This document shows, in pieces, positions 1 through 64,000 of a DNA stretch of 64,000 bases. The position numbers were made by a program, and so were the translations under genes. The DNA comes from Takakia lepidozioides (lineage: Eukaryota > Plantae > Bryophyta), in assembly GCA_030704615.1 (NCBI GenBank), contig CM060733.1, positions 36,580,001-36,644,000 on the forward strand, given 5' to 3'. Within the stretch, counting starts at the first letter, position 1, and each line of letters starts with the position of its first letter. A model generated the notes under the pieces. That model had not been told where the DNA came from. It did no database searches and saw only the letters and a list, made by a program, of their open reading frames with translations.

Positions 1-206
1 TGGACTTATTATAGGCTGTCATTGTCAGCTGCTAGCAGCAAGGCAATGATGTATGCATGATTTGTGCAGAGGCAAGGATAGTTGAAGGAGCAGGGATAGA
101 GTGTAGGTCCAGATTCATCCAAGAGGGCCGGATTTCAATCTCCAGATTACCTATGATTCCCTGTGGAAGGATAGCTACAAGAAACCTGCATGAGTAGATG
201 ATCAAT
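1..206 (+). pseudogene. 5' fragment (intron plus PDF-motif exon) of a PDF-PPR-DYW paralogue
   Basis: Matches the reverse complement of ~39757-39950. After an acceptor AG at 111-112 it reads IHPRGPDFNLQITYDSLWKDSYKKPA*VD, then homology stops. Confidence 0.8.
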
Positions 207-759
207 TGGTTGGTCTTGAGCTAAAGAGCACGACCCCTGCAGGGATGTCTCTCCATCTGTAGATCTTTTAGGAAGTGAAAGGCTAGGGCCCAGCTTTCTT
301 ATGACAGTGTTAGCTGATTTTCAGTTCTTCTCCTCAGCTCGGTGCCTTTCTGTTTCCAAGTTATGGCAGTAGTTTCTGGCTGCAGTCTCTTTTCCTGCTA
401 AACTCTTTCGCTCTATGCAGACCCCCTTCTTTACTTGCTTTCCTTCTTACTACTCTTTCTTGTCTTGGTACGCGAAGCTGTGTCTTCCTCTTTCAGCCTC
501 TATGGCACTCTATCCAGATTATTTTTTCCTCTTTGTATCCAAGGACATTTTATGTCCATTACCTATAAAGTTCTGGAGGCCACAGTCCCCCCACTGTCCT
601 TCTTTGTTAACAAAAATATAAATAAATAAATAAAAGACAACAATGGCTTCCATTCTATTTTCCTAGAAACCTAATGAGAATTTAAATCAATTAATAATCT
701 AAATATTATAATTGTATGATTTAATTTATTAAACTAAAATATTATTAAAAAACCTCTTT

Positions 760-1164
760 AGTCATGAAGTTATATACTCATGACTACATCATGGCATCAT
801 GGCATTATATGATACGATATTCTTTCCCACGTGTAGGTCATATATGTTGTCCATGTGGACACGTGTCACATCTGGAGTGCTACATGTGTCCCTCTGACGC
901 CTCTCCAATGGAGTCATATACTTTGTAGACATGTAGTCATATAGTTAATCATATATAAATCATATAGTTGTGACTACATCGCTCTCTGCAGCATGACTCC
1001 AGGTGCCACGCAAGCAGTCACGACTATGACTTGCAAAACGCAGTCCTAAAGACTAGTCGCTATGACAGGGCTTTTTTCACTGCAGAGTGATGTAGTCATG
1101 AACGCATATAGGACTGAAAAAATAGTCATATGTGCAGTCATAAAAACGCTCATCTGTTGTAGTG
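760..1164. mobile_element. Right terminus of a CACTA (En/Spm) DNA transposon
   Basis: Ends CTGTTGTAGTG (reverse complement CACTACAACAG) at 1164, preceded by many subterminal AGTCAT/ATGACT repeats in both orientations. No matching left end seen. Confidence 0.65.
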
Positions 1165-2059
1165 GATGACATGCTACCGTCGCTGGCAACCGTCAGCGTC
1201 AAAAACAAAACCCACCTCCATTTGCCCTGCCGTGTGGTGAAGTCAGCCCTGCTGGAGGGCTCCAAGGGCTCCAAATTACCATCGGATTTTGAGTACCCCT
1301 CCGGCACTCCAAATTTTTTCTGATGGCGGTCTTTTAGGTTTTTTAGGGTGCCATCAACACGGGGGGGGTGGCAGAATTTAATAAGCTATATTTGTCATTC
1401 AGGGCTCAATATCATTCAACTTCATCTGCAGTTTTTTCATCCATTTGAAATTTCAACTCGTTTTGGGTCGCGTCGTCCTTTTGGGGGTTAATGGAGGCAA
1501 AAAGTGTGCACATAGATGATTGATGACAGTGTGTATCATTCTAAAGTGTGGTGTGTAGAGCCATTCAACTAGAGAGATGAGATCTAGAAGTAGAATAGTA
1601 TACACCTTTTCTACAAGCGATAAATATGTGTTTGGGTTGCTTACAAAGAATAGATGGCAAATTCTAAAAAAACATTCTATGAAATTGGAAATGGTCACTG
1701 GCACTAGTAACATGTTCTGCACAACTTATGAGATATAGATCCCTCCATTCCCGACTAGCTCAAATCTGTCCAAGCAAAGTGTGGCTAAATCAGCACTTGT
1801 CAACAAAATTGGAATTAGTGTAGCTAGAGCTTAATAATAAGTGTGACTCATATTCATGTTTTACATGCTTTACAAGCCACAATGTCTAAATAGATTTCTT
1901 TTTAGCAGCTGCAATGTTCCTTGTGCAGCAGTATATTGTATTCAAGTGAAATTAGCACCATGATTTGTTACATGAGTTTTAGGCAAAGCGTGAGCGTGCT
2001 CACGTGAGCTGCTCACACGGTAGCTACCCTCTGCCTTTAGCAGGGACAATGCATTTGTT

Positions 2060-2500
2060 TGCATTGGAAGTACCTTATGATCTTATATCTTGAGTGGGTC
2101 CCAATTGGGCACACGTTCTTTATGTTCCATATGTGCTCCAGTGGTAGATGAATGGGAACATATTAGTATGCATTGCACATAGGTACCTTGTTTATTGAGT
2201 GGGTCTCAACTGGGTACATGTTCTCTGTGTTCCATATGACTTCCCTTGGTGAATGGTGAGTTTATTAACATGCCTTGCATTGAAGGACCTTAGGTATCTT
2301 ATATCTTGAGTGGGTCCCAACTGGGCACATGTTCCTTATGTGTTCCATGGATGGATGAATGGAGATATTTATAAGTTTATTGGCCCTGCCCGACAGGGTA
2401 GGGACTACGCATCAAGTTGGCCAAAGTGCCCTTAACCTTATAGCATGGGTTGTTCCCATGAGACTTAATGGGAACATGTTCCCAGTTGGGCATTTGCCCC
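2060..2500. repeat. Degenerate ~105-110 bp tandem repeat, 3-4 copies
   Basis: Core TTGAGTGGGTCCCAAYTGGGYACAYGTTC recurs near 2090, 2196 and 2306, with an inverted partial copy near 2470-2490. Confidence 0.7.
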
Positions 2501-3046
2501 CGAATCATCTGGATAACCACCTGAGCTACTGAGGTCTTGTTTACAATGCAACCTGTAAGATATTCTCCTACTGACTGGTGGAAAGGCCTCAGATTCCCAT
2601 CTATTCACTTCGAATCATTTATAAAATCGGTGTAGACTCATACAACGTCGGAATGGAATATAACAACCTCCATTGCAAATGTTATCAGCAATCATGTACA
2701 GTCGTTTTCTGCTTCCCAGAAGTACCCCAGTTTCATGCTCTTGTTGTAGCGTGCTTCCAATTCTCTGCTGATTCAATGTGAGACTCGAACCATAAGCATA
2801 GTAGTGGCGAGGGCTGGAGATGAGGTGAGGTTGTTATTATGAAGTTTTTCAGCTCTAGCACACTCTGTTAAGAAGGCTGGTTAACCCCTTGAGTTGTTAT
2901 ACATTTTCTTCTTTTCGGTATGCTGCAAGACAGTGAATTGGGCTACTACATTTTCTCTGGGGCTGTTAAACTGTAGCTCACACACAAAAGTACGCATCAT
3001 TAAGCATATGGCTTGAAAATGGAATTTAAAAGAAAAAACATCTGCA

Positions 3047-3998
3047 GGCGAAACACGACGTCATTCCTTCTATCACAGCTGCGTGGCACGTTCCAAATCC
3101 CCCCGGATGGTTCCTTCAACCACAAGTCGCATACTTGTATCTGATTTTGTGGTGGTCCTGTTGTGGTGTTGTAGTGGCCTTGCTAATGCCGTTTTGTGGA
3201 TGGTTCAGGCATACATTCCCAGGGGTGCCGGTTTTCCTGTGCCTTTGGCATGTTCGAAGGGCCTGGCTGAGGAATGCCATCGAGAAGATCAAGGATGCCC
3301 AGTTAAGGGCCGATGCCGATGTCTTGCAAGGTATAGTTGACATCATGGACAATAAAGGTGGTCCCATTGGTGACTCTTTGCAGGCCTGGGCTGTGTTTAG
3401 ATTGTATGAGTTACAAACAAAGTATCCCGCAGCTAAATTGTTCTTCTTATATATCCACAAATGGTGGATCCCGAAAGTGGACATGTGGGAAGAGGCGCTT
3501 GTCCCAAACAAGACAGAAAATGGACGGGCGTCGACTGGATTGGTTGGTCTACATCCTAACAGGTAGCCTCCTCACACATTACTGGTACATTTCGACCTTG
3601 AAAGCTGAAGGGTTCATTCGCAACTCTAGGATGGAACATTTTGTGCAAAATGCGGTGTGGATGGATGAGCAGATACCGGAATCCAACGTGGATTTGCCCG
3701 AGCACACGGGGGATTCTGCGAAGGTAAAAAACATGTCTTCTCCAGGCACTGTATACACTATATGCAATCCAGCATCCGAGTGGGCTTGTTGTGACTGCCC
3801 TAATGCCATGGAAGGGAACCTATGCAAGCACCAAGTGAAGGTGTTCAAGATGTTGCGGCCACATGTACCAGAGGTTTAATTGTCCGAACTTGTGGAACAC
3901 GACTTGGGACACTCAATGGGGGCATGGCCAAGCTGCTCGACCTTGATCCCCTGTCCGCTGCGGAGCCCCCGTGTGACACAGATCCCATGTGTGGCATT
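3047..3998 (+). pseudogene. MULE/Mutator-like transposase with SWIM zinc finger, 5' part (frameshifted, interrupted by a retroelement)
   Basis: FPGVPVFLCLWHVRRAW (MULE CxxH motif), RRLDWLVYIL, and SWIM CDCPNAMEGNLCKHQ in overlapping ORFs 3135-3566 and 3337-3879. Confidence 0.75.
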
Positions 3999-4363
3999 TG
4001 TCATGTGCATACATATCGCTACACAACTACATCGCTGTCCAAAACCACACAACATATGTGCATACCAAACACTAGTCTATCACTAGTCCACCACTAGTGC
4101 ACCACTAGGCTGCCACTAGACAACCACTAGTCACCACTAGTGCAGCCACTAGTCCAACCACTAGGCTGCCACTAGCCACCACTAGTGCAGCCACTAGTCC
4201 ATCACTAGGCTATCACTAGTCCACCATTAGCGCAGCCACTAGTCCATCACTAGGCTGCCACTAGTCCACCACTAGCGTAGCCACTAGTCCACCCACTAGG
4301 CTGCCACTAGCCACCACTAGTGCAGCCACTAGTCCACCACTAGGCTGCCACTAGTCCATCACA
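3999..4363. repeat. Terminal repeat A of copy 1, with expanded CCACTAG micro-repeats
   Basis: Starts TGTCATGTGC and ends CATCACA. Its first ~70 bp recur at 4684, 45773 and 46280. CCACTAG array at ~4070-4356. Confidence 0.85.
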
Positions 4364-4364
4364 A

Positions 4365-4681
4365 TGATAAGGAAAAGAATGATACAAGCATACAAGCTCT
4401 CTCAAACTCACACACTCGCACATGAAAACATCACTCATATATTAAGTCGAGCCAAGTGCACCCCACGCCATGGGGAATCCACACTACGGCGCCATAGCTA
4501 GACGCGGTGAGGCTCAACTCGCGAAAGATGAGCCCACCGCGATCTGCCGTGAAGATAACAACGCCAGGTGCCCAAACATGTATTGGCCCCTGGATTGACA
4601 CTTGGGTCAATCCCAAATGTCAATATATAAAAGCTAGTTATTTCCTAGCTAACTTCACATTAGTGGTAAAATAACTTGACA
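4365..4681. repeat. Terminal repeat B of copy 1 (3' copy)
   Basis: 317 bp, TGATAA...TTGACA, with about 5 substitutions versus 9182-9498. Confidence 0.9.
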
Positions 4682-4753
4682 ACTGTCGTGCGCATACATA
4701 TCGCTACACAACTACATCGCTGTCCAAAACCACACAACATATGTGCACACCAC

Positions 4754-6925
4754 GCTCAATGGCTGGCCTAGCTGACAGCTCCATCAACCTGGCAGCTGCA
4801 GCTTGCCATGGCGCAGCCGTGGCAGTCTTGACCCTCACATCCAAGGATCCCTCCGGCACTACACCTCCCACTATCTCCGCAGAAGATGAAGTAACCTCCC
4901 CACCCTCACAGAGTGTCGCTGCCAGCCTGAACACCTCAGCTGGTCTTACCCCCGGCGTCGCAATCATGGTAGCTGAGAACAATGGAGCCTGACACACAGC
5001 TGTGGCCGCCCCCAGCAGCACACTAGCTGCCGTAGCCTTGGCAACACTAGGTAGTGGTGCTGCCCGTGTAGCTCTCCCGAATGGCATAGTAACCTCCGCC
5101 TCGGTAACAGTCGGGCGAGAACTAGGTGCCATGGACGGCGTCGACACTGTCTCCGCCAATGTGAATGACTGAGGAAGTCTGGCCTGACGGCTTGCTGTGG
5201 ATCCAACTCCACCTCCGCACCTCGTGGCTCAGGAACTCGTGCTGCTCCTCGAGTCACTGCCGTAGCTGACTCCACTTGCACTAGTGGTAATCCTGCCCCG
5301 CACATAATGGTAGTGGTAGTGGTAGTGGTGCCCCACCCACAGTGGTAGTGGTAGTGGCACCCCTCACTAGTGGTAGTGCTGCCCCGCACATGAATCCCAT
5401 GCCTCCCATGTCTCCTCCCTCAGGAGCAGGAGGTGGACCATCCGGCCTTGGAGCCGGTACCACCTGAGCTATGGCCATGGCAGCGAGCTTCTGCTCTAAC
5501 TGCTGAAGCCGGTTGGCCATGCCTTGGTCACCACCCTGATCTCCGCGTCCTTGGCCATGTTGAGCTTGCCCTTGGCTTGCACCTCGTGCCTAGCCACCTC
5601 GTCCTCTCTGGGCTGCTCCACCTCGCCCCCGGCCACCATTGTTCCCTTGGAACTGGCCTGGGCGCAACTCAGGGTGCAAACCATAGCACTGGGCCTCTCC
5701 ATGCCCGTACCTGCCACAATGCCCACACTGCATCTGTGCAGGCTGTGCCGGTGCCAAACCATTGCCTCCCTCTGGGCAATCCTTCTTGACATGGGGTCCT
5801 TCACATGTCCAGCACACCACATCCGCCCGTTGTTGGCCAGCAAATGAAGGGAGAGACCCCTGCATCTGATGTCCTCTCTGCCCTTCCCTGGGCTTCACCT
5901 GAGCCCCCTTGCTGCCTTGAGCACGTTGAGGTAGTGGCTGGCTAGGAGCACCACTACCATGTGGTGCCTCCTTAGCAAATCCCACCATGACCACTCGTTC
6001 CTCCACCATGTTGAGCTCTATCCGCTCTGCCAGCAAAAACACATTTGCTAAGGTGGGTTGGGCCGCTTGTAGGAGAGTTGCATCCCGCACCCTTTTCCTC
6101 AGCTCCTTGTCCAATATCCCGTACCAGAACTGGACTGCCTGAGCCTCCGTAACCCCTTGGGTTACATTGATCAAGCGCCTCATTGAAAGCCTCCCTCAAG
6201 CTCTCAGTAGGCTTCCGTTGGAACTCTTGCAAGCTCCTCAACTTCTCTGTCCTCACCCCTTGGTAGTTCATTCTCAACTCTTCGAAGAACTCCACAACAG
6301 GGTTGAAGGCAGGCACCGCCACTGGTGCTGGTGCAACAGTAGCTTGGGTGGACGTCGTAGCCTCTGTACCACTAGTCCCACTGCTGCTCGTGGAAGTTGT
6401 TGTTGTAGTTGCTGCTGCTGGTGCAGCTGCCAGTGTGGCTGCTTGTGCCTCTAGTGCCTCTAGTGATGGAGACATAGTCGGGTGACCAGTACATCCTCCA
6501 CTCCTCGATCTCAATATCGTGCCCCCGCCTAAACTCATGGTAATCATCCATGGGTGGCCCCTCAAGGTGCTGAAACAGCCCCTTCCATGCCATGAAAGGC
6601 GTAAACAGTTGTGGATTGCGCATTTGCTGCAAGCCACACCAACTATCAAACTCTTGGATAAAATCATCCAACTCAATGGTGCCCACCGCCCCAGGGTACC
6701 TTCGTGGCCCCTTGGTGGCTCCATACATCTCTTCCATCGTGTCCCACAACAATGCAAGGAAACAACTTGCACCGCACGTTTGAGTCCTCCTGATTCACAA
6801 TCCGAATCAGAACCTTCCGTAGAAGACACAAGAGGTGAATGTGGCCTAAACCGCACACCTCGTCTCGTATACCCACTAGTATCGCTAGTGCTCGTACCGG
6901 CACTTTCCCCAGCAACTAGTGGCAC
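4754..6925 (-). pseudogene. gag of copy 1 (frameshifted)
   Basis: ELDDFIQEFDSWC capsid-like region, FQRKPTESLREA, and two zinc knuckles CWTCEGPHVKKDC and CGHCGRYGHGEAQC. Homologous to ~51900-53895. Confidence 0.8.
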
Positions 6926-9181
6926 CTCCGTGTTGACAAACTGGCACTCAACCGGTCATGAACCTGTCTCTAACCCCCTCTCCACAAGGTAACCGGGTAG
7001 AGAACCTGATGCGGCTTATGGTTTGGAATACTAGGTTCCTAACATAGCCTGCACCTGCACCTGCATCCACCGCAGGCACTCCTATGGTTGGCTAGTCATC
7101 ACCTCCAACCTCACCACAGGAGAAACAAAGATGGTTTGACTGGTCATCAACCCAGCCTCACCATCGAGAACATGCTCTAGGGTGGGATCGGCGATCAAGC
7201 CCGAGTCCACCACCTATAAAATCAAGCGCCCACACAAAACTAGCATGGCGCACAATCAAGCATGCAGGTGTGGAGGGGATCCAAACACAAGAATGAAAAC
7301 AACAACTCCCCCACACCAAAAATCTCTCCACAGTGTCCCTCCTGCAACCCAGCCCAAACCCGGACTGACTCTTGCCTCCACCTACGGAAAGGTCTCGGCC
7401 TACAAAGAAGGTGGAAAACTACGAGGAAGGGAAGCTAAAGCAATGCTTATCCCCAGCACGCTCTCGTCCCAACACCCTCTTTTTTCCTCTCTTCTCTCAC
7501 TTGCATGACCATGAGAGCATCCTGTAGACACTCCTCAAACCGCCCTCCACGAGCTCATGAAACTTGGCCTCCAAGGCCCCATGCAAGCCTCCACAGGGTC
7601 CGCCAGTGCCTCCTTACGTCCACCAGCCATTCCTCCAAATGGAACCACCTCAGGAAACCACGCCGTTCACTGAAGGTTCAAAAATGGAGCAAATAGAGGT
7701 ACATATAGGCCCCAACAACATTCTGTCCAAAGGAATTACCTGCAGGCTGGTCTCCCCCATAGTTAAGAACTGGGCTGAAAACCAGAAAAGATTACCTGCA
7801 GGGAAGTAATCCCCTTTGTTAAAACGCAACAGGGAGGCAATTCCGACTTTTTTGCCGGATCAGCTAGCTCAAAACCGTTGTTCTTCAGAGCCCAGCCTCC
7901 CTATCAAGGTCCCACGAAATGAGTGAATTTTTTTTATTTTTTTTTTTAAATTTTTTTTCCACTCTAACTGTTCGTGGCCTTCCGTGGCTCCAACCGCCAC
8001 GACTCCTCACGGCCCGCCCTAGGCACTCGTTGGCCACGGGCTGCCCAGTGATACCCCGTGGTACCACTCCCACGAGCCTTCACGGCCCACCATCCCCACG
8101 ATCTGGTCACCGTGCCCACCCGTTGTGTCCGCACCACGACTTCCAATGGTCACGGTCAACCATCACGACCTGGGCTTGTGGTATCTCGTGATACCGCCCC
8201 AACGGCCCATCATGGCCACTATTCCCTGCGTTCTCTGGAACTCCCAACGAGTTCCCATGAGTTCCCGGGGGTTCCCAAGCTCTTCCCGAGTTGGGGTTTG
8301 CTCCAGCACCTGCTGCCGACGAGCTATGGCTTCTGCGGAGCCATCAGCCCCGTCGCCCTGCACTCCTGAGCTCTCACGGCCCACTAGAAGTGCCTCCAAC
8401 TCAACAAGCAAGCTATATGCTGCCCAATAAGCTCCTTTTTCTTCATGAAGCTCACAAAAACAAATCTGAAAATATACACCTTTACAAACTTGGTGCACCT
8501 GCACTTCTCATGCATCTCCCTTGGCTCTAGGGCGCCTCATTGCTGCCTTTCCAGCCCCGCTCTTGCCACTCCAAGAGCCCTTACACTGCTGAGTTTCAGA
8601 TTGAAACTCTAACTCAGCACATGCTTCACAAGTGCACTGATTTGCACACAAGAGGGACCAGCCCCCTCTTTTCACTCATACCTCTTCATGAGCTTGGAGC
8701 TGCAGCTCCCAACAGGCTGCGATGCATCCCCTCGCAGCTCCGCCATTCGGCTGCTCCTCATCTACCCGCAACAACTCGTTTCGAGCAGATACCTGGAGCT
8801 GATCATATCATCTCCAACCTACAACATGCTAACTTCCCATGCACAGCCCACATTTCAGCAGCTCCTTAACTCGGCCTGCAGCTAAAGAAGATGACCACCA
8901 GTTCGCCCACTCGTGGCCAGCATCTCCTCCGCTTCACACTAGAAGCCCAAACTTGGTTGCCATAGCGTTGAGCTATGCAACGCCGCTCTTCAATATAGGC
9001 TACCCGCCTCTCTATCTATGGCAAACCTGCAACCTGTTTGCCTTTGCACTCTATTCGCTTTGGATAGGCTCATACACGGCTCCTTGCACTCTAGGCTGAA
9101 CCAATTCTCATGATCTGAAAACACAAGTGCTACAACTAACTCGAACCTGGCACTCACAGACTTGAGCTGATCTTTCTTGAG

Positions 9182-9498
9182 TGATAAGGAAAGGAATGAT
9201 ACAAGCATACAAGCTCTCTCAAACTCACACACTCGCACATGAAAACATCACTCATATATTAAGTCGAGCCAAGTGCACCCCACGCCATGGGGAATCCACA
9301 CTACGGCGCCATAGCTAGACGCGGTGAGGCTCAACTCGAGAAAGATGAGCCCACCGTGATCTGCCGTGAAGATAACAACGCCAGGTGCCCAAACATGTAT
9401 TGGCCCCTGGATTGACACTTGGGTCAATCCCAAATGTCAATATATAAAAGCTAGTTATTTCCTAGCTAACTTCACACTAGTGGTAAAATAAATTGACA
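9182..9498. repeat. Terminal repeat B of copy 1 (5' copy in element sense)
   Basis: Direct repeat of 4365-4681. No A repeat is adjacent to it. Confidence 0.9.
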
Positions 9499-9502
9499 CA
9501 TT

Positions 9503-9925
9503 GATCCCCCTACACCAGACACGGTTCCGGCTGGCAATGTCTTGGGGGAGCAGCAGCCCCACCATGAATCGCAGGCAACTGTTATGAAGGCCATTGCAGA
9601 GGAGATGCTTGGTTTGGAAGTCTGTGTGAAAGGTAACATGGCTCTTCATAACCATCTTTTGAGTGACCTTTGTGTCACGAGAGGAAAGCTAGCGCAAATG
9701 GCCACACGCATGGCTGCGGGTCTTCTCCACCCACACCTTGTAAGAAGGTTTGAACATGTTCAGGATGGATCGGGAATGAGTTTGAAGAGAAGAAAGGATT
9801 GGGTAGAGGTTTCTATGTCACGGAAATCAAGACGTCTTGGATCCAAAAGAGTCTCAGCAACCCCTCCATCTTCGTCTATTTTGCATGCACTTCGTCAAGT
9901 TGGGCGTCCCAGATTGAAGGGTTGA
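9503..9925 (+). pseudogene. MULE/SWIM ORF, 3' part
   Basis: ...DPMCGI before the insertion joins in frame to DPPTPDTVPAGNVLGEQQPHHESQ (ORF 9542-9925). Confidence 0.7.
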
Positions 9926-11124
9926 GAGCAAGCAGGTTTATGCTCTCGTGCTCCCATTCAGATTGCTGATTTCCCTGAGATTGCATTCTCAACGAAGCAT
10001 TTGGTATCAAACAATTTCTCATTATTCAAAATGGCTGAAGCTATGTTCAGTGACGCATGTGTTCTGTGATTCATAATGGAATGAAGGAGATGTGGATGAT
10101 CTTTATTGCAATTGAGTCTGTATACATGCATTTGCAGTGATGTTCAAAACACAAATTACCGCCCACTTTTATGTTTAGCCTTTAAATTAATAGTCCTGAA
10201 TTCCAATACTGAAAAACAGTTGCCACCAGTCTCTAGTGCGTTCCCTACCACCTTTTTTGCATTGCAAGCACACTGCTCCCCTCCTCCCATCATCCCCCTC
10301 TTCGTGTAGTGCTTCGGCCTCTGCTCCCCTGGAATGGCAGAGGTTCCCTGATCCCCTTCATCTCCCTTCTCATCACAGCTGGCCCCCTCACACCGCTGCT
10401 TCCCGAGGTTGTGCTCAGCTCCCCGTGATCCCCTTCCCATTCACTGCTCCCCCTCATCCCCCCATCCCCTGCGGCTTCGCAATGGACTTATATGCCCGGT
10501 CCCCTTCACCGTGCAATGCTCCCCCATGTATCACCCAAAGAGTTTGCTCAACAAGGCAGTGCGGTTGTCATCCGACGGGGCAATTATTGAAGCCAGCGCC
10601 TTGTGTTCAGTGGCCCATGATGTTTTGTGCGATTCACAGTGGTATGAGAGACATTTGTGGTGACCTCGGTGGGAACCATTTGGATTCCCATAGTGTATAT
10701 AACATATGGGACACCGTATATGTGGTTTTGAAAGCCATTCTGTCTCATAACCATTATACATTCGCTTCCAACGTGAAGCCACTAGTTCAAAGTTCTCCAT
10801 TTGAAAAGAAGGATACCATTGCATTTGCTAGGCAGTGCACCATAAAACTGATGCTTCAGTATCATCGTCCCTTTCAGAGAGCAAATGACACTGTCTTGGA
10901 CTAAAGCGAAAGTTTATGGGCTCTGGGTCATCTTCCGACTCTGGGCTCTCTGCCATTGTTGGGCAAATTTCAGATTTTGCTTTGGGGTTTATTTTCAGTT
11001 TTTGTTGCATGCTTATGCACCACTTGCAAGGGATGTGACCCATGCAAGGGACGTGACCTTTCATGTGCAAAACACAGACATGACCTTTCAGAACTTGCCC
11101 CTTCACACGCGACTTTTCACCAGT

Positions 11125-11610
11125 AATCCCCCGATCCCCCGATTCGAAACCTACCGTCCCTCATCCCCTCACCCCGTGGTCCCCTCATCCCCTCATCCCC
11201 CGTCGAGCTCCCGACATTCCCTCCATGATCCCCTCATCTCCCGACCTGTTCCCCTGGTTCTCTGATCCCTTGTTGTCCCCACCCGTTCCCTTGGTTCCCT
11301 GATCCCCTCATTTGCCTAGCCACTCCCCTGGTTCCCTGATCTCTCCCACCCGTTCCCCTGCTTCCCCGATCTCCGCTAACCCCTTATACAATCCTTGTTT
11401 TCCCTCATCCCCCGACCGCCCTGAACCTGAGCCCCCTGATCCCCTGATCCCCCGATCCCCCCTGAACCCCTGATCCCCCCCCCCGATCCCCCGATCCCTT
11501 GATCCCGCCCTGAACCTGAGCCCCCTGATCCTCCTGAGCCCCCCTCATCCCTGGTTGTCTGATCCACCTCAAGGATCCCCTCACCCCCTCACCCCTTCAT
11601 CCCCTTCACA
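11125..11610. repeat. C-rich GATCCC/CATCCCC low-complexity repeat array
   Basis: Dense CCCCTGATCCCC/CCCGATCCCC units. Mirror-strand analogue of 28500-30530. Confidence 0.75.
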
Positions 11611-11663
11611 GCACAGTGGACGCCAAAGAAGGCACAAAGGGATTACAAAGAGGAGGACAAGCT

Positions 11664-13402
11664 TCATTTTTTTTTCGTGGGGAATGGAGATACAATAGCT
11701 ACATCCGAGGCATCCGAGGCATGCACATGCGACAGTCTACGCTGCAAATCTGCATCATCCCAATTATCCACTATCCATCCACAAAGAAAATCATGCTTTG
11801 ATACTGCGTACTCACATGTAAACCAATCTGATGTAAGAGTTGCCCCCCATTTTTTTGTGATTTTGGTCTCCAAGTATTTCTGTATGAAAGTCATTACAAA
11901 GTAGCCACACTCCCAGCCGCTTGGTTGTTGTGGCATCAGGTTCCAGCCACCCCCATGCCATTATTTCATTCCAAAGTACCGAGTCTGGTTTGGCTTTGTG
12001 TAGGTATGCTCTAAAAGTGCGAAGACGCGTTTTAAAGGCAAGTAAGTCGGCTATGGGATTTGAATGATGTCATGGAGTTCAGATGAACAAACTTGGACTT
12101 ATCAAAAACCATCAAACTCCAATGGCCCCTGCAGAACGCAGATGTGTTTGAGGCCAGACACCACTAATGCTTTCCATTCTCCAAATCAAATCAAAGTCGG
12201 TCAAAGCTGCAAAATAGGAGGATTGAGGGACGTACCCAGAGCATAAGGGAATGAACCATGTCTGAACCTTATCTGGATCCTTCCCTAGGCACTTCTCAGT
12301 TACCCAATCATTTACAAGCCCTTTGGAAATCCTGTGAAGGTCGTCCTTCGATGATGCCTCCAAAGCCGTCCATATCAGTGTGTCCATCACAGCCCACCAG
12401 CAACGATTACTCTTCTCCAAGGATAGCTGCAAAATATTGGCATACAAAAACACCCCTCCATCCCCCGCTTCCCCATACAATTTTGACAACCGTAGATAAT
12501 CCCATGAACCCATAATGGACTCCTGTGGAGTGCCTTTGAAGAAAACAAGGCAGCCCTTGTCCTCTGGGAGCTTTTCCCTCAGACTATTCTGGTTTCTGCA
12601 TTGTACACAAATTCACGAAGTCAGATAGGCAGACAATTAACTGTTAAGGGTGTTTTCAAGCAACCATATCATCCCCCTATCATGCGTGTAAGCCCTGTTG
12701 AATGTACTCACCATGAATTTGGTCCCCCTTTGGTCGTTGGAAGCCCTGGCCCACTTACTTAGTGACTTCTGGCCGACCAGATTTCGCCTTCCGTTTCTTC
12801 CCTGTTCTGGTGATAGCTTTACTTTCCCCCTCAGCTACACGGTTCTCCTCCCTCCCCCGCATCGTCACCCGTATTTTTCGCGCACGCTTCGGCTCCCCCT
12901 CATCCTTCGGGGATCTTTGCTTCCCCTTGCCAATCCCCTCTCCGGTCTGCTCCCCCTTGCCCTTCATGCGTTCCTTCTCCTTCCCCTTATCTTTTGTTTC
13001 TTTCTTATCCACCTGCTCCATGCCCTGCAGGTTCAATTGGCGTCCCGAAGTTTTTGCAGCAACCCTATGCCGTGTTCGACCTACTACTGGGCCAGATGAT
13101 GGTTTGCCGGAGGTCAAACCCATGTGCAGGGGGGTTGGAGAAGAAACCATAGGCGCAAGCACCGTCAGACCCGTGGTGAATGTGGAGCCAGGGGTGACCC
13201 CCAATTCAATATTCCAAGGATCTGTGAAAGCGATGGGAGCAATACTAGGGGGCTGAAGTAAGCGCTCTGCTGTGGGGGAGACCAGACTATCTGCGAGTGC
13301 GGATAACAACGGGATGGCCTGTGCATGATACGGGGGTGCACCTGGCAAAACTGACATGGGCGGAACAAACCCCTCCGTTGCCAATTCGGTGTTCCTTGCC
13401 AA
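11664..13402 (-). pseudogene. TE-borne Ulp1/SUMO-protease-like gene (peptidase C48), intron-containing, 5' truncated
   Basis: WFIPLCSG|GHWSLMVFD..VHLNSM across an in-frame GT-AG intron (12235-12129), then MPQQPSGWECGYFV (catalytic Cys). ORF 12755-13402 is a plausible disordered N-terminal exon. Confidence 0.75.
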
Positions 13403-13416
13403 TGACTGGTGTTGAG

Positions 13417-13793
13417 ATGCACAGCAAAGGCGCGGGATGGAGGCTTTGGAGACCTATGAGCAAATGATGGTGGAAGGGGTGAAGCCCGACCACATCATGT
13501 CTGTGTGTTTGCAAGCCTGGTAGCTCTGGAAAAGGGCAAAGAGGCCCATGGCGACATTGTCAGAGCTGGAATTGTACCCAATGTCATTCTGAACAATGCC
13601 CTGGTGGACATATATGCCAAATGTGGGAGCATCGAGGATGCAAAGGTAGTGTTCAACAATATGGCTGAACGAGATGTGGTGTCGTGGAGCGCGATGCTTG
13701 CAGGGTATGCACAGCAGGGGCGCGGGATGGAGGCTTTGGAGACCTATGAGCAAATGATGGTGGAAGGGGTGAAGCCCGACCACATCACGTCTG
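13417..13793 (+). pseudogene. PLS-PPR pseudogene, part upstream of the chromovirus insertion
   Basis: QQRRGMEALETYEQMM, NALVDIYAKCGSIEDA and VVSWSAMLAGY motifs. Begins abruptly against the Ulp1-gene sequence. Confidence 0.85.
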
Positions 13794-14528
13794 TGTCGCG
13801 GCCCTTTGTCTTGAGGGCAGGGGGTCGGGACACATGAGGGGCTGCCCCTGTGGTGGGGGCAGCGGCAACGATAGGTATGGGGGGCTGAGGCACCCTTGAG
13901 TGCCCAAGGCACTCAGGGAAGCGGAGGCGCTCACTAGGTGGAGCCCCGTACACCGGGTTGCGGTGGGGGTGGCTCCACAAGGGGTGGTGGTAGCTTAGTG
14001 GGACTTAGTGGGACTTAGTGGGGGTGGCATAGGACTCACCATGGGGGCGGAGACCTCGTGGTGGGAGTCGTGGGGAGTCTTGGGACTCATCACGGTCCAT
14101 AGGGGCCGTGGTGAGCGGGCCAAGACTCACCGCGACTCACCACCGGGAATCGAGGGTCTTCGTGGTGGTTCGCCATAAAATGGCATGGCTGGTTGTGAAA
14201 CCCCCGCGGACAGCTACAAAAGTATATATAGGGAGTAGTAACCCCGAGAACGGTGCAAGCCCGTTGGTGACCAAAAACTAGTGAGTAAGCGAGCGAGCTG
14301 GAAAGCGACCAAAGAGTGGGGAGCTGTTCCGGACTGCCATCTACCAAAGGGAATTCTCCTAGTCCCAATTAGGTGGAGGGTTTTAGAGGGAAGCGAAAGG
14401 GGACCGTTATGTCCCGGTGAGCAGCCGAAGCTCCAAGTTGGCCCGGCGGCCAGGTTGGGAGTCAGGCGCGCGCATCAAAGCGAGTAACTATGACTTGAAG
14501 GGGAGTTACCGAAGTGAGGTGCGCGACA
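13794..14528 (+). repeat. 5' LTR of chromovirus
   Basis: About 98% identical by eye to 20028-20754. TATATATA near 14223. Carries an extra GGACTTAGTG copy. Confidence 0.95.
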
Positions 14529-14530
14529 CT

Positions 14531-14542
14531 TGGTATCAGAGC
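14531..14542 (+). promoter_or_regulatory. Primer binding site, tRNA-iMet
   Basis: TGGTATCAGAGC 2 nt after the 5' LTR. Confidence 0.95.
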
Positions 14543-14583
14543 TTAGAGTTCAGTACGCGATCGTCCTTGGGATTGGCCTCATC

Positions 14584-17500
14584 ATGGGGTCGGGCAAGCC
14601 GAAGCGAAAGCGGAACGGCCCAAAAGATGATGATCCCGGTGAGCCCGATGGGGGCGGCGTGTCACCGAGGTGGCCGTTTGAGGAAGCGATGCATGTTTCC
14701 GAAAACGAGGCCGCCCAAGAGCGGGAGGAATCCGAGGAGTGGAGCCCGAGGAATCCTTGAGAGCTCCGACAAACCAAGAGATGCCTCCCATGCCGGCAGC
14801 CTTTTGGGAAGGGTTGTTGGCGCAGTTTGGCGGGACGTTGAAAGACGTGTTGAAGGTGGCTAATGCCACTTCCACTAAGGCAAAGTTTAAGGTGAAGCCT
14901 AAGGAACCCGGCACCTTCGAGGGCGTCCGAAATCGGAAGGCACTCAACACCTGGCTCTTGGAGCTGGAGCAGTACTTCTGGGCGGCCAAGTTGAGTGATG
15001 AGGATCGCGTGGAAGTGGCTCCCACCTATTTGAGGGGCTATGCTCAACAATGGTGGCAGAAACGCCTTCACGACCAAGGTCCAAGTCCGGAAACCTTGAA
15101 CTGGAGTGGGTTCAAGGAATTGTTGAAGAGACAGTTTGTGCCCCTCAACGCGTCCTGGCTTGCCTGGGACAAGATGAGGAATTTGAAGCAAACAGATGAC
15201 ATTCGGGGGTACGTCCAGGCTTTCAATGTGCTGTTGCTCGAAGTCGCGGACATGGCAGAACCAGAAATGGTCTTCAACTTTGTGGCGGGACTGGCCCCAT
15301 GGGCCAGGCGGAAGTTGGAGGAGAAGCCACCCAAGACTTTGAACGAGGCAATTGAGAGGGCTGAATGTTTCTCGGATGTCCCTAGGGGTGAAAGACAAGG
15401 CCGTACGGAGCTGAACCACAAGAAGATTCGGCGGGAAGGTGACTCCTTCCGACCGGAAAAGAAGTGGGATAGGCCACGCGGCGATAATGGCACGTGGAAA
15501 TCGAAGGGAGGGCCTTCATACGTCAAGTCGGCACCCGGTGCTCCGAAAGGAAAAGCGGGTGGAGCGGCTTATGGCGGACAGAAGGCGACCTTTGATGGAG
15601 TGTGTTTCAATTGCGGGGAGCCCGGGCACATGGCCAAGAAGTGCACGAAGCCCCGGCAATTGAACATGACTCGGGCGACCACGGAGCTGTCGGAAGATAC
15701 CATCAGTCGCTTGGTGGAAGCGGTGGTCGCCAGGACTTGCAAGGTAGGCAAATTTTCTTGTGAGTTGTATCAGGAAACTGGCGCCTTACGAAAAGGGAGT
15801 CAGTTATTGTTCGTGGATGGGATAATATCTGGAACTAATGTGTCGTTGTTGGTGGACACAGGAGCGTCGCACTCCTTCATGACACCGGCAACGGCACAAA
15901 AGCTGGGACTCCCGACAAGTGACGTGGGGGCCTCTATTGAGTGCGTTCTGCCAAAGGAGAACCACAGTTGGCGACAAGGTTGGCGTTTGATGTTCCTCTT
16001 CAACTGGGGAGTTGGGAGGGACGTGAGAACTTCACCATCTGCGAGATCGATGGAGTGGATCTCATTTTGGGGATGACCTTTTTGAGCAAATCCGGAGCGG
16101 TCATAGATGGCCGCAAGAGAGTAGTCACGCTGCCATGTGGAATGGTGGCGAGGTCTTACGAGTGTCGGCGAATAAATCCGTGGGAGGGCAAGGGACCTTC
16201 TGTCAGCGTGGGCCGTGGAGGAGGCCAGCCCCTGCTTTACATTAGAGAAGTGAAGGGAGAAGGCGATGGGGAGCCGAGCCCAGATTGGATCAAGGGGATT
16301 TTGGGAGAAATACCAGGATGTGATGCCGGAGGAATTACCAAGCGGCTTGCCACCGCGAAGAGGAGTTGACCACAAGATTGAGGTGATACCGGGATCGGAA
16401 CCGCCTGCCAAGGCGCCCTACCGGTTGAGCCACAGAGAGTTGGTCGCTGAAGACTCAGCTCAAGGATCTAATGTCAAAGGGGTACATCCAGCCGAGTAAG
16501 TCACCTTACGGAGCCCCGGTGCTATTTGCAGACAAGAAGGATGGGACGCTGCGGATGTGTGTCGATTACAGGGCTTTGAATAAGGTGACTATCAAAAACC
16601 GGTACCCTTTGCCAAGGATCGACGACCTCTTCGATCGGTTGGCAGGAGCGAAGTATTTCAGCCGGATCGACTTGCACTCCGGCTATCACCAAATTCGGGT
16701 GGCGGAAGGAGATGAGGAGAAGACCGCGTGCAGGACAAGGTATGGTTCATATGAGTTCTTGGTGATGCCTTTTGGGCTCACCAATGCACCAGCGACATTT
16801 AGCACGCTGATGAACAGCCTTTTCCAGGAGTGGTTGGATGACTTTGTGATCGTGTACATCGACGACATCTTGGTGTACTCGAAAACAAAGGAGGAGCACC
16901 TGGAGCACCTCAAAAGGGTGTTCCAAAAATTGCGAGAAGGGAAGCTGTATGCCAAAGCTTCAAAGTGCGAATTCGGGGTCACAAAAGTGGAGTTCTTGGG
17001 GCATGTGATTACACAGGATGGGATCAAAATGGATGACAGAAAGGTGAGGGCGATCTTGGACTGGGAGCCTCCGACTTCGGTCCCGGGAGTGCGATCCTTC
17101 CTAGGACTCGCCTCCTATTACCGGAAGTATGTGAGAAATTTCGCCAAGATCGCGGGGCCGCTGTCGGACCTTCTGTGTAAATCCAAAGTCTGGGTATGGA
17201 ACACATTTTGTGGCCAAGCTTTTGCTGAATTGAAGCAGCGGATGACGGAAGCTCCAGTCTTGAAAATCCCGGAGTTCGATCGTCCGTTTGAGATTCATAC
17301 AGATGCATCGGACTTCGCGATTGGGGGTGTACTTATGCAAGATGGACGTCCAGTGGCTTACGAAAGTAAGAAACTGAATGAAGTGGAGCGACGGTGGCCG
17401 ACGCATGAAAAAGAGATGAAGGCGGTGGTGCATTGCCTTGAGCTCTGGCGCCACTATGTTGGTTCCAACCCAGTGAAGGTGTTCACGGACAATGTCACGG

Positions 17501-19124
17501 TGAAGTATTTTGCTACGCAGCCCAAGTTGTCCCCAAAACAACTTAGGTGGCAAGATACTTTGGCAGTGTTCGACGTGGATATCCAGTACAAACCGGGACG
17601 GGACAATGTGGTGGCCGATGCTTTAAGTAGAAAGCAGCAGCTCTTGTTGGTGTACAAGGGCGAGACGACACTCTAAAGGAAGATCCGGAAGGCTTGCCGG
17701 AAGGATGAGCTGGCAAAGTCCATGATGCAGGACTTGAGGATGGGGGTTAAATCGCAGTTCCACTTGCAAAATGGACTGCTCCGGTATAAGCAAAAGCGTC
17801 TCTACGTGCCGAAGGGAGGGATCAGGGATAGTCTCTTGAGAGAATGCCATGATAGCCCGCTTGCGGGCCACGGTGGAGCCAAGCGCACTGCGGCACTCTT
17901 GAAGAAAGAGTATTTCTGGCCCAAACTGAGGGAGGAGGCAGAGGAGTATGTCAAGACATGCCCCTGTGCCAACAAAACCGGAGCGAGTACAAAAAGCAAG
18001 CGGGGCTGTTACAAACCCTTGCCGATTCCAGAGGGGACTTGGGAAAGCGTCTCGATGGATTTCGTGACTGCTATGCCGCTGTCAAAAGGATTCGATGCAA
18101 TCATGGTGGTGGTAGATAGGTTCAGTAAAATGGGCCATTTCATCCCCACCAAGGAGACGGCAACGGCGGAGGAGACAGGGCGACTTTACTTCGCCCACGT
18201 CTTAAAGCATCATGGAGTCCCGAAGGATATTTTCTCGGACCGCGATCCAAAGTTTACGAGTAAATTCTGGAGAGCACTTTGGAAGAAGATGGGGACGAGG
18301 CTGAAGATGAGCACCGCCTTCCGACCTACGACGGACGGCCAAACGGAAAGAGTGAATTCTGTAGTGAAGCAATTCTTGCGGAATTACATGTCGGCAGACC
18401 AATCGGACTGGATGGAACACTTAGACGCGGCAAAGTTCTGTTATAATAACACAGAACACTCCGCAACGGGAGTTTCCCCTTTTGTGTTGGTCTATGGAAA
18501 AGCACCTCTGGTGCCGACAAGTTGGGCCGCCCAGGACGTTGAGGAACCGGCAGTAGCGGCGGTACTGGAAGAACGCGAGCGTTTGTTGAAGCTCGCAAAG
18601 TACAATATTGCCAAAAAGCTAGGAAACGGTATGAAAGGCAGGCAAATCGGAAGCGGAGGGAAGTGAAGTTTGAGGCAGGCACAGAGGTCTGGTTGAACAT
18701 CAAGAATTTCCGACTACCTCCAGAAGTGAGTCCGAAGTTCGTGCCTCCGTATGCGGGACCCTTTCGCATTCGGAAGGTTATGAATGAGGATGTGTATGAA
18801 TTGGAGCTGCCGGCAAACAGCAAGGTGCACCCAGTATTCCATGTCTCCCTTTTGAAGCCTTACTTCAAAGATGAAGCGCGTCCGAATCGGCATCAAGTGT
18901 TGCGTCCGCCACCTATGCTGTTGGATCATGAAAATGAACCTGAGTACGAGGTGGAGGCAATACTTAAGTCGAGGAGGTTCAGGAACCGAGAAACGGAGTA
19001 TCTCGTCAAATGGAAGGGCTATCATCATGTGGAGGCATCTTGGGTGCGTGCCTCAGAAATGGGAAACGCATCCGAGGCGGTTGCAGCTTTCGAAGGGCGA
19101 CCTCAAAAGCGGAAGAAGCGTTGA
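14584..19124 (+). pseudogene. Chromovirus gag-pol polyprotein (several frameshifts)
   Basis: CFNCGEPGHMAKKC, LVDTGASH, YIDD, HTDAS, GHGG..CP, VSMDFV, SDRD, GPF module, chromodomain EYEVEAIL..YLVKWKGY..ASW, and a C-terminal KRKKR. Confidence 0.95.
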
Positions 19125-20027
19125 TGGGGACATCAACCTTGGAGCGTGGGGGAGGAAATGCATGCTTAGCCCGGTTTAGCTAGCTCAGGAATCCGATTGC
19201 AAAAACTTGTATTGTACAAAAATTTGTTATAAGGAAATGGGTTCCAAATATTGTGCGTCCTATTGTGTTTGGAATGGTGATGCATGGTGTGGTTGGCTAG
19301 TGTGTAGAATGCATGCTAGCTTACAAAAGTGGGAGAGGTAAATGGGTAATCGTGTGTTTGCGCAGTGCCGAAATCGGGTGACTCCCATCCAAGGGGCAAG
19401 GAAACTTGCGCCTTCTTTGGGAGTTCACGTGCTAGTGCGCACCTGGTGCGTGCGCGTACTATAACTGCGCTACCGAGGGGGTTGCCTTGTAGTGCGGGCT
19501 AACGCGGAAGCTACGTGCTTCCGTTCACGTACTATAATCGTGTAGCCTCGGGACGAAGTCGTAGTGCGGCTTCGGCGTGTTCCCGCACCTCAGGCCAACA
19601 TTCCAAGACGGACCCAATTGTAGTGATTGGGGCGCACGGTTGGTTCAAGGTTATCTTCCTAGTCAAAGAGGGTTCCAGGTGAACCCTTGCTCAAGGTGAT
19701 GCCAAAGCGGCATCATGAGCGATCGCAAACAATGTTGTTGCAGTAAGGCGATTCGATCCTCGGGGAGGATCGTTCCTTGGCCTTGAAGTAGGCCAAGAAG
19801 AGTGCACTGGGAGGAGCTGAAGAGGCTCCACCCTTGGCCGGGACTTGGAGGAAGTTGGCCGAACTAGCTAGTGGAGAGTAGAGTCAAGTGTGGGGTTTGG
19901 TTCTTTGCCATGGGACGCCATGGTACATAAACAAACTCCTTGATGTGGGACGCCACAACTTGGATGTTCGTTTCTACAAAATGGACAAGTCGATGAGGAC
20001 ATCGACTCCCTGTTGGTAGGGGTTGTG

Positions 20028-20754
20028 TGTCGCGGCCCTTTGCCTTGAGGGCAGGGGGTCGGGACACATGAGGGGCTGCCCCTGTGGTGGGGGCAGCGGC
20101 AGCGATAGGTATGGGGGGCTGAGGCACCCTTGAGTGCCCAAGGCACTCAGGGAAGCGGAGGCGCTCACTAGGTGGAGCCCCGCACACCGGGTTGCGGTGG
20201 GGGTGGCTCCACAAGGGGTGTTGTAGCTTAGTGGGACTTAGTCGGGGGTGACATAGGACTCACCATGGGGGCGGAGACCTCGTGGTGGGAGTCGTGGGGA
20301 GTCTTGGGACTCATCACGGTCCATAGGGGCCGTGGTGAGCGGGCCAAGACTCACCGCGACTCACCACCGGGAATCGAGGGTCTTCATGGTGGTTCGCCAT
20401 AAAATGGCATGGCTGGTTGTGAAACCCCCGCGGACAGCTAATGAAGTATATATAGGGAGTAGTAACCCCGAGAACGGTGCAAGCCCGTTGGTGACCAAAA
20501 ACTAGTGAGTAAGCGAGCGAGCCGGAAAGCGACCAAAGAGTGGGGAGCTGTTCCGGACTGCCATCTACCAAAGGGAATTCTCCTAGTCCCAATTAGGTGG
20601 AGGGTTTAGAGGGAAGCGAAAGGGGGACCGTTATTGTCCCGGTGAGCAGCCGAAGCTCCAAGTTGGCCCGGCGGCCAAGTTGGGAGTCAGGCGCGCGCAT
20701 CAAAGCGAGTAACTATGACTTGAAGGGGAGTTTACCGAAGTGAGGTGCGCGACA
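20028..20754 (+). repeat. 3' LTR of chromovirus
   Basis: Direct repeat of 13794-14528, preceded by the G-rich tract GGTAGGGG. Confidence 0.95.
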
Positions 20755-22111
20755 GTCTGTGCGTTTGCCAACCTGGCAGCCCTGGAAAGGGGCAAAGAGG
20801 TGCATGGTTGCATCGCAAAAGCAGGAATTGTACCAGATGTGATTCTGAACAATACCCTCATGGACATGTATGCAAAATGTGGGTGCATCGAGCATGCGGA
20901 GGCAGTGTTTGACAGTATGGTTGAACGAGATTTGGTGTCGTGGAGTGCGATGATTGCAGGGTGCACAGCAAGGGCACGAGATGGAGGCTTTGGAGACCTA
21001 TGAGCAAATGATGGGGGAAGGGGTGAACCCCAACCACATCACGTTTGTTTCCATTTGCAATGCCTGTGCAAGCCTGGCAGCCTTGGAAAAGGGTAAAGAG
21101 GTCCATGGTGACATCGTCAAAGCTGGAATTATACACTGCCTTGGTAGACATGTATGCCAAATGTGGGTGCATTGAGGATGCGAATGGAGTGTTCGACAAT
21201 ATGACTGAACGAAATGTGGTGTCGTGGAACGCAATGATCGCAGGATATGCCCAACATGGTTGTCATAGGGAGATCCTCCAACTATTTGAAGGAATACAAA
21301 AGAATGGCTGAAAGCCAGACAGTCTCACCTTTATATGTGTTATCTCTGCATGCAGCCACACTAGCCTACTGAATGAAGGAAATCAAGATCATGGTGTCAC
21401 TCCGACAGTAAAGCACTTTGGCTGTATGGTGGACCTTCTTGGACAACTGGAATTGGCAGTGGATCTGATTAATAAGATGCCAATCAATCCAGATGTTGTG
21501 GTGTGGAAGGCCTTGCTTGGTGCCTGCAGAATCCATGGCAATGTGGAGATGGTTGAATGTGCGGCAACATCTATCCTCAAATGGGATGAACAGGATGCCG
21601 CAACTTATATGTTGTTATCAAACATCTATGATGCAGCTGGCAGGTGGCATGATACTGCAAAGGTGAGAAGAATGATGAAGGTCAGAGGGGTTAGAAAGGA
21701 GCCAGGTCGCTGCTGCATTGAGGTTGGCAACAGGGTGCACACCTTCGCTGTAGATGACAAGTTGCATCCCAGAATTAAGGAAATCCATGCTGAGCTGAGA
21801 AGATTGTCTCTGGGCAGATGAAAGGAGGCGGGGTATGTGCCTGACATGCGCTTTGTATTGCATGATGTGGGGGAGGAGGAAAAGGAATTTTCTCTTTGCC
21901 ACCACACTGGGAAGCTGGCCATTGGTTTTGGGCTGAGCAGCACGACCCCTAGGACGCCTCTCCGTCTCATCAAGAATCTTCGAGTGTGTAGTGACTGCCA
22001 CACCTCCACCAGTTCATCTCAAAGATTGTTGGTCGAGCAATTGTTGTATGGGACGCTAACCGCTTTCACCACTTTGAAGATGGTATTTGTTCTTGTGGTG
22101 ATTACTGGTGA
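20755..22111 (+). pseudogene. PLS-PPR-E-DYW pseudogene, 3' part
   Basis: PPR motifs, E1 VVWKALLGACRIHGN, PG box RKEPGRCCIEV, HHTGKLA (HxE mutated), [10 protein letters not shown], and CSCGDYW* ending at 22111. Multiple frameshifts and stops. Confidence 0.92.
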
Positions 22112-22993
22112 AAGGATGTTTTCTTGGCAAGATGCAAGTGTCTTGCTTCATTCTTTGATATGTGTAGCTACTCAGACCATCCACCATTTCCTGAGAGTCT
22201 TGACCATCATGTACTGCCAGAGAGGGCTAGAGGATCGGATTCATGAGGGTTTGACAGATTCAACAAAAATCATTGACGGAGGGTGGTTGAACACTGGGGG
22301 TTCTACTGCTCACAGTCCCGAATCATGTGCATGGATTAATAAAGGAGAAGTCCAAAACACTGGATGGGATGCCTTCCCTTCCTCACCCATTCATTATGTT
22401 CCTGTCAACAATGGCTAGGATGTTATCCCTTGCAATTCTATAGTTAATGACGAACACAATCTGTCAGGTGGGTGACTGATTGTTGGTAAGAGTTTTTAAT
22501 GTAACTCTGAATGTATTTAGCATAAAACATTTTGTGGAGTAAAAAAAAATGTGAAAAAATGGATTATATTGGTAAAATATAAAAGTACGTATCCAGTTAA
22601 CCCTTCATTGTTTACCAGGCTCAGATGGATCCCACTGACTTTTGCGTATGGCAATAATTTTCATACTTTCTTCAAGATCATTTATAGCCTCCTCGAGTAG
22701 GCCCTACCTCTCATCCAACAAGGGAAGACTCCGAGCCACTGGGAGAGCTGATACATCTGGCAATGAAATGTTTACCATTTTTCTTGCAAAAAAACAATGA
22801 AATACAAGACGTATGTATGTAACACCATGGGGATGACCCACCTTTTTTTTTTGTGAAAATTGAACATTGAAATGCAGAGACGTGACATGATAGCTCCGAC
22901 AATACTCCGCCATTTTTCTTCCAGAAATAAACAAAACACGGGATCTCTGTATGTTACACCATGGGGATGACCCACCGTGCAGAATTCTCAGAA

Positions 22994-23060
22994 TTCGTTG
23001 CTAGTAGTGCAGAGCAACGCGAAGTCCTAGTTCTAGCGACGACCGAAGGTCGAGAGCTAG
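22994..23060 (+). mobile_element. Possible tandem Helitron 3' ends
   Basis: Hairpin TTCGTTGCT..AGCAACGCGAA followed by CTAG|T (23027-23030), and hairpin CGACC-GAA-GGTCG followed by CTAG|T (23057-23060). Confidence 0.4.
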
Positions 23061-23079
23061 TTTAGCGTGGAGCGTAATT

Positions 23080-24720
23080 CTAGGCTGTCATTGTATGTTG
23101 CTAGCAGCAAGGCAAGGATGTATGCATGATTTGTGCAGAGGCATGGATAGCTGAAGGAGCATGGATGGAGTGTGGGTTCCCTCTTATCAGAACCGGCCCT
23201 AAATTTCCATGTTGAATTCTGCAAGTTAGCTGGTTGAGTGAACCTTTGATAGTTGGAGTGACTTTGACATGATACTGCCAAAGCATCCAGAAATAGGTAA
23301 GAGAGACGAGGAGAAGCTGTGGAAAGAATACTTTTCTGACCACAGTCAATGGTGGGACAATCGAGGCAAAAAGGTGGATGCCTGTTGGATTACAGAGAGT
23401 AGCAGACGCAATGAGCATAGGAACTCTGAGTTGGGTGTTTCCTAGAACAAATCTAGGCTGTCATTGTCACTGTCACATAGAGAACGAACTAAGCTGTATC
23501 TCCGCTTAACCTCGGTAAATTCGTGGAAGTCCCTTGATGGGGTCCCAGGTGCTCAGTTGAGTTCACGTTGCGGCTTATCCTCAGATACATAGTAGAACAA
23601 GACTAGTGACATAACATACGCAACCAATCGAATCGTCTTTGTAAACAAGAAACCCCACGGGCAGCTGGCTGGAATACCAAAAGAAAGGATTAGAAGGCTG
23701 CACTTCCTCCACGTCCAATAAACCCTCCGCCAGGTACGACATCCACTTGACCTCGTGTTTGATGGCGAGGACTTATGTCTCTCACCGGAGAAAGGTGAAT
23801 GCCTGTTGGATTACAGAGAGTAGCAGGCGCAATGAGCATAGGAACTAGTGTGATAAGTTGAGTTGGGTGTTTCCTAGAACAAATCTAGGTTGTCATTGTC
23901 AGCTGTTAGTAGCAAGGCAAGGTGTTCAACAACATGGCGGAACGAGATGTGGTGTCGTGGAGTGCGATGCTCGCAGGATATGCACAGCAGGGGCGCGGGA
24001 TGGAGGCTTTGGAGACGTATGAGCAAATGATGTGCGAAGGGGTGAAGCCCAACCGCATCACGTGTGTGTGCGTTTGCAATGCATGTGCAAGCGTGGCAGC
24101 CCTAGAAAAGGGCAAAGAAGGGGTAGAGTGTGTGTACAGAATCATCCAAGAGGGCCAGATTTCAAGCACAAGATTACCTATGATTCCTTGTGGATCAATA
24201 GCTACAAGAAACCTGCATGGGTAGATGGTCAACTAAAGGCAACAGCTGCAGCGGCACAGTTGATAAAATCAGGCACCTCAACCATGACCACAGCCTCTGG
24301 AAGAGGATCAAGAGAGGGAGTCCACAATGCCTCTTCTGGCACTTCTGGGCATGTGAAGATGCTTTGTGAGGCAGGCAGACTGAAAGAGGCTCTACAAACT
24401 TTAAACCAATGAGGCATTTCAACAGATTCAAAAATGTATGTCTGTCTCTTGCATAAGTGCATCAAGGTGAAAGGCGAAAACAGGTGCACACTCACATTAT
24501 CCAAAGTGGATTCACGCCAAATGTTTTTCTCCTCAACACCCTTGTCAACATGTATGTTAAGTGCGAGAGCATCATGGATGCTCACCAAGTGTTCAACAGA
24601 ATGCCTCAACGATCTTTGATCACATGGAATATAATGTTGGCAGGATTTACCAAGCATGGGTGTGGTATGAATGCTTTGGAGACCTATGAGCAAATGATGG
24701 GGGAAGGGGTGAAGCCCGAT
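23080..24720 (+). pseudogene. Scrambled 5' part of another PDF-PPR paralogue
   Basis: EKLWKEYFSDHSQWWDNRGKK|GT (~23310-23374), three partial copies of the following intron, a displaced PPR piece (23920-24120), HPRGPDFKHKITYDSLWINSYKKPAWV, then the first PPR motifs with stops. Confidence 0.85.
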
Positions 24721-25233
24721 CCCCCACCACAGGGGCAGCCCCTCTTGTGTCCCGACCCCCTGCCCTCAAGGCAAAGGGCCGTGACATTGCCCTTGCCCTT
24801 TTCCAGGGCTGCCAGACTTGCAAACGCACACAAACGTGATGCGGCTTATGGCGGACAGAAGACGACATTCGATGGAGTGTGCTTTAATTGTGGGGAGTCC
24901 AGGCACATAGCCAAGAAGTGCGCGAAACCCCGACAATTGAACATGACTCGGGCGACCACGGAGCTGTCCGAAGAGTCCATCAACCGCTTGGTGGAGGCGG
25001 TAGTCGCCAAGATTTGCAAGGTAGGCAACTACGCTTATGAGTTGTATCAGGAGACTAGCCCCTTGCGTAAAGGGAGTCAGTTAATGTTCGTGAGTGGGAT
25101 AATTTCCGGAACTAACGTGTCGTTGTTAATAGACACAGGAGCCTCGCACTCCTTCATGACACCGGCAATGGCACGAAAGCTGGGGCTCCCGACAAGTGAT
25201 GTGGGGGCCTCTATTGAAGTGCGTTCTGCCAAA
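24721..25233. mobile_element. Remnant of a second copy of the chromovirus family: inverted LTR/PPR junction plus gag-protease fragment
   Basis: 24721-24786 is the reverse complement of the LTR start (TGTCACGGCCC...). 24787-24844 is inverted PPR sequence. 24841-25233 matches 15564-15955. Confidence 0.85.
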
Positions 25234-25920
25234 CACTACAGGAAAAGGGGGGCCTTAGTGACGCCCGCGCCACGCCGCAGCGTCGGGAAAATGCCCTTTT
25301 CGAGCACGCGGGAGGCGCAGAATTTGCGACGCCCGACCGTCGCCCTGCAGTCGCAAGGGCGTCGCCAAATGACGTCGCAAAAATGTGACGTATGGGGGTC
25401 GCGAGCCCCCGCCCCAACTCCCGCGACTGCCGGACGTTGGTTTTTCAGGCCGTCCGCGCCGATGGCAGGAGCCTCTTCGAGCGACGTCTTGCCGTCGCTG
25501 CCCTCCAGCCGACGGCGTTGGTGGGGGCGTCGGCGCGGCGTCGCATCCCCTTTTTTTTTTCTAACCTGACCGGGAGTCAACCGGGTGGTACGCCAAGCGA
25601 CGCCCGTGCGTTGCTGCCAACGACTATTGGGCGTGGCACAAAACAGCTGGAGTTGGTCTCCGCCACGCCCGGGCGTGGGTTGTTGCGACGCTCTAGCATC
25701 GCGTTTTTTTTAAAATTTAAAATAAAATAAAATGGCGCAGGCAGGGTGGCGGTCTCCGTGACGCCAGGGTGTCGCGGGTTGCGACCCCCGGACTAAAAAA
25801 CACGTCGCAGGGGGTGTCGGGCGTTGCTGCCCACAAATGGGGTTTGCGACGCCCGACCGTTGCGTCGTACGACCCCCGCCCAAAAAACACATCGCCCTTG
25901 GTGACGTGCTGCAATCGCGA
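25234..25920. mobile_element. Left terminus of a CACTA transposon inserted into the chromovirus remnant
   Basis: CACTACAGGAAAA starts exactly where protease homology stops (flank AAA). Many subterminal GCGACGCCC/GGGCGTCGC repeats. Right end not found. Confidence 0.85.
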
Positions 25921-26149
25921 GGGCAGCCTGGTGGGGGGGGGGTTGGGGGTTCATTTTGGGGGTGAATTGGGGGTGTTTTTTTGTTTTTTTCCTGGTTTTG
26001 TATTTGAGGATGGGAGAACTTACAGTTCCATTTCTCTGAGTTAGCAGGTACACAATTGAGCAAGCATGAATCGAGGGTGAGGACGGTGCGACACATGAAT
26101 AAGATGGAAGATGGAGAGATGGAAATATATTTACAAGACAAGAGCTGAA

Positions 26150-28298
26150 AAGCTCACAAGGGTTCAGTAGACTGACCCTGGGACCTACATGGACTAGGAC
26201 TAGTCATCCTCATCCTCATCCTCAGTGGAGGACTCAGAGCTATCCGATGAGCCTGATGACTCCGTGCCCTTTGCCAGAGCACGTAAATGAGGCGGCGTTC
26301 CCCTAAGTCCCACAGAGCTCTCATCCAATCCCTGGGCATGACCCTCGACCTCATCCATACTAGTGCCATGTACTGCACTCATCCCCTCTGAGTTGGCCAT
26401 GTTCTTCATGAGGGATTGCCAACCATGCTCCTTGGCGTAGTTGTACTCTACCGGAGATGGCTTCCTCTCAAACGCGCGTTGCTACACATGCCACAAATTA
26501 AAGTCAGTTCTTCGCGATGATGGAGTCAGAATGAAGACATAACAAAATCCATAGGGAAGTACGACTTACAAATCGCAAGATAAAACCCTTGGATCCGCCG
26601 GCGCCCCACTTGTGTGTGGATTCGTGCTTGTCAAAGCGGACTGTTGTTGCTTCGCGTGCCCGGTCAAATTTGGCCTTGTTTGCGGCATCAGTCTCTCCCG
26701 CAATGAGCATAGTTTCCTGATTCTGAAAATTCCCAAACGTCCACCAACCTCCATGCAAGAAGAGTCCAAATCCATGGTAGGGCAGTTTGTGAGCAGTCTG
26801 CGGTGCAAAAAGCATCATCATATGACTGGGACAGATGCCGTGTCTTAAATCGGCCAAAGGATACAAGTGTGAAACAGGGGGTCGAGGGTCCATGTAGAAA
26901 AAACTTGGAGGGGAACAGGGACCGGAGGCAGTCGGGCTGGACATTGACGTTTCAGCCAGGTGACAATGGCATCAGATTCTTCGGCAGTTCTTAGGAGAGG
27001 GAATTCAGGAAGCAGACTGAACGTCCTGCTCCTCCAGCAATAGTTCAACAATATCAAACTGGACATCTACAGATGAGGGGGGAGCAGAAGAGGAGGGAGC
27101 AGTAGAGGGGGGAGCAGCAGCCTCAATTTCTACCGCAGAAGCATTGATCTGCAGGCAAAAATGCAACACAGAATGAGCATTTACAAACCGGGGACAATCC
27201 TGGGAAACTATTGGGGGGAGCAGATGGCCGGACACTCAAAAGGAGATTGGGGGGTGAAGCAAACCTGTTCTTGTAGAAGCCATCTTCTCCAGCGGCGTTC
27301 AACCCTCTCCACTCGCTTTGCAAACCCTCCACTCCATGCGAAACCCACAAATGCATCCTAGAATCTTTCATGGAAGGGAGAAGTCCATGTTGCAGGAGTA
27401 TAAATGTTCCAGCAGGAGTGATTGGGTGCGGTGTGTCGTGGTCGATGTCCATGGCCCCATCCCCTGCAAGAGGCCCCGAGCTCCCAGGCTGCTCCCCCTC
27501 GTCCTGATGAGTAGTCTGCTCCCCCACATCTGCGTGCCTTCGCTGTTTTCCGGACTGGCCCCCCTGACTTTGAGACGGATCCCCCCCATGTCCGATCCCC
27601 CCCATTTCTACTGCTGGCTGCTCACGGCTGTATGGATACTTTTTCTTTGGCTTTCTACTCGAAGTGACAGCGAGTTCAGGCCGCACTTTGGCTTGTCTCT
27701 CACGGGCGGAGGGTAAAGTAGTAACAATCTTAACCTTTTTTGCCCCCTTCTTTGGTTTGGTGCGCTCAAAATCGGTGTCGGACCCACTACGGCTACTCCT
27801 CTTGTGAGGGGCAGCCACTTGTGACGGTGCAGGCGCATCGGGCTTCCGTTTTCTCGCTCCTTTGGGTTGCTGCTGCCGATCAGTAGGGGACACGTCGTCT
27901 CCTGGTACGCGCCGCGCTTCGGGGTTTGTACACCCTCTCAACCTCTCCACAAAATTAGTAACCTGCTTCGGGAACTCTGCAGCGGGCCAGGGTTTTAGTG
28001 GCAACTGAACCTCGTCCCAACCATCCACCATGTTCAACCAAGGACAACCCTCCCCATCAATGACATGCCTATTCAACCTAACCTAATCCTTCATGGGCCG
28101 CCCACAAAACTTGCACTTATAGGGATTCCTTTGTTTCGCGCCATCACGAACTCTGAGGTCTGCCTTTGCCTCCACTATCATCTCCTCCCACTCAGTTGGC
28201 GTATATCAGAAAGGAACCTCGTCCCCTTTCTTAGGCTTGTGCCAAAAAACCAGCATACCATCCTCAGGGGGAACAACCTTAGGCCTAGTCTTCGCCAT
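26150..28298 (-). pseudogene. TE-associated gene with N-terminal C2H2/C2HC-like zinc finger, function unknown
   Basis: From the ATG at 28298 one frame runs through two stops (TGA, TAG) as YKCKFCGRPMKD*VRLNRHVIDGEGC into ORF 27123-28076. Probable further exons at 26944-26504 and an acidic tail near 26200. Confidence 0.5.
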
Positions 28299-28499
28299 CG
28301 GCAACGAGCACACGACGCCAAAATACAGAAAATAAAAAGCAAAGAACAGAAGCCAGAGAAAACAAGGAAGAGCACACGGATTGCAACGAACAAAAGGAAA
28401 ACACACAGCATAGACAACAAAGAGGATATGAGTAGAGCAACTGAAAAACCACAATGAAGAGAAGAGTCGCTTCGCGAGGAAGACATTCCGCACGTGCAG

Positions 28500-30530
28500 T
28501 GTAGCTAGGGGAGCGGGCACGTGGGGGAGCAGGGGATCAGTCGATGGACACGTGTCAACAACACCAAAAGTGGGGATCAGTGATGTCGACACGTGGGGAG
28601 ATCTGGGTGGTCATAAGGGGGAGCAGACATGGGGAGATGTGAAGGGGGAGCGAACCCCTAGCCCCTCCCAGAACATGGGGATCAAAGTAGGGGGATCAGA
28701 CACGTGGGGGGATGTTAGTAGAGGGGAGCTGACATGTGCGGAGAGTACTGGATATGACTTGCATGGCGATTTTGTGGTCAGGGAGGTGACACGTGGGCAG
28801 CGAAGACAGGGGGAGCGGCTGGGGGGGGGACCAGACAATGGGGGAGCAAAAACTCGGGAGGGATTGGATGTTTGGGGATTTGCAAGTGACGGATTCAGGG
28901 AGGGAGACAACTCATGAGAGGAAGGAGACCCTAAACTGCAGGGGCAGGGAGCATGAGAAAAGACCGTTGTGTAGGACGAGTAAAACACCATGCTAGATCG
29001 AAAAAGAAATCCCTATAAGTGCATGCATTATGAGCTGGCCGGTATACAACCATCTTGGACTCTCCAACCTCCATCAATCCTATTCAGCTGCTCCATACCC
29101 AACCATGTTCGATTCTGCAACACACAGATGTTCACATTTGAATCTAGCAAGGTAAGTAGTATGAAAAAACAAACATGAAGTTGAGGCTGAAAAACAACAA
29201 ACAACAAACAAGAAAGAGGCAAACAAGAAAAAACAACAAAAGAAGAAGAAGAAGAAGAAAACCCCCTGTACGCATTGTATGCAAGACGTGAGTCGCAAGA
29301 GATTCACAAACGCCGTAGAGCGCACACGATTGAGGCCCTGGCAGGTCATCCCAAGCCCATCGAAGCAGGAGCACGAACAAACACGACAGCTGGAAACCCT
29401 CGCTCAATCCAGATGGAGAACCCTACCTCCACGACGAAGTGAACAGCACATGCAAGTCCACGTGGTGCGATACCCACTGTTGGAAATGGAAGGGATTGGG
29501 GGATCGGTCGAAGGGGGATCAAAGCAGGCAAGACCAGGGAGGGGGACGAGTGACCAAATTGGACGGGGGATCAAACGAGGGGGGGGGGGGGGACCGGTGA
29601 TGGCCCGGGGGATCGCGCCTCCGATGGGATGAGGGGATCGACGGCGGGGGGAGCGCCACGTGGCGGTGGGCGTGCCATGGGGCCTTCATCCGGCCGTTGT
29701 CCATCCACTGCGCGGGAGGATGGTGGGGGGATGAGGGGCGGATGACCCAGAACATCCATTGTTTTGAGGTTGGATGGATGAGCAGGGGATCGACGGTTCG
29801 GGGGAGCAGCTGCGGGGGGAGCGCCACGTGCTGTCCGATGGGTGGAGGGGGATCAGTCACCACATGGACGGGGATCAACGGAGGGGGGGGGGGGCCCGGC
29901 GACGTGTCGGGAGATCGGGCCGTCGATGGGAAGAGGGGATCGACGGCGGGGGAGCGGGAGGATGGCGGGGGGATGAGGGGCGGATGACACACAACATCCA
30001 CTGTTTGTGAGGTCCGATGGCTGCGCAGGGGATCGACGGTCCGGGGGAGCCGCACGTGGCAGGCGATTGGGGTTGGGGGATCACCCCCGGTCCGGGATCA
30101 AGGAGCGTTGGGGGGAGCGGCGACGTCTCGGGGAGCGCGCCGTGGATGGGAGGAGGGGATTGACGGCGGCGGGAGCGCCACGTGGCGATGGGCGCATCAT
30201 GGGACCTTCAACCAGCCGTCATCCATTCAATTGAGGTTGGATGGGGAGGGGATCGACAGTTCGGGGGTAGCGCCACGTGGCTGGAGATGGGGGTGGGGGA
30301 TCACTCCGGCACTGGAAGGGGATCAACCCAGTGAGGGGATCCACAGCGGGGGGCTGCCACGTGACTGGAGATCAGGGGTGGGAGATGGGCGCCGCGCGGC
30401 CAGCGGTGGGGCGGGGGTCAGGGGTCCCGGGCGGGCGGGCGGGTGGGCGGGCGGGCGCGGGGTCAGGGGGCGCGGGGAGCAGCGGGTGGGCGGGGGCGGG
30501 GCAACGGGCGGAGGGGTGGGGATGATTTGA
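28500..30530. repeat. G-rich GGGGATC(GACGG)/GCCACGTG degenerate repeats
   Basis: Many GGGGATCGACGG and GGAGCGCCACGTG units. A block GATGAGGGGCGGATGAC..AACATCCA occurs at ~29730 and ~29972. Confidence 0.75.
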
Positions 30531-33500
30531 CATGGGGTGTCCAGCTCGCCGACGAGGCTGCCGGAGGGGGGTTCCAGCTGTACCTCGCAGGCCGTACCCG
30601 TCAGCTCACACGCTTGCAATAAAATCAAGCCACATCCATATTGGGATCGCCTTCCGGCAGTAGCCATGTGGGATAAAGAGAGACCATAATTTATACTTGC
30701 TTTGGGAGGCGGAACCAACGAACCAACCTCCTTAATGCTGGGGATGTGATTAAAGGGTTGAAATCTTAATGAGGTTGAAATTTGGCTGTCAAGACTGCAA
30801 ATGGACACGTCTCATGGTCTCCAGTTGAGGTTATTTTCTCCTCGGCTTCTCTTCATATACGCTCCAGGATAGTTCTTTCTTCTCTTCAATGTTAAGTAAA
30901 TGTGATCACTTTGCTTCAATGTGACTAAACATTTTCACTGTTAAATTAGTGCCTTGACTTCGAAGTTGTTTCGTAGTTATTGATTAACCAACTAGGATAG
31001 AACCGTCTGCCAAGATCTGAACAAAACCACCTTCATTGTCCTGTCATCAGATATAGTCACCAGTCAATGGTACTCCAAATGTGAACTGCAAATCTAAACT
31101 GCAAAAGTGATTGGAGTTATGTATGTTAAGCAAGGCTTGCAATCTTTCAGTTGGGCCGCGGCCCTCCAGTTCTGCACTGAGGGTTTAGAGTTTGTTTAGC
31201 AATCTTTGACATGACACTAACCTGCCAACCAGAAGCAAGTTTTACAGACAACATAGGCATATCAGATTATGTTGTCAGTGTTCACTCCATTGAAATGAAG
31301 GTGAACGAAACAAATTTATGAGCACTTTGGGGATATGTTCTCGGTGACCTGCCCTTCAGTCCACACATCATCTAAAAGAAAACACGTAGATGTCAGGCTC
31401 AGAAGTCAGTAATCCCAAAGTAATTGGGATCTTTGTCTGCAGTGGCACATAGCTTCAACCTGGAGATCCCAAAAGAGAAGCAAATCTCAGAAGCTAGGAT
31501 ATGCCACAATAGCTCTCATGAGGTAACTTGGAGCTCATAGCATTGAGGACATGGCGTTCTCCTTGTCCTCATGTGGCTCGGTAGATGTGGCGACCGGTAA
31601 ATCCCATAGCCGGCCACCTCTCAGACACCCTAACCGTGCCAAATCAGTGAGGTGCCCCCAAAAAATGGTTATGATCTCATATTTGCATCCCCACAGTCAA
31701 TCCTGAAAGACCATATTCTCCTCTCATAAAATAATCTCAGTACAACTTTGCACTCAATGATGAGGAGTGGTACTTATATTATACAATGCCTGCCGTAAAA
31801 GGGGGTAAGTGGCCAACCGGTTACTTCATGTGTGGGTGGGTACTTGGGGACTTTCAAGTTGCCCCGGATACAGCCATGTAGGTGTCCACCTTCCAAACGG
31901 ACGGGAGAAAGCCTTGGGGGTAAGTGACACCATGAGTTACACTTGCTTCAGCAAGAGTCTTCCTTCTTACAATGCGTATTTTGTGTATTTAACCTTAACA
32001 TATTGATTACTTTGCTTCCTGTATGTTGGGTCATTGCATCATCCTGGCTTGCTGTCTCTTACACCTAGGGTCCTGCCATGAATGGCGAAATACATCCCAT
32101 GCACACCAAAGCATGCTGTTTATGGCAGTTTCGATGAGATTGTTTTTGACGTTTTGGATCTGCTGGCCCCTCTCGGCTCCCTCATGGACCTTTGGACTCC
32201 AACCAGATCCTGGAAGTGTAAATGCTCTAGCATTAGAGCATAGACAACTCCACGAAGATGGTCCCTTCCAATGTTACCCCCCCTTTTGCACACCCACTCA
32301 TTGCCTTGCTTCATTTCAGTGACCATGCAAGGTACTGAGCCCAGGTAGCCAAATAGGGCCAGTTTCTGGCAACCATGCGTCCAAGATATTGAAGTAGTGA
32401 CTAAGACTGGGCTTGCAAGAGACACATCTCAGAAAGCCAGATATTGTAAATGTGCCGAAGGAAACTGAGGTAGAAGACCATCATGTTCATGAATGGCAAA
32501 GACAAGTATAACTACATTTATCTTATACATTGGGGTCTTGTTGAAAGCCTAGCAAGAACTTCAAACAAGAAAAATAAAGAATCCGGAAAGGAAGAACAGA
32601 AGAAGATCCAGAACTGAAATTCCAATAGGCAGAATCCAGCATGTTTGACTTCCACACACTCAAAATTATTAGGTTCTCTCTGTTTGGTATGAGTATATTT
32701 ACCCAAGCACATCAACCTATTCAAGAATGCAAAATTGACCTATGATCTCTACAACCAAAGAATTGAGAATCAGGAAGAACACAAGAAGTGAACCCTTGCA
32801 AAAGGAGAGGGAAAGGATTATAAAAAAGACTAAGAGGAAGAGAAAGAGCCGACCACGATTGATGTAAAGCTCACCTTACATCAACTGACAATTTCTGAGA
32901 CTTCTTCATACACGTAAAAGTGGTATTTTCTAATACCGATTTCTTGAAGCATACATTTTGCTTCATTTGCATGATGACTACCTAGAAATGATCATTCCAA
33001 CTCAGAGATCCTTGTGCTTCATCCTGTTGACCAAACTACAGCTATGATCAATATGCTTGTCAATGGTAAATGAGCATGGAATTTATTGACACTTGCCACG
33101 TTCAGGGCCTCAAGGTGAGGATCAAGAAGATGCCATTTTTTATTTGTCCTGATGGCTCGTCGTGTTTGAAAAGGAGTACCTAAGCTCATCTCCCCCTCAG
33201 GCTGGAGGAATTTAATGCACTACGATCAAAATTGGCTAATGCTAATGGCGGCACCAATACCATTGTATTCAACAGATCCAAACTCTGAGGGAAGTCAGGT
33301 TGGTGATTGTCCTGCAGTGTCCATTGGTGTAGAATACCATTGCAGACATGCAATGCTTAAAACTGATAATGACAATGAATGTGGCTCTTGCAATCTACAA
33401 GGCCTCGAATTATTAAACCCTCAACACAGGTTTTACGATGAATTACTGGATAAGCGAATCTATCTCTTCGGACCACCATGAATGTTCATAGGCTTTCAAG

Positions 33501-33555
33501 AAACAGCTGCAGTCACAAACAGACCAGCTAAGAAATTCCCAGGACCAGCTGAGTA

Positions 33556-34946
33556 TTAGAACTCACAACTCCAAGTCTTCTCCGCCACCACCTTTGGCGG
33601 CTTGTTACCTGAGACGTGGACCGTGGCTGTGACCTGCCAATGTCAGGATAGTTGGGTTATTGGCCTCTCCCTTGTTATCTTCAAATGCACATGGAATTGC
33701 CAGGACAACATAAGGGTATATGACGAAGGTGCTTACCTTAAAGGGGCCCTGATCCTTGGCATCTCGTGCCCACTCCAACCCCACAGTCTTATGATGTCCA
33801 TCAAAGAAGGCCTTTACATTGTCCTGCGCAGCGAATTTGCGCGCAATGGAAAAATGCCAAGCCTTGGTGCCAAAGTCAAAACCAGGCTCCATTGTGGTGC
33901 CACTGGAATGATTGTAAGTATATTTAAGTTGGCCACTCTCTGCCGCAAAGCTGTAGGTGCCTGTGACCTTGTTGCGAGAGTCCAAGGCTAAGCTCCCCTC
34001 CACAAATGTTGCATTGCGCTTCTGAGGATGAATATACGTCAACCTCACTCCCTTCCCTGCCACCGTGGCACCTGTCATAAATTGAAACCTGGCAGCCTGC
34101 AAGTAACCGTAAGCTTCAGCTCTACAAGTCCTCTTGTTCACAGGCCACTCACAATCCAAACACACACCTCTGGAACAACCGCACCTCTGAACTAAATTTC
34201 AAACGTCAACCTCCAGTCAAAGTTCCCAAGGAAAATATAGAGGGATGAGGAAACGAGTGATTCCTGCACCGGAAGCCCTCATTTCCTTCCGCACAACTGC
34301 TAACTCACATTTCCCAACATCCATTCGACTTTTTTGGGTGGCTGTCGATGTATAATCAAGGTACTTTCAGATGCATAGAACAGAGCAAGGTCACTCGATC
34401 GGAAACTCATCAACAACACTAGGGGTTTAACGAATCTGAGCTGTGTCGTTTGTGGCTAACGTTGTTTTGGCCAGTCTGAACCTTCCTGTTTTCGACTATA
34501 TTAGGCTTCTAATGAAGACAAACATGCAGTCGAAGTATTGCTCTGGAGAAAGAACCTGGGTTGGTGCACGGTCATAACACTTAGTTGCATATAAACAACA
34601 ATGTCCTGCCTTCTCTTCCTTTTTGCAACAACCTCTATCTAATCGCAATCTTCCTTTTCCCCACAAGGTATCTTTCAAAGCGTCCCTCGGAAATTATAAC
34701 GACCTTCTGTTTCCATCCATCGGCCACTGAGGGTAATGCACAAACCTGTTGGTGGAGATCGTAATCAATGAGAAAAGCGCCGGGCTTCTCGACCCCAAGC
34801 GAGACGCCATGGAGACTGGGCGTCCCCGAAAAAGTGCCGTCCGAACAAGACGCCTTCAATTTGAGATCACCAGCACCCACTGCGAGAGTGGCTGTGGCAG
34901 CACGGGAAGCAGAGTCGTACTTTGCTTTCACCACTGTCTTTGTCAT
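33556..34946 (-). CDS. OEP24: Chloroplast outer envelope pore protein 24; exons 34946-34746, 34096-33737, 33633-33556; 212 aa
   Basis: MTKTVVKAKYD..AVGAGDLKLKAS..LGVEKPGAFLIDY, ARFQFM..VAGKGVRLTYIH, MEPGFDFGTKAWHF, GLEW..GPFK|VTA..VVAEKTW. GT-AG phase-0 introns give an uninterrupted frame. Confidence 0.93.
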
Positions 34947-36926
34947 TGCATCCGCACCCACCCTCTCTCTCTCCTTCTCTCTCGCGTTCTTTAATCTCTA
35001 TCCTTCTCTCTGGCTGCTCTAAGAATCCCGCGAGCGGCAATACGGACCACACGGCGCTTCTGACGGACGTCCGTCAGCGCCCGGCGCACTCTCGCGACGG
35101 TGGGCGGCAGTCCGTCACAGTTGACTTCGTTACACCAGCCTGCCGTCGCTTAGTTGGACGTTGATTTCTAAGCTAATCCCTTAATAAGTCTCCGGAGACT
35201 GTTTCCTAAGGTCCTTGGAGATTTTTCCTCACAGCAACTCTATCATTAGGCTGGCTTTCTATTAAGTCTCTTAAGGAGGCAAACCAGGGGTCATTTTTCT
35301 GGTACTTTCACTGGGTTCTAACTTCTGTGTTTTGCATTGAGCTTGTATGGTATACAAGTTGTATGAATGGAATAGTGTTTTGGGTGAAAGGCTAGTGATG
35401 AATAGAGAATCTTAGAGTTGCTTGGTCCTATCTGCATGCTATTTTTCCCCAAAATTTGCATGCCCTTGTAAGGAAAGGAGAAACCTGGCCCTAGCACAAG
35501 AGTTGAGCAGCACAGCTTGGCCCACTACAAGGCAAAGTTTCTCTTGTGATGACAATACAGTTATCTGTAAAGTACCACAAACTGGGGGTGAGTACCCCGC
35601 CTGGCCAAAATAGGGGGCGAGTTACAAAATTGGGGATCAAACTAATACAAAGGGAAAAAACTGACGAAACTAGTTTCTTCACCAAAACTGGGGTCAAGCT
35701 AGTTTGGGTTTTGACAAGCTGCAGGGGAGCGACGACGTGCTGGCTGCAGGCTGAGAGAAGAACCTTCCCTACTTCTTATACTTTCAGGGGATCAGATCGG
35801 GTCAAGTAACAGGACTCATACCGAGTTTGGGCAAACTCGCACAAACTCGCACCCAGTTTAACAAACTCGTAATGTGTTTGGCAGACTTTCCGTCCGCACT
35901 CCAACTGGGGATGAAACACCTTACGACTCAAACTTACGATATAACCGCCAACGAGCAGGCAACCATGAGTAATATCTTCCTCTCATTATTCACATATCAC
36001 TTTGTTTGGTGTGATTTTATGGATTTTAACTGAGCCTGAGCTGGTGGAACAAAAGCTTCCCCCATGAGTTTTTGGGTCTAGATTTGAGACATTGGACAGT
36101 TCAACATTCAGAAAAAGAAAACATGGGTTCACTTCTCTTGAAGTGGATATTTAGGAGACCTTTCGGCTTGTTTGACATCGGGAGCTAAAAGGGTTATTGA
36201 GAACATTGGGAGTCATGCCAGAAATCAGCACCTGCTTCTTGGAACAGTAGCAGCACCACTGATCATTGCCTGAAACTATGCACAATTGTTTACTCTACAA
36301 TAGTTTCATACATGCTCCCAAATCTGGTCTCGACCTGTAGGCAAATGTGTTCTTAAGTAGGTGGAGTACTCCAACATGCACAAACCAATAGTCTGGTGTG
36401 AGGGTGTCATGCAAATCCCCTTCATGAACATCAATCAATAATAGAATACCAAATACCATTGCAATCACTATGTGAACTTTCATGTGGCCACCACAGGATT
36501 AGATCTTGGTGGTCAAGGCTAGCTTTCCAAAACATTCCTGCAAGTTAGTCAAGGGCTCTATCTGAAGAAGCACCACAAGAAACATACGAACATGCCCCTC
36601 TAATCAAGCTCATTATGAATCGTGTACACTTTCATCTTCAGCTTTGGAGAAGCTCCACCACCCACATCAGAATAAGGACAGGATGCTGCTTTCCTCCACT
36701 ATCACCAGAGTCAGTCACAACCCCACCTTCAGTCATTGCCTGCTCCGGTCAAGTGCAATTATGGGCTCACTTCCCACCTATGCTCATCCCCACTACCATT
36801 TCCACTGGATATGCCACAGGCAATGGCCTCAACAGTACATCATGGTCAACATTCTCAGGAAATGGTGGATGAACTGAGTAACTCCACAGATCAATGAATG
36901 AAGCAAGACACTTGCACCGTAGTGTT

Positions 36927-39900
36927 TTACCAATAATCCCCACAAGCACAAACCCCATCTTCAAAGTGGTGAAGGCGGTTACCATCCCGTACACAATTGC
37001 TCGGCGAACAATCTTGCAGACGAACTTGGTGGAGGTGTAGCAGTCCACACACACACGAACATTCTTGATGACAGAGGCGTCCTAGGGGCTGTGCTGATCA
37101 GCCCAAAACCAATGGCCAGCTTCTCACTGTGGTGGCAAAGAGCAAACTCCTTTTGCTCCTCCAGCTCATCATACCATACAAAGCGCGTGTCAGGCACATA
37201 CCCTGCCTCCTTCATCTGCCCAGACAACCTTCTCAGCTCAGCATGCATTTCGTTAATTTTGAGATGCAATTTGTCATATAACAAAGGTGTGCACCCCGTT
37301 GTCAACCTCAATGCAGCAGTGACATGGCTCCTTTCTAGCCCCTCTGACCTTCATCATTTTCCTCCGATTTGCACTATTGTCCCACCTGCCAGCTGCAGCA
37401 TAGAGGTTTTATAGCAACAAATAAGTAGCGCCATCCTGCCTAGCATCCCACTTGAGAATAGATGTTGCCGCACGTTCAGCCATCTCCACATTGCCATGGA
37501 TTCTGCAGGCACCAAGCAAGGCCTTCCACACCACAGCATCTGCTTTGATAGGCATTTTCTTAATGAGGTCCTCTGCCTCATCCAATTGCCCCGCACGTCC
37601 AAGAAGGTCCACCATGCAGCCAAAGTGCTTTAGTGTCGGAATGACTCCATGATCTTGACTCAGGGAATCAAAGTAGCGTCTTCCTTCATCCAGTAGGCCA
37701 ACATGGCTGCAGACAGAGAGAACACATAAAAAGGTGACACTGTCTGGCTTCAAGCCTTCCTCTTGCATTCTTTCAAATAGTTGGAGGGCCTCCCTATGAA
37801 ATCCATGCTGGGCATATCCTCCGATCATCTCATTCCAGGACACCATATCTCGTTCGGCCATGTTGTCGAATACTCCCTTTGCATCTTCCATGCTCCCACA
37901 TTTGGCATACATGTCCACCAGGGTATTGTTCAGAACGATATCTGGTACAATTCCAGCTTTGACGATGTCACCATGGACCTCTTTGCCCCTTTCCAGGGCT
38001 GCCAGGTGCGCACATGCCTTGCAAACGCAAACAAACATGATGCGGTCGGGCTTCACCCCTTGCCACATCATTTGCTCATACGTCTCCAAAGCCTCCATCC
38101 CACGCCCCTGCTGTGCATATCCTGCCAACATCGCGTTCCATGATACCACATCTCGTTGAGCCATACTGTCGAACACTCCCTTTGCATCATCCATGCTCCC
38201 ACATTTGGCATACATGTCCACCATGGAAGTGTTCAGAACGACATCTGGTACAATTCCAGCTTTGACGATGTCACCGTGGACCTCTTTGCCCTTTTCCAGG
38301 GCTGCCAGGCTTGCACATGCATTGCAAACGCAAATGAACGTAATGTGGTTGGGCTTCACCCCTTCACGCATCATTTGCTCATATGTCTCCAAAGCCTCCA
38401 TCCCAAGCGCCTGCTGTCCATATCCTGCGATCATCGCGTTCCAGGACCCCACATCTCGTTCAGCCATATGGTTGAACACTCCCTTTGCATCCTCGATGCA
38501 CCAACATTTGGCGTACATGTCCACAAGAGTATTGTTCAGAATGACATCTGGTACAATTCCAGCTTTGACGATGTCACCATGGACCTCTTTGCCCTTTTCC
38601 AGGGCTGCCAGGCTCGCGCACGCATTGCAAGCGCCAACAAACGTGATGTGGTCAGGCTTCACCCCGTCCTGCATCATTTGCCCATACATCTCCAAAGCCT
38701 CCATCCCACGCCCTTGCTGTGCATATCCTGCGATCATCGTGTTCCACGACACCACATCTTGTTCAGCCATATTGTGGAACACTCCCTTCGCATCCGCGAT
38801 GCACCCACATTTGGCATACATGTCCATGAGGGTATTGTTCAGATTGACATCTGGTACAATCCCAGCATTGACGATGTCACCATGGACCTCTTTGCCCTTG
38901 TCCAGGGCTGCCAGGCTCGCACATGCATTGCAAACGCAAACGTACGTGATGTGATCAGGCTTCATCCCTTCCAGCATCATTTGCTCATAGGTCTCCAGAG
39001 CCTCCATCCCACGCCCCTGCTGTGCATATCCTGCAATCATCGCATTCCAGGACACCACATCTCGTTCAGCCATATGGTCGAACACTCCCTTTGCATCTTC
39101 AATGCTCCCGCATTTGGCATACATGTCCACCAGGGCAGTATTTAGAACGACATCCGGTACAATCCCAGCTTTGACGATGTCACCATGGACCTCTTTGCCC
39201 TTTTCCAGGGCTGCCAGGCTCGCACATGCATTGCAAACGCAAACAAATGTGATGCGGTTTGGCTTCACCCCTTTCCCCATCATTTGCTCATATGTCTCCA
39301 AAGCATTCCTACCACGACCATGCTTGGTAAATCCTGCCATCATTATATTCCACGTGATCAAACATCGTTCAGGCATTCTGCTGAACACTTGGTGAGCATC
39401 CACGATGCTCCCGCACTTAACATACATGTTGACAAGGGTGTTGTGTAGAAAAATGTTAGGCTTGAATCCACTTTGGATAATGTGAGCGTGCACCTGCTTT
39501 CCAGTTTGCAGGCCTTTCATCTTGATGCACTTATGCAAGAGACAGACATAAGTATCTGAATCTGCTGAAATGCCTCCTTGGTTTAAAGTCTGTAGAGCCT
39601 CTCTCAGTCGCCCTGCCTCACATAGCATCCTCACATGCCCAGAGGTGCCAGAAGAGGCATTGTGGACTCTCTCCCTTAGTCCTCTTTCAGAAGCTGTGGT
39701 CATGGTCGAGGTGCCTGATTTCATCAACTGTGCTGCCGCTGCTGCTGCTTCCAGTTGACCATCTACCCATGCAGGTTTCTTGTAGCTATCGATCCACAGG
39801 GAATCATAGGTAATCTTGTGCTTGAAATCCGGTCCTCTTGGATGAATCTGGACCCACACTCTATCCCTGCTCCTTCAGCTACCCCTGCCTCTGCACAAAT

Positions 39901-41616
39901 CATGTATATATCCTCGCAATGCTGCTAGTAGCTGACTATGACAGCCTGGATTTGTTCTAGTGAACACCCCAACCCTTTTTATCACACACTAGTTTTGATG
40001 CTGAATTGCTCCAAGGACTTATAAATATCCTGGGGGAGAAAGAGGATGACAACTTCGAATAAAGCTTTGAATTGCATACTGTTGTCTGCTTCTCTCTGTA
40101 ATCTAAAAGGCATTCACCTTTTTGCCTCGATTGTCCCACCATTGACTGGGGTTGGAAAAATAGTCATTCCAAAGTTTCTCCTCGTCTTTGTTATTTGTTT
40201 CTGGATACTTTCCTGCTGCCACATTGGCAGTAACTTGTCAAAATCACTCCAAACCATCATCAATCCACCCAACAAGCTTACTTGGCAGATTTCAACATGA
40301 AAATTTAGGGACGACTATGATAAAAGGGCAAATCAGGCCAAAAGTATGTTGAAGAAAAAGGTGTCCTCACCACATTGTCCTTGACCTTGTGTCATGAAAG
40401 CAGCTAGCTTTTCTTTCACCCATGGAGGATTCAACCGACCATCAACCCAAAAGGACCTCTTGTGTGTTCTGCTTGCGTCTGTAGTCAGGTGATATGGGCT
40501 TGGTCTGTGAGGAGAACCACCACGGTGCAGCAAAGCAGCCATACATTCAAGTCGACCTCCTAAGACCAAGCCGACCCTCCCAAGTCCCTTGTAAACACCA
40601 GGAGAGAATACCAAATCACGGAAGAACCCACATTTGCAGCAAGGACAAACCTCTTCACATCATCCACTAAGAAAGCCACACCTTGCAATTGCAGTTGTCC
40701 CACCATTGTCAAGGATCTTTAAAAAGCCCATGCCAGCTCTGCTCCATGCTTCAGAGTAGACCTTTGTGCCGGAAAATCCAACACCGTCAAAATTTTGACA
40801 AGTTACCTGATGGACAAGTACTAGTGAGCTTTCAACAACATTCATGCAAGTCACTTTGGGCTCCATTGGACTCTACAAAATGAGGAACATACGAAATGTC
40901 CAAATTTACACAGATGCTAAACCAGCTTATGTCTGTAGTCTGGAGATATTGGGGTGGTCTGTGAAAGCCAGAGTCTCAACCTTCCCCAGTACCTTGCAAA
41001 CTCCAGGGAAATGACCTTTCCCATCCTCCTTTCATGCCCTGCTCAGGAAGAACAACCTCTCATACGGACAGTAAAAGCAGTTTTTGGAAAGCAAAGGGAG
41101 ATTCTCACTTCACTCAACAACTAGGGTACAATCCCGTCCACACAGTACGATCATACCAGTGTTCAGTCAAACTCCCTCAGACTCCTTCTCATCCTACGTG
41201 GACAAAGCTCACCTTATCATGGCTACTGTCCCAGCATTGCGATGGATCTTGAGAGAACTGCCGGCTCCGTTCCATGTTCCAGCGTTGACCTACGCGCCAG
41301 AAATACCAATTATCCGTCTTGTCTAACCATCCCGCGCGTTTCATACATAGAACACAGCGACCCCAAAAAAGGAAACCGCGAAGTGTTTCGTGTTATTACC
41401 TAGTTTGAATGGCATCCCTGAAGGCGCCATAGCCACCCTACGCAAGCGACTCCGTCCTCTGCGCAGTGCCAAGGGGGATGCCGCTTTCAGCTCCACAGCC
41501 CAGCCCTTTAATCCGCTGCATGACGCGAATTCTCTCGCATGGCCGAAGCGAGAGGACAGAGCCTTGCATATGGAGTAAGAATGCGCGCGCAGGAAAACGC
41601 GGGAAGACGCTGCCAT
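36927..41616 (-). pseudogene. Organelle-targeted PLS-PPR-E-DYW editing-factor gene with N-terminal OSB-type PDF motifs (disrupted)
   Basis: Transit-peptide-like exon 41616-41400 and three intron-split PDF motifs. The 816-aa ORF has ~20 PPR motifs and E1. A TAA replaces Ser in E2 (37409). The frameshifted DYW has HHSEKLA and CACGDYW* ending at 36927. Confidence 0.88.
37850..39365 (-). repeat. Five highly similar 303-bp P-L-S triplet repeats
   Basis: 101-aa unit VVSWNAM../HITFVCVCNACASL../VVLNTALVDMYAKCG.. repeated with high DNA identity. Confidence 0.95.
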
Positions 41617-42147
41617 CCCGGCCGCGAGAAAGAGGCAGAAAGATCTGTTGTGGTCTGTATACTTGCAACCCCGATGCAAGAAACGATTGCAACAGCAGGC
41701 TCCTCTACACATGAGAAACGATCATCCCGCTTCCAGTATCACGCATTGGTGTGAACCATCATTTGCTGCCGCATTTTTTACATCTCTTTCCTTGTGTCCT
41801 TCCCAATGACACATCATCTCTCTCCTCTCCCGCCCCCAAAACGTCACCAAAGGTGCTCTCGCAGCCTTGCCACTGCACTTCCCAGGACAGCAAAAACTCA
41901 CCTCTGTGTCACCTCCTGGCCGTCGTCTAAGCGACAGATCTCTGCTTGCCGTCTACTTACGAGCAGTGTGTGTAGCATGGACGCGGCCTCGATGCCTTGA
42001 ATCCTCGTGTGATATAGGGGACATGTCTGTGAGGGACAAGTCCTCCAGTTGCTGATCACACGTGTGACGACGCAGTGACATGCAGGACAGAGTCGTCTTG
42101 TCCATCCGTCCGGTGGATGTGGGGCATGTTTGCATTTTTGGGTTTAA

Positions 42148-45100
42148 CCCGTAAGTGCCCAAGCTCATTTTCACCCTTTGGTGGAAAAAATTGACCCTGG
42201 CCCACAAAAACTTTTTTATCTGGAGATTTTCTGTGTCCATGTAAAACTGACCGTTAGAATTATTTCCCACCTACCCCTCCTCCTGCCACAAAAAGTTTCA
42301 TCAAAATCGAACTGCCAGATGTGCAGATTATGAAGTGTAGAGTGGGGACAAAAACAACTCTCCTCTAAGAAACAGGTGCCAAAAAAAGCAGTTTTTTAGC
42401 CAATACCCGGGCAGTTTTTTTTTATAAGCTTTACAGTCTCAAGAATGTTGTTCTATACCTGATAACACACATCCTCAGAAGATTTCAGTTTTTCTGAAAT
42501 ATTATCAAGTGAGCTCCTTTGTAGTGACAAACGAGGGGGTCAAATTATGCCATTTTCTTTGGGCAGACCAAAATCTCTCTTCCAAATATTCTACAAAACA
42601 TTTCAGCCATTCAATTCCTAATCCCTCAGGTTGAAGTGTCAAGGGCATCCATGTGAGGTCCCCAAATGTTTTTGAGACCAATCAGTAACTGTCATCGCAT
42701 CTTTAGGTTCACTACCCAAGACTTCAAATGGCACACCTATGTTATAGCCTGCAGGCCTAGGATATTTGGAACCATAGCCCACAAGGGTAGAGGGTTTGGG
42801 AGCTCCTCTTGCTACCTGGCCCCTACTTTCTTGGGGGCCCACTCCACCCTCAACCCTATGAAACCCTTGCCCCAGGTTCGGCCCACCCCTCATAATGAGG
42901 GGTTTTGGACTTTGCCACCCCACATATGTATGGCCTACCCCTAACCGGAAATGCATCCCGGGTTTTGCAAATGAAGGTGATTTCACCGGAAATACATCCC
43001 GGATTTTGACTTTACCGGGATGTTTCCAAACAGTTTTGAATGTCAAACTGTAGGAACCCCTGAATTTGTCTAAGTCCCTTATGTACTTGTGTGCTTGAAG
43101 CCCCCTCGAATTTGTTCTAAGTCCTTTGTGTGTCTGAAGCTCATTGAATTTGTTTACAAGTCCTTTGTGTGCTTGAAGCTCCTTGCATTGTTCTAAGTTC
43201 TTTGTGTGTTTTCTAGCCTGTGTGATACATCTGAAATTGTCTAAGTCATGCAAAGCTGCAAAGGGACATATACATCAATTCAATGAGTTCTTGAATTTGT
43301 TCATGATACATACATATGAACACTAGTTCAGCCAGGTGCTGAACTTAGTGATACATGTTTTTTGCAACTAGTCCTACACATCCCCCTACCATAACCCAAA
43401 CTCGAGTGGGGATTGAACCCACACAAAAACTGCCCATCGCAGCCAAGCCCCCTCCCCCTATCCCTACCACTATCATCCCACAGCCCCCCTATCCCTCGAT
43501 GGGGTTGATCTTCACACTGGGATTGAACCATGCAGAATCTGTACACAAGTAGAAAAGAAACCTTGGCATTAGCACCCAAAAAAATGCCATGGAAGCATCA
43601 TGCAAACCACAATGTCAGTTTGCTGGAAAACCCCAAGGAAACTAGACAACATCAAGTACCTTAGCAAACAAGATGTAGACCACACGAAAAGAGAAGTGCA
43701 ATTTGAATGAGCAAAGCACGTGAAATACAAGGTCAATTAGGGCTTTGAACTTAGCTTTTTTCGGACTGTTTCATTGCTGGAGGCAGGAGGTTCATGATGG
43801 GGCTGCAAACACCTCATTACTAAGCAATGGCGGCCCAGTAGGGCCTCACCATGAATGCACAGCCTGTAGCCCGCCCTGCCAGCCCCAAGTGGAAGCACGA
43901 GCACAAAATACAGATGGCGGATGAAGCACCAAAGCGAATAAAGGAAACTCTAGGAACCAAAATAGATAAAACATAGACCAAAATAGGTGAAACATGATCG
44001 CCACAAAGGAAAAGAAGAAGGCTGGCTAGGTTTAGTGGCTCCCAATGAACACAACATACAGTGCAGGCTAGAGACAGGGCTGGAGCCACCCATAAATCGA
44101 TGGCCAAATGAAATGAGCAGGCGCTTGAATCGCACCATGCTTGAATCGCACATCAAAAATGTTACCAAGAAATCGATAAAACTCCATTTGCAGAAAGGCC
44201 AACGTGCCAAGAACCATGACACCCAAAATCAAAATTTGCATGTCAGTTAGGTAGACAATCAGAAATCGATGTGTGCTTGAAATATTACCCCAAATCAACT
44301 GAACCCTTAGGCTGGACAAATGTCATCGTGCCAGCAACCATGCAAAGGACACAAAATGCCAAATGACCAAAAATCGCATGAAGTAACCATGGATCCAACC
44401 ATCGATGGCCAACATTGATGAGTAGGTCAGACATGTTACCTAATAATCGATAGAACTTCAGCCCGCAGAAAGACCAACGTGCCAGGAACCATGACAGCGT
44501 GAATGGAAATTCGCAGGTCAGTTTACTTCCACAATCGTGAATGTCACCCCAAATCGAGAGAACCCTCAGGCTGGACAAAGGCGAACATGCCAGACACCAT
44601 GGAAACCTGGGCCACCTACAAAATCACGCCATAGGTGCTTCTCTCATGCTCGAGCAAAATCGATGGCCAAAAAACCATGATGAAGTAACCATGATCCCAC
44701 AAATTGATGGGCAATGAAATGAGCAAGTCAGTTAGGGTTTTCAGGAATGAATGTCACTCCAAATTGACAGAACAGAACGCCAAGCAAACGCATTGGGTGA
44801 TTCTCTCATGCAAAAATCGTGCCACAAACATCCATACACCCCAAATGAAAGATTCCAAGCATTGCGCGTGAAAATGAATGCCACCAGCTGCATCGCCGCC
44901 ATGCAATCCTCATGGGTGGGCTGCATTAGCACCAACACCCTACAAATTCAACACACACCCTGCAAACAGCTGGGCCCGCGCATGGGAGAGACCTCTTGCT
45001 TGCCGCCCTCGCCGCAAAGCTCCATCTAGTCCGCCAGCCACGGGCCCGAGGCGATGGCCGGAGCTGCCATCGCCGTTGATTCCAGGTTAGGGAATAGGCC

Positions 45101-45459
45101 TGGAAATTCCCAGACTTGCGTCTGCCGCCCTGCGCATTCAAGGGGTTTGGGGAAGCGTGCCGCCCCATATTTTCTGGGGTATATTTTCTTTCACCCTAAC
45201 CTGACCCAAGTTGCCATGTCAGCAACTTGGGCAGGTTTGGGGGGCCCAAATGGCCTCAAAAAGCTGAGTTGGCCCCCTTCCCATTGGTCCAGACCCGTAC
45301 CCCTTCAAGCATTGACCAATTGGCGAATGCCGTATGAAGGGGGACCCGATTTTCTATCGATTGAGCCCAAAAAAGGCCGAATCAGCCTTAACCACAGGAA
45401 GTTATGGTTGGTTAAGCAAACCCAAGCGACCCAAAATGGGTCGCTTGGGCACTTAAGGG
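42148..45459. mobile_element. Non-autonomous piggyBac-like DNA transposon
   Basis: TTAA|CCCGTAAGTGCCCAAGC ... GCTTGGGCACTTAAGGG|TTAA (17-bp TIR, 1 mismatch). Subterminal palindrome at 45421-45449. No transposase recognised. Confidence 0.75.
43060..43260. repeat. ~35-bp minisatellite inside the piggyBac-like element
   Basis: GAATTTGT(T)CTAAGTCCTTTGTGTG(C)TTGAAGCTC, about 5 degenerate copies. Confidence 0.7.
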
Positions 45460-46455
45460 TTAAAGGTATGTAACTAGAACTTATATCAACCATATTCCAT
45501 AAGTCAAACAAGCTAGTTTCTTTTTTGTTTTCGGAGGGACAAAGCCTGAAAGTGCATTGACAAGTGTGGAAAAAATAATCAGAATGGCTAAGGCCGAGAT
45601 ACGGCTGGGAAAACTATCCGAACCAGTGTTTTTAAATCTGGCGAAAAATCACCAAATTTTGACCTGGAAAATGGTCGGCTACTTTTACTAAGGAATTATG
45701 GGAATAAAAGGGCCAATGGTCAGATATCATGAGCCAGATTTGTCCTATGCGGACATGTTAAAATATGACATCTGTCGTGCGCATACATATCGCTACACAA
45801 ATACATCGCTGTCCAAAACCACACAACACATGTGCACACCACACACTAGTATACCACTAGTCCAGCCACTAGTCCAACCACTAGGCTACAACTAGTCAGT
45901 CACTAGGCTGCCACTATGCTGCCCACTATAGCAGTCACTAGTCCACACAATGATAACGAAGAAGAATACAAGCACGAGCTCATACGAGCTCACAAAGCTG
46001 AAGCATAAACTCATGCATATATAATCTCATCACTCAAATACAAGTCAAGCCAAGTGCACCTCACGCCATGGGGAATCCACACTACGGCGCCATAGCTAGG
46101 CGCGGTGAGGCTCAACTCGAGAAAGATGAGCCTCCCGCACTTGCCGTGAAGATAACCACTCCAGGGCCTAAATCTACCTTGACCCTTGGATTGACACTTG
46201 GGCCAATCCCAAATGTCAATATGTAAAAGCTAGCTATTTCCTAGCTAGTTTCACACTAGTGGTAAAATAACTTGACAGCTGTCGTGCGCATACATATCGC
46301 TACACAAATACATCGCTGTCCAAAACCACACAACACATATGCACACCACACACTAGTATACCACTAATCCAGCCACTAGTCCAACCACTATGCTACAACT
46401 AGTCAGTCACTAGGCTGCCACTATGCTGCCCACAAGGCAGTCACTAGTCCACACA

Positions 46456-46468
46456 ATCGCCCCCCTAG
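46456..46468 (-). promoter_or_regulatory. Polypurine tract of copy 2
   Basis: CTAGGGGGGCGAT directly abutting TGTGTGG, the start of the inner A repeat on the minus strand. Confidence 0.7.
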
Positions 46469-46715
46469 CTGGTGCTTAGGTCCCTCTAAGTCCAGGTAGC
46501 CACAAGATGTGATAGTGACCATAGCCTCACTAAGTCCTCTACCACTATCCTTACTACACTCAAACTCGATAGATCAAGAGGCCGGGTGCAAGAGTTACCC
46601 CATCGTTAGTCGCCGTCTTGCAACCTGTGAACTTGAGCTTGGGATCTCATGTATTGACTCATATGAGCTTGGCCTCCCATGTCTTGTTAGCTGCCTCCAG
46701 TTATGTCCACTGCCA

Positions 46716-46860
46716 CTATCCCAAGCAGTGTGGACACAACCAATCTCCGTCAGGAACCTTCTCAAGAGGTGGTGTCAAGCATCCCATATGCCAACCCCTT
46801 GAGCATCGATCACACACCAGCATGGTGGCTGCCCCTTTGGCAGACCCACAGAGCATGCAC
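46716..46860 (-). other. PHD finger at the C-terminus of the integrase
   Basis: CMLC..MLVCDRCSRGWHMGCLTPPLEKVPDGDWLCPHC, a C4HC3 pattern with the conserved W. Confidence 0.95.
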
Positions 46861-49719
46861 CTCAAACCTGCAGGTACCACTACCAAGTTTGGGTCAACTC
46901 TGCCATCGACATTGGGAAGGTGACATGGCGCACAATTACGCACATGGTCCTTCCAAGTCATGCCATCCCGACCCTCCAAGATCAGGACCCTTGAGGGCAA
47001 CACCTCTCGAACCCTCAGAATAACATGCCCTGCAGTAACATCCAGAGTCGTAGGAGCAGTCTGCTGCAAATAAACATAGTCACCAGGGCTAAACCTCCGA
47101 ACCCCAGGACGATATCCTCCACCACGTATAGTGGCATACCTCAACGTATCACGGTGTTGTGCAATGGCAAGGTTCTCAAAAGCCATGGGCATGACTTTCT
47201 TGAACAACTCTGCACGCTGATCACATGCACGTACCCACACGTCCGGATTGTCAAGGTTAAGAACTTGAGCAGTGTCCCTACAAATGGCTGCAGGCAAATC
47301 CGGCTCTCGGCCAAAGAGAAGGAAATATGGTGAGAAGGAGGCAAGTGATGCTTATTTGCTGAACCTGTAGCCCATGGCTAACCAAGGAACCTGAAGATCC
47401 CAATCTCTTAGGTGTCCCTTCTGCAAGCCATACTTGCGCAAACCCCTCTTCACCGTCTGAACAATTCTCTCTGAAAAGCCATCAGCCTCAGGATGATCCC
47501 GAGAAGTGGTGCGGTGGTCTATCAAGGCTTTATCACACAAAGCCTGAAACTCCCCAAGAACTCTCTCCCTTGGTCCGTGAGTACCTCAGCTGGAGCACCA
47601 AATCGGCTAAGCACACGATCCAAGAATGCATACGCAGCCCCTCACTAGCCTTGTCAGGCAATGGAACCAACTCAATCCACTTGGAGAAATGCTCCACCAT
47701 CACCAACACATATCTGTGGTGGCGCATAGTCAGTGGCAACGGTCCTACGAAGTCAAGACTCCACCTGTAGCCCAATCCCATGATTGGTAAAGGATGCAAC
47801 TGTGGTGTAGGGGTGTTGAATGAAGCACGCACCCTGTCACACACCATGCACCTAGCCACGAACTGTTGCACCTCTGTATGCATACCACACCACAAATACT
47901 GCCCTTGCAGTAAACTGTGAGTGCGTCGCACTCCAAAATGCCCCAAATCCCCATGGGTATGCCGCACTAACCGTGCACGCTGTGTGGGGTGAGGCACAAT
48001 CATCACCCGACCATCCTCCCACACTCGAAGTAGGTGTATCCCCTCCCACTTGAACCTCTTGGCTCGTTGCAGGATCCCATCCCTCTCCCTGGCAGTCATA
48101 GTGGCTGTCGTGTCTCCCGTGCGGAGGTAGTCCAACACAGCCGAATCCTCATGTATATCTCTGGCAGCACCTGGCTCATCACTAGCCTTAGGGTCCTCAG
48201 ACACGCCGTCTACAGTCATCCCTGTTGTAGGTCCAACCTGACCTCCCGATGCCAAGATACACAAAAATGCAGATGCGTGTCATCCCGGCACCATCTCCTC
48301 GTCCGTCTCACCATGCCACCGAGCTCCAGTGTCATCCTGTTGGCTCATGCATGGATTGCGACTCAATCCATCCGCATCCCGATTGACCAAACCCGATCGA
48401 TGCACAACCTGAAAGTCATACTCCTGGAGTATGAGTGCCCACCGTGCAAGCTTCCCCGTAAGCCTGTCTGACTCCATCAACCACTTGAGTGGCTGGTGAT
48501 CCGTAACAAGGGTGAAAAGATTGTCGTATAGATAGCACCTGAAGTGTGCCATGGCCCACACTGCAACTAAGCACTCTCCCTCATATGAGCTGTACTTAGC
48601 CTCTGCAGCGTTGTTCGAGCGGCTAACATAAGCCACTACGAACTCTCTTCCCTCATCATCCACCTGTGTGAGCACGCTCCAAGCCCCAGCATGCTCCAAT
48701 CCGTATGCAGCTGAAAGGGACGCCCCCTGATAGGTCGTCTCAGGATAGGCGCCGAGGTCAACCTCGCCTTGAGCTCTTGAAAAGTTTGTTCCTGCTCATC
48801 TTCCCACTGCCACTCCTGGTCCACCTTGGTCAGCTTGGTTAGAGCCTTTGCAATGGTACTAAATCCCTTGACAAACCGTCTATAATAGTTTGTCAACCCC
48901 ATGAAAGCTCGAACTCGGCTCACATCCGTGGGGCGTGGAATTTGTGCAATGGCCTCTACCTTAGTCTGCTGTACCCCCAATCCTCCAGGATATATCATGT
49001 GACCCAGATACTCAATCTGGTTGTGGAAAAACTTGCACTTCCCCGGATGCAACTTCAATCCGTGCGCTCTCAAGCGCTCCAATACCACCTGAAGGTGTCT
49101 CTCATGCTCCTCCATCGTAACACTAAAGATGATGATGTCATCTATGTAGCACCGAGCAAAGTCCACCCCTGCTAGAATCCTATCCATGACTCTCTGAAAC
49201 TTTGCAGGAGCATTCTTAAGCCCAAATGGTAAGAACCGCCACTGATATAGCAATCCTTGCCGTGCTCATTGATCCCCCAGAATGTCGTCTTCTGCTTGTC
49301 CGCCTCCTTGATTGGCAACTGGTGATATCCGGATCGTAAATCCAAAGTGCTAAAGACCTTAGCATGCCCGATGGCATCAAAGATCTCCTCTGGTGTTGGC
49401 ATGGCATACTTATCGGACTTGTCTGACGATTTACAGGCCGGTAATCACCGCACATACGTCTCTCCATCCAATTGCCATAGACATCCTTCTTGGCTGGCAT
49501 CACTGTGGCTGAAGCATACTCTCCACCAGAGAGCTCCACCAAACCTGCCTCCCAGAGATCTTGAGTCCTCATCTGAATCAAAGACCTCTCCATGTCACTG
49601 TATCTATAGGGTCTCCGAAAGATTGGCGTGTCAGTGGCCAACTCAATACGGATCTCTTGATCCTTCAGTGCTCCCAAGTCCTTCAAACTGAAGGCAAAGC
49701 AATTCCTGTAAGCCCTCAA
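46861..49719 (-). pseudogene. RT - RNase H - DDE integrase of copy 2 (frameshifted)
   Basis: RMCGDYR, LDLRSGYHQ, LPFGLKNAP, YIDD; LHTDWS, YEGECL, TDHQPL, DADGLSR; GHFG..CMVC, WSLDFVGPLP, ADGFSER. Confidence 0.93.
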
Positions 49720-50159
49720 GAACCGCCGTATACGTCGTCTCTCTCCTCCGGTGACAATGGGTCCAATGTCAGGCTCCCAATTGTCCTCCGTAACTGCAAC
49801 CTTAAGTCCAGTGGGCTTAGAGGTAGAGGACGTGTCCAGTGGTTGCTATGTTGCAACCTCTTGAACAGTACTCCCTACCTGCTCAGTCAGTAACAAGGCC
49901 TCATCCTGCCCCATCATCTCATCCTCAAGGACTTCCTCCACCCGAGAAAAATCCCCAACCTCATTTTTCATCGTCACCTTGGCTGCCAACTCCCTCTGAA
50001 CCTCGAGCACCTCCCACGTGTGCCATGGATGCCTACACCCCGTGGTCCTCACATGCTCGCCCCCACTCACTGCCTGTACCGTCTCGGTAGGCAGAGAGAC
50101 CATCGAGGGAATTGTACTCCGCACTCCGCGTTGCTCAGCCATAGCCAAGCTGATAATCT

Positions 50160-51075
50160 AGGTCACGCAATTGAGATCCATTGCTTGCCCCAACACTTGA
50201 CGACGTGATGCCTCAGAAGAGACGACACCGCCGTGGTACTAGTGGTAAAACCCATTGCCCGCTCACGCTCGTCAGTATTAGGCTCCACTAACTGCTGCAA
50301 CTGAGCATCCCACAGGAGGCCAGGTCCACTATCTCAGAAAGCATGCGATCCTGGGAAGCTGAGCAGTGTAGGTAATGCTGCTCGTGGTTGACCCACCTTG
50401 TTGACCACTGCCAAAGGCGAACGGTCATCATGTCTCACACGCTGAGACTGCCTCTCTGTGTCCAGAATGCTATCCACTGTGAGATGTGTTGGCCGCAGCA
50501 CCCCATCAAATGCACGCAAGAGCAGTGCGGGTGGCATCAAGTTAGTCCACCATAGCCGTGGACGATGAGCCCGTGACCCCACTGTAGCTGCATCTAGCAA
50601 CACTGCTGACCCAAGCCACGACCGACTTGATGCACACTGGCCATCACCCTGGCCCGAGAATCGCCCATCAGTGGCACATTCTCCAAGATGTATGTTGGAG
50701 ATACAGCTTGATGAAGCTGCAAGTGGCGCAAAAACCCGCACCATCTCCCAAAAACAGACCCGACCTCGAGTCTCGCAATCCATTGTCATGCCCGACTGAT
50801 GAATGCCCTTGGCAGGCCAACCTGCCACTACCAGATCAATGGAGCCAACCCGCCTCCAAATCCTGGCAAGGCCTGCTGATATCCACGAATTGCAGACACC
50901 GACAACAACTCAAGGTACCGCTGCACCAACTGAGCAACATGGCGAAGTGAAACGCGTCGTGCAGTCTCATCTCTCTCCATATACAGGTACCGCTGAACTC
51001 GTACACCTGCCTGTAACACAGCAGCCAATCCGTGTCTAATCCCGCCAAACAAGTCCAGAAGACAAATGCCTTCAT
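50160..51075 (-). pseudogene. DNMT3-like C5-cytosine DNA methyltransferase domain embedded in pol
   Basis: Motif I LLDLFGGI, II YMERD, IV IDLVVAGWP/CQG (50819-50809, -1 shift), VI YILENV (50683-50675), VIII LLDAATVGSRAHRPRLWWTNL, IX-X ERERAMGF..RRQVLGQAM, all in canonical order. Confidence 0.9.
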
Positions 51076-51349
51076 CCGGATAGTGCCACACAATAGGTGT
51101 GGTGTCCAATGGAGACAACTGAGGTGGTCCTGGTGCAATCCCCGCACTCTCTCCTCCTCTCCTGACGGTACAAAAGCCTCCACCCAGGCTTGTTGCACCC
51201 GTCGATCAGCATCCCGCTGCAAATCCTTGCTCGTGCCCCACAATGGAGTCTGAGCAACCATGGTAGGCAACTCCGCCATACCATACATGTCATCTTGCTC
51301 TCCCGGAGGTGGCACATCCTCTGAATGAGTGTTGCCCTCAAGCAACTCT

Positions 51350-51840
51350 CTAGGCCAACTCACTGCTGAGGTGAATGCTGCTAGTGTCGGCATCTTGCCT
51401 CACTGGGCAAACCGCAACTCCTTCTATGAACGTCACAGGGAGCTGCACACGCCGGCCCTCCCTGACTGCCATGCGACCTATAGGAAGCTGATTCCTCCCA
51501 AAGTCCAGGGTGAAGCCCATGGGTACAACACTGCCCCACCAACTAGGACATCGTATGAGACCGCAATCTTCTGTCACAATGGCCTTGGCTCGCATCACTG
51601 AGCCATCTGTAGGGTGATCCGGCCGTAGTTTGATAGCCAACTCACGCCGTGTCATGCCCTAGCCTGCTCCGATCCTCCCAGAGACGTCTGTATCTGGAAA
51701 GGACAAGGCTCCATATCCGCCTCCGTGAGGCCCAAGCCTGCAATAGCAGCTCTGCCTAGCATCAATGGCTGAGCTCCCGAGTCCAACAAGACCCGCAGTG
51801 GTCGGTACCTCGTGGCCACCCTCTCTGCCTTCCGGTCCAC
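51350..51840 (-). pseudogene. Aspartic protease of copy 2
   Basis: RVLLDSGAQP catalytic motif, located between gag and the MTase. Confidence 0.8.
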
Positions 51841-51899
51841 TCAAACAGAAAATGCATCCTGGTTGTCTAACATGACAACTCCAGGTGTCACAACCATGG

Positions 51900-53895
51900 G
51901 CGCCTCAATGGCTACCTATCCGGCAGCTTCCTCATCCCTGCAGCTGCAAGCTTGCCATGGCAAAACCGCCGTGGCAGTCTTGACCCTCAAATCCCGAGGA
52001 TCTCTCCGTCACTACAACAAAACTACAAACCTCCCTCCCCAATGACATAGGTAACCTCCGCTCGGTTTAATAGTTAAAAATTTAAAAGTCGGGGGAGGGG
52101 AGAAAGAACAGTGTGCGGAGGAAAAACTAGAGGTGCCATGGAATGGCGTCGACACTGTCTCCGCCAATGTGAATGAGTGAGGAAGCCTAGCCTGACGGCT
52201 TGCCTCCCCACGTTGTGGATCCAACTCCACCTCTGCACCTCGTGGCTCAGGAAACTCGTGCTGGTCCCTCGAGTCACGGGGCTGCAGCAGACTCCACCTG
52301 CACTAGTGGTAGTGCTGCTCCACACATGAATCCCATGCCTCCCATATCTCCTCCCTCAGGAGGAGCAGGAGGTGGACCATCCGGCCTTAGAGCCGGTACC
52401 ACCTGAGCTGTAGCCATGGCAACGAGCCTCTGCTCTAGCTGCTGAAGCCGGTTGGCCATGCCTTGGTCAACACCCTGACCTCCGCGTCCTTGGCCATGTT
52501 GAGCTTGCCCTTGGGCCTGCACCTCAAGGCTGGCCACCTCGTCCTCTCTGGGTTGATCCACCTCGCCCCCGGCCACCATTGGTTCCCTTGGAACTGCCTG
52601 GGTGCAACTCAGGGATGCAAACATAAACACTGGGCCTCTCCATTGCCAGTGCTTGCCACAACATGCCCACACTGCAACTGTGCAGGCTATGCATGTGCCG
52701 ACCCTTTGCCTCCCTCTGGGAATCCTTCTTGACATGGGGTCCTCCACATGTCCAGCACACCACATCCGCCCGTTGTTGGCCAGCAAATGAAGGGAGAGAC
52801 CCCTGCATCTGAGGTCCTCTCTGCCCTTCCCTGAGCTTCACTGAGCCCCCTTGTTGCCTTGAGCACTGTTGAGGTAGTGGTTGGCTAGGAGCACCACTAC
52901 CCCGTGGTGTCTCCTTAGCAAATCCCACCATGACCACTTCGTTCCTCCACCATGTTGAGCTCTATTCGCTCTGCCAGCAAAAACACATTGCTAAGGTGGG
53001 TTGGGCCGCTTGTGAGTGGAGAGTTGCATCCCGCACCCTTCTCCTCAGCTCCTTGTCCAATATCCCATACCAGAATTAGACTGCTTGAGCTTCCGTAACC
53101 CCTTGGGTTACATTTATCAAGCGCCTCATGCGAGTGAAAGCCTCCCTCAAGCTCTCGGTCGGCTTCTGTTGGAAACTCTTGCAAGCTCCGCAACTTCTCT
53201 GTCCTCACCCCTGGTAGTTCCCTATCAACTCTTCGAAGAACTCCACAACAGGGTTGAAGGCAGGCACGGGTACTAGTGCTAGTGCGGTAGTGGCTTGGGT
53301 GGACGTTGTAGCTACTGTACCACCAGTCCCACTAGTCCCACTGCTACTTGCTGAAGTTGCCGGTGCAGCGGCAGGTGTAGCCACTGCCCTCGCGGGCTCT
53401 AGTGCCCCCTAATGATAGAGACATAGTCGGGTGACCAGTACATCCTCCACTCCTCGATCTCAACCTCATGCCCCCGCCTGAACTCATGGTAATCATCCAT
53501 AGGCGGCCCCTCAAGGTGCTGAAACAGCCCCTTCCATGCCATGAAAGGCGTAAATAGTTGTGGATTGCGCATTTGCTGCAAATCACACCAACTATCAAAC
53601 TCTTGGATAAAATCATTCAACTCGATGGTGCCCACCGCCCCAGAGTACCTTCGTGGCCCCTTGGTAGCTCCATACATCTCCTCCATTGTGTCCCACAACA
53701 ATGGCAAAGGAAAACAACTTGCACCGCCGGTATGAGTCCTCCTGATTCACAATCCGAATCAGAACCTTCCGTAGAAGACACAGGAGGTGAAGGTGGCCTA
53801 AACCGCACACCTTGTCTCGTGTACCCACTAGTATTGCTAGTGCTCAAACCGACACTGTCCCCAACAACTAGTGGCACCTTCGTGTTGACACTCAA
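51900..53895 (-). pseudogene. gag of copy 2 (frameshifted)
   Basis: Collinear with 4754-6925, with ELNDFIQEFDSWCDLQ and CWTCGGPHVKKD. Confidence 0.8.
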
Positions 53896-54589
53896 CCGGT
53901 CATGAACATTTCCCTAACCCCCTCTCCACAAGGTAACCGGGGGTACAGAACCTGTTGCGGCTTATGGTTTGGAATACTAAGTTCCTAACATAGCCTACAC
54001 CTGTACATGCATCCACCGCAAGCACTCCTATGGTTGGCTGGTCATCACCTCCAACCTCACCACAGGAGAAACAATGATGGTTTGCCTGGTCATCACCCCA
54101 GCCTCACCATCGACAGCATGCTCTAGGACTGGCTGGTGATCAAATCCGGACCAATCACCTATAAAAACAAGCGCCCACACAAAACTAGCATGGCGCACAG
54201 TCAAGCATGCAGGTATGGAGGGGATCCAAAAACACAAGAAATCAGAACGACAAATCCCCACAACCAAAAAACAAACTCCACGGTGTTGCTCCTGCAAGGA
54301 CACCCCAGCCCAAACCCGGACTGACTCTTGCCTCCACCAACGGAAAGGTCTTGGGCTAATGAGATGGTGAAACTACGAGGAGGAGAAGCTAAAGCAATGC
54401 CTAACCCCAGCATGCCCTCATCCCAACACTCTTCATCTCCTCTCTTCCCTTACTTGCATGACCATGGGAATATCATGAAGATACTCCTCAAACCGCCATC
54501 CACGAGCTTCAAAATTTGGCCTTCAAGACCACATGTCAGTCCTTAGGCAGTCCACCAGTGCCTCCACGAGTCAGCATAGGCCGTCCACA

Positions 54590-54868
54590 GGTCAACACGG
54601 GCCACCACAGACCAGCATAGGCCCACACAGCTCACTGGTCACAGCCGTCCCACAGCCCACAACAGGCCACAACCCTACACAGGTCGCAGGGGGTCACAGC
54701 CCTCACAGCCCCTCACCCCACCCACAGGCCACATGGCACAGCCTATCACAGCCCTACACAGGTCACAGGGGTCACAGCCCCAGAAGCCACAGCCCGTCAC
54801 TGCCCCATAGGCCAAAGTGCACAGCCTGTCACAGCCCGTCACAGCCCCACAGGCCATAGGGCACAACC
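54590..54868. repeat. CACAGCC/CACAGG micro-repeat tract
   Basis: Dense CACAG(C/G)C units, absent from the homologous position of copy 1. Confidence 0.65.
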
Positions 54869-55817
54869 TGTTGTCGCGCGGCTTTTACTCACCCATCCCT
54901 TCGCTATTCGAGGCGGAAACTCCAAGATTGAAGAGTTGGAAATCTCTAAGTACTCAGCCCGCGCAGAACAATCAGTCTTGACCTACAGCTAGTGTATCAT
55001 GGGGGTGTTTCCTATTTGTTTCCCTTATGGTATTCATGTTAACTATCTTACCATTGATAATTAAGTATCAGTTTGCTTTATCAATCTATCTATTGGATTC
55101 CATCAACTCATCCATTCATTCCACAGCTTCTCTCAGATCTCTCTACACAGTGTGATTGTATCGTAAAAGTATCCGATTATGATTTATCAGGTATCAGGCC
55201 GAAGCCATTGTGTCTCTAATCTCCTCTACAATATCATTACAGCCTTGCATATATCAAGCATCTATTCATCATCTCTCTATCTTCACTTCCGTTCTTCATC
55301 TCTGCCCGATCCCCTCTCCTCTATCACCAAGAAGTCCTCCTCCGAATCCTCTCCCTCAATTCCCCGTTTCTCCCTTTATCTTCCTATCCGCAGTTCTAAC
55401 CGTTTCCCTCACTAACCGTCGTCTATGAACTAACATGTTCCCTTCGCAGGTGTTGTTGTTCCCACAGTCGTTCCCTGTCCTACTCTTCGTTCCCTATGAT
55501 CGTGACAGCTGTGACGTCATGTGTCTGTGTCAGTGTGGGTGTGTGAAACTGTGACTGTAACTGGGGCTGTGACTGTGCTGTGCGGCGTGTGTGTGTGGCT
55601 GTGTCGGGCTGTGTCGGCTGTGTCGGCTGTGTCGGCTGTGATGCTGTGACGACTGTGACGGGCTGTGTTGGCTGTGTTGGCTGTGACGACTGTGTAACCC
55701 CCCTCTACAGTGCGCTGCTGTCACCCCTAAGGCTCCTGTTGGTCTCAGTCTGTGCAAAAATTAAGGGTACCCTACAGATCCCGTATAAGTGTCTAAGTCC
55801 CCGACAGTCCTCTAACA
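54869..55817 (-). repeat. 3' LTR of Athila-like element
   Basis: TGTT/AACA inverted termini, adjacent PPT, and internal GGCTGTGTC repeats at ~55505-55700. The partner LTR is not in the window. Confidence 0.75.
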
Positions 55818-55868
55818 TTACCCCTTCCCCCCTCAAAAAGCCGTGTCCTCACGGTTTACTGATTTCGA

Positions 55869-58800
55869 CTAGCCAAACCTTTGTGAGTGAGCACCTTCTT
55901 GACGTTGAGAGTTTCTTGGCGGACTGTGTGTACGAGCCCGAGGTCTGTGTCTGGTTGACGGAGATGGTTGATCACTACCTGGATAAGTGAGGCCCTCTGG
56001 AGGCTGATATCGAGGTAATCTTTCCGGCATAGGAGATCCCCTTCGCTTCTTCTCTTCCATCTGAATTGCATAGTCTTCTCCCATGTCAAAAGAATTCGGT
56101 GAAGAAACAGTTGTATCAGAATCCTCATCGCCTCTCAGGTGTTTTAATTTTCGAACTTTTTGTGGAATCATCTGGGGCATACAATGTTGTCCACCATGTC
56201 TGGAAGTTTGTATTTTACAACTTGGTGTAACCGCTGAACAGCAAAATTGGTGTAGACACTGAGCTCCTTGTCTGTCCAGGTGAGTGGGGTACCAATTACT
56301 GGTGCAGCGTGCAAGTACTTCCATGCGACATGTCCCTTATAGAAAATGTCATCAATGCCGAATGAATTTCTGTGTTGACAAATGGTTGCAGGCCGCTTGA
56401 AACCATGAACGAATTTGAGAATCCTTTTGCATCATAACTTTTGGGTCATATAGGTACATATGAGGTGGCACCGAAGGTAATACCCAATGATCTCCACTGG
56501 AATAACTTTGAAAGCGTGTTTGCATCTTTTGTTGCTCAATGTGATATCGTACCAGAAAACAAGCAGCGTAGTATAACCCGCACCCCATGACAATACTTGC
56601 TATCCCTTGGTCTTGGTATAAATGAGTCCATGTACAACCTGGAAAGCAATCAATTCCCTCAACATGGTCCCTGCCTCGTGCCAGTATTGTGCAAAGTGAT
56701 GATCTTCAAATGTCGATTGTTCGGAAGTTCTTAAGAACTTTGGTGCCTAGTTGCCTGGTAGCCATATACGCATGATTTGGTAGTAATGTGCGAATGACTG
56801 CGGATGACTAAATTCTTTCCAAGCCAAATCCAACATGATGGGAATTTGGTTGAAGGGCATAATCATAGCCCTACTGTACTCCCTGGCAGCTGGAGTTTTA
56901 GGTGGGTTAAAAGCGGCATTGCCCCATACCTCCTGCTGTGGTGGCTGTGGTGTGGTTGTAGTAACCACAGGTTCAGCTACTGGTACAGTGACTTGTTGTG
57001 GTGGTGGTGGTACTGGCTCTTGTATCATTGGCATCTCCTGCACCTCCTGTGAAGACTGAAAAGCCAAAGTTCTGGCTTGTAAATAAGAAGCCATTAGCTG
57101 TTCCTGAGGGATATAGACTCTTTGGTCGATGTTTGAAGTGAGGTCTTCCACTTGAGTCTGCAGTCCGTCTACATCCTCTTGTAACTCTGCTATCCTACTA
57201 TAGACATTGTCTATAGTAGTTGTGGCAATGTTCTGCACCTGCAGCCTGAGCTCATTCATCTCGCTCTAGGTGAGCTTCCGTGGTGCTTTGCCCTCTACTG
57301 GTCCTTGTGCTAACCAGACCTGCATAAGGCTGTTATCCACCAAGTTGCTTGTGTTTCCCCTGAGAGTTTGCTCTTCTCTTAGCTTGTACAATTCCAACTG
57401 CTGTTGTAAAGCCTCCATGCGCTTCGCCTGAGGTTCAACCAATTTCGCATAAGCAGCAAGTAGATTATTGGCTTCCTTCCAAGCCTTGTTATTGACCGCG
57501 ATTTCATTTCTATTGGCCATGATGGTTTTGTTGCAACTCCACGATGTGCTTCTCTTGATCAGCTTCAATCTGCCTGTATTGCTTGAAAGTATCTTCATTA
57601 CGACAGATTGTATTCTTCATATCGACAATGAGCTTCATTTGCTCAACATTCTCTTCTTCTGCCTTCGTACATTTTTCCGCTTGACTGTTTATTTCTTTTG
57701 TTGATTGGTCAAGCATAGTTGTAAATGTAGCACATTGTATCGCCATCTGTTATGCACTGTCTGCAACTCCGTATGTAGTGCATTCAGTTCTTGCAACTTG
57801 CTTTCATGCTGCACCTGCATTTGATATAGCTGTTGCTTATGTGCTTCATGCAATTGGTCTTGCGCGAGGCCTGCCTCAATCAATTGTTGCTTGGCCAATT
57901 GCAAAGCCATTTCTGTATTTCCAAGTCCTGCTTCATCTTGAGAGTGACCTCTTCATCGACCTTGTTTGCACACTCAGTGGCAAGTCGAGCTTTGTAATTA
58001 GCACATTGTTCGCCAGCCTTTTATGCACTGTCTGCAACTCCGTATGTTGCATTTTGTAATTAGCACATTGTTCGCCAGCCTTTTATGCACTGTCTGCAAC
58101 TCCGTATGTTGCATTCAGTTCTGCAACTTGCTTTCATGCTGCAAGCTGGCATTTGATATAGCTGTTGCTTATGTGCTTCAGCAATTGGTCTTCGCGAGGC
58201 CTGCCTCATCAATTGTTGCTTGCCAATTGCAAAGCCATTTCTGTATTTCCCAGTCCTGCTTCATCTTGAGAGTGACCTCTTCATCGACCTTGTTTGCACA
58301 CTCAGTGGCAAGTCGAGCCTCAAACTCCTTCCTGAGTTCCTCTTTCAAGGCTGTCAATTGGGGTAATTGGAACATGGATTTGACATAAGTCCCCAACAAA
58401 TTAAGTGTCCTGCCTATGGAACTCATCAGCATTGCCTGTTGGGCATCATGGTGAGGTTGCTGCTGTTCCTCCTGATCTTCAACAGTGTGATGCTCACTAA
58501 CCATTCAGGCCATTGTCCCACCGGATTTTTCTTCCTGAACTACTTCATCTATCACCGGTGCTACAGTGTATGACCTTCCGCCTGTGGTACCTCCGACACA
58601 GGTGTGTGTATTATATGCACCTCAGGATTTCCCTTGGGCAACTGTTGCACCTCTGGGATTTTCTGTCTCCTTGACCAGACCAAATATTCATAGAGAAGGT
58701 CCCCCTTCTCTATTTCCTGCCACTATCTGTTCTGTAGTTGAATATCTAACCCTTCACTTTCCAATCAATTATTCTGGTTGAGCTGCATGGATAACTTGTG

Positions 58801-59964
58801 ACCTTGTGACAAGTCGTTCAAGTGGCTGTGATGGTTGTGATGCAGAAGTAAACTTCCTCCTCCCTCTCTGAAGGTCCTGCTTCCAGTAATAGCATTTCTC
58901 TGTGCTGCTGTGCCCCTTCCTGGCCATGAGCTTGGGAAACATTATCATGCGGAATCCGTGAAGCCAGTGGATCCGCCACTACAGTCTTTCCCGTCTCTGC
59001 TCTTAGTCTCGGGTTGCCTGCTATCCACCCTCACTGTGTGAAGAGCCTTGCTCTTCCATTGCAGTTGTTTCTGGCTCAAACACTCCATTTCCTTTCTTTC
59101 TTTGCGCATTAAGTATGCCAGAATCAAGGATTATTTGAGCAATGATTGGGCCAGACACTATTATAGGAGACTTTGCGGTAGTACCTTGTAATCTTTTCAT
59201 CTCCTCTACCAGTGCGTTGTACATTATGTCCGCCCATTGTACCTCTCGTCCCTTCAGGCCTTTGAGTATTTCCTCCGTGAAGGATCTGCTCAAATACTGT
59301 TGGTTCTGTTTCATGGCATCAGAACGTTCAATACCTGGCCTACCTCTTTAACCCTGGTACACAGCCTTGGTACAGCATAACCCTGAGTTTTAAGGAAACT
59401 CCCTTCTTGGAATAAGTCCTCTATTTGCAGTCTTGCCCTGTGTTGCTCCACATGCACCTGACCTGCTGGCAATCGAAACAATTGCTGGAGGTATAGGGGA
59501 GTAATCATTAATTCAACTCCCTTCACCGTTGTTGTTCCTGTCCTTGGCTCAAAGTTCTGCAAAAATTGTAACATGTACTGTCTATGGTGTAGTGTCCAAT
59601 CTAGGCTTTGCAATCCTTGCAATCTCAGCTCCTCCAGTATCTGTATCGCCTGTGGGGTAGCAATCGTTTGTTTCTGCAGAATTGTGGTGCTCTTCACCCT
59701 GATTTCCTCCATTCCTCTCACTCTCTTCATTTTAGACTCACAGAACTGTTTTGGCTGTAACAACTGCAGGAATGCCTGTAGTGCACAAAGCATAAACGTA
59801 TGGTTGTCGCAGAAAGCTATGGGTAATTTCTTGTAAGCCTGCGGGGCTTGCAAGCATCGCTCAAGAGAAAAGCTCCGCTCTGTCCTTTCGTGTCTATGCC
59901 ACTGCGTAAGTAATATTGCGAGCGTATAGTCTGTTAGTTCCTCCATAGTTTCCAGGTATAGCAT
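55869..59964 (-). pseudogene. Extra ORF region between integrase and PPT (ATHILA-ORF1/Transposase_32-like domain, coiled coil, Cys/His-rich tail)
   Basis: QFLQNF..TVKGVELMITP..QLFRLPAG and GREVQWADIMYNAL..GPIIAQI. Q/E/L-rich heptad ORFs at 58504-56747. All on the pol strand. Confidence 0.6.
57721..58318. repeat. Tandem duplication of ~265 bp plus a ~62-bp partial copy
   Basis: 57721-57990 recurs at ~58055-58318 with many 1-nt indels. A partial copy lies at 57991-58053. Confidence 0.85.
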
Positions 59965-60419
59965 TGATGGTCTGTCCTGTCGAGACGCCCGTTACTCAGA
60001 ACGACGCCGCCTCTTGCGCTCATTTCCCTCCATTTTCTTGATCCTTTCTCTGGTTTTCTATTGGCTGTATCCGCTGTGACTGGATTTTTAGATTTATCTT
60101 CTTTAGTGGACTTTCCCTGTTGGATAGTCCACTAGGATCACACATGTGACAAGAATTCGGCTTTTCTGTACTTGCCGTTCGTTCCGTTTCCCTTTTTCCG
60201 TACTCATTAATGGGCCCGCCTTTCATCCCTTTTGACGGCCGTTCTTGTCCTCTTTCTTTTTGACACCTGTTCTTGCACTTCCTTCTCGGCTGTGTGTCGC
60301 GCCCTGACCTCCACGTGTCTATTTTTAAAGTAATTTCCGTTTCTTCTTCCTTCAGCCATTTTCCTGAAGTTATTATGTGTCCACTTGTCACTGATTCTAT
60401 GGATCGTGTAACTTTAGTA

Positions 60420-60660
60420 GGCTGTGTTGAGCTGTGACAGGCTGTGTCATACTGTGTTACGCTGTGATAGGCTGTGATGCACTGTGGTAAGCTGTGATAG
60501 GCTGTGACACGCTGTGGTAGGTTGTGATAGGCTGTGTTGCGCCGTGCTGGGCTGTGATAGCTGTGTTGCCGTCCTTGCTGGGCTTGTGATAGGCTGTGTC
60601 ACGTCGTGATGGCTTGTTAGGCTGTGTGCGCCTTGCTGGCCTGTGATAGGCTGTGTCACT
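60420..60660. repeat. ~30-bp GCTGTGATAGGCTGTG tandem repeats downstream of pol
   Basis: Repeated GCTGTGATAGGCTGTG units. Confidence 0.75.
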
Positions 60661-60785
60661 TCTGTTTTGCCCACCCTGGTCATATATGCTGGGCCTAGCG
60701 ACAAGTGTTCATACTCCGTTCGTAACACTGGTGCAGCCCGTGACTGCTCTTGCGGTTCAACATGCAAATCATGCTGCAGGGGTTT

Positions 60786-63700
60786 GTCATGGATACCACT
60801 GTACCCCTTCAACTTATTTGCATTGACTCTTCCCAGCATTTCTTTGTTAATGGTTTGTAACATGGCGGTGTTGTTATCATACATCTTTTGTATGACATAA
60901 GGTCCTTTCCACGGTGATTTAAGCTTAGAAGCTTGAATCTTTCCTTTCTTCTGCAACCATAGAACCAAATCCCCCGTCTTAAAAGTCTTAACTTGCCTTC
61001 ATCAAACTGTTCCTTTCGCTTCATCTGAATTCTGGTCATATTATCAGCTGCATCAGCACGTACTTCTTCCACATGGTATAATTCATGTTTCCTGACCTTG
61101 ATGGAGTCTTGCAATTCCATTCTTTTTCCCCACTCCGTTCTCATGGTAGGTAACAGGAATTCCACTGGAAGTAAGGCTTCCATACCATAAACTAATTGGA
61201 ATGGTGTATACTTAGTGTGACTTTATATGAAGTCCTGTATGACCACAAAGCTGTCAGCAGCTTTGTATCCCAATCCGTTCTGTTTGCATTGACTATCTTA
61301 GCCAAGATAGTACATAGTATTTTGTTGGTAGCCTCTGCCTGCCCATTACCCTGTGGTAATATGTTGTACTCTTTCTATGCACAATCATAAACTCTTTAGT
61401 CAACAACTCAATGGTCTCATTCATGAAGTGACTTCCTTGATCACTGATAAATTCTAAGGGACAGCCAAATCGTGTAAGTATGTTCTCGTACAGGAACCTT
61501 GCTGTGGACTTGGCTGTGTTGTCCCTCAAAGCTTTAGCTTCCACCCACTTTGTAGTATAATCAGTGGCTGTAATTATGTACCTGTTTCGTGTATTCTTGG
61601 ATGGTGGGTTAATTGGTCCAACAAAGTCTAGTCCCCATTTCTGAAATGGTTCCGTAGGCATTGTAGGATGCAAGGCCATCCTTCCAGATCTCTGCAAAGG
61701 TCCTAGCCTCTGACATTCATCACACTTCTGACAATACTCGTGTACATCTTTGAACAAAGTAGGCCACCAGTATCCTGCGAGTAGTATCTTTCTACTGGTA
61801 GTCTCTTCTCCAAAATGACCTCCAGCCACTCCTTTATGAACTTCCGCCAAAACTTTATTTACTTCATGGTGGTACAAGCATCGTTTTAGTACTCCATCAG
61901 GTCCTAACTTATACATTCTGCTTCCTACCATAGTATAAGGTAAAGCTTTGATAGCGATTCTCTTCCTCTGCTCCTTACCATAACTAGGTGGGCACTGACC
62001 ATGAGCAAGGTAGTATCTGATTGGCCACTGCCAATCTAACCATTCATCTGCACTTCCTTGCACCTCCATTACAAATAAACTCGCATCAGGTAACTGATCG
62101 TCCACTCCTGTGGCGGCCTCTCCTGTTGTTAGTCGTGACAAATGATCTGCCACAAGATGCAAACGGCCAGGCTTGTAAATAACCTCGAACTCAAACTCAT
62201 GCAAGATTATTAACCACCTCGCTATCCTTCCACTTATCAAGGTTTGTTCACCAGATATATCAGAGCCTGGTGATCCACATAAACATAAACTTTCTTCCCA
62301 TAGGTAATGCCTGAATTTCTTCACTGCATAAATCATTGCCAATGCTTCTCTTTCCGTTGTACTATAGTTCCTCTCAGCACTGTTCATCAACCGGCTAGCA
62401 TAGTACACAGGTGAATCTATATTCCCTGTAACATTCTGGGCTAACACCGCTTCCAACGCTTCTCCTGATGCATCGCAGTGAACATGGAATACTACATGCC
62501 AGTGAGGGTTAATCAGTACAGGTGTAGTTGTTACTGACAGTGTAAGTTCCTCAAATGCCTGTTGACATTCCGCTGTCCGGCAAACACTGCATCTTTCTTC
62601 AGTAAGTTTGCTCAATGGTGCTGCTATTTGTGCATACCTTTTGACAAATCTCCTGTAATAACTGGTTTGCCCAAGGAATCTTCGTAGACTTTTAACATTC
62701 ACTGGTGGTGGAGAGGCTTTAATGGACTCTGTCTTTCTGGGATCCACAAGGAGTCCTTTTTACACACAATGTGTCCCAGAAGCACCCCTGAGTTCACACA
62801 GAAAGTACACTTCTCTGGATTCAGGCCCAGACCTCTCATCCTGCATCTGGCCAGCATAACTCCAATTTATGCAAGTGCTCATTCTTAGAGCTGTACACAC
62901 TGAAATCATCCAAGAACACCTGCATGAAATCATCCAGATACTCATGAAAAGATTCACTTATCACTCTCTGAAAGGTCGCTGGTGCATTACAAAGTCCAAA
63001 GGGCATGACTTTGTATGCATAAGCCCCCCAGTCTGTGATGAAAGCTGTTTTCCCTTGGTCTTCTTCTGCCACTTGCACTTGATTATAACCACTGAAGCCA
63101 TCCATGAATGAGTACATCTCATGGCCTGCCACAGTGTCTAATACTGCTTCTGTGAATGGCAAAGGGAAAGGATCTTTCTTCGTACAAGCATTCAGCTTCT
63201 TATAGTTCACACATACTCTTAGTTTGCCATTCTTCTTGGGAACTATAACAATGGGTGACAACCAAGTTGTATACTCTATTGGGTATATAAACTTAGCCTC
63301 AGCCAACTTCTTATCTCTTCTCCAACCTTCTGTGCGTAGTTGGGATTCATTCTATACCTCGCCTGCTTGATTGGTACTGACCCTGGTTCCAGTTCAATCT
63401 TATGCTGACAGACTTCAGGTGGTATCCCTTTTAGATCCTCATAGCTCCAAGCAAATACATCTCTGTATTTGATGAACAAGCTTTTAGCTTCTTCGAAGAA
63501 TTCCGGCTCCAAATCAGCTCCTACTTTCACCATCCTCGGTTCCTCTTTAGTTCCCACATTTACTTCTCTCACCTGCTCATCAGCTGTGATTGTCCAACCA
63601 GTCACCACTTCATCCTGTAAGCTCACAGTGGCTGGTTCTTCTAGGATTTCTATTTCTCCTTCTCTCTCTTCATAGAAATGTGATGGGTAAATGCTGGTTT

Positions 63701-64000
63701 CCTCTTCAGTTGGTGTTGCTGTCACTACACCACAGCAGATACCTCTCAAACAACTTAGGCTTTCCAGCCGCATCTCTGCAACCTGCTCCCACTCTGGGTG
63801 TGCAGCAAATAGGGTAGCTTCCTGCTCCTCATCCAGTCCTCCTCTCCAGTCATACTCTCTGACTCCTCGAGGTCTTCTTGTAGCAGGTAATCTACTAGAT
63901 TTCTTTGTGGTAATTTGTATCTCGTGTATCCCATTATGCACGGTTAGTAACTGAGAATTCCAGTCATGGAATACCCTGGCCTGTTTCAGCCACGGACGTC
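60786..64000 (-). pseudogene. pol (PR end, RT, RH, INT) of Athila-like element
   Basis: GRPWLKQA, DGFSGYNQ, MPFGLCNAPATFQR, FLDD, HCDAS, YSTTEREAL, GHFG..CDEC, WGLDFVGPI, SDQGSHF, WKGPY. Confidence 0.93.

What the first reader, a model, noticed from the sequence alone, without database searches (positions are those of the whole stretch)
39757..41616. RNA-editing PPR-DYW gene fused to OSB-type PDF ssDNA-binding motifs
Seen: splicing a phase-0 intron (40117-39848) gives EEKLWNDYFSNPSQWWDNRGKK|IHPRGPDFKHKITYDSLWIDSYKKPAWV in frame with the PPR array. Two more degenerate copies lie upstream with an intron at the same position (SWHGLFKDP*QWWDNCNCK|TKPISPDYRRK..WVDGRLNPPWV; FSQDPSQCWDSSHDK|TTPISPDYRHK), behind a transit-peptide-like exon (MAASSRVFLRAHSYS). 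Known: W..FF.NP..WWDNR..K.NP..PDFKHK....LW...P.WV is the PDF motif of organellar OSB proteins, which binds ssDNA. DYW is a cytidine deaminase. Inference: an editing factor tethered to nucleoid ssDNA, or merely one that borrowed OSB's promoter and targeting exons. No SSB/OB fold is evident.
Basis: partly seen in the sequence, partly recalled or inferred. Interest (0 to 1): 0.8.

Follow-up and report, generated by a model that had tools for sequence, protein, structure and literature searches.

The report
Decayed PDF-PPR-DYW RNA-editing gene copy
This is a decaying copy of a plant gene family that puts the small "PDF" DNA-binding module of OSB proteins in front of an organelle RNA-editing (PPR-DYW) protein. 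The combination is real and old, and I found no paper on it, but this copy has lost its editing enzyme end.

Summary
On the minus strand, exon 40212-40118 and exon 39847 onward are joined by a GT..AG, phase-0 intron (40117-39848). Together they encode one complete PDF motif in frame with an 816-codon PLS-type PPR array. Two decayed PDF copies, each with an intron at the same position, lie upstream behind a presequence-like first exon.

The title is wrong on one point: this copy is not a working PPR-DYW gene. A TAA stop cuts the E2 motif. The DYW domain behind it has three frameshifting deletions and has lost a zinc-ligand histidine. The two upstream PDF copies carry stops and a frameshift.

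The architecture itself is inherited.
- Annotated proteins of a lycophyte, mosses, a liverwort and a fern carry 1-3 PDF motifs in front of PPR arrays.
- A profile built from those motifs finds named OSB3 proteins at E about 1e-33.
- The intron inside the motif sits at the same place and phase in a liverwort OSB gene.
- No OB fold accompanies the motif here.

One oddity remains. The middle of the gene has no disabling lesion and shows dN/dS of 0.3-0.5, against 0.9 in the dead tail.

I found no paper on PDF-PPR fusions. This scan has already noted the family many times elsewhere in this genome. RNA evidence could not be obtained.

The parts
41400..41616 (-). Exon 1: ATG at 41616, 72 codons plus 1 base, rich in Arg/Ser/Ala with only two acidic residues (looks like an organelle presequence). 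Donor GT at 41399-41398, phase 1.
   Evidence: reading the sequence directly. No similarity to any fetched OSB or PPR protein. The targeting role is inferred from composition only.
41213..41289 (-). PDF-1a relic exon (..FSQDPSQCWDSSHDK). Acceptor AG at 41291-41290 (phase 1), donor GT at 41212-41211 (phase 0).
   Evidence: tblastn with Diphasiastrum three-PDF proteins, E 8e-4. Profile domain E 0.027, positions 6-24.
40917..40958 (-). PDF-1b relic (TTPISPDYRHK). It runs into a TAG stop at 40919-40917, and the LW..PPWV third of the motif is missing.
   Evidence: The match is weak, but it is collinear and lies behind an AG acceptor at 40960-40959.
40682..40771 (-). PDF-2a relic exon (MEQSWHGLFKDP*QWWDNCNCK) with an in-frame TGA at 40711-40709 and a second one at 40753-40751. 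Donor GT at 40681-40680, phase 0.
   Evidence: tblastn E 8e-8 to P0002.
40371..40504 (-). PDF-2b relic exon. PDYRRK (40489-40472) and ..FWVDGRLNPPWVKEKL.. (40470-40402) lie in different frames, which fits a one-base insertion near 40471. Donor GT at 40370-40369, phase 1.
   Evidence: the two frames; E 6.6e-9; E 5.5e-6, profile positions 33-55.
40118..40212 (-). PDF-3a exon, the intact first half of the motif (..EEKLWNDYFSNPSQWWDNRGKK). Phase-1 acceptor (cag|cag|GA, AG at 40214-40213 or 40217-40216), phase-0 donor.
   Evidence: Profile E 3.4e-10, positions 2-25.
39848..40117 (-). Intron inside the PDF motif: 270 nt, GT..AG, phase 0, after Lys-22 of the motif.
   Evidence: The same position and phase occur in Calypogeia fissa and Sphagnum jensenii PDF-PPR genes and in the Riccia fluitans OSB gene.
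39764..39847 (-). PDF-3b, the intact second half of the motif (IHPRGPDFKHK..LWIDSYKKPAWV), continuous with the PPR reading frame.
   Evidence: Profile E 2.9e-9, positions 24-54.
37412..39763 (-). Linker plus PLS-type PPR array and E1 motif. Together with PDF-3b this is an open frame of 816 codons with no stop or frameshift.
   Evidence: ORF 37409..39859. Pfam PPR_2 E 1.5e-107 and PPR E 1.3e-90. Best relatives are Diphasiastrum complanatum PPR proteins at 50-56% identity.
37806..39343 (-). 5.1 tandem copies of a 303-bp unit (one P-L-S triplet of 101 codons), 87% alike, inside the PPR array.
   Evidence: Between units dS is 0.19-0.38 and dN/dS 0.30-0.59.
37409..37411 (-). Premature TAA stop at the start of the E2 motif (LL*NLY where relatives have LLSNIY). 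The paralogue at 21540-22115 has TCA (Ser) here.
36927..37408 (-). Remains of E2 and the DYW deaminase domain. Deletions of 2 bp (about 37278/37277), 4 bp (about 37074/37073) and 1 bp (about 36994/36993). The CxDCH His is changed to Tyr (37039-37037). HSE (37131-37123) and the terminal GDYW (36941-36930) are still legible.
   Evidence: Pfam DYW_deaminase matches two pieces in different frames: profile 1-44 (E 7.5e-9) and 72-93 (E 2.3e-8). DNA alignment to the paralogue. Frame-corrected translation. tblastn with P0004 gives three frames.
23076..24720 (+). Paralogue B, a scrambled dead copy. PDF-a exon at 23311-23373. The intron holds a 201-bp PPR scrap (23919-24119). PDF-b plus the first PPR motifs are at 24140-24720, with a TGA and frameshifts, cut off by a gypsy gag sequence.
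   Evidence: (88.9% identity to copy A over 611 bp).
20760..22111 (+). Paralogue C, the 3' part of another dead copy (PPR, E and DYW). It has a stop, in-frame deletions and frameshifts, and HSE is changed to HTG.

Best explanation
The locus is a decaying member of a gene family that this plant shares with other seed-free land plants.

The ancestral gene had seven exons. They encoded an organelle presequence, three PDF modules, a PLS-type PPR array, and the E1/E2 and DYW cytidine-deaminase domains. Each PDF module was a two-exon cassette with a phase-0 intron after Lys-22.

In this copy only the third PDF module, the PPR array and E1 are still readable:
- PDF-1 and PDF-2 carry stops, a frameshift and a truncation.
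- A TCA-to-TAA change ends the frame in E2.
- The DYW domain behind it has three frameshifting deletions and has lost a zinc-ligand histidine.

So the copy cannot deaminate RNA, and I read it as a pseudogene, or at best a gene remnant.

Shown: the anatomy, the lesions, the homology of the motif to the OSB PDF motif, the presence of the same architecture in intact proteins elsewhere, and the shared intron.

Inferred: in intact members the PPR array selects the RNA site and DYW edits it, as in all PPR-DYW factors. The PDF module would add a second, non-specific contact to single-stranded nucleic acid. The module reached the PPR gene (or the OSB gene) by exon shuffling of a phase-1/phase-1 cassette.
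For: Anatomy and splice sites.

Lesions:
- Pfam finds the DYW domain in two pieces on different frames.
- tblastn with an intact Diphasiastrum protein needs three frames.
- The DNA alignment with paralogue C shows TCA>TAA and deletions of 2, 4 and 1 bp in this copy.

Family:
- 35 of the 120 best PPR relatives carry 1-3 full PDF motifs in front of the PPR array. They come from Diphasiastrum complanatum, Calypogeia fissa, Sphagnum jensenii and unnamed contigs.
- Further members occur in Adiantum capillus-veneris and Sphagnum fallax.
- P0091 of Calypogeia is annotated with PDF, PPR, E and DYW, and ends in DYW.
- Uninterrupted PDF-PPR-DYW reading frames lie on short run-assembly contigs L004 and L005.

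Homology to OSB:
- The profile of PPR-borne PDFs finds 1219 cluster representatives.
- Among them are Anthurium OSB3 (E 2.3e-33), Amborella OSB3 (E 1.3e-62) and proteins with a Pfam SSB domain.

Shared cassette:
- The same phase-0 intron and the same phase-1 exon start occur in Calypogeia and Sphagnum PDF-PPR genes and in the Riccia fluitans OSB gene.

The three-PDF layout matches Diphasiastrum P0013 and P0089.
Against: - No RNA data.
- The middle of the gene looks too clean for an old pseudogene. It has 0 disabling lesions in 816 codons, against 4 in about 160 codons downstream.
- dN/dS is 0.30 against paralogue B and 0.42-0.52 against C upstream of the stop, but 0.90 downstream (Fisher p = 0.016 for the 0.30 versus 0.90 contrast).
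- Exon 1 (phase-1 donor) could be spliced to the PDF-3a exon (phase-1 acceptor) without loss of frame.
- I have no reads, so single-base indels could be assembly errors. A substitution to TAA plus 2-bp and 4-bp deletions are unlikely to be.
Confidence: 0.6

Rival explanations
1. The gene is truncated but alive. After the nonsense mutation in E2 the gene lived on as a DYW-less protein: presequence, one PDF module, the PPR array and E1. Its mRNA would skip the four decayed PDF exons. It would act as an RNA-binding or site-recognition factor, perhaps with a deaminase supplied in trans, as E-class PPR proteins do in flowering plants.
For: - No stop or frameshift in 816 codons, while both flanks are riddled with them.
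- dN/dS of 0.30-0.52 upstream of the stop against 0.90 downstream.
- PDF-3 keeps every widely conserved residue.
- Its intron keeps GT..AG.
- The exon 1 donor and the PDF-3a acceptor are both phase 1, so the skip keeps the frame (read).
Against: - No RNA evidence.
- The comparison partners are themselves dead copies, so dN/dS cannot be assigned to this copy's branch.
- Some conserved PPR positions carry odd residues (KCWC, QQALG).
- The protein would end nine residues into E2. I did not compare this end point with described functional PPR classes.
- The locus lies among scrambled dead copies and retrotransposons.
Confidence: 0.27
2. The locus is a mosaic. The open middle part was recently copied in from an intact paralogue by gene conversion, or the locus was assembled from pieces of several copies by transposon-mediated capture. 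On this reading the clean middle says nothing about selection on this locus.
For: - The family is very large in this genome, and its PPR arrays are alike, which gives a substrate for conversion.
- dS to paralogue C differs along the gene: 0.23-0.31 upstream against 0.15 downstream.
- Neighbouring copies are visibly scrambled. One has a PPR scrap inside the PDF intron at 23919-24119, and there are loose fragments at 13-209 and 13414-13830.
- An unchecked first-reader note describes a Pack-CACTA element with captured PDF and PPR exons at the window's start.
Against: - A tract of at least 2.5 kb would have to start in or before the PDF-3a exon and end just before the E2 stop.
- No donor copy is at hand.
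- No transposon ends were found around this copy, though I did not search for them systematically.
Confidence: 0.1
3. One reading: an intact editing factor whose deaminase is tethered to nucleoid ssDNA by PDF motifs at this very locus.
For: The PDF motif is in frame with the PPR array. Per the reviews read, the PDF motif of AtOSB1 is sufficient for ssDNA binding (PMC6963530; PMC4166229).
Against: The E2 stop and three frameshifts in DYW. Two of the three PDF copies are dead.
Confidence: 0.03

Closest known systems
PLS-class PPR-DYW organellar RNA-editing factors (such as the DYW-type PpPPR proteins of Physcomitrium)
   Same: P-L-S triplet PPR array, E1/E2 motifs and a C-terminal DYW deaminase domain with HxE and CxDCH signatures. 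These are recognisable here and intact in relatives.
   Different: The family carries 1-3 PDF modules between presequence and PPR array. The extra domains that a 2022 overview lists for Physcomitrium PPR proteins are RRM, LAGLIDADG, SMR, NYN, CBS and SAP, not PDF (PMC9459714). This copy also has a dead DYW domain and a stop in E2.
[quoted passage not shown]
   Same: The roughly 50-residue PDF motif, in one to several copies. A profile of the PPR-borne motifs finds named OSB3 proteins at E 1e-33 to 1e-62. A liverwort OSB gene has the same intron in the motif.
   Different: OSB proteins have an SSB-like OB fold on the N-terminal side of the PDF motifs. Here there is none. None of the 155 PPR-type proteins fetched has an OB fold, and none of the 77 OB-type proteins has PPR motifs. 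In the PPR genes the motifs are N-terminal. The Sinapis alba OSB gene has its three PDF motifs in one exon.
E-class (DYW-less) PPR editing factors of flowering plants
   Same: A PLS array that ends in the E region without its own deaminase, which is what the open frame of this copy now encodes.
   Different: Those proteins keep E1 and E2. This frame stops nine codons into E2. No evidence that it is expressed or works.

Membership tests
PLS-class PPR-DYW editing factor | Tandem P-L-S pentatricopeptide repeats | tested here: met
   Pfam PPR_2 E 1.5e-107 with 13 stretches, PPR E 1.3e-90. 5.1 tandem 303-bp PLS units.
PLS-class PPR-DYW editing factor | Intact E1 and E2 motifs after the array | tested here: not met
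   E1 is readable. E2 is cut by TAA at 37411-37409, where the paralogue has TCA.
PLS-class PPR-DYW editing factor | Intact DYW cytidine-deaminase domain (HxE ... CxDCH ... DYW in one frame) | tested here: not met
   The domain is found only as two pieces in different frames. Deletions of 2, 4 and 1 bp, and CxDCH changed to CxDCY. HSE and the terminal GDYW are still legible.
PLS-class PPR-DYW editing factor | Import into plastids or mitochondria; C-to-U editing of a defined site | not testable with these tools
   Only the composition of exon 1 hints at a presequence.
OSB (organellar ssDNA-binding) proteins | PDF motif of about 50 residues | tested here: met
   The halves match the profile at E 3.4e-10 and 2.9e-9. 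13 of 14 invariant residues are kept. The profile finds named OSB3 proteins.
OSB (organellar ssDNA-binding) proteins | SSB-like OB fold on the N-terminal side of the PDF motifs | tested here: not met
   No Pfam SSB hit on any piece. A profile of 77 OSB-type OB folds finds nothing in the six-frame window.
OSB (organellar ssDNA-binding) proteins | Binding of single-stranded DNA | not testable with these tools
   Known for AtOSB1 and AtOSB2 only through the reviews read (PMC6963530, PMC4166229).
PDF-PPR-DYW family (defined here and in earlier reports of this scan) | PDF module or modules, split by a phase-0 intern intron after Lys-22, spliced in frame in front of a PLS PPR array | tested here: met
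   for this copy. for Diphasiastrum, Calypogeia and Sphagnum.

The most novel reading that the evidence does not exclude
In intact members of this family the PDF module is a working second nucleic-acid-binding surface on the editing enzyme. It might hold PPR-DYW editors on single-stranded DNA of the organelle nucleoid, so that transcripts are edited as they are made. Or it might raise their affinity for RNA in plants that, as I recall, have no MORF/RIP helper proteins. This locus would then record a second step: loss of the deaminase with retention of a PDF-PPR reader that still works.
Probability: 0.25. Interest if true: 0.8.

Novelty: new variant of a known kind. Interest (0 to 1): 0.45.

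Why it matters
PPR-DYW proteins are the site-specific C-to-U editors of plant organelles and are being turned into RNA base-editing tools. Their N-terminal regions are usually treated as mere targeting peptides.

A conserved module sits in front of many such editors from liverworts to ferns, and that module is known to bind single-stranded DNA in OSB proteins. It shares an intron with OSB genes. This suggests an unstudied layer in how seed-free plants run their very large editing systems. It can be tested with existing assays:
- editing in E. coli or moss with and without the module;
- gel shifts with ssDNA and RNA;
- nucleoid localisation.

This copy adds little to that. It shows how members of the family die (loss of DYW and of spare PDF cassettes), and it raises the question of whether a DYW-less remnant can stay useful.

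Tried and rejected
- A word-index search restricted to the first 60 residues (the PDF half) of the ORF gave nothing at E <= 0.01 in a database of 5.8 billion. The piece is too short. The full-length search plus a motif scan of the hits worked instead.
- Gene look-ups failed for P0005, P0129, P0206 and P0306. The Ceratopteris OSB locus came back without DNA.
- The PDF module folds with high confidence: pLDDT 95.7, helix-strand-strand-helix. No solved structure resembles it (Foldseek best E 6.5; VIA-align best Z 2.8). The fold gives no functional lead.
- A tree of 104 PDF modules is unresolved with only 55 columns. 17 of 20 PPR-borne modules fall in one clade (SH-aLRT 96) that also holds 7 OSB-type modules, so the direction of transfer cannot be read.
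- The idea that the frameshifts are small introns was rejected. They are 1-, 2- and 4-bp gaps against a 91%-identical paralogue.
- The idea that the PPR gene took over OSB's 5' end was rejected. Exon 1 matches no OSB, and the PDF motifs are C-terminal in OSB proteins.
Full report
WHAT IS THERE

The feature lies on the minus strand. The open frame listed at 39859-37409 (816 codons) begins, from 39847, with the second half of a PDF motif (IHPRGPDFKHK...LWIDSYKKPAWV). It runs straight into a PLS-type PPR array (Pfam PPR_2 E 1.5e-107).

The first half of the motif (..EEKLWNDYFSNPSQWWDNRGKK) lies 270 nt upstream and ends at 40118. The sequence between the halves starts with GT (40117-40116) and ends with AG (39849-39848), and the junction is phase 0.

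I built a profile from PDF motifs found on PPR proteins of other plants (alignment A2). Run against all six-frame pieces of the window, it matches the two halves at E 3.4e-10 (profile positions 2-25) and E 2.9e-9 (positions 24-54). The halves therefore meet exactly at the intron. 13 of 14 invariant residues are kept. So are all residues that are invariant or nearly invariant in a wider alignment of 104 modules.

THE REST OF THE GENE

With Diphasiastrum proteins that carry three PDF motifs as guides, the upstream region resolves into a seven-exon gene.

- Exon 1 (41616-41400) has an ATG and a basic, Ser/Ala-rich, nearly acid-free peptide. Its donor is phase 1.
- PDF-1a is at 41289-41213 and PDF-1b at 40958 onward.
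- PDF-2a ends at 40682 and PDF-2b is at 40504-40371.
- PDF-3a is at 40212-40118.
- The last exon is the long one.

Each PDF-a exon starts in phase 1 and ends in phase 0 after the same lysine. Each internal PDF-b exon ends in phase 1. One module is therefore a symmetrical 1-1 cassette of two exons.

Only the third module is intact:
- PDF-1b runs into TAG (40919-40917) and lacks its last third.
- PDF-2a has in-frame TGA codons (40711-40709 and probably 40753-40751).
- PDF-2b has its two parts in different frames.

THE 3' END IS BROKEN

The open frame stops at TAA (37411-37409), inside the conserved LLSNIY stretch at the start of E2. A 91%-identical paralogue in the same window (copy C, 21540-22115) has TCA there.

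Behind the stop, Pfam still recognises the DYW deaminase domain, but only as two pieces on different frames. An intact Diphasiastrum protein aligns over three frames. Against copy C this copy has deletions of 2, 4 and 1 bp. The histidine of CxDCH is now tyrosine. HSE and the final GDYW remain.

These gaps cannot be introns. This copy cannot make a deaminase, so the finding's title ("RNA-editing PPR-DYW gene") does not hold for it.

THE ARCHITECTURE IS INHERITED, NOT A LOCAL ACCIDENT

The window's own proteins are not in the protein collection. The best relatives are 50-56% identical PPR proteins of the lycophyte Diphasiastrum complanatum.

Of the 120 best hits, 35 carry one to three complete PDF motifs in front of the PPR array. 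They come from Diphasiastrum, the liverwort Calypogeia fissa, the moss Sphagnum jensenii and unnamed contigs. Cluster look-ups add Adiantum capillus-veneris and Sphagnum fallax. None of the conifer or Ginkgo hits in that list shows the motif, though N-terminal exons are easily missed in annotation.

The Calypogeia protein P0091 has PDF, PPR, E and DYW and ends in DYW. Two short run-assembly contigs (L004 from SRR2103735 and L005 from SRR4210093) hold uninterrupted PDF-PPR(-DYW) frames of 1154 and 1371 codons. That is expected of assembled mRNA, but I could not check the library type.

IT IS THE OSB MOTIF

The profile of PPR-borne motifs was searched against 1.84 billion cluster representatives. 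It finds 1219 proteins at E <= 0.001.

Most of the top 150 are 250-530 residues long with two to five motifs near the C-terminus. Sampled ones have a Pfam SSB domain or are named OSB3 (Anthurium E 2.3e-33, Amborella E 1.3e-62) or OSB1-like (Drosera).

Among the 310 proteins fetched, 77 have the OB fold and 155 have PPR motifs. None has both. The window has no OB fold. So this locus shares a module with OSB proteins and is not an OSB.

According to the reviews read, the motif has about 50 residues and occurs one to four times after the OB fold. In AtOSB1 it is sufficient for binding ssDNA, and AtOSB1 and AtOSB2 prefer ssDNA to dsDNA or RNA (PMC6963530, PMC4166229, PMC6451138).

The intron after Lys-22 of the motif is at the same place and phase in four genes:
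- this copy (..NRGKK | IHPRGPDF..);
- the Calypogeia PDF-PPR gene (..NRSEK | VNPRYPDF..);
- the Sphagnum jensenii PDF-PPR gene (..HRLEK | VNARYPDF..);
- a true OSB gene of the liverwort Riccia fluitans, with an SSB domain plus one PDF (..NRVNK | KNPKAPDF..).

In the Sphagnum and Riccia genes, where I checked it, the exon holding the first half also starts in phase 1, as it does here. A Sinapis alba OSB gene has its three motifs in one exon, so flowering-plant OSB genes have lost the intron.

The shared two-exon, 1-1 cassette points to exon shuffling at the DNA level between an OSB-type and a PPR-type gene before the bryophyte, lycophyte and fern lineages sampled here diverged. The direction cannot be read from a tree of 55 columns.

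Exon 1 resembles no OSB, and in OSB proteins the motifs are at the other end.

AN ODDITY

The lesions are not spread evenly. Downstream of the TAA there are four disabling changes in about 160 codons. The upstream PDF exons have at least four. The 816 codons in between have none.

If the array had drifted as long as the tail did, roughly 15 indels would be expected in it. That estimate scales three indels per 470 bp to 2448 bp.

Nei-Gojobori estimates point the same way:
- dN/dS 0.30 against paralogue B over 190 codons;
- 0.42 and 0.52 against C upstream of the stop;
- 0.90 against C downstream of the stop.

Fisher p is 0.016 for the 0.30 versus 0.90 contrast.

Exon 1 and the PDF-3a exon are phase-compatible, so a transcript that skips the four dead exons would stay in frame. 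This leaves room for a truncated but still useful PDF-PPR-E1 protein (rival 1). It also leaves room for a recent patch by gene conversion in a family with very many similar copies (rival 2).

Against a live gene:
- there are no RNA data;
- both comparison partners are themselves dead;
- a few conserved PPR positions carry odd residues;
- the neighbourhood is full of scrambled copies and retrotransposons.

I lean to a dead or dying copy.

MECHANISM

For intact members, the PPR array reads the RNA upstream of the target C and the DYW domain deaminates it. This is established knowledge for PPR-DYW proteins.

What the PDF module adds is inference. It is most simply a second, sequence-independent contact with single-stranded nucleic acid, either nucleoid ssDNA or the RNA itself.

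The module is predicted with high confidence as a small helix-strand-strand-helix unit (pLDDT 95.7). It has no counterpart among solved structures.

NOVELTY

In the library I could search, no paper combines the PDF motif with DYW or PPR proteins. A 2022 overview of Physcomitrium PPR proteins lists RRM, LAGLIDADG, SMR, NYN, CBS and SAP as additional domains, not PDF. The original OSB paper and the large PPR surveys are not held, so this is absence in a partial library.

This scan has already noted the same family many times on other DNA of this genome. 316 notes hold the words searched (PDF, OSB, PPR, DYW), several follow-ups reach the same family-level conclusion, and one describes another copy that has lost its DYW end. 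I re-derived the family-level points independently here.

LIMITS

- Exons were searched one by one, by reference.
- The species was not identified.

Noticed in passing
window 23076-24720 (+): Paralogue B is scrambled. The 3' end of the PDF intron lies in front of the PDF-a exon, and a 201-bp PPR scrap (23919-24119) sits inside the intron. The frame has a TGA (about 24411) and frameshifts. The array is cut off at about 24720 by a gypsy-type gag sequence (ORF 24457-25569).
   Followed up: partly
window 20760-22111 (+): Paralogue C is the 3' part only (PPR, E and DYW) of another dead copy. It has a stop, two in-frame deletions and three frameshifting indels, and HSE is changed to HTG. It lies directly upstream of paralogue B on the same strand.
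   Followed up: partly
window 13-209 (+) and 13414-13830 (+): Loose fragments of the same family. One is a PDF-b half with the intron end, 89% identical to 39751-39947. The other is a PPR piece of about 400 bp. A first-reader note calls the first one part of a Pack-CACTA element; I did not test that.
   Followed up: no
window 39455-39568 (-), residues 98-135 of the 816-codon ORF: Pfam 'Transposase-associated domain' (PF13963) matches the first PPR-like helix pair at E 2.7e-13, above its cut-off. A relative, P0076, carries the same precomputed hit. This is probably a cross-match of the model with PPR-like sequence, but it was not examined.
   Followed up: no
proteins P0123 (Effrenium voratum), P0127 (Sanguina aurantia), P0121 (Kingdonia uniflora), P0168: PDF-like repeats are not confined to land plants. 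There are 9 matched stretches in a dinoflagellate protein and 5 in a snow-alga protein. A Kingdonia protein has 13 stretches. One 1526-residue model joins PDF motifs to a kinesin motor, possibly a fused gene model.
   Followed up: no
literature, PMC4166229: That review lists no OSB gene for Selaginella moellendorffii and states that OSB was lost in 'Pteridophyta'. Here OSB-type proteins (SSB plus PDF) were found in Ceratopteris richardii and Pteridium aquilinum. Whether lycophytes keep the PDF motif only on PPR proteins was not checked.
   Followed up: no
window 14739-19124 (+), 46716-51393 (-), 60447-63941 (-): Three retrotransposon bodies with gag, protease, reverse transcriptase and integrase frames. 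They surround the cluster of dead PDF-PPR copies.
   Followed up: no

What the first reader, a model, noticed from the sequence alone, without database searches (positions are those of the whole stretch)
50160..51075. A retrotransposon carrying its own DNMT3-like cytosine methyltransferase inside pol, between protease and RT
Seen: across a few 1-nt shifts and one TGA, this interval holds all major C5-MTase motifs in order (LLDLFGGI; IDLVVAGWPCQG; YILENV; DAATVGSRAHRPRLWWTNL; ERERAMGF..RRQVLGQAM). It is on the pol strand, with no visible introns or insertion boundaries. Known: motifs VIII-X closely resemble DNMT3 (IDA..VSAAHRARYFWGNL; EMERVFGF..RQRLLGRSW), not the permuted DRM type. DNMT3 persists in non-flowering plants. 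From memory, MTase-bearing retroelements are reported in dinoflagellates and the charophyte Klebsormidium; I do not recall a land-plant description. Inference: the enzyme is packaged with Pol and could methylate the cDNA or the insertion site.
Basis: partly seen in the sequence, partly recalled or inferred. Interest (0 to 1): 0.95.

Follow-up and report, generated by a model that had tools for sequence, protein, structure and literature searches.

The report
Land-plant retrotransposon with Gag-linked DNA methyltransferase
This is a broken copy of an abundant plant jumping gene whose family carries its own DNMT3-like DNA methyltransferase just before a conserved stop codon that is likely read through, so the enzyme would be made as plentifully as the particle protein and likely methylates the element's new DNA copies.

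Summary
Observation confirmed. A non-permuted C5-methyltransferase (51085-50134, minus strand) lies between the protease and RT of a Ty3/gypsy element with an integrase-PHD tail. This copy is dead: 6 frameshifts, one inside the catalytic PC motif, and 2 stops. The domain is family-wide. Many contigs of the host species cover it, and relatives occur in Marchantia, Calypogeia, Riccia, Sphagnum, Closterium and chlorophytes (there between RNase H and integrase). Sequence, fold and tree place it with DNMT3. Between lineages it is under purifying selection.

A conserved in-frame TAG-CAA-CCA, the type I readthrough motif, separates Gag-PR-MTase from RT-RH-IN-PHD. A near-intact relative has this as its only stop in 2,337 codons. 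The ends are split repeats (B-internal-A-B-A) around a GACAGCTGTC palindrome, with 4-bp target duplications.

Closest known: Klebsormidium KnitGypsy-Dnmt3, so a new variant of a known kind. I found no land-plant description in ten searches. Enzyme activity and target are untested. The scan noted this family before on other DNA of this genome (68 windows).

The parts
52277..53746 (-). gag, broken
   Evidence: tblastn of Marchantia P0013 residues 1-320 at 53686-52701, 44-77% identity; no Pfam hit on the pieces
51400..51830 (-). aspartic protease (LLDSG, D at 51783), broken
   Evidence: Asp_protease_2 E 0.0046, below cut-off; matches protease region of P0013/P0025
50134..51085 (-). DNMT3-like C5-cytosine methyltransferase, motifs I-X in normal order; 6 frameshifts, 2 stops
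   Evidence: intact relative: best PDB hits DNMT3A by sequence and by predicted fold
50805..50840 (-). motif IV (AGWP/CQG), split by a 1-nt shift in this copy
   Evidence: other contigs of the species show an indel near 50814
49840..49848 (-). conserved in-frame TAG followed by CAA CCA (type I readthrough motif UAG CAR YYA), 68-70 codons before RT motifs begin
   Evidence: no variant listed there in four runs; only stop-CARYYA in the element's minus strand
48690..49800 (-). reverse transcriptase (YIDD 49148-49137), 2 frameshifts in the part aligned
   Evidence: RVT_1 E 4.6e-25
48283..48795 (-). RNase H
   Evidence: RT_RNaseH E 8e-28
47100..48020 (-). integrase (HHCC zinc finger, core), broken
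   Evidence: Integrase_H2C2 E 2.9e-13, rve E 0.0011
46719..46865 (-). PHD finger at the integrase C-terminus
   Evidence: PF00628 E 2.4e-11; top PDB hits CHD4, KDM5B, PHF12, KDM5A, ATXR5
46457..46466 (-). polypurine tract directly before repeat A1
   Evidence: sequence; same tract in L007, L015, L019
46280..46456 (-). repeat A1
   Evidence: 94.5% to A2 over 199 bp
46274..46283 (.). A|B junction palindrome GACAGCTGTC; its halves equal the element ends seen in copies with target duplications
   Evidence: exact match 3' of the PHD in 9 of 60 loci scanned
45951..46277 (-). repeat B2
   Evidence: 88.5% to the sister copy's 5' repeat 9246-9498
45773..45950 (-). repeat A2, probable 3' end (GACA); followed by about 17 bp resembling the start of B
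3999..9498 (-). internally deleted sister copy (gag kept, PR to PHD lost) with both ends: B1...A1-B2-A2, TGTCA/TGACA termini, 4-bp duplication AATG
   Evidence: 87.8% over 2,295 bp to 52301-54565; B1/B2 98.4%

Best explanation
This is a decayed copy of a Ty3/gypsy family whose first reading frame is Gag-protease-DNMT3-like methyltransferase, ended by a conserved UAG that is likely read through to give RT-RNase H-integrase-PHD, so the methyltransferase would be packaged in Gag-like amounts and likely methylates the element's own cDNA. SHOWN: domain order, family-wide presence, DNMT3 affinity, conserved catalytic residues, selection between lineages, the conserved stop and its context, split repeats, 4-bp target duplications. 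INFERRED: (1) readthrough at the UAG (about 0.8); (2) the protease frees the enzyme inside the particle; (3) it methylates cDNA before or during integration so that the new copy resembles host heterochromatin or escapes recognition as foreign DNA (about 0.5); (4) the PHD reads H3 tails unmethylated at K4 and steers insertion (about 0.5; the class of those PHD hits is recalled, not from a call); (5) reverse transcription gives A-B-internal-A-B, which is circularised and opened by integrase at the internal GACA|GC|TGTC palindrome, giving B-internal-A-B-A (about 0.55).
For: Family-wide: 25,677 contigs of run X1 laid on 49200-52000 and cover MTase and RT bins alike; five of this copy's six shifts and its TGA are not shared by many of them. 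Named relatives in Marchantia, Calypogeia, Riccia, Sphagnum, Closterium, Chlamydomonas eustigma, Haematococcus, Scenedesmus; 568 clusters at E<1e-30. DNMT3: phmmer DNMT3A 2e-11 against 8.7e-5 for 4onj and 1.8e-4 for M.HaeIII; model pLDDT 94, all listed Foldseek hits DNMT3; 18 element domains plus 2 fish DNMT3 group at SH-aLRT 100 apart from 28 prokaryote/phage-type enzymes. Catalytic Cys in 224 of 225 rows, RxR in 239 of 246. Window versus 16 loci of the nearest group: dN 0.22-0.27, synonymous sites saturated; L015 versus L016 dN 0.045, dS 0.278. Stop: TAG/TAA-CAR-YY at the matching place in 22 of 30 loci with downstream sequence; L015 has one stop in 2,337 codons, TAG CAG TTA, splitting PR-MTase from RT-RH-IN-PHD; motif defined in 10.1101/2024.02.08.579442 and PMC2754532 (passages). 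Ends; precedent for integrase cutting a palindromic circle junction in PMC1180852 (abstract).
Against: No activity, transcript or methylation data. The Klebsormidium Gypsy domain gave no methylation in yeast, called inconclusive by its authors. Only 4 of the 22 loci plus the window have the exact CAR YYA; 18 near-identical-lineage loci end in C or T at the sixth base and 5 of them have TAA. Seven of 30 loci lack the site, and P0082, P0107, P0222, P0231, L032, L051 join MTase to RT without a stop, so Gag-level expression is not required lineage-wide; most chlorophyte forms keep the enzyme inside Pol. Among close decayed copies dN/dS is 0.50 (median of 110 pairs; RT 0.42). CpG depletion does not single the element out: o/e 0.51 against 0.85 and 0.33 for two other retroelements and 0.52 for a PPR gene in the window. 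B-internal-A copies can also arise by recombination between A1 and A2, and no B-A-B-internal-A copy, which cutting the other LTR of a circle would give, was seen.
Confidence: 0.55

Rival explanations
1. The enzyme is active but works on chromosomal DNA (the insertion site, older copies, or host chromatin) after release from abundant Gag-PR-MTase, limiting the element's own activity or shaping heterochromatin.
For: Gag-level output exceeds what one cDNA needs; the PHD suggests chromatin contact; PMC5890265's Discussion lists both ideas.
Against: No targeting domain is attached to the MTase in ORF1; the PHD is on the readthrough product; a polyprotein domain is naturally delivered with the cDNA (inference).
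Confidence: 0.2
2. The domain is kept for a non-DNA role: RNA binding or RNA methylation, or a structural part in the particle.
For: Negative yeast result for the Klebsormidium domain; motif IV is EC rather than PC in 108 of 225 rows and motif VI is often ENT/ENA, mostly in the chlorophyte-type forms.
Against: Cys, Glu-Asn and RxR are nearly invariant; PC is kept in 39 of 45 PR-MTase rows; sequence and fold are closest to DNMT3, far from DNMT2.
Confidence: 0.17
3. The stop is a true terminator; RT-RH-IN-PHD is made by splicing or re-initiation, as recalled for Ogre-type elements.
For: Marchantia gene models splice across the region (P0025, P0040); 18 loci lack the final A of the motif; an in-frame ATG follows CAA CCC in that group.
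Against: Frame is kept across the stop in 13 of the 15 non-divergent loci I could judge without shifts or insertions being obvious (one search lists in-frame True for most); CAR-YY is kept across lineages with saturated synonymous sites; chance of CARYYA after a stop is about 0.0013. It would still leave the MTase on the Gag ORF.
Confidence: 0.15
4. One-off capture of a host DNMT3 fragment, or chance motifs.
For: This copy is heavily broken and gave no PF00145 hit in pieces.
Against: Shuffle control; hundreds of relatives in the same setting; RT of 32 methyltransferase-bearing elements forms one group (SH-aLRT 91) and the main splits match the MTase tree.
Confidence: 0.01

Closest known systems
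KnitGypsy-Dnmt3 of Klebsormidium nitens (de Mendoza et al. 2018, PMC5890265; seen: abstract, sections 9, 10, 11, 15, passages, passages of the review file; not Fig. 4c or the main supplement)
   Same: Ty3/gypsy domains; intronless, non-permuted DNMT3-related domain in the polyprotein; purifying selection; repeats arranged like those of DIRS elements (Fig. 4c legend; A1-ORFs-B-A2-B in the review file).
   Different: There the DNMT is said to be in the same ORF as RT and RNase H; here a conserved UAG separates them. Host here is a land plant. PHD finger is not mentioned in that main text (0 hits). No Klebsormidium sequence came up in my searches, so kinship is by architecture, not by tree.
SymbioDIRS-Dnmt3 (PMC5890265, section 10) and EpiLTRs (bioRxiv 10.64898/2026.05.21.726589, passages)
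   Same: Retroelements carrying C5 methyltransferases; SymbioDIRS-Dnmt3 domains methylate CG in yeast.
   Different: DIRS use a tyrosine recombinase; EpiLTRs carry DAM, chromodomain and a DNMT sister to DNMT4. This element has a DDE integrase, PHD and 4-bp target duplications.
Host DNMT3 (animal DNMT3A/B; bryophyte DNMT3) and DRM
   Same: Fold and motif order of DNMT3; nearest non-element hits are fish DNMT3.
   Different: About 21-26% identity, a longer region after motif VIII, no PWWP/ADD; not permuted like DRM. Plant host DNMT3 was not in my tree.
Gypsy-7a_cRei of Chlamydomonas reinhardtii (bioRxiv 10.1101/2022.06.16.496473, section 17 read)
   Same: Gypsy polyprotein with a PHD finger, proposed to affect insertion.
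   Different: No methyltransferase or split repeats described there.
Type I stop-codon readthrough, UAG CAR YYA (passages of 10.1101/2024.02.08.579442 and PMC2754532); foamy-virus integrase cleavage of the 2-LTR junction (abstract of PMC1180852)
   Same: Same stop context; same logic of a palindrome whose staggered cut gives CA ends.
   Different: Here the recoding site lies after protease and MTase, and the palindrome is pre-formed inside the LTR rather than made by joining the ends.

Membership tests
Ty3/gypsy LTR retrotransposon | Order PR-RT-RH-IN with DDE integrase | tested here: met
Ty3/gypsy LTR retrotransposon | Two complete LTRs flanking the internal region | tested here: not met
   Repeats are split: B-internal-A-B-A in the sister copy, L019, L027/L031; this copy's 5' end is interrupted
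Ty3/gypsy LTR retrotransposon | TG..CA termini, short target duplication, polypurine tract | tested here: met
   AATG in sister copy, AAGG in L019, TACA in L013
KnitGypsy-Dnmt3 / Gypsy-DNMT3 | Intronless non-permuted DNMT3-related domain in a Gypsy polyprotein | tested here: met
KnitGypsy-Dnmt3 / Gypsy-DNMT3 | DIRS-like split repeats | tested here: met
   against the Fig. 4c legend
KnitGypsy-Dnmt3 / Gypsy-DNMT3 | DNMT in the same ORF as RT and RNase H | tested here: not met
   Conserved in-frame stop here; met in Closterium P0222 and in P0082, P0231
KnitGypsy-Dnmt3 / Gypsy-DNMT3 | [quoted passage not shown] | tested here: met
   (between lineages; 0.16 for L015/L016; 0.50 among decayed close copies)
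KnitGypsy-Dnmt3 / Gypsy-DNMT3 | Same clade as the Klebsormidium sequences | not testable with these tools
   No Klebsormidium protein was named
DNMT3 C5-methyltransferases | Motifs I-X in normal order; groups with DNMT3 | tested here: met
   (tree lacks DRM, DNMT1/CMT and plant DNMT3)
DNMT3 C5-methyltransferases | De novo cytosine methylation of DNA | not testable with these tools
   No assay; this copy is broken
DRM | Circularly permuted motifs | tested here: not met
DIRS / PAT-like elements | Tyrosine recombinase, no integrase | tested here: not met
   rve-type integrase and target duplications
Type I readthrough site | In-frame UAG followed by CAR YYA | tested here: met
   window, L015, L016, L023, L033 exact; 18 loci differ at the sixth base
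Type I readthrough site | Measured readthrough | not testable with these tools
   No RNA or ribosome data

The most novel reading that the evidence does not exclude
One old Ty3/gypsy lineage, spread from chlorophytes to liverworts and mosses, runs its own writer-reader kit (DNMT3-like enzyme, PHD finger). Its land-plant branch moved the recoding site behind the methyltransferase so that every Gag carries one, delivers pre-methylated cDNA, and integrates by cutting a pre-formed palindrome inside the LTR of a circular cDNA instead of trimming linear ends.
Probability: 0.3. Interest if true: 0.86.

Novelty: new variant of a known kind. Interest (0 to 1): 0.66.

Why it matters
DNA methylation is the host's main tool against retrotransposons, and why some elements carry the enzyme themselves is open. 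The described cases are in algae without good genetics. Relatives annotated in Marchantia polymorpha put the question into a tractable land plant with methylation mutants. A stop placed after the enzyme would show selection on its dose, and the split ends suggest an LTR element that integrates from a circle. Many bryophyte 'DNA methyltransferase' gene models are these elements, which affects methyltransferase counts, and copies without paired LTRs would be missed by LTR finders.

Tried and rejected
No whole genome is held for the window, so no genome-wide copy count. Pfam on single-frame pieces missed the MTase. Sequencing-run search: no RNA holder listed, which says nothing on expression. Summed contig depth is not a copy number and was used only for coverage and variants. 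IMG/VR gave only weak, generic C5-methyltransferase matches (best E 3e-12): no sign of a viral donor there. CpG/CHG depletion and the context of 23 positions where this copy differs from most others (5 CG, 7 CHG, 11 CHH) did not discriminate own from host methylation. No conserved RNA structure was evident after the stop in 7 folds (by eye). ESM Atlas gave generic PF00145 clusters. The careful MTase tree did not finish; the quick tree is reported; all trees have SH-aLRT only and the RT tree has just two methyltransferase-free outgroups, with L051 falling beside them on a long branch. Paper searches found no land-plant or chlorophyte description; subscription papers, the main supplement and figures of PMC5890265, and bioRxiv supplements were not seen, and the 2026 preprint's phrase 'streptophytes (Gypsy-DNMT3)' may cover more than Klebsormidium. 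Sequence look-up in earlier scan findings gave nothing; word and place look-ups did. No complex prediction was run.

Full report
OBSERVATION. The minus strand of 53746-46719 carries gag, protease, a methyltransferase, RT, RNase H, integrase and a PHD finger. Aligned with frameshifts allowed to the Marchantia domain P0013, the methyltransferase spans 51085-50134 at 68% identity with 6 frameshifts and 2 stops; one shift falls inside motif IV. A profile built without the window scores 227 bits here against at most 2.6 in 50 shuffles. The copy is dead.

HOST. Not named. The window has intronless PPR genes and a DYW piece and the nearest named relatives of the element are from liverworts and Sphagnum, so a non-seed land plant is likely (inference). 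Earlier scan notes call it a moss; I did not test that.

FAMILY-WIDE AND OLD. In run X1 of the same coded species, 25,677 contigs lay on 49200-52000 and cover MTase and RT bins alike. Indels near 50216, 50623, 50730, 50750 and 50814 appear in 29-42 contigs each, and other letters at 50334 and 50336 in 92 and 86 contigs, so five of the six shifts and the TGA are not shared by many copies (228 difference rows and 25 indel rows were not shown). Protein searches gave named relatives in Marchantia, Calypogeia, Riccia, Sphagnum, Closterium (5 of 20 look-ups named an alga: 4 Closterium, 1 Scenedesmus), Chlamydomonas eustigma, Monoraphidium and Haematococcus. The profile finds 568 clusters at E<1e-30 (only the best 150 were seen). 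Among the 253 proteins then held, two layouts dominate: PR-MTase(-RT) and RT-RH-MTase-IN-PHD. The second forms a group of its own in both the MTase tree (32 rows, SH-aLRT 98) and the RT tree (21 rows, 97). The window groups with Marchantia and the L002 group in both. RTs of 32 methyltransferase-bearing elements group together (91) against only two outgroups; L051 fell outside on a long branch. One old lineage with a relocated domain is the simplest reading, not proven.

DNMT3-LIKE. The Marchantia domain's best PDB matches are DNMT3A (E 2e-11), ahead of 4onj (8.7e-5), M.HaeIII (1.8e-4) and DRM2 (0.017). Its model (pLDDT 94) matches DNMT3A at TM 0.74, E 8e-20, and all listed hits are DNMT3. In a 48-row quick tree, 18 element domains and 2 fish DNMT3 group at 100 apart from 28 prokaryote/phage-type enzymes; plant DNMT3, DRM and Klebsormidium were absent. 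The catalytic Cys is in 224 of 225 aligned rows, RxR in 239 of 246; PC in 39 of 45 PR-MTase rows, while EC prevails in the other layout. Against 16 loci of the nearest group the window has dN 0.22-0.27 with saturated synonymous sites, like RT (0.15-0.25); L015/L016 give 0.045/0.278. Among close decayed copies the median ratio is 0.50 (RT 0.42), as expected after death.

NOT INSIDE POL. Between MTase and RT lies an in-frame TAG CAA CCA (49848-49840). No variant or indel was listed there in four runs from three studies. Of 30 PR-MTase-type loci with downstream sequence, 22 have TAG/TAA-CAR-YY at the matching place, 1 a decayed form and 7 none. Four (L015, L016, L023, L033) have the exact CAR YYA; 18 belong to one close group with C or T in the last place, 5 of them with TAA. 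L015 is open for 2,337 codons except this one stop; Pfam puts protease and MTase before it, RT, RNase H, integrase and PHD after it. Most unspliced PR-MTase proteins end 60-185 residues after the domain. UAG CAR YYA is the type I readthrough signal (passages of 10.1101/2024.02.08.579442 and PMC2754532); its chance after a stop here is about 0.0013. Against generality: P0082, P0107, P0231, Closterium P0222, L032 and L051 have no stop, as stated for Klebsormidium. Readthrough is inferred, not measured.

ENDS. After the PHD come a purine tract, A1 (46456-46280), GC, B2 (46277-45951) and A2 (45950-45773). The deleted sister copy (9498-3999) has B alone at its 5' end, TGTCA/TGACA termini and a 4-bp duplication. 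L019 repeats this with AAGG, L027/L031 in decayed form. L013 is B-internal-A with TACA on both sides; L010, L011 and L017 also stop after A. The A|B joint GACAGCTGTC occurs 3' of the PHD in 9 of 60 loci, 7 of them of the chlorophyte layout; L015 has a one-base variant. In L019 the bases after B1 are complementary over 17 nt to a site inside B (0 of 200 shuffles; L007 10 nt, 0 of 200; sister copy 8 nt, 28 of 200; L027 48 of 200), which suggests self-priming (Tf1 precedent recalled). Standard reverse transcription would then give A-B-internal-A-B; the integrated form is its circular permutation at the palindrome, and a staggered cut there gives CA ends, as reported for foamy-virus integrase (abstract of PMC1180852). 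Against: B-internal-A can come from A1/A2 recombination, the mirror product was not seen, and this copy's A2 is followed by about 17 bp like the start of B. Its 5' end is interrupted near 54870.

MECHANISM. Likely Gag-PR-MTase is the main product, readthrough adds RT to PHD, the protease frees the enzyme in the particle, and it methylates the cDNA. The PHD's closest structures are CHD4, KDM5A/B, PHF12, ATXR5, PHF21A, BAZ2, which I recall as readers of unmethylated H3K4. Nothing here shows activity or target; base composition did not discriminate and the Klebsormidium domain was inactive in yeast.

KNOWN AND NEW. KnitGypsy-Dnmt3 has Gypsy domains, a DNMT3-like domain and DIRS-like repeats (PMC5890265, sections 9-11 and 15 read, figures not seen). 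This element works like it and probably belongs to the same lineage, but fails the 'same ORF as RT' feature and could not be tied to it by tree. Later papers still cite streptophytes and dinoflagellates only (passages of PMC12344493, PMC11244446, bioRxiv 10.64898/2026.05.21.726589). Ten searches found no description of land-plant or chlorophyte members, the stop, or the palindrome; unseen supplements and subscription papers may hold one. Earlier unreviewed notes of this scan report the same family on other DNA of this genome (68 windows); I read them after reaching these results, and they are not independent evidence.

VERDICT. Real, family-wide, a new variant of a known kind. Interest 0.66.

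Noticed in passing
window 3999-9498 (-): Internally deleted, probably non-autonomous sister copy: gag kept, protease to PHD lost, both ends and a 4-bp duplication present, B repeats 98.4% alike.
   Followed up: yes
L019 1842-1858 and 2016-2032: 17-nt exact complement between the sequence after the 5' repeat and a site inside it, about 25 nt after a TATA-like box: possible Tf1-like self-priming; weaker in L007, not significant in the window's sister copy.
   Followed up: partly
window 45755-45772: After A2 come about 17 bp resembling the junction and start of B (GACA GA TGTC): a repeat stub or insertion into a junction-like target.
   Followed up: no
window 54870-55515: About 640 bp with TG..CA ends interrupts the 5' region; its edge reads GACAGCTGTG, within cacagc-rich repeats, with no purine tract before it. 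It probably belongs to the second gypsy element at 55500-64000 (-); not resolved.
   Followed up: partly
window 13792-20754 (+): Nearly intact chromodomain gypsy element (LTRs 96.5% alike, Chromo E 1.8e-12) inserted in a PPR-DYW gene; CpG o/e 0.85.
   Followed up: partly
window 36770-39874 (-), 13414-13797, 20755-22415, 23913-24720: Several intronless PPR and DYW gene copies, some broken by insertions, suggesting an expanded RNA-editing family.
   Followed up: partly
window 55900-60000 (-): Extra broken ORF with coiled-coil stretches 3' of the integrase of the second gypsy element.
   Followed up: no
window 33608-34997 (-): Two-exon-like host gene with no Pfam hit; looks from memory like a plastid outer-envelope pore protein.
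   Followed up: no
loci L028-L058; P0043, P0104, P0167: Chlorophyte-type elements carry the same methyltransferase between RNase H and integrase, often with EC for PC in motif IV, and share the GACAGCTGTC junction.
   Followed up: partly
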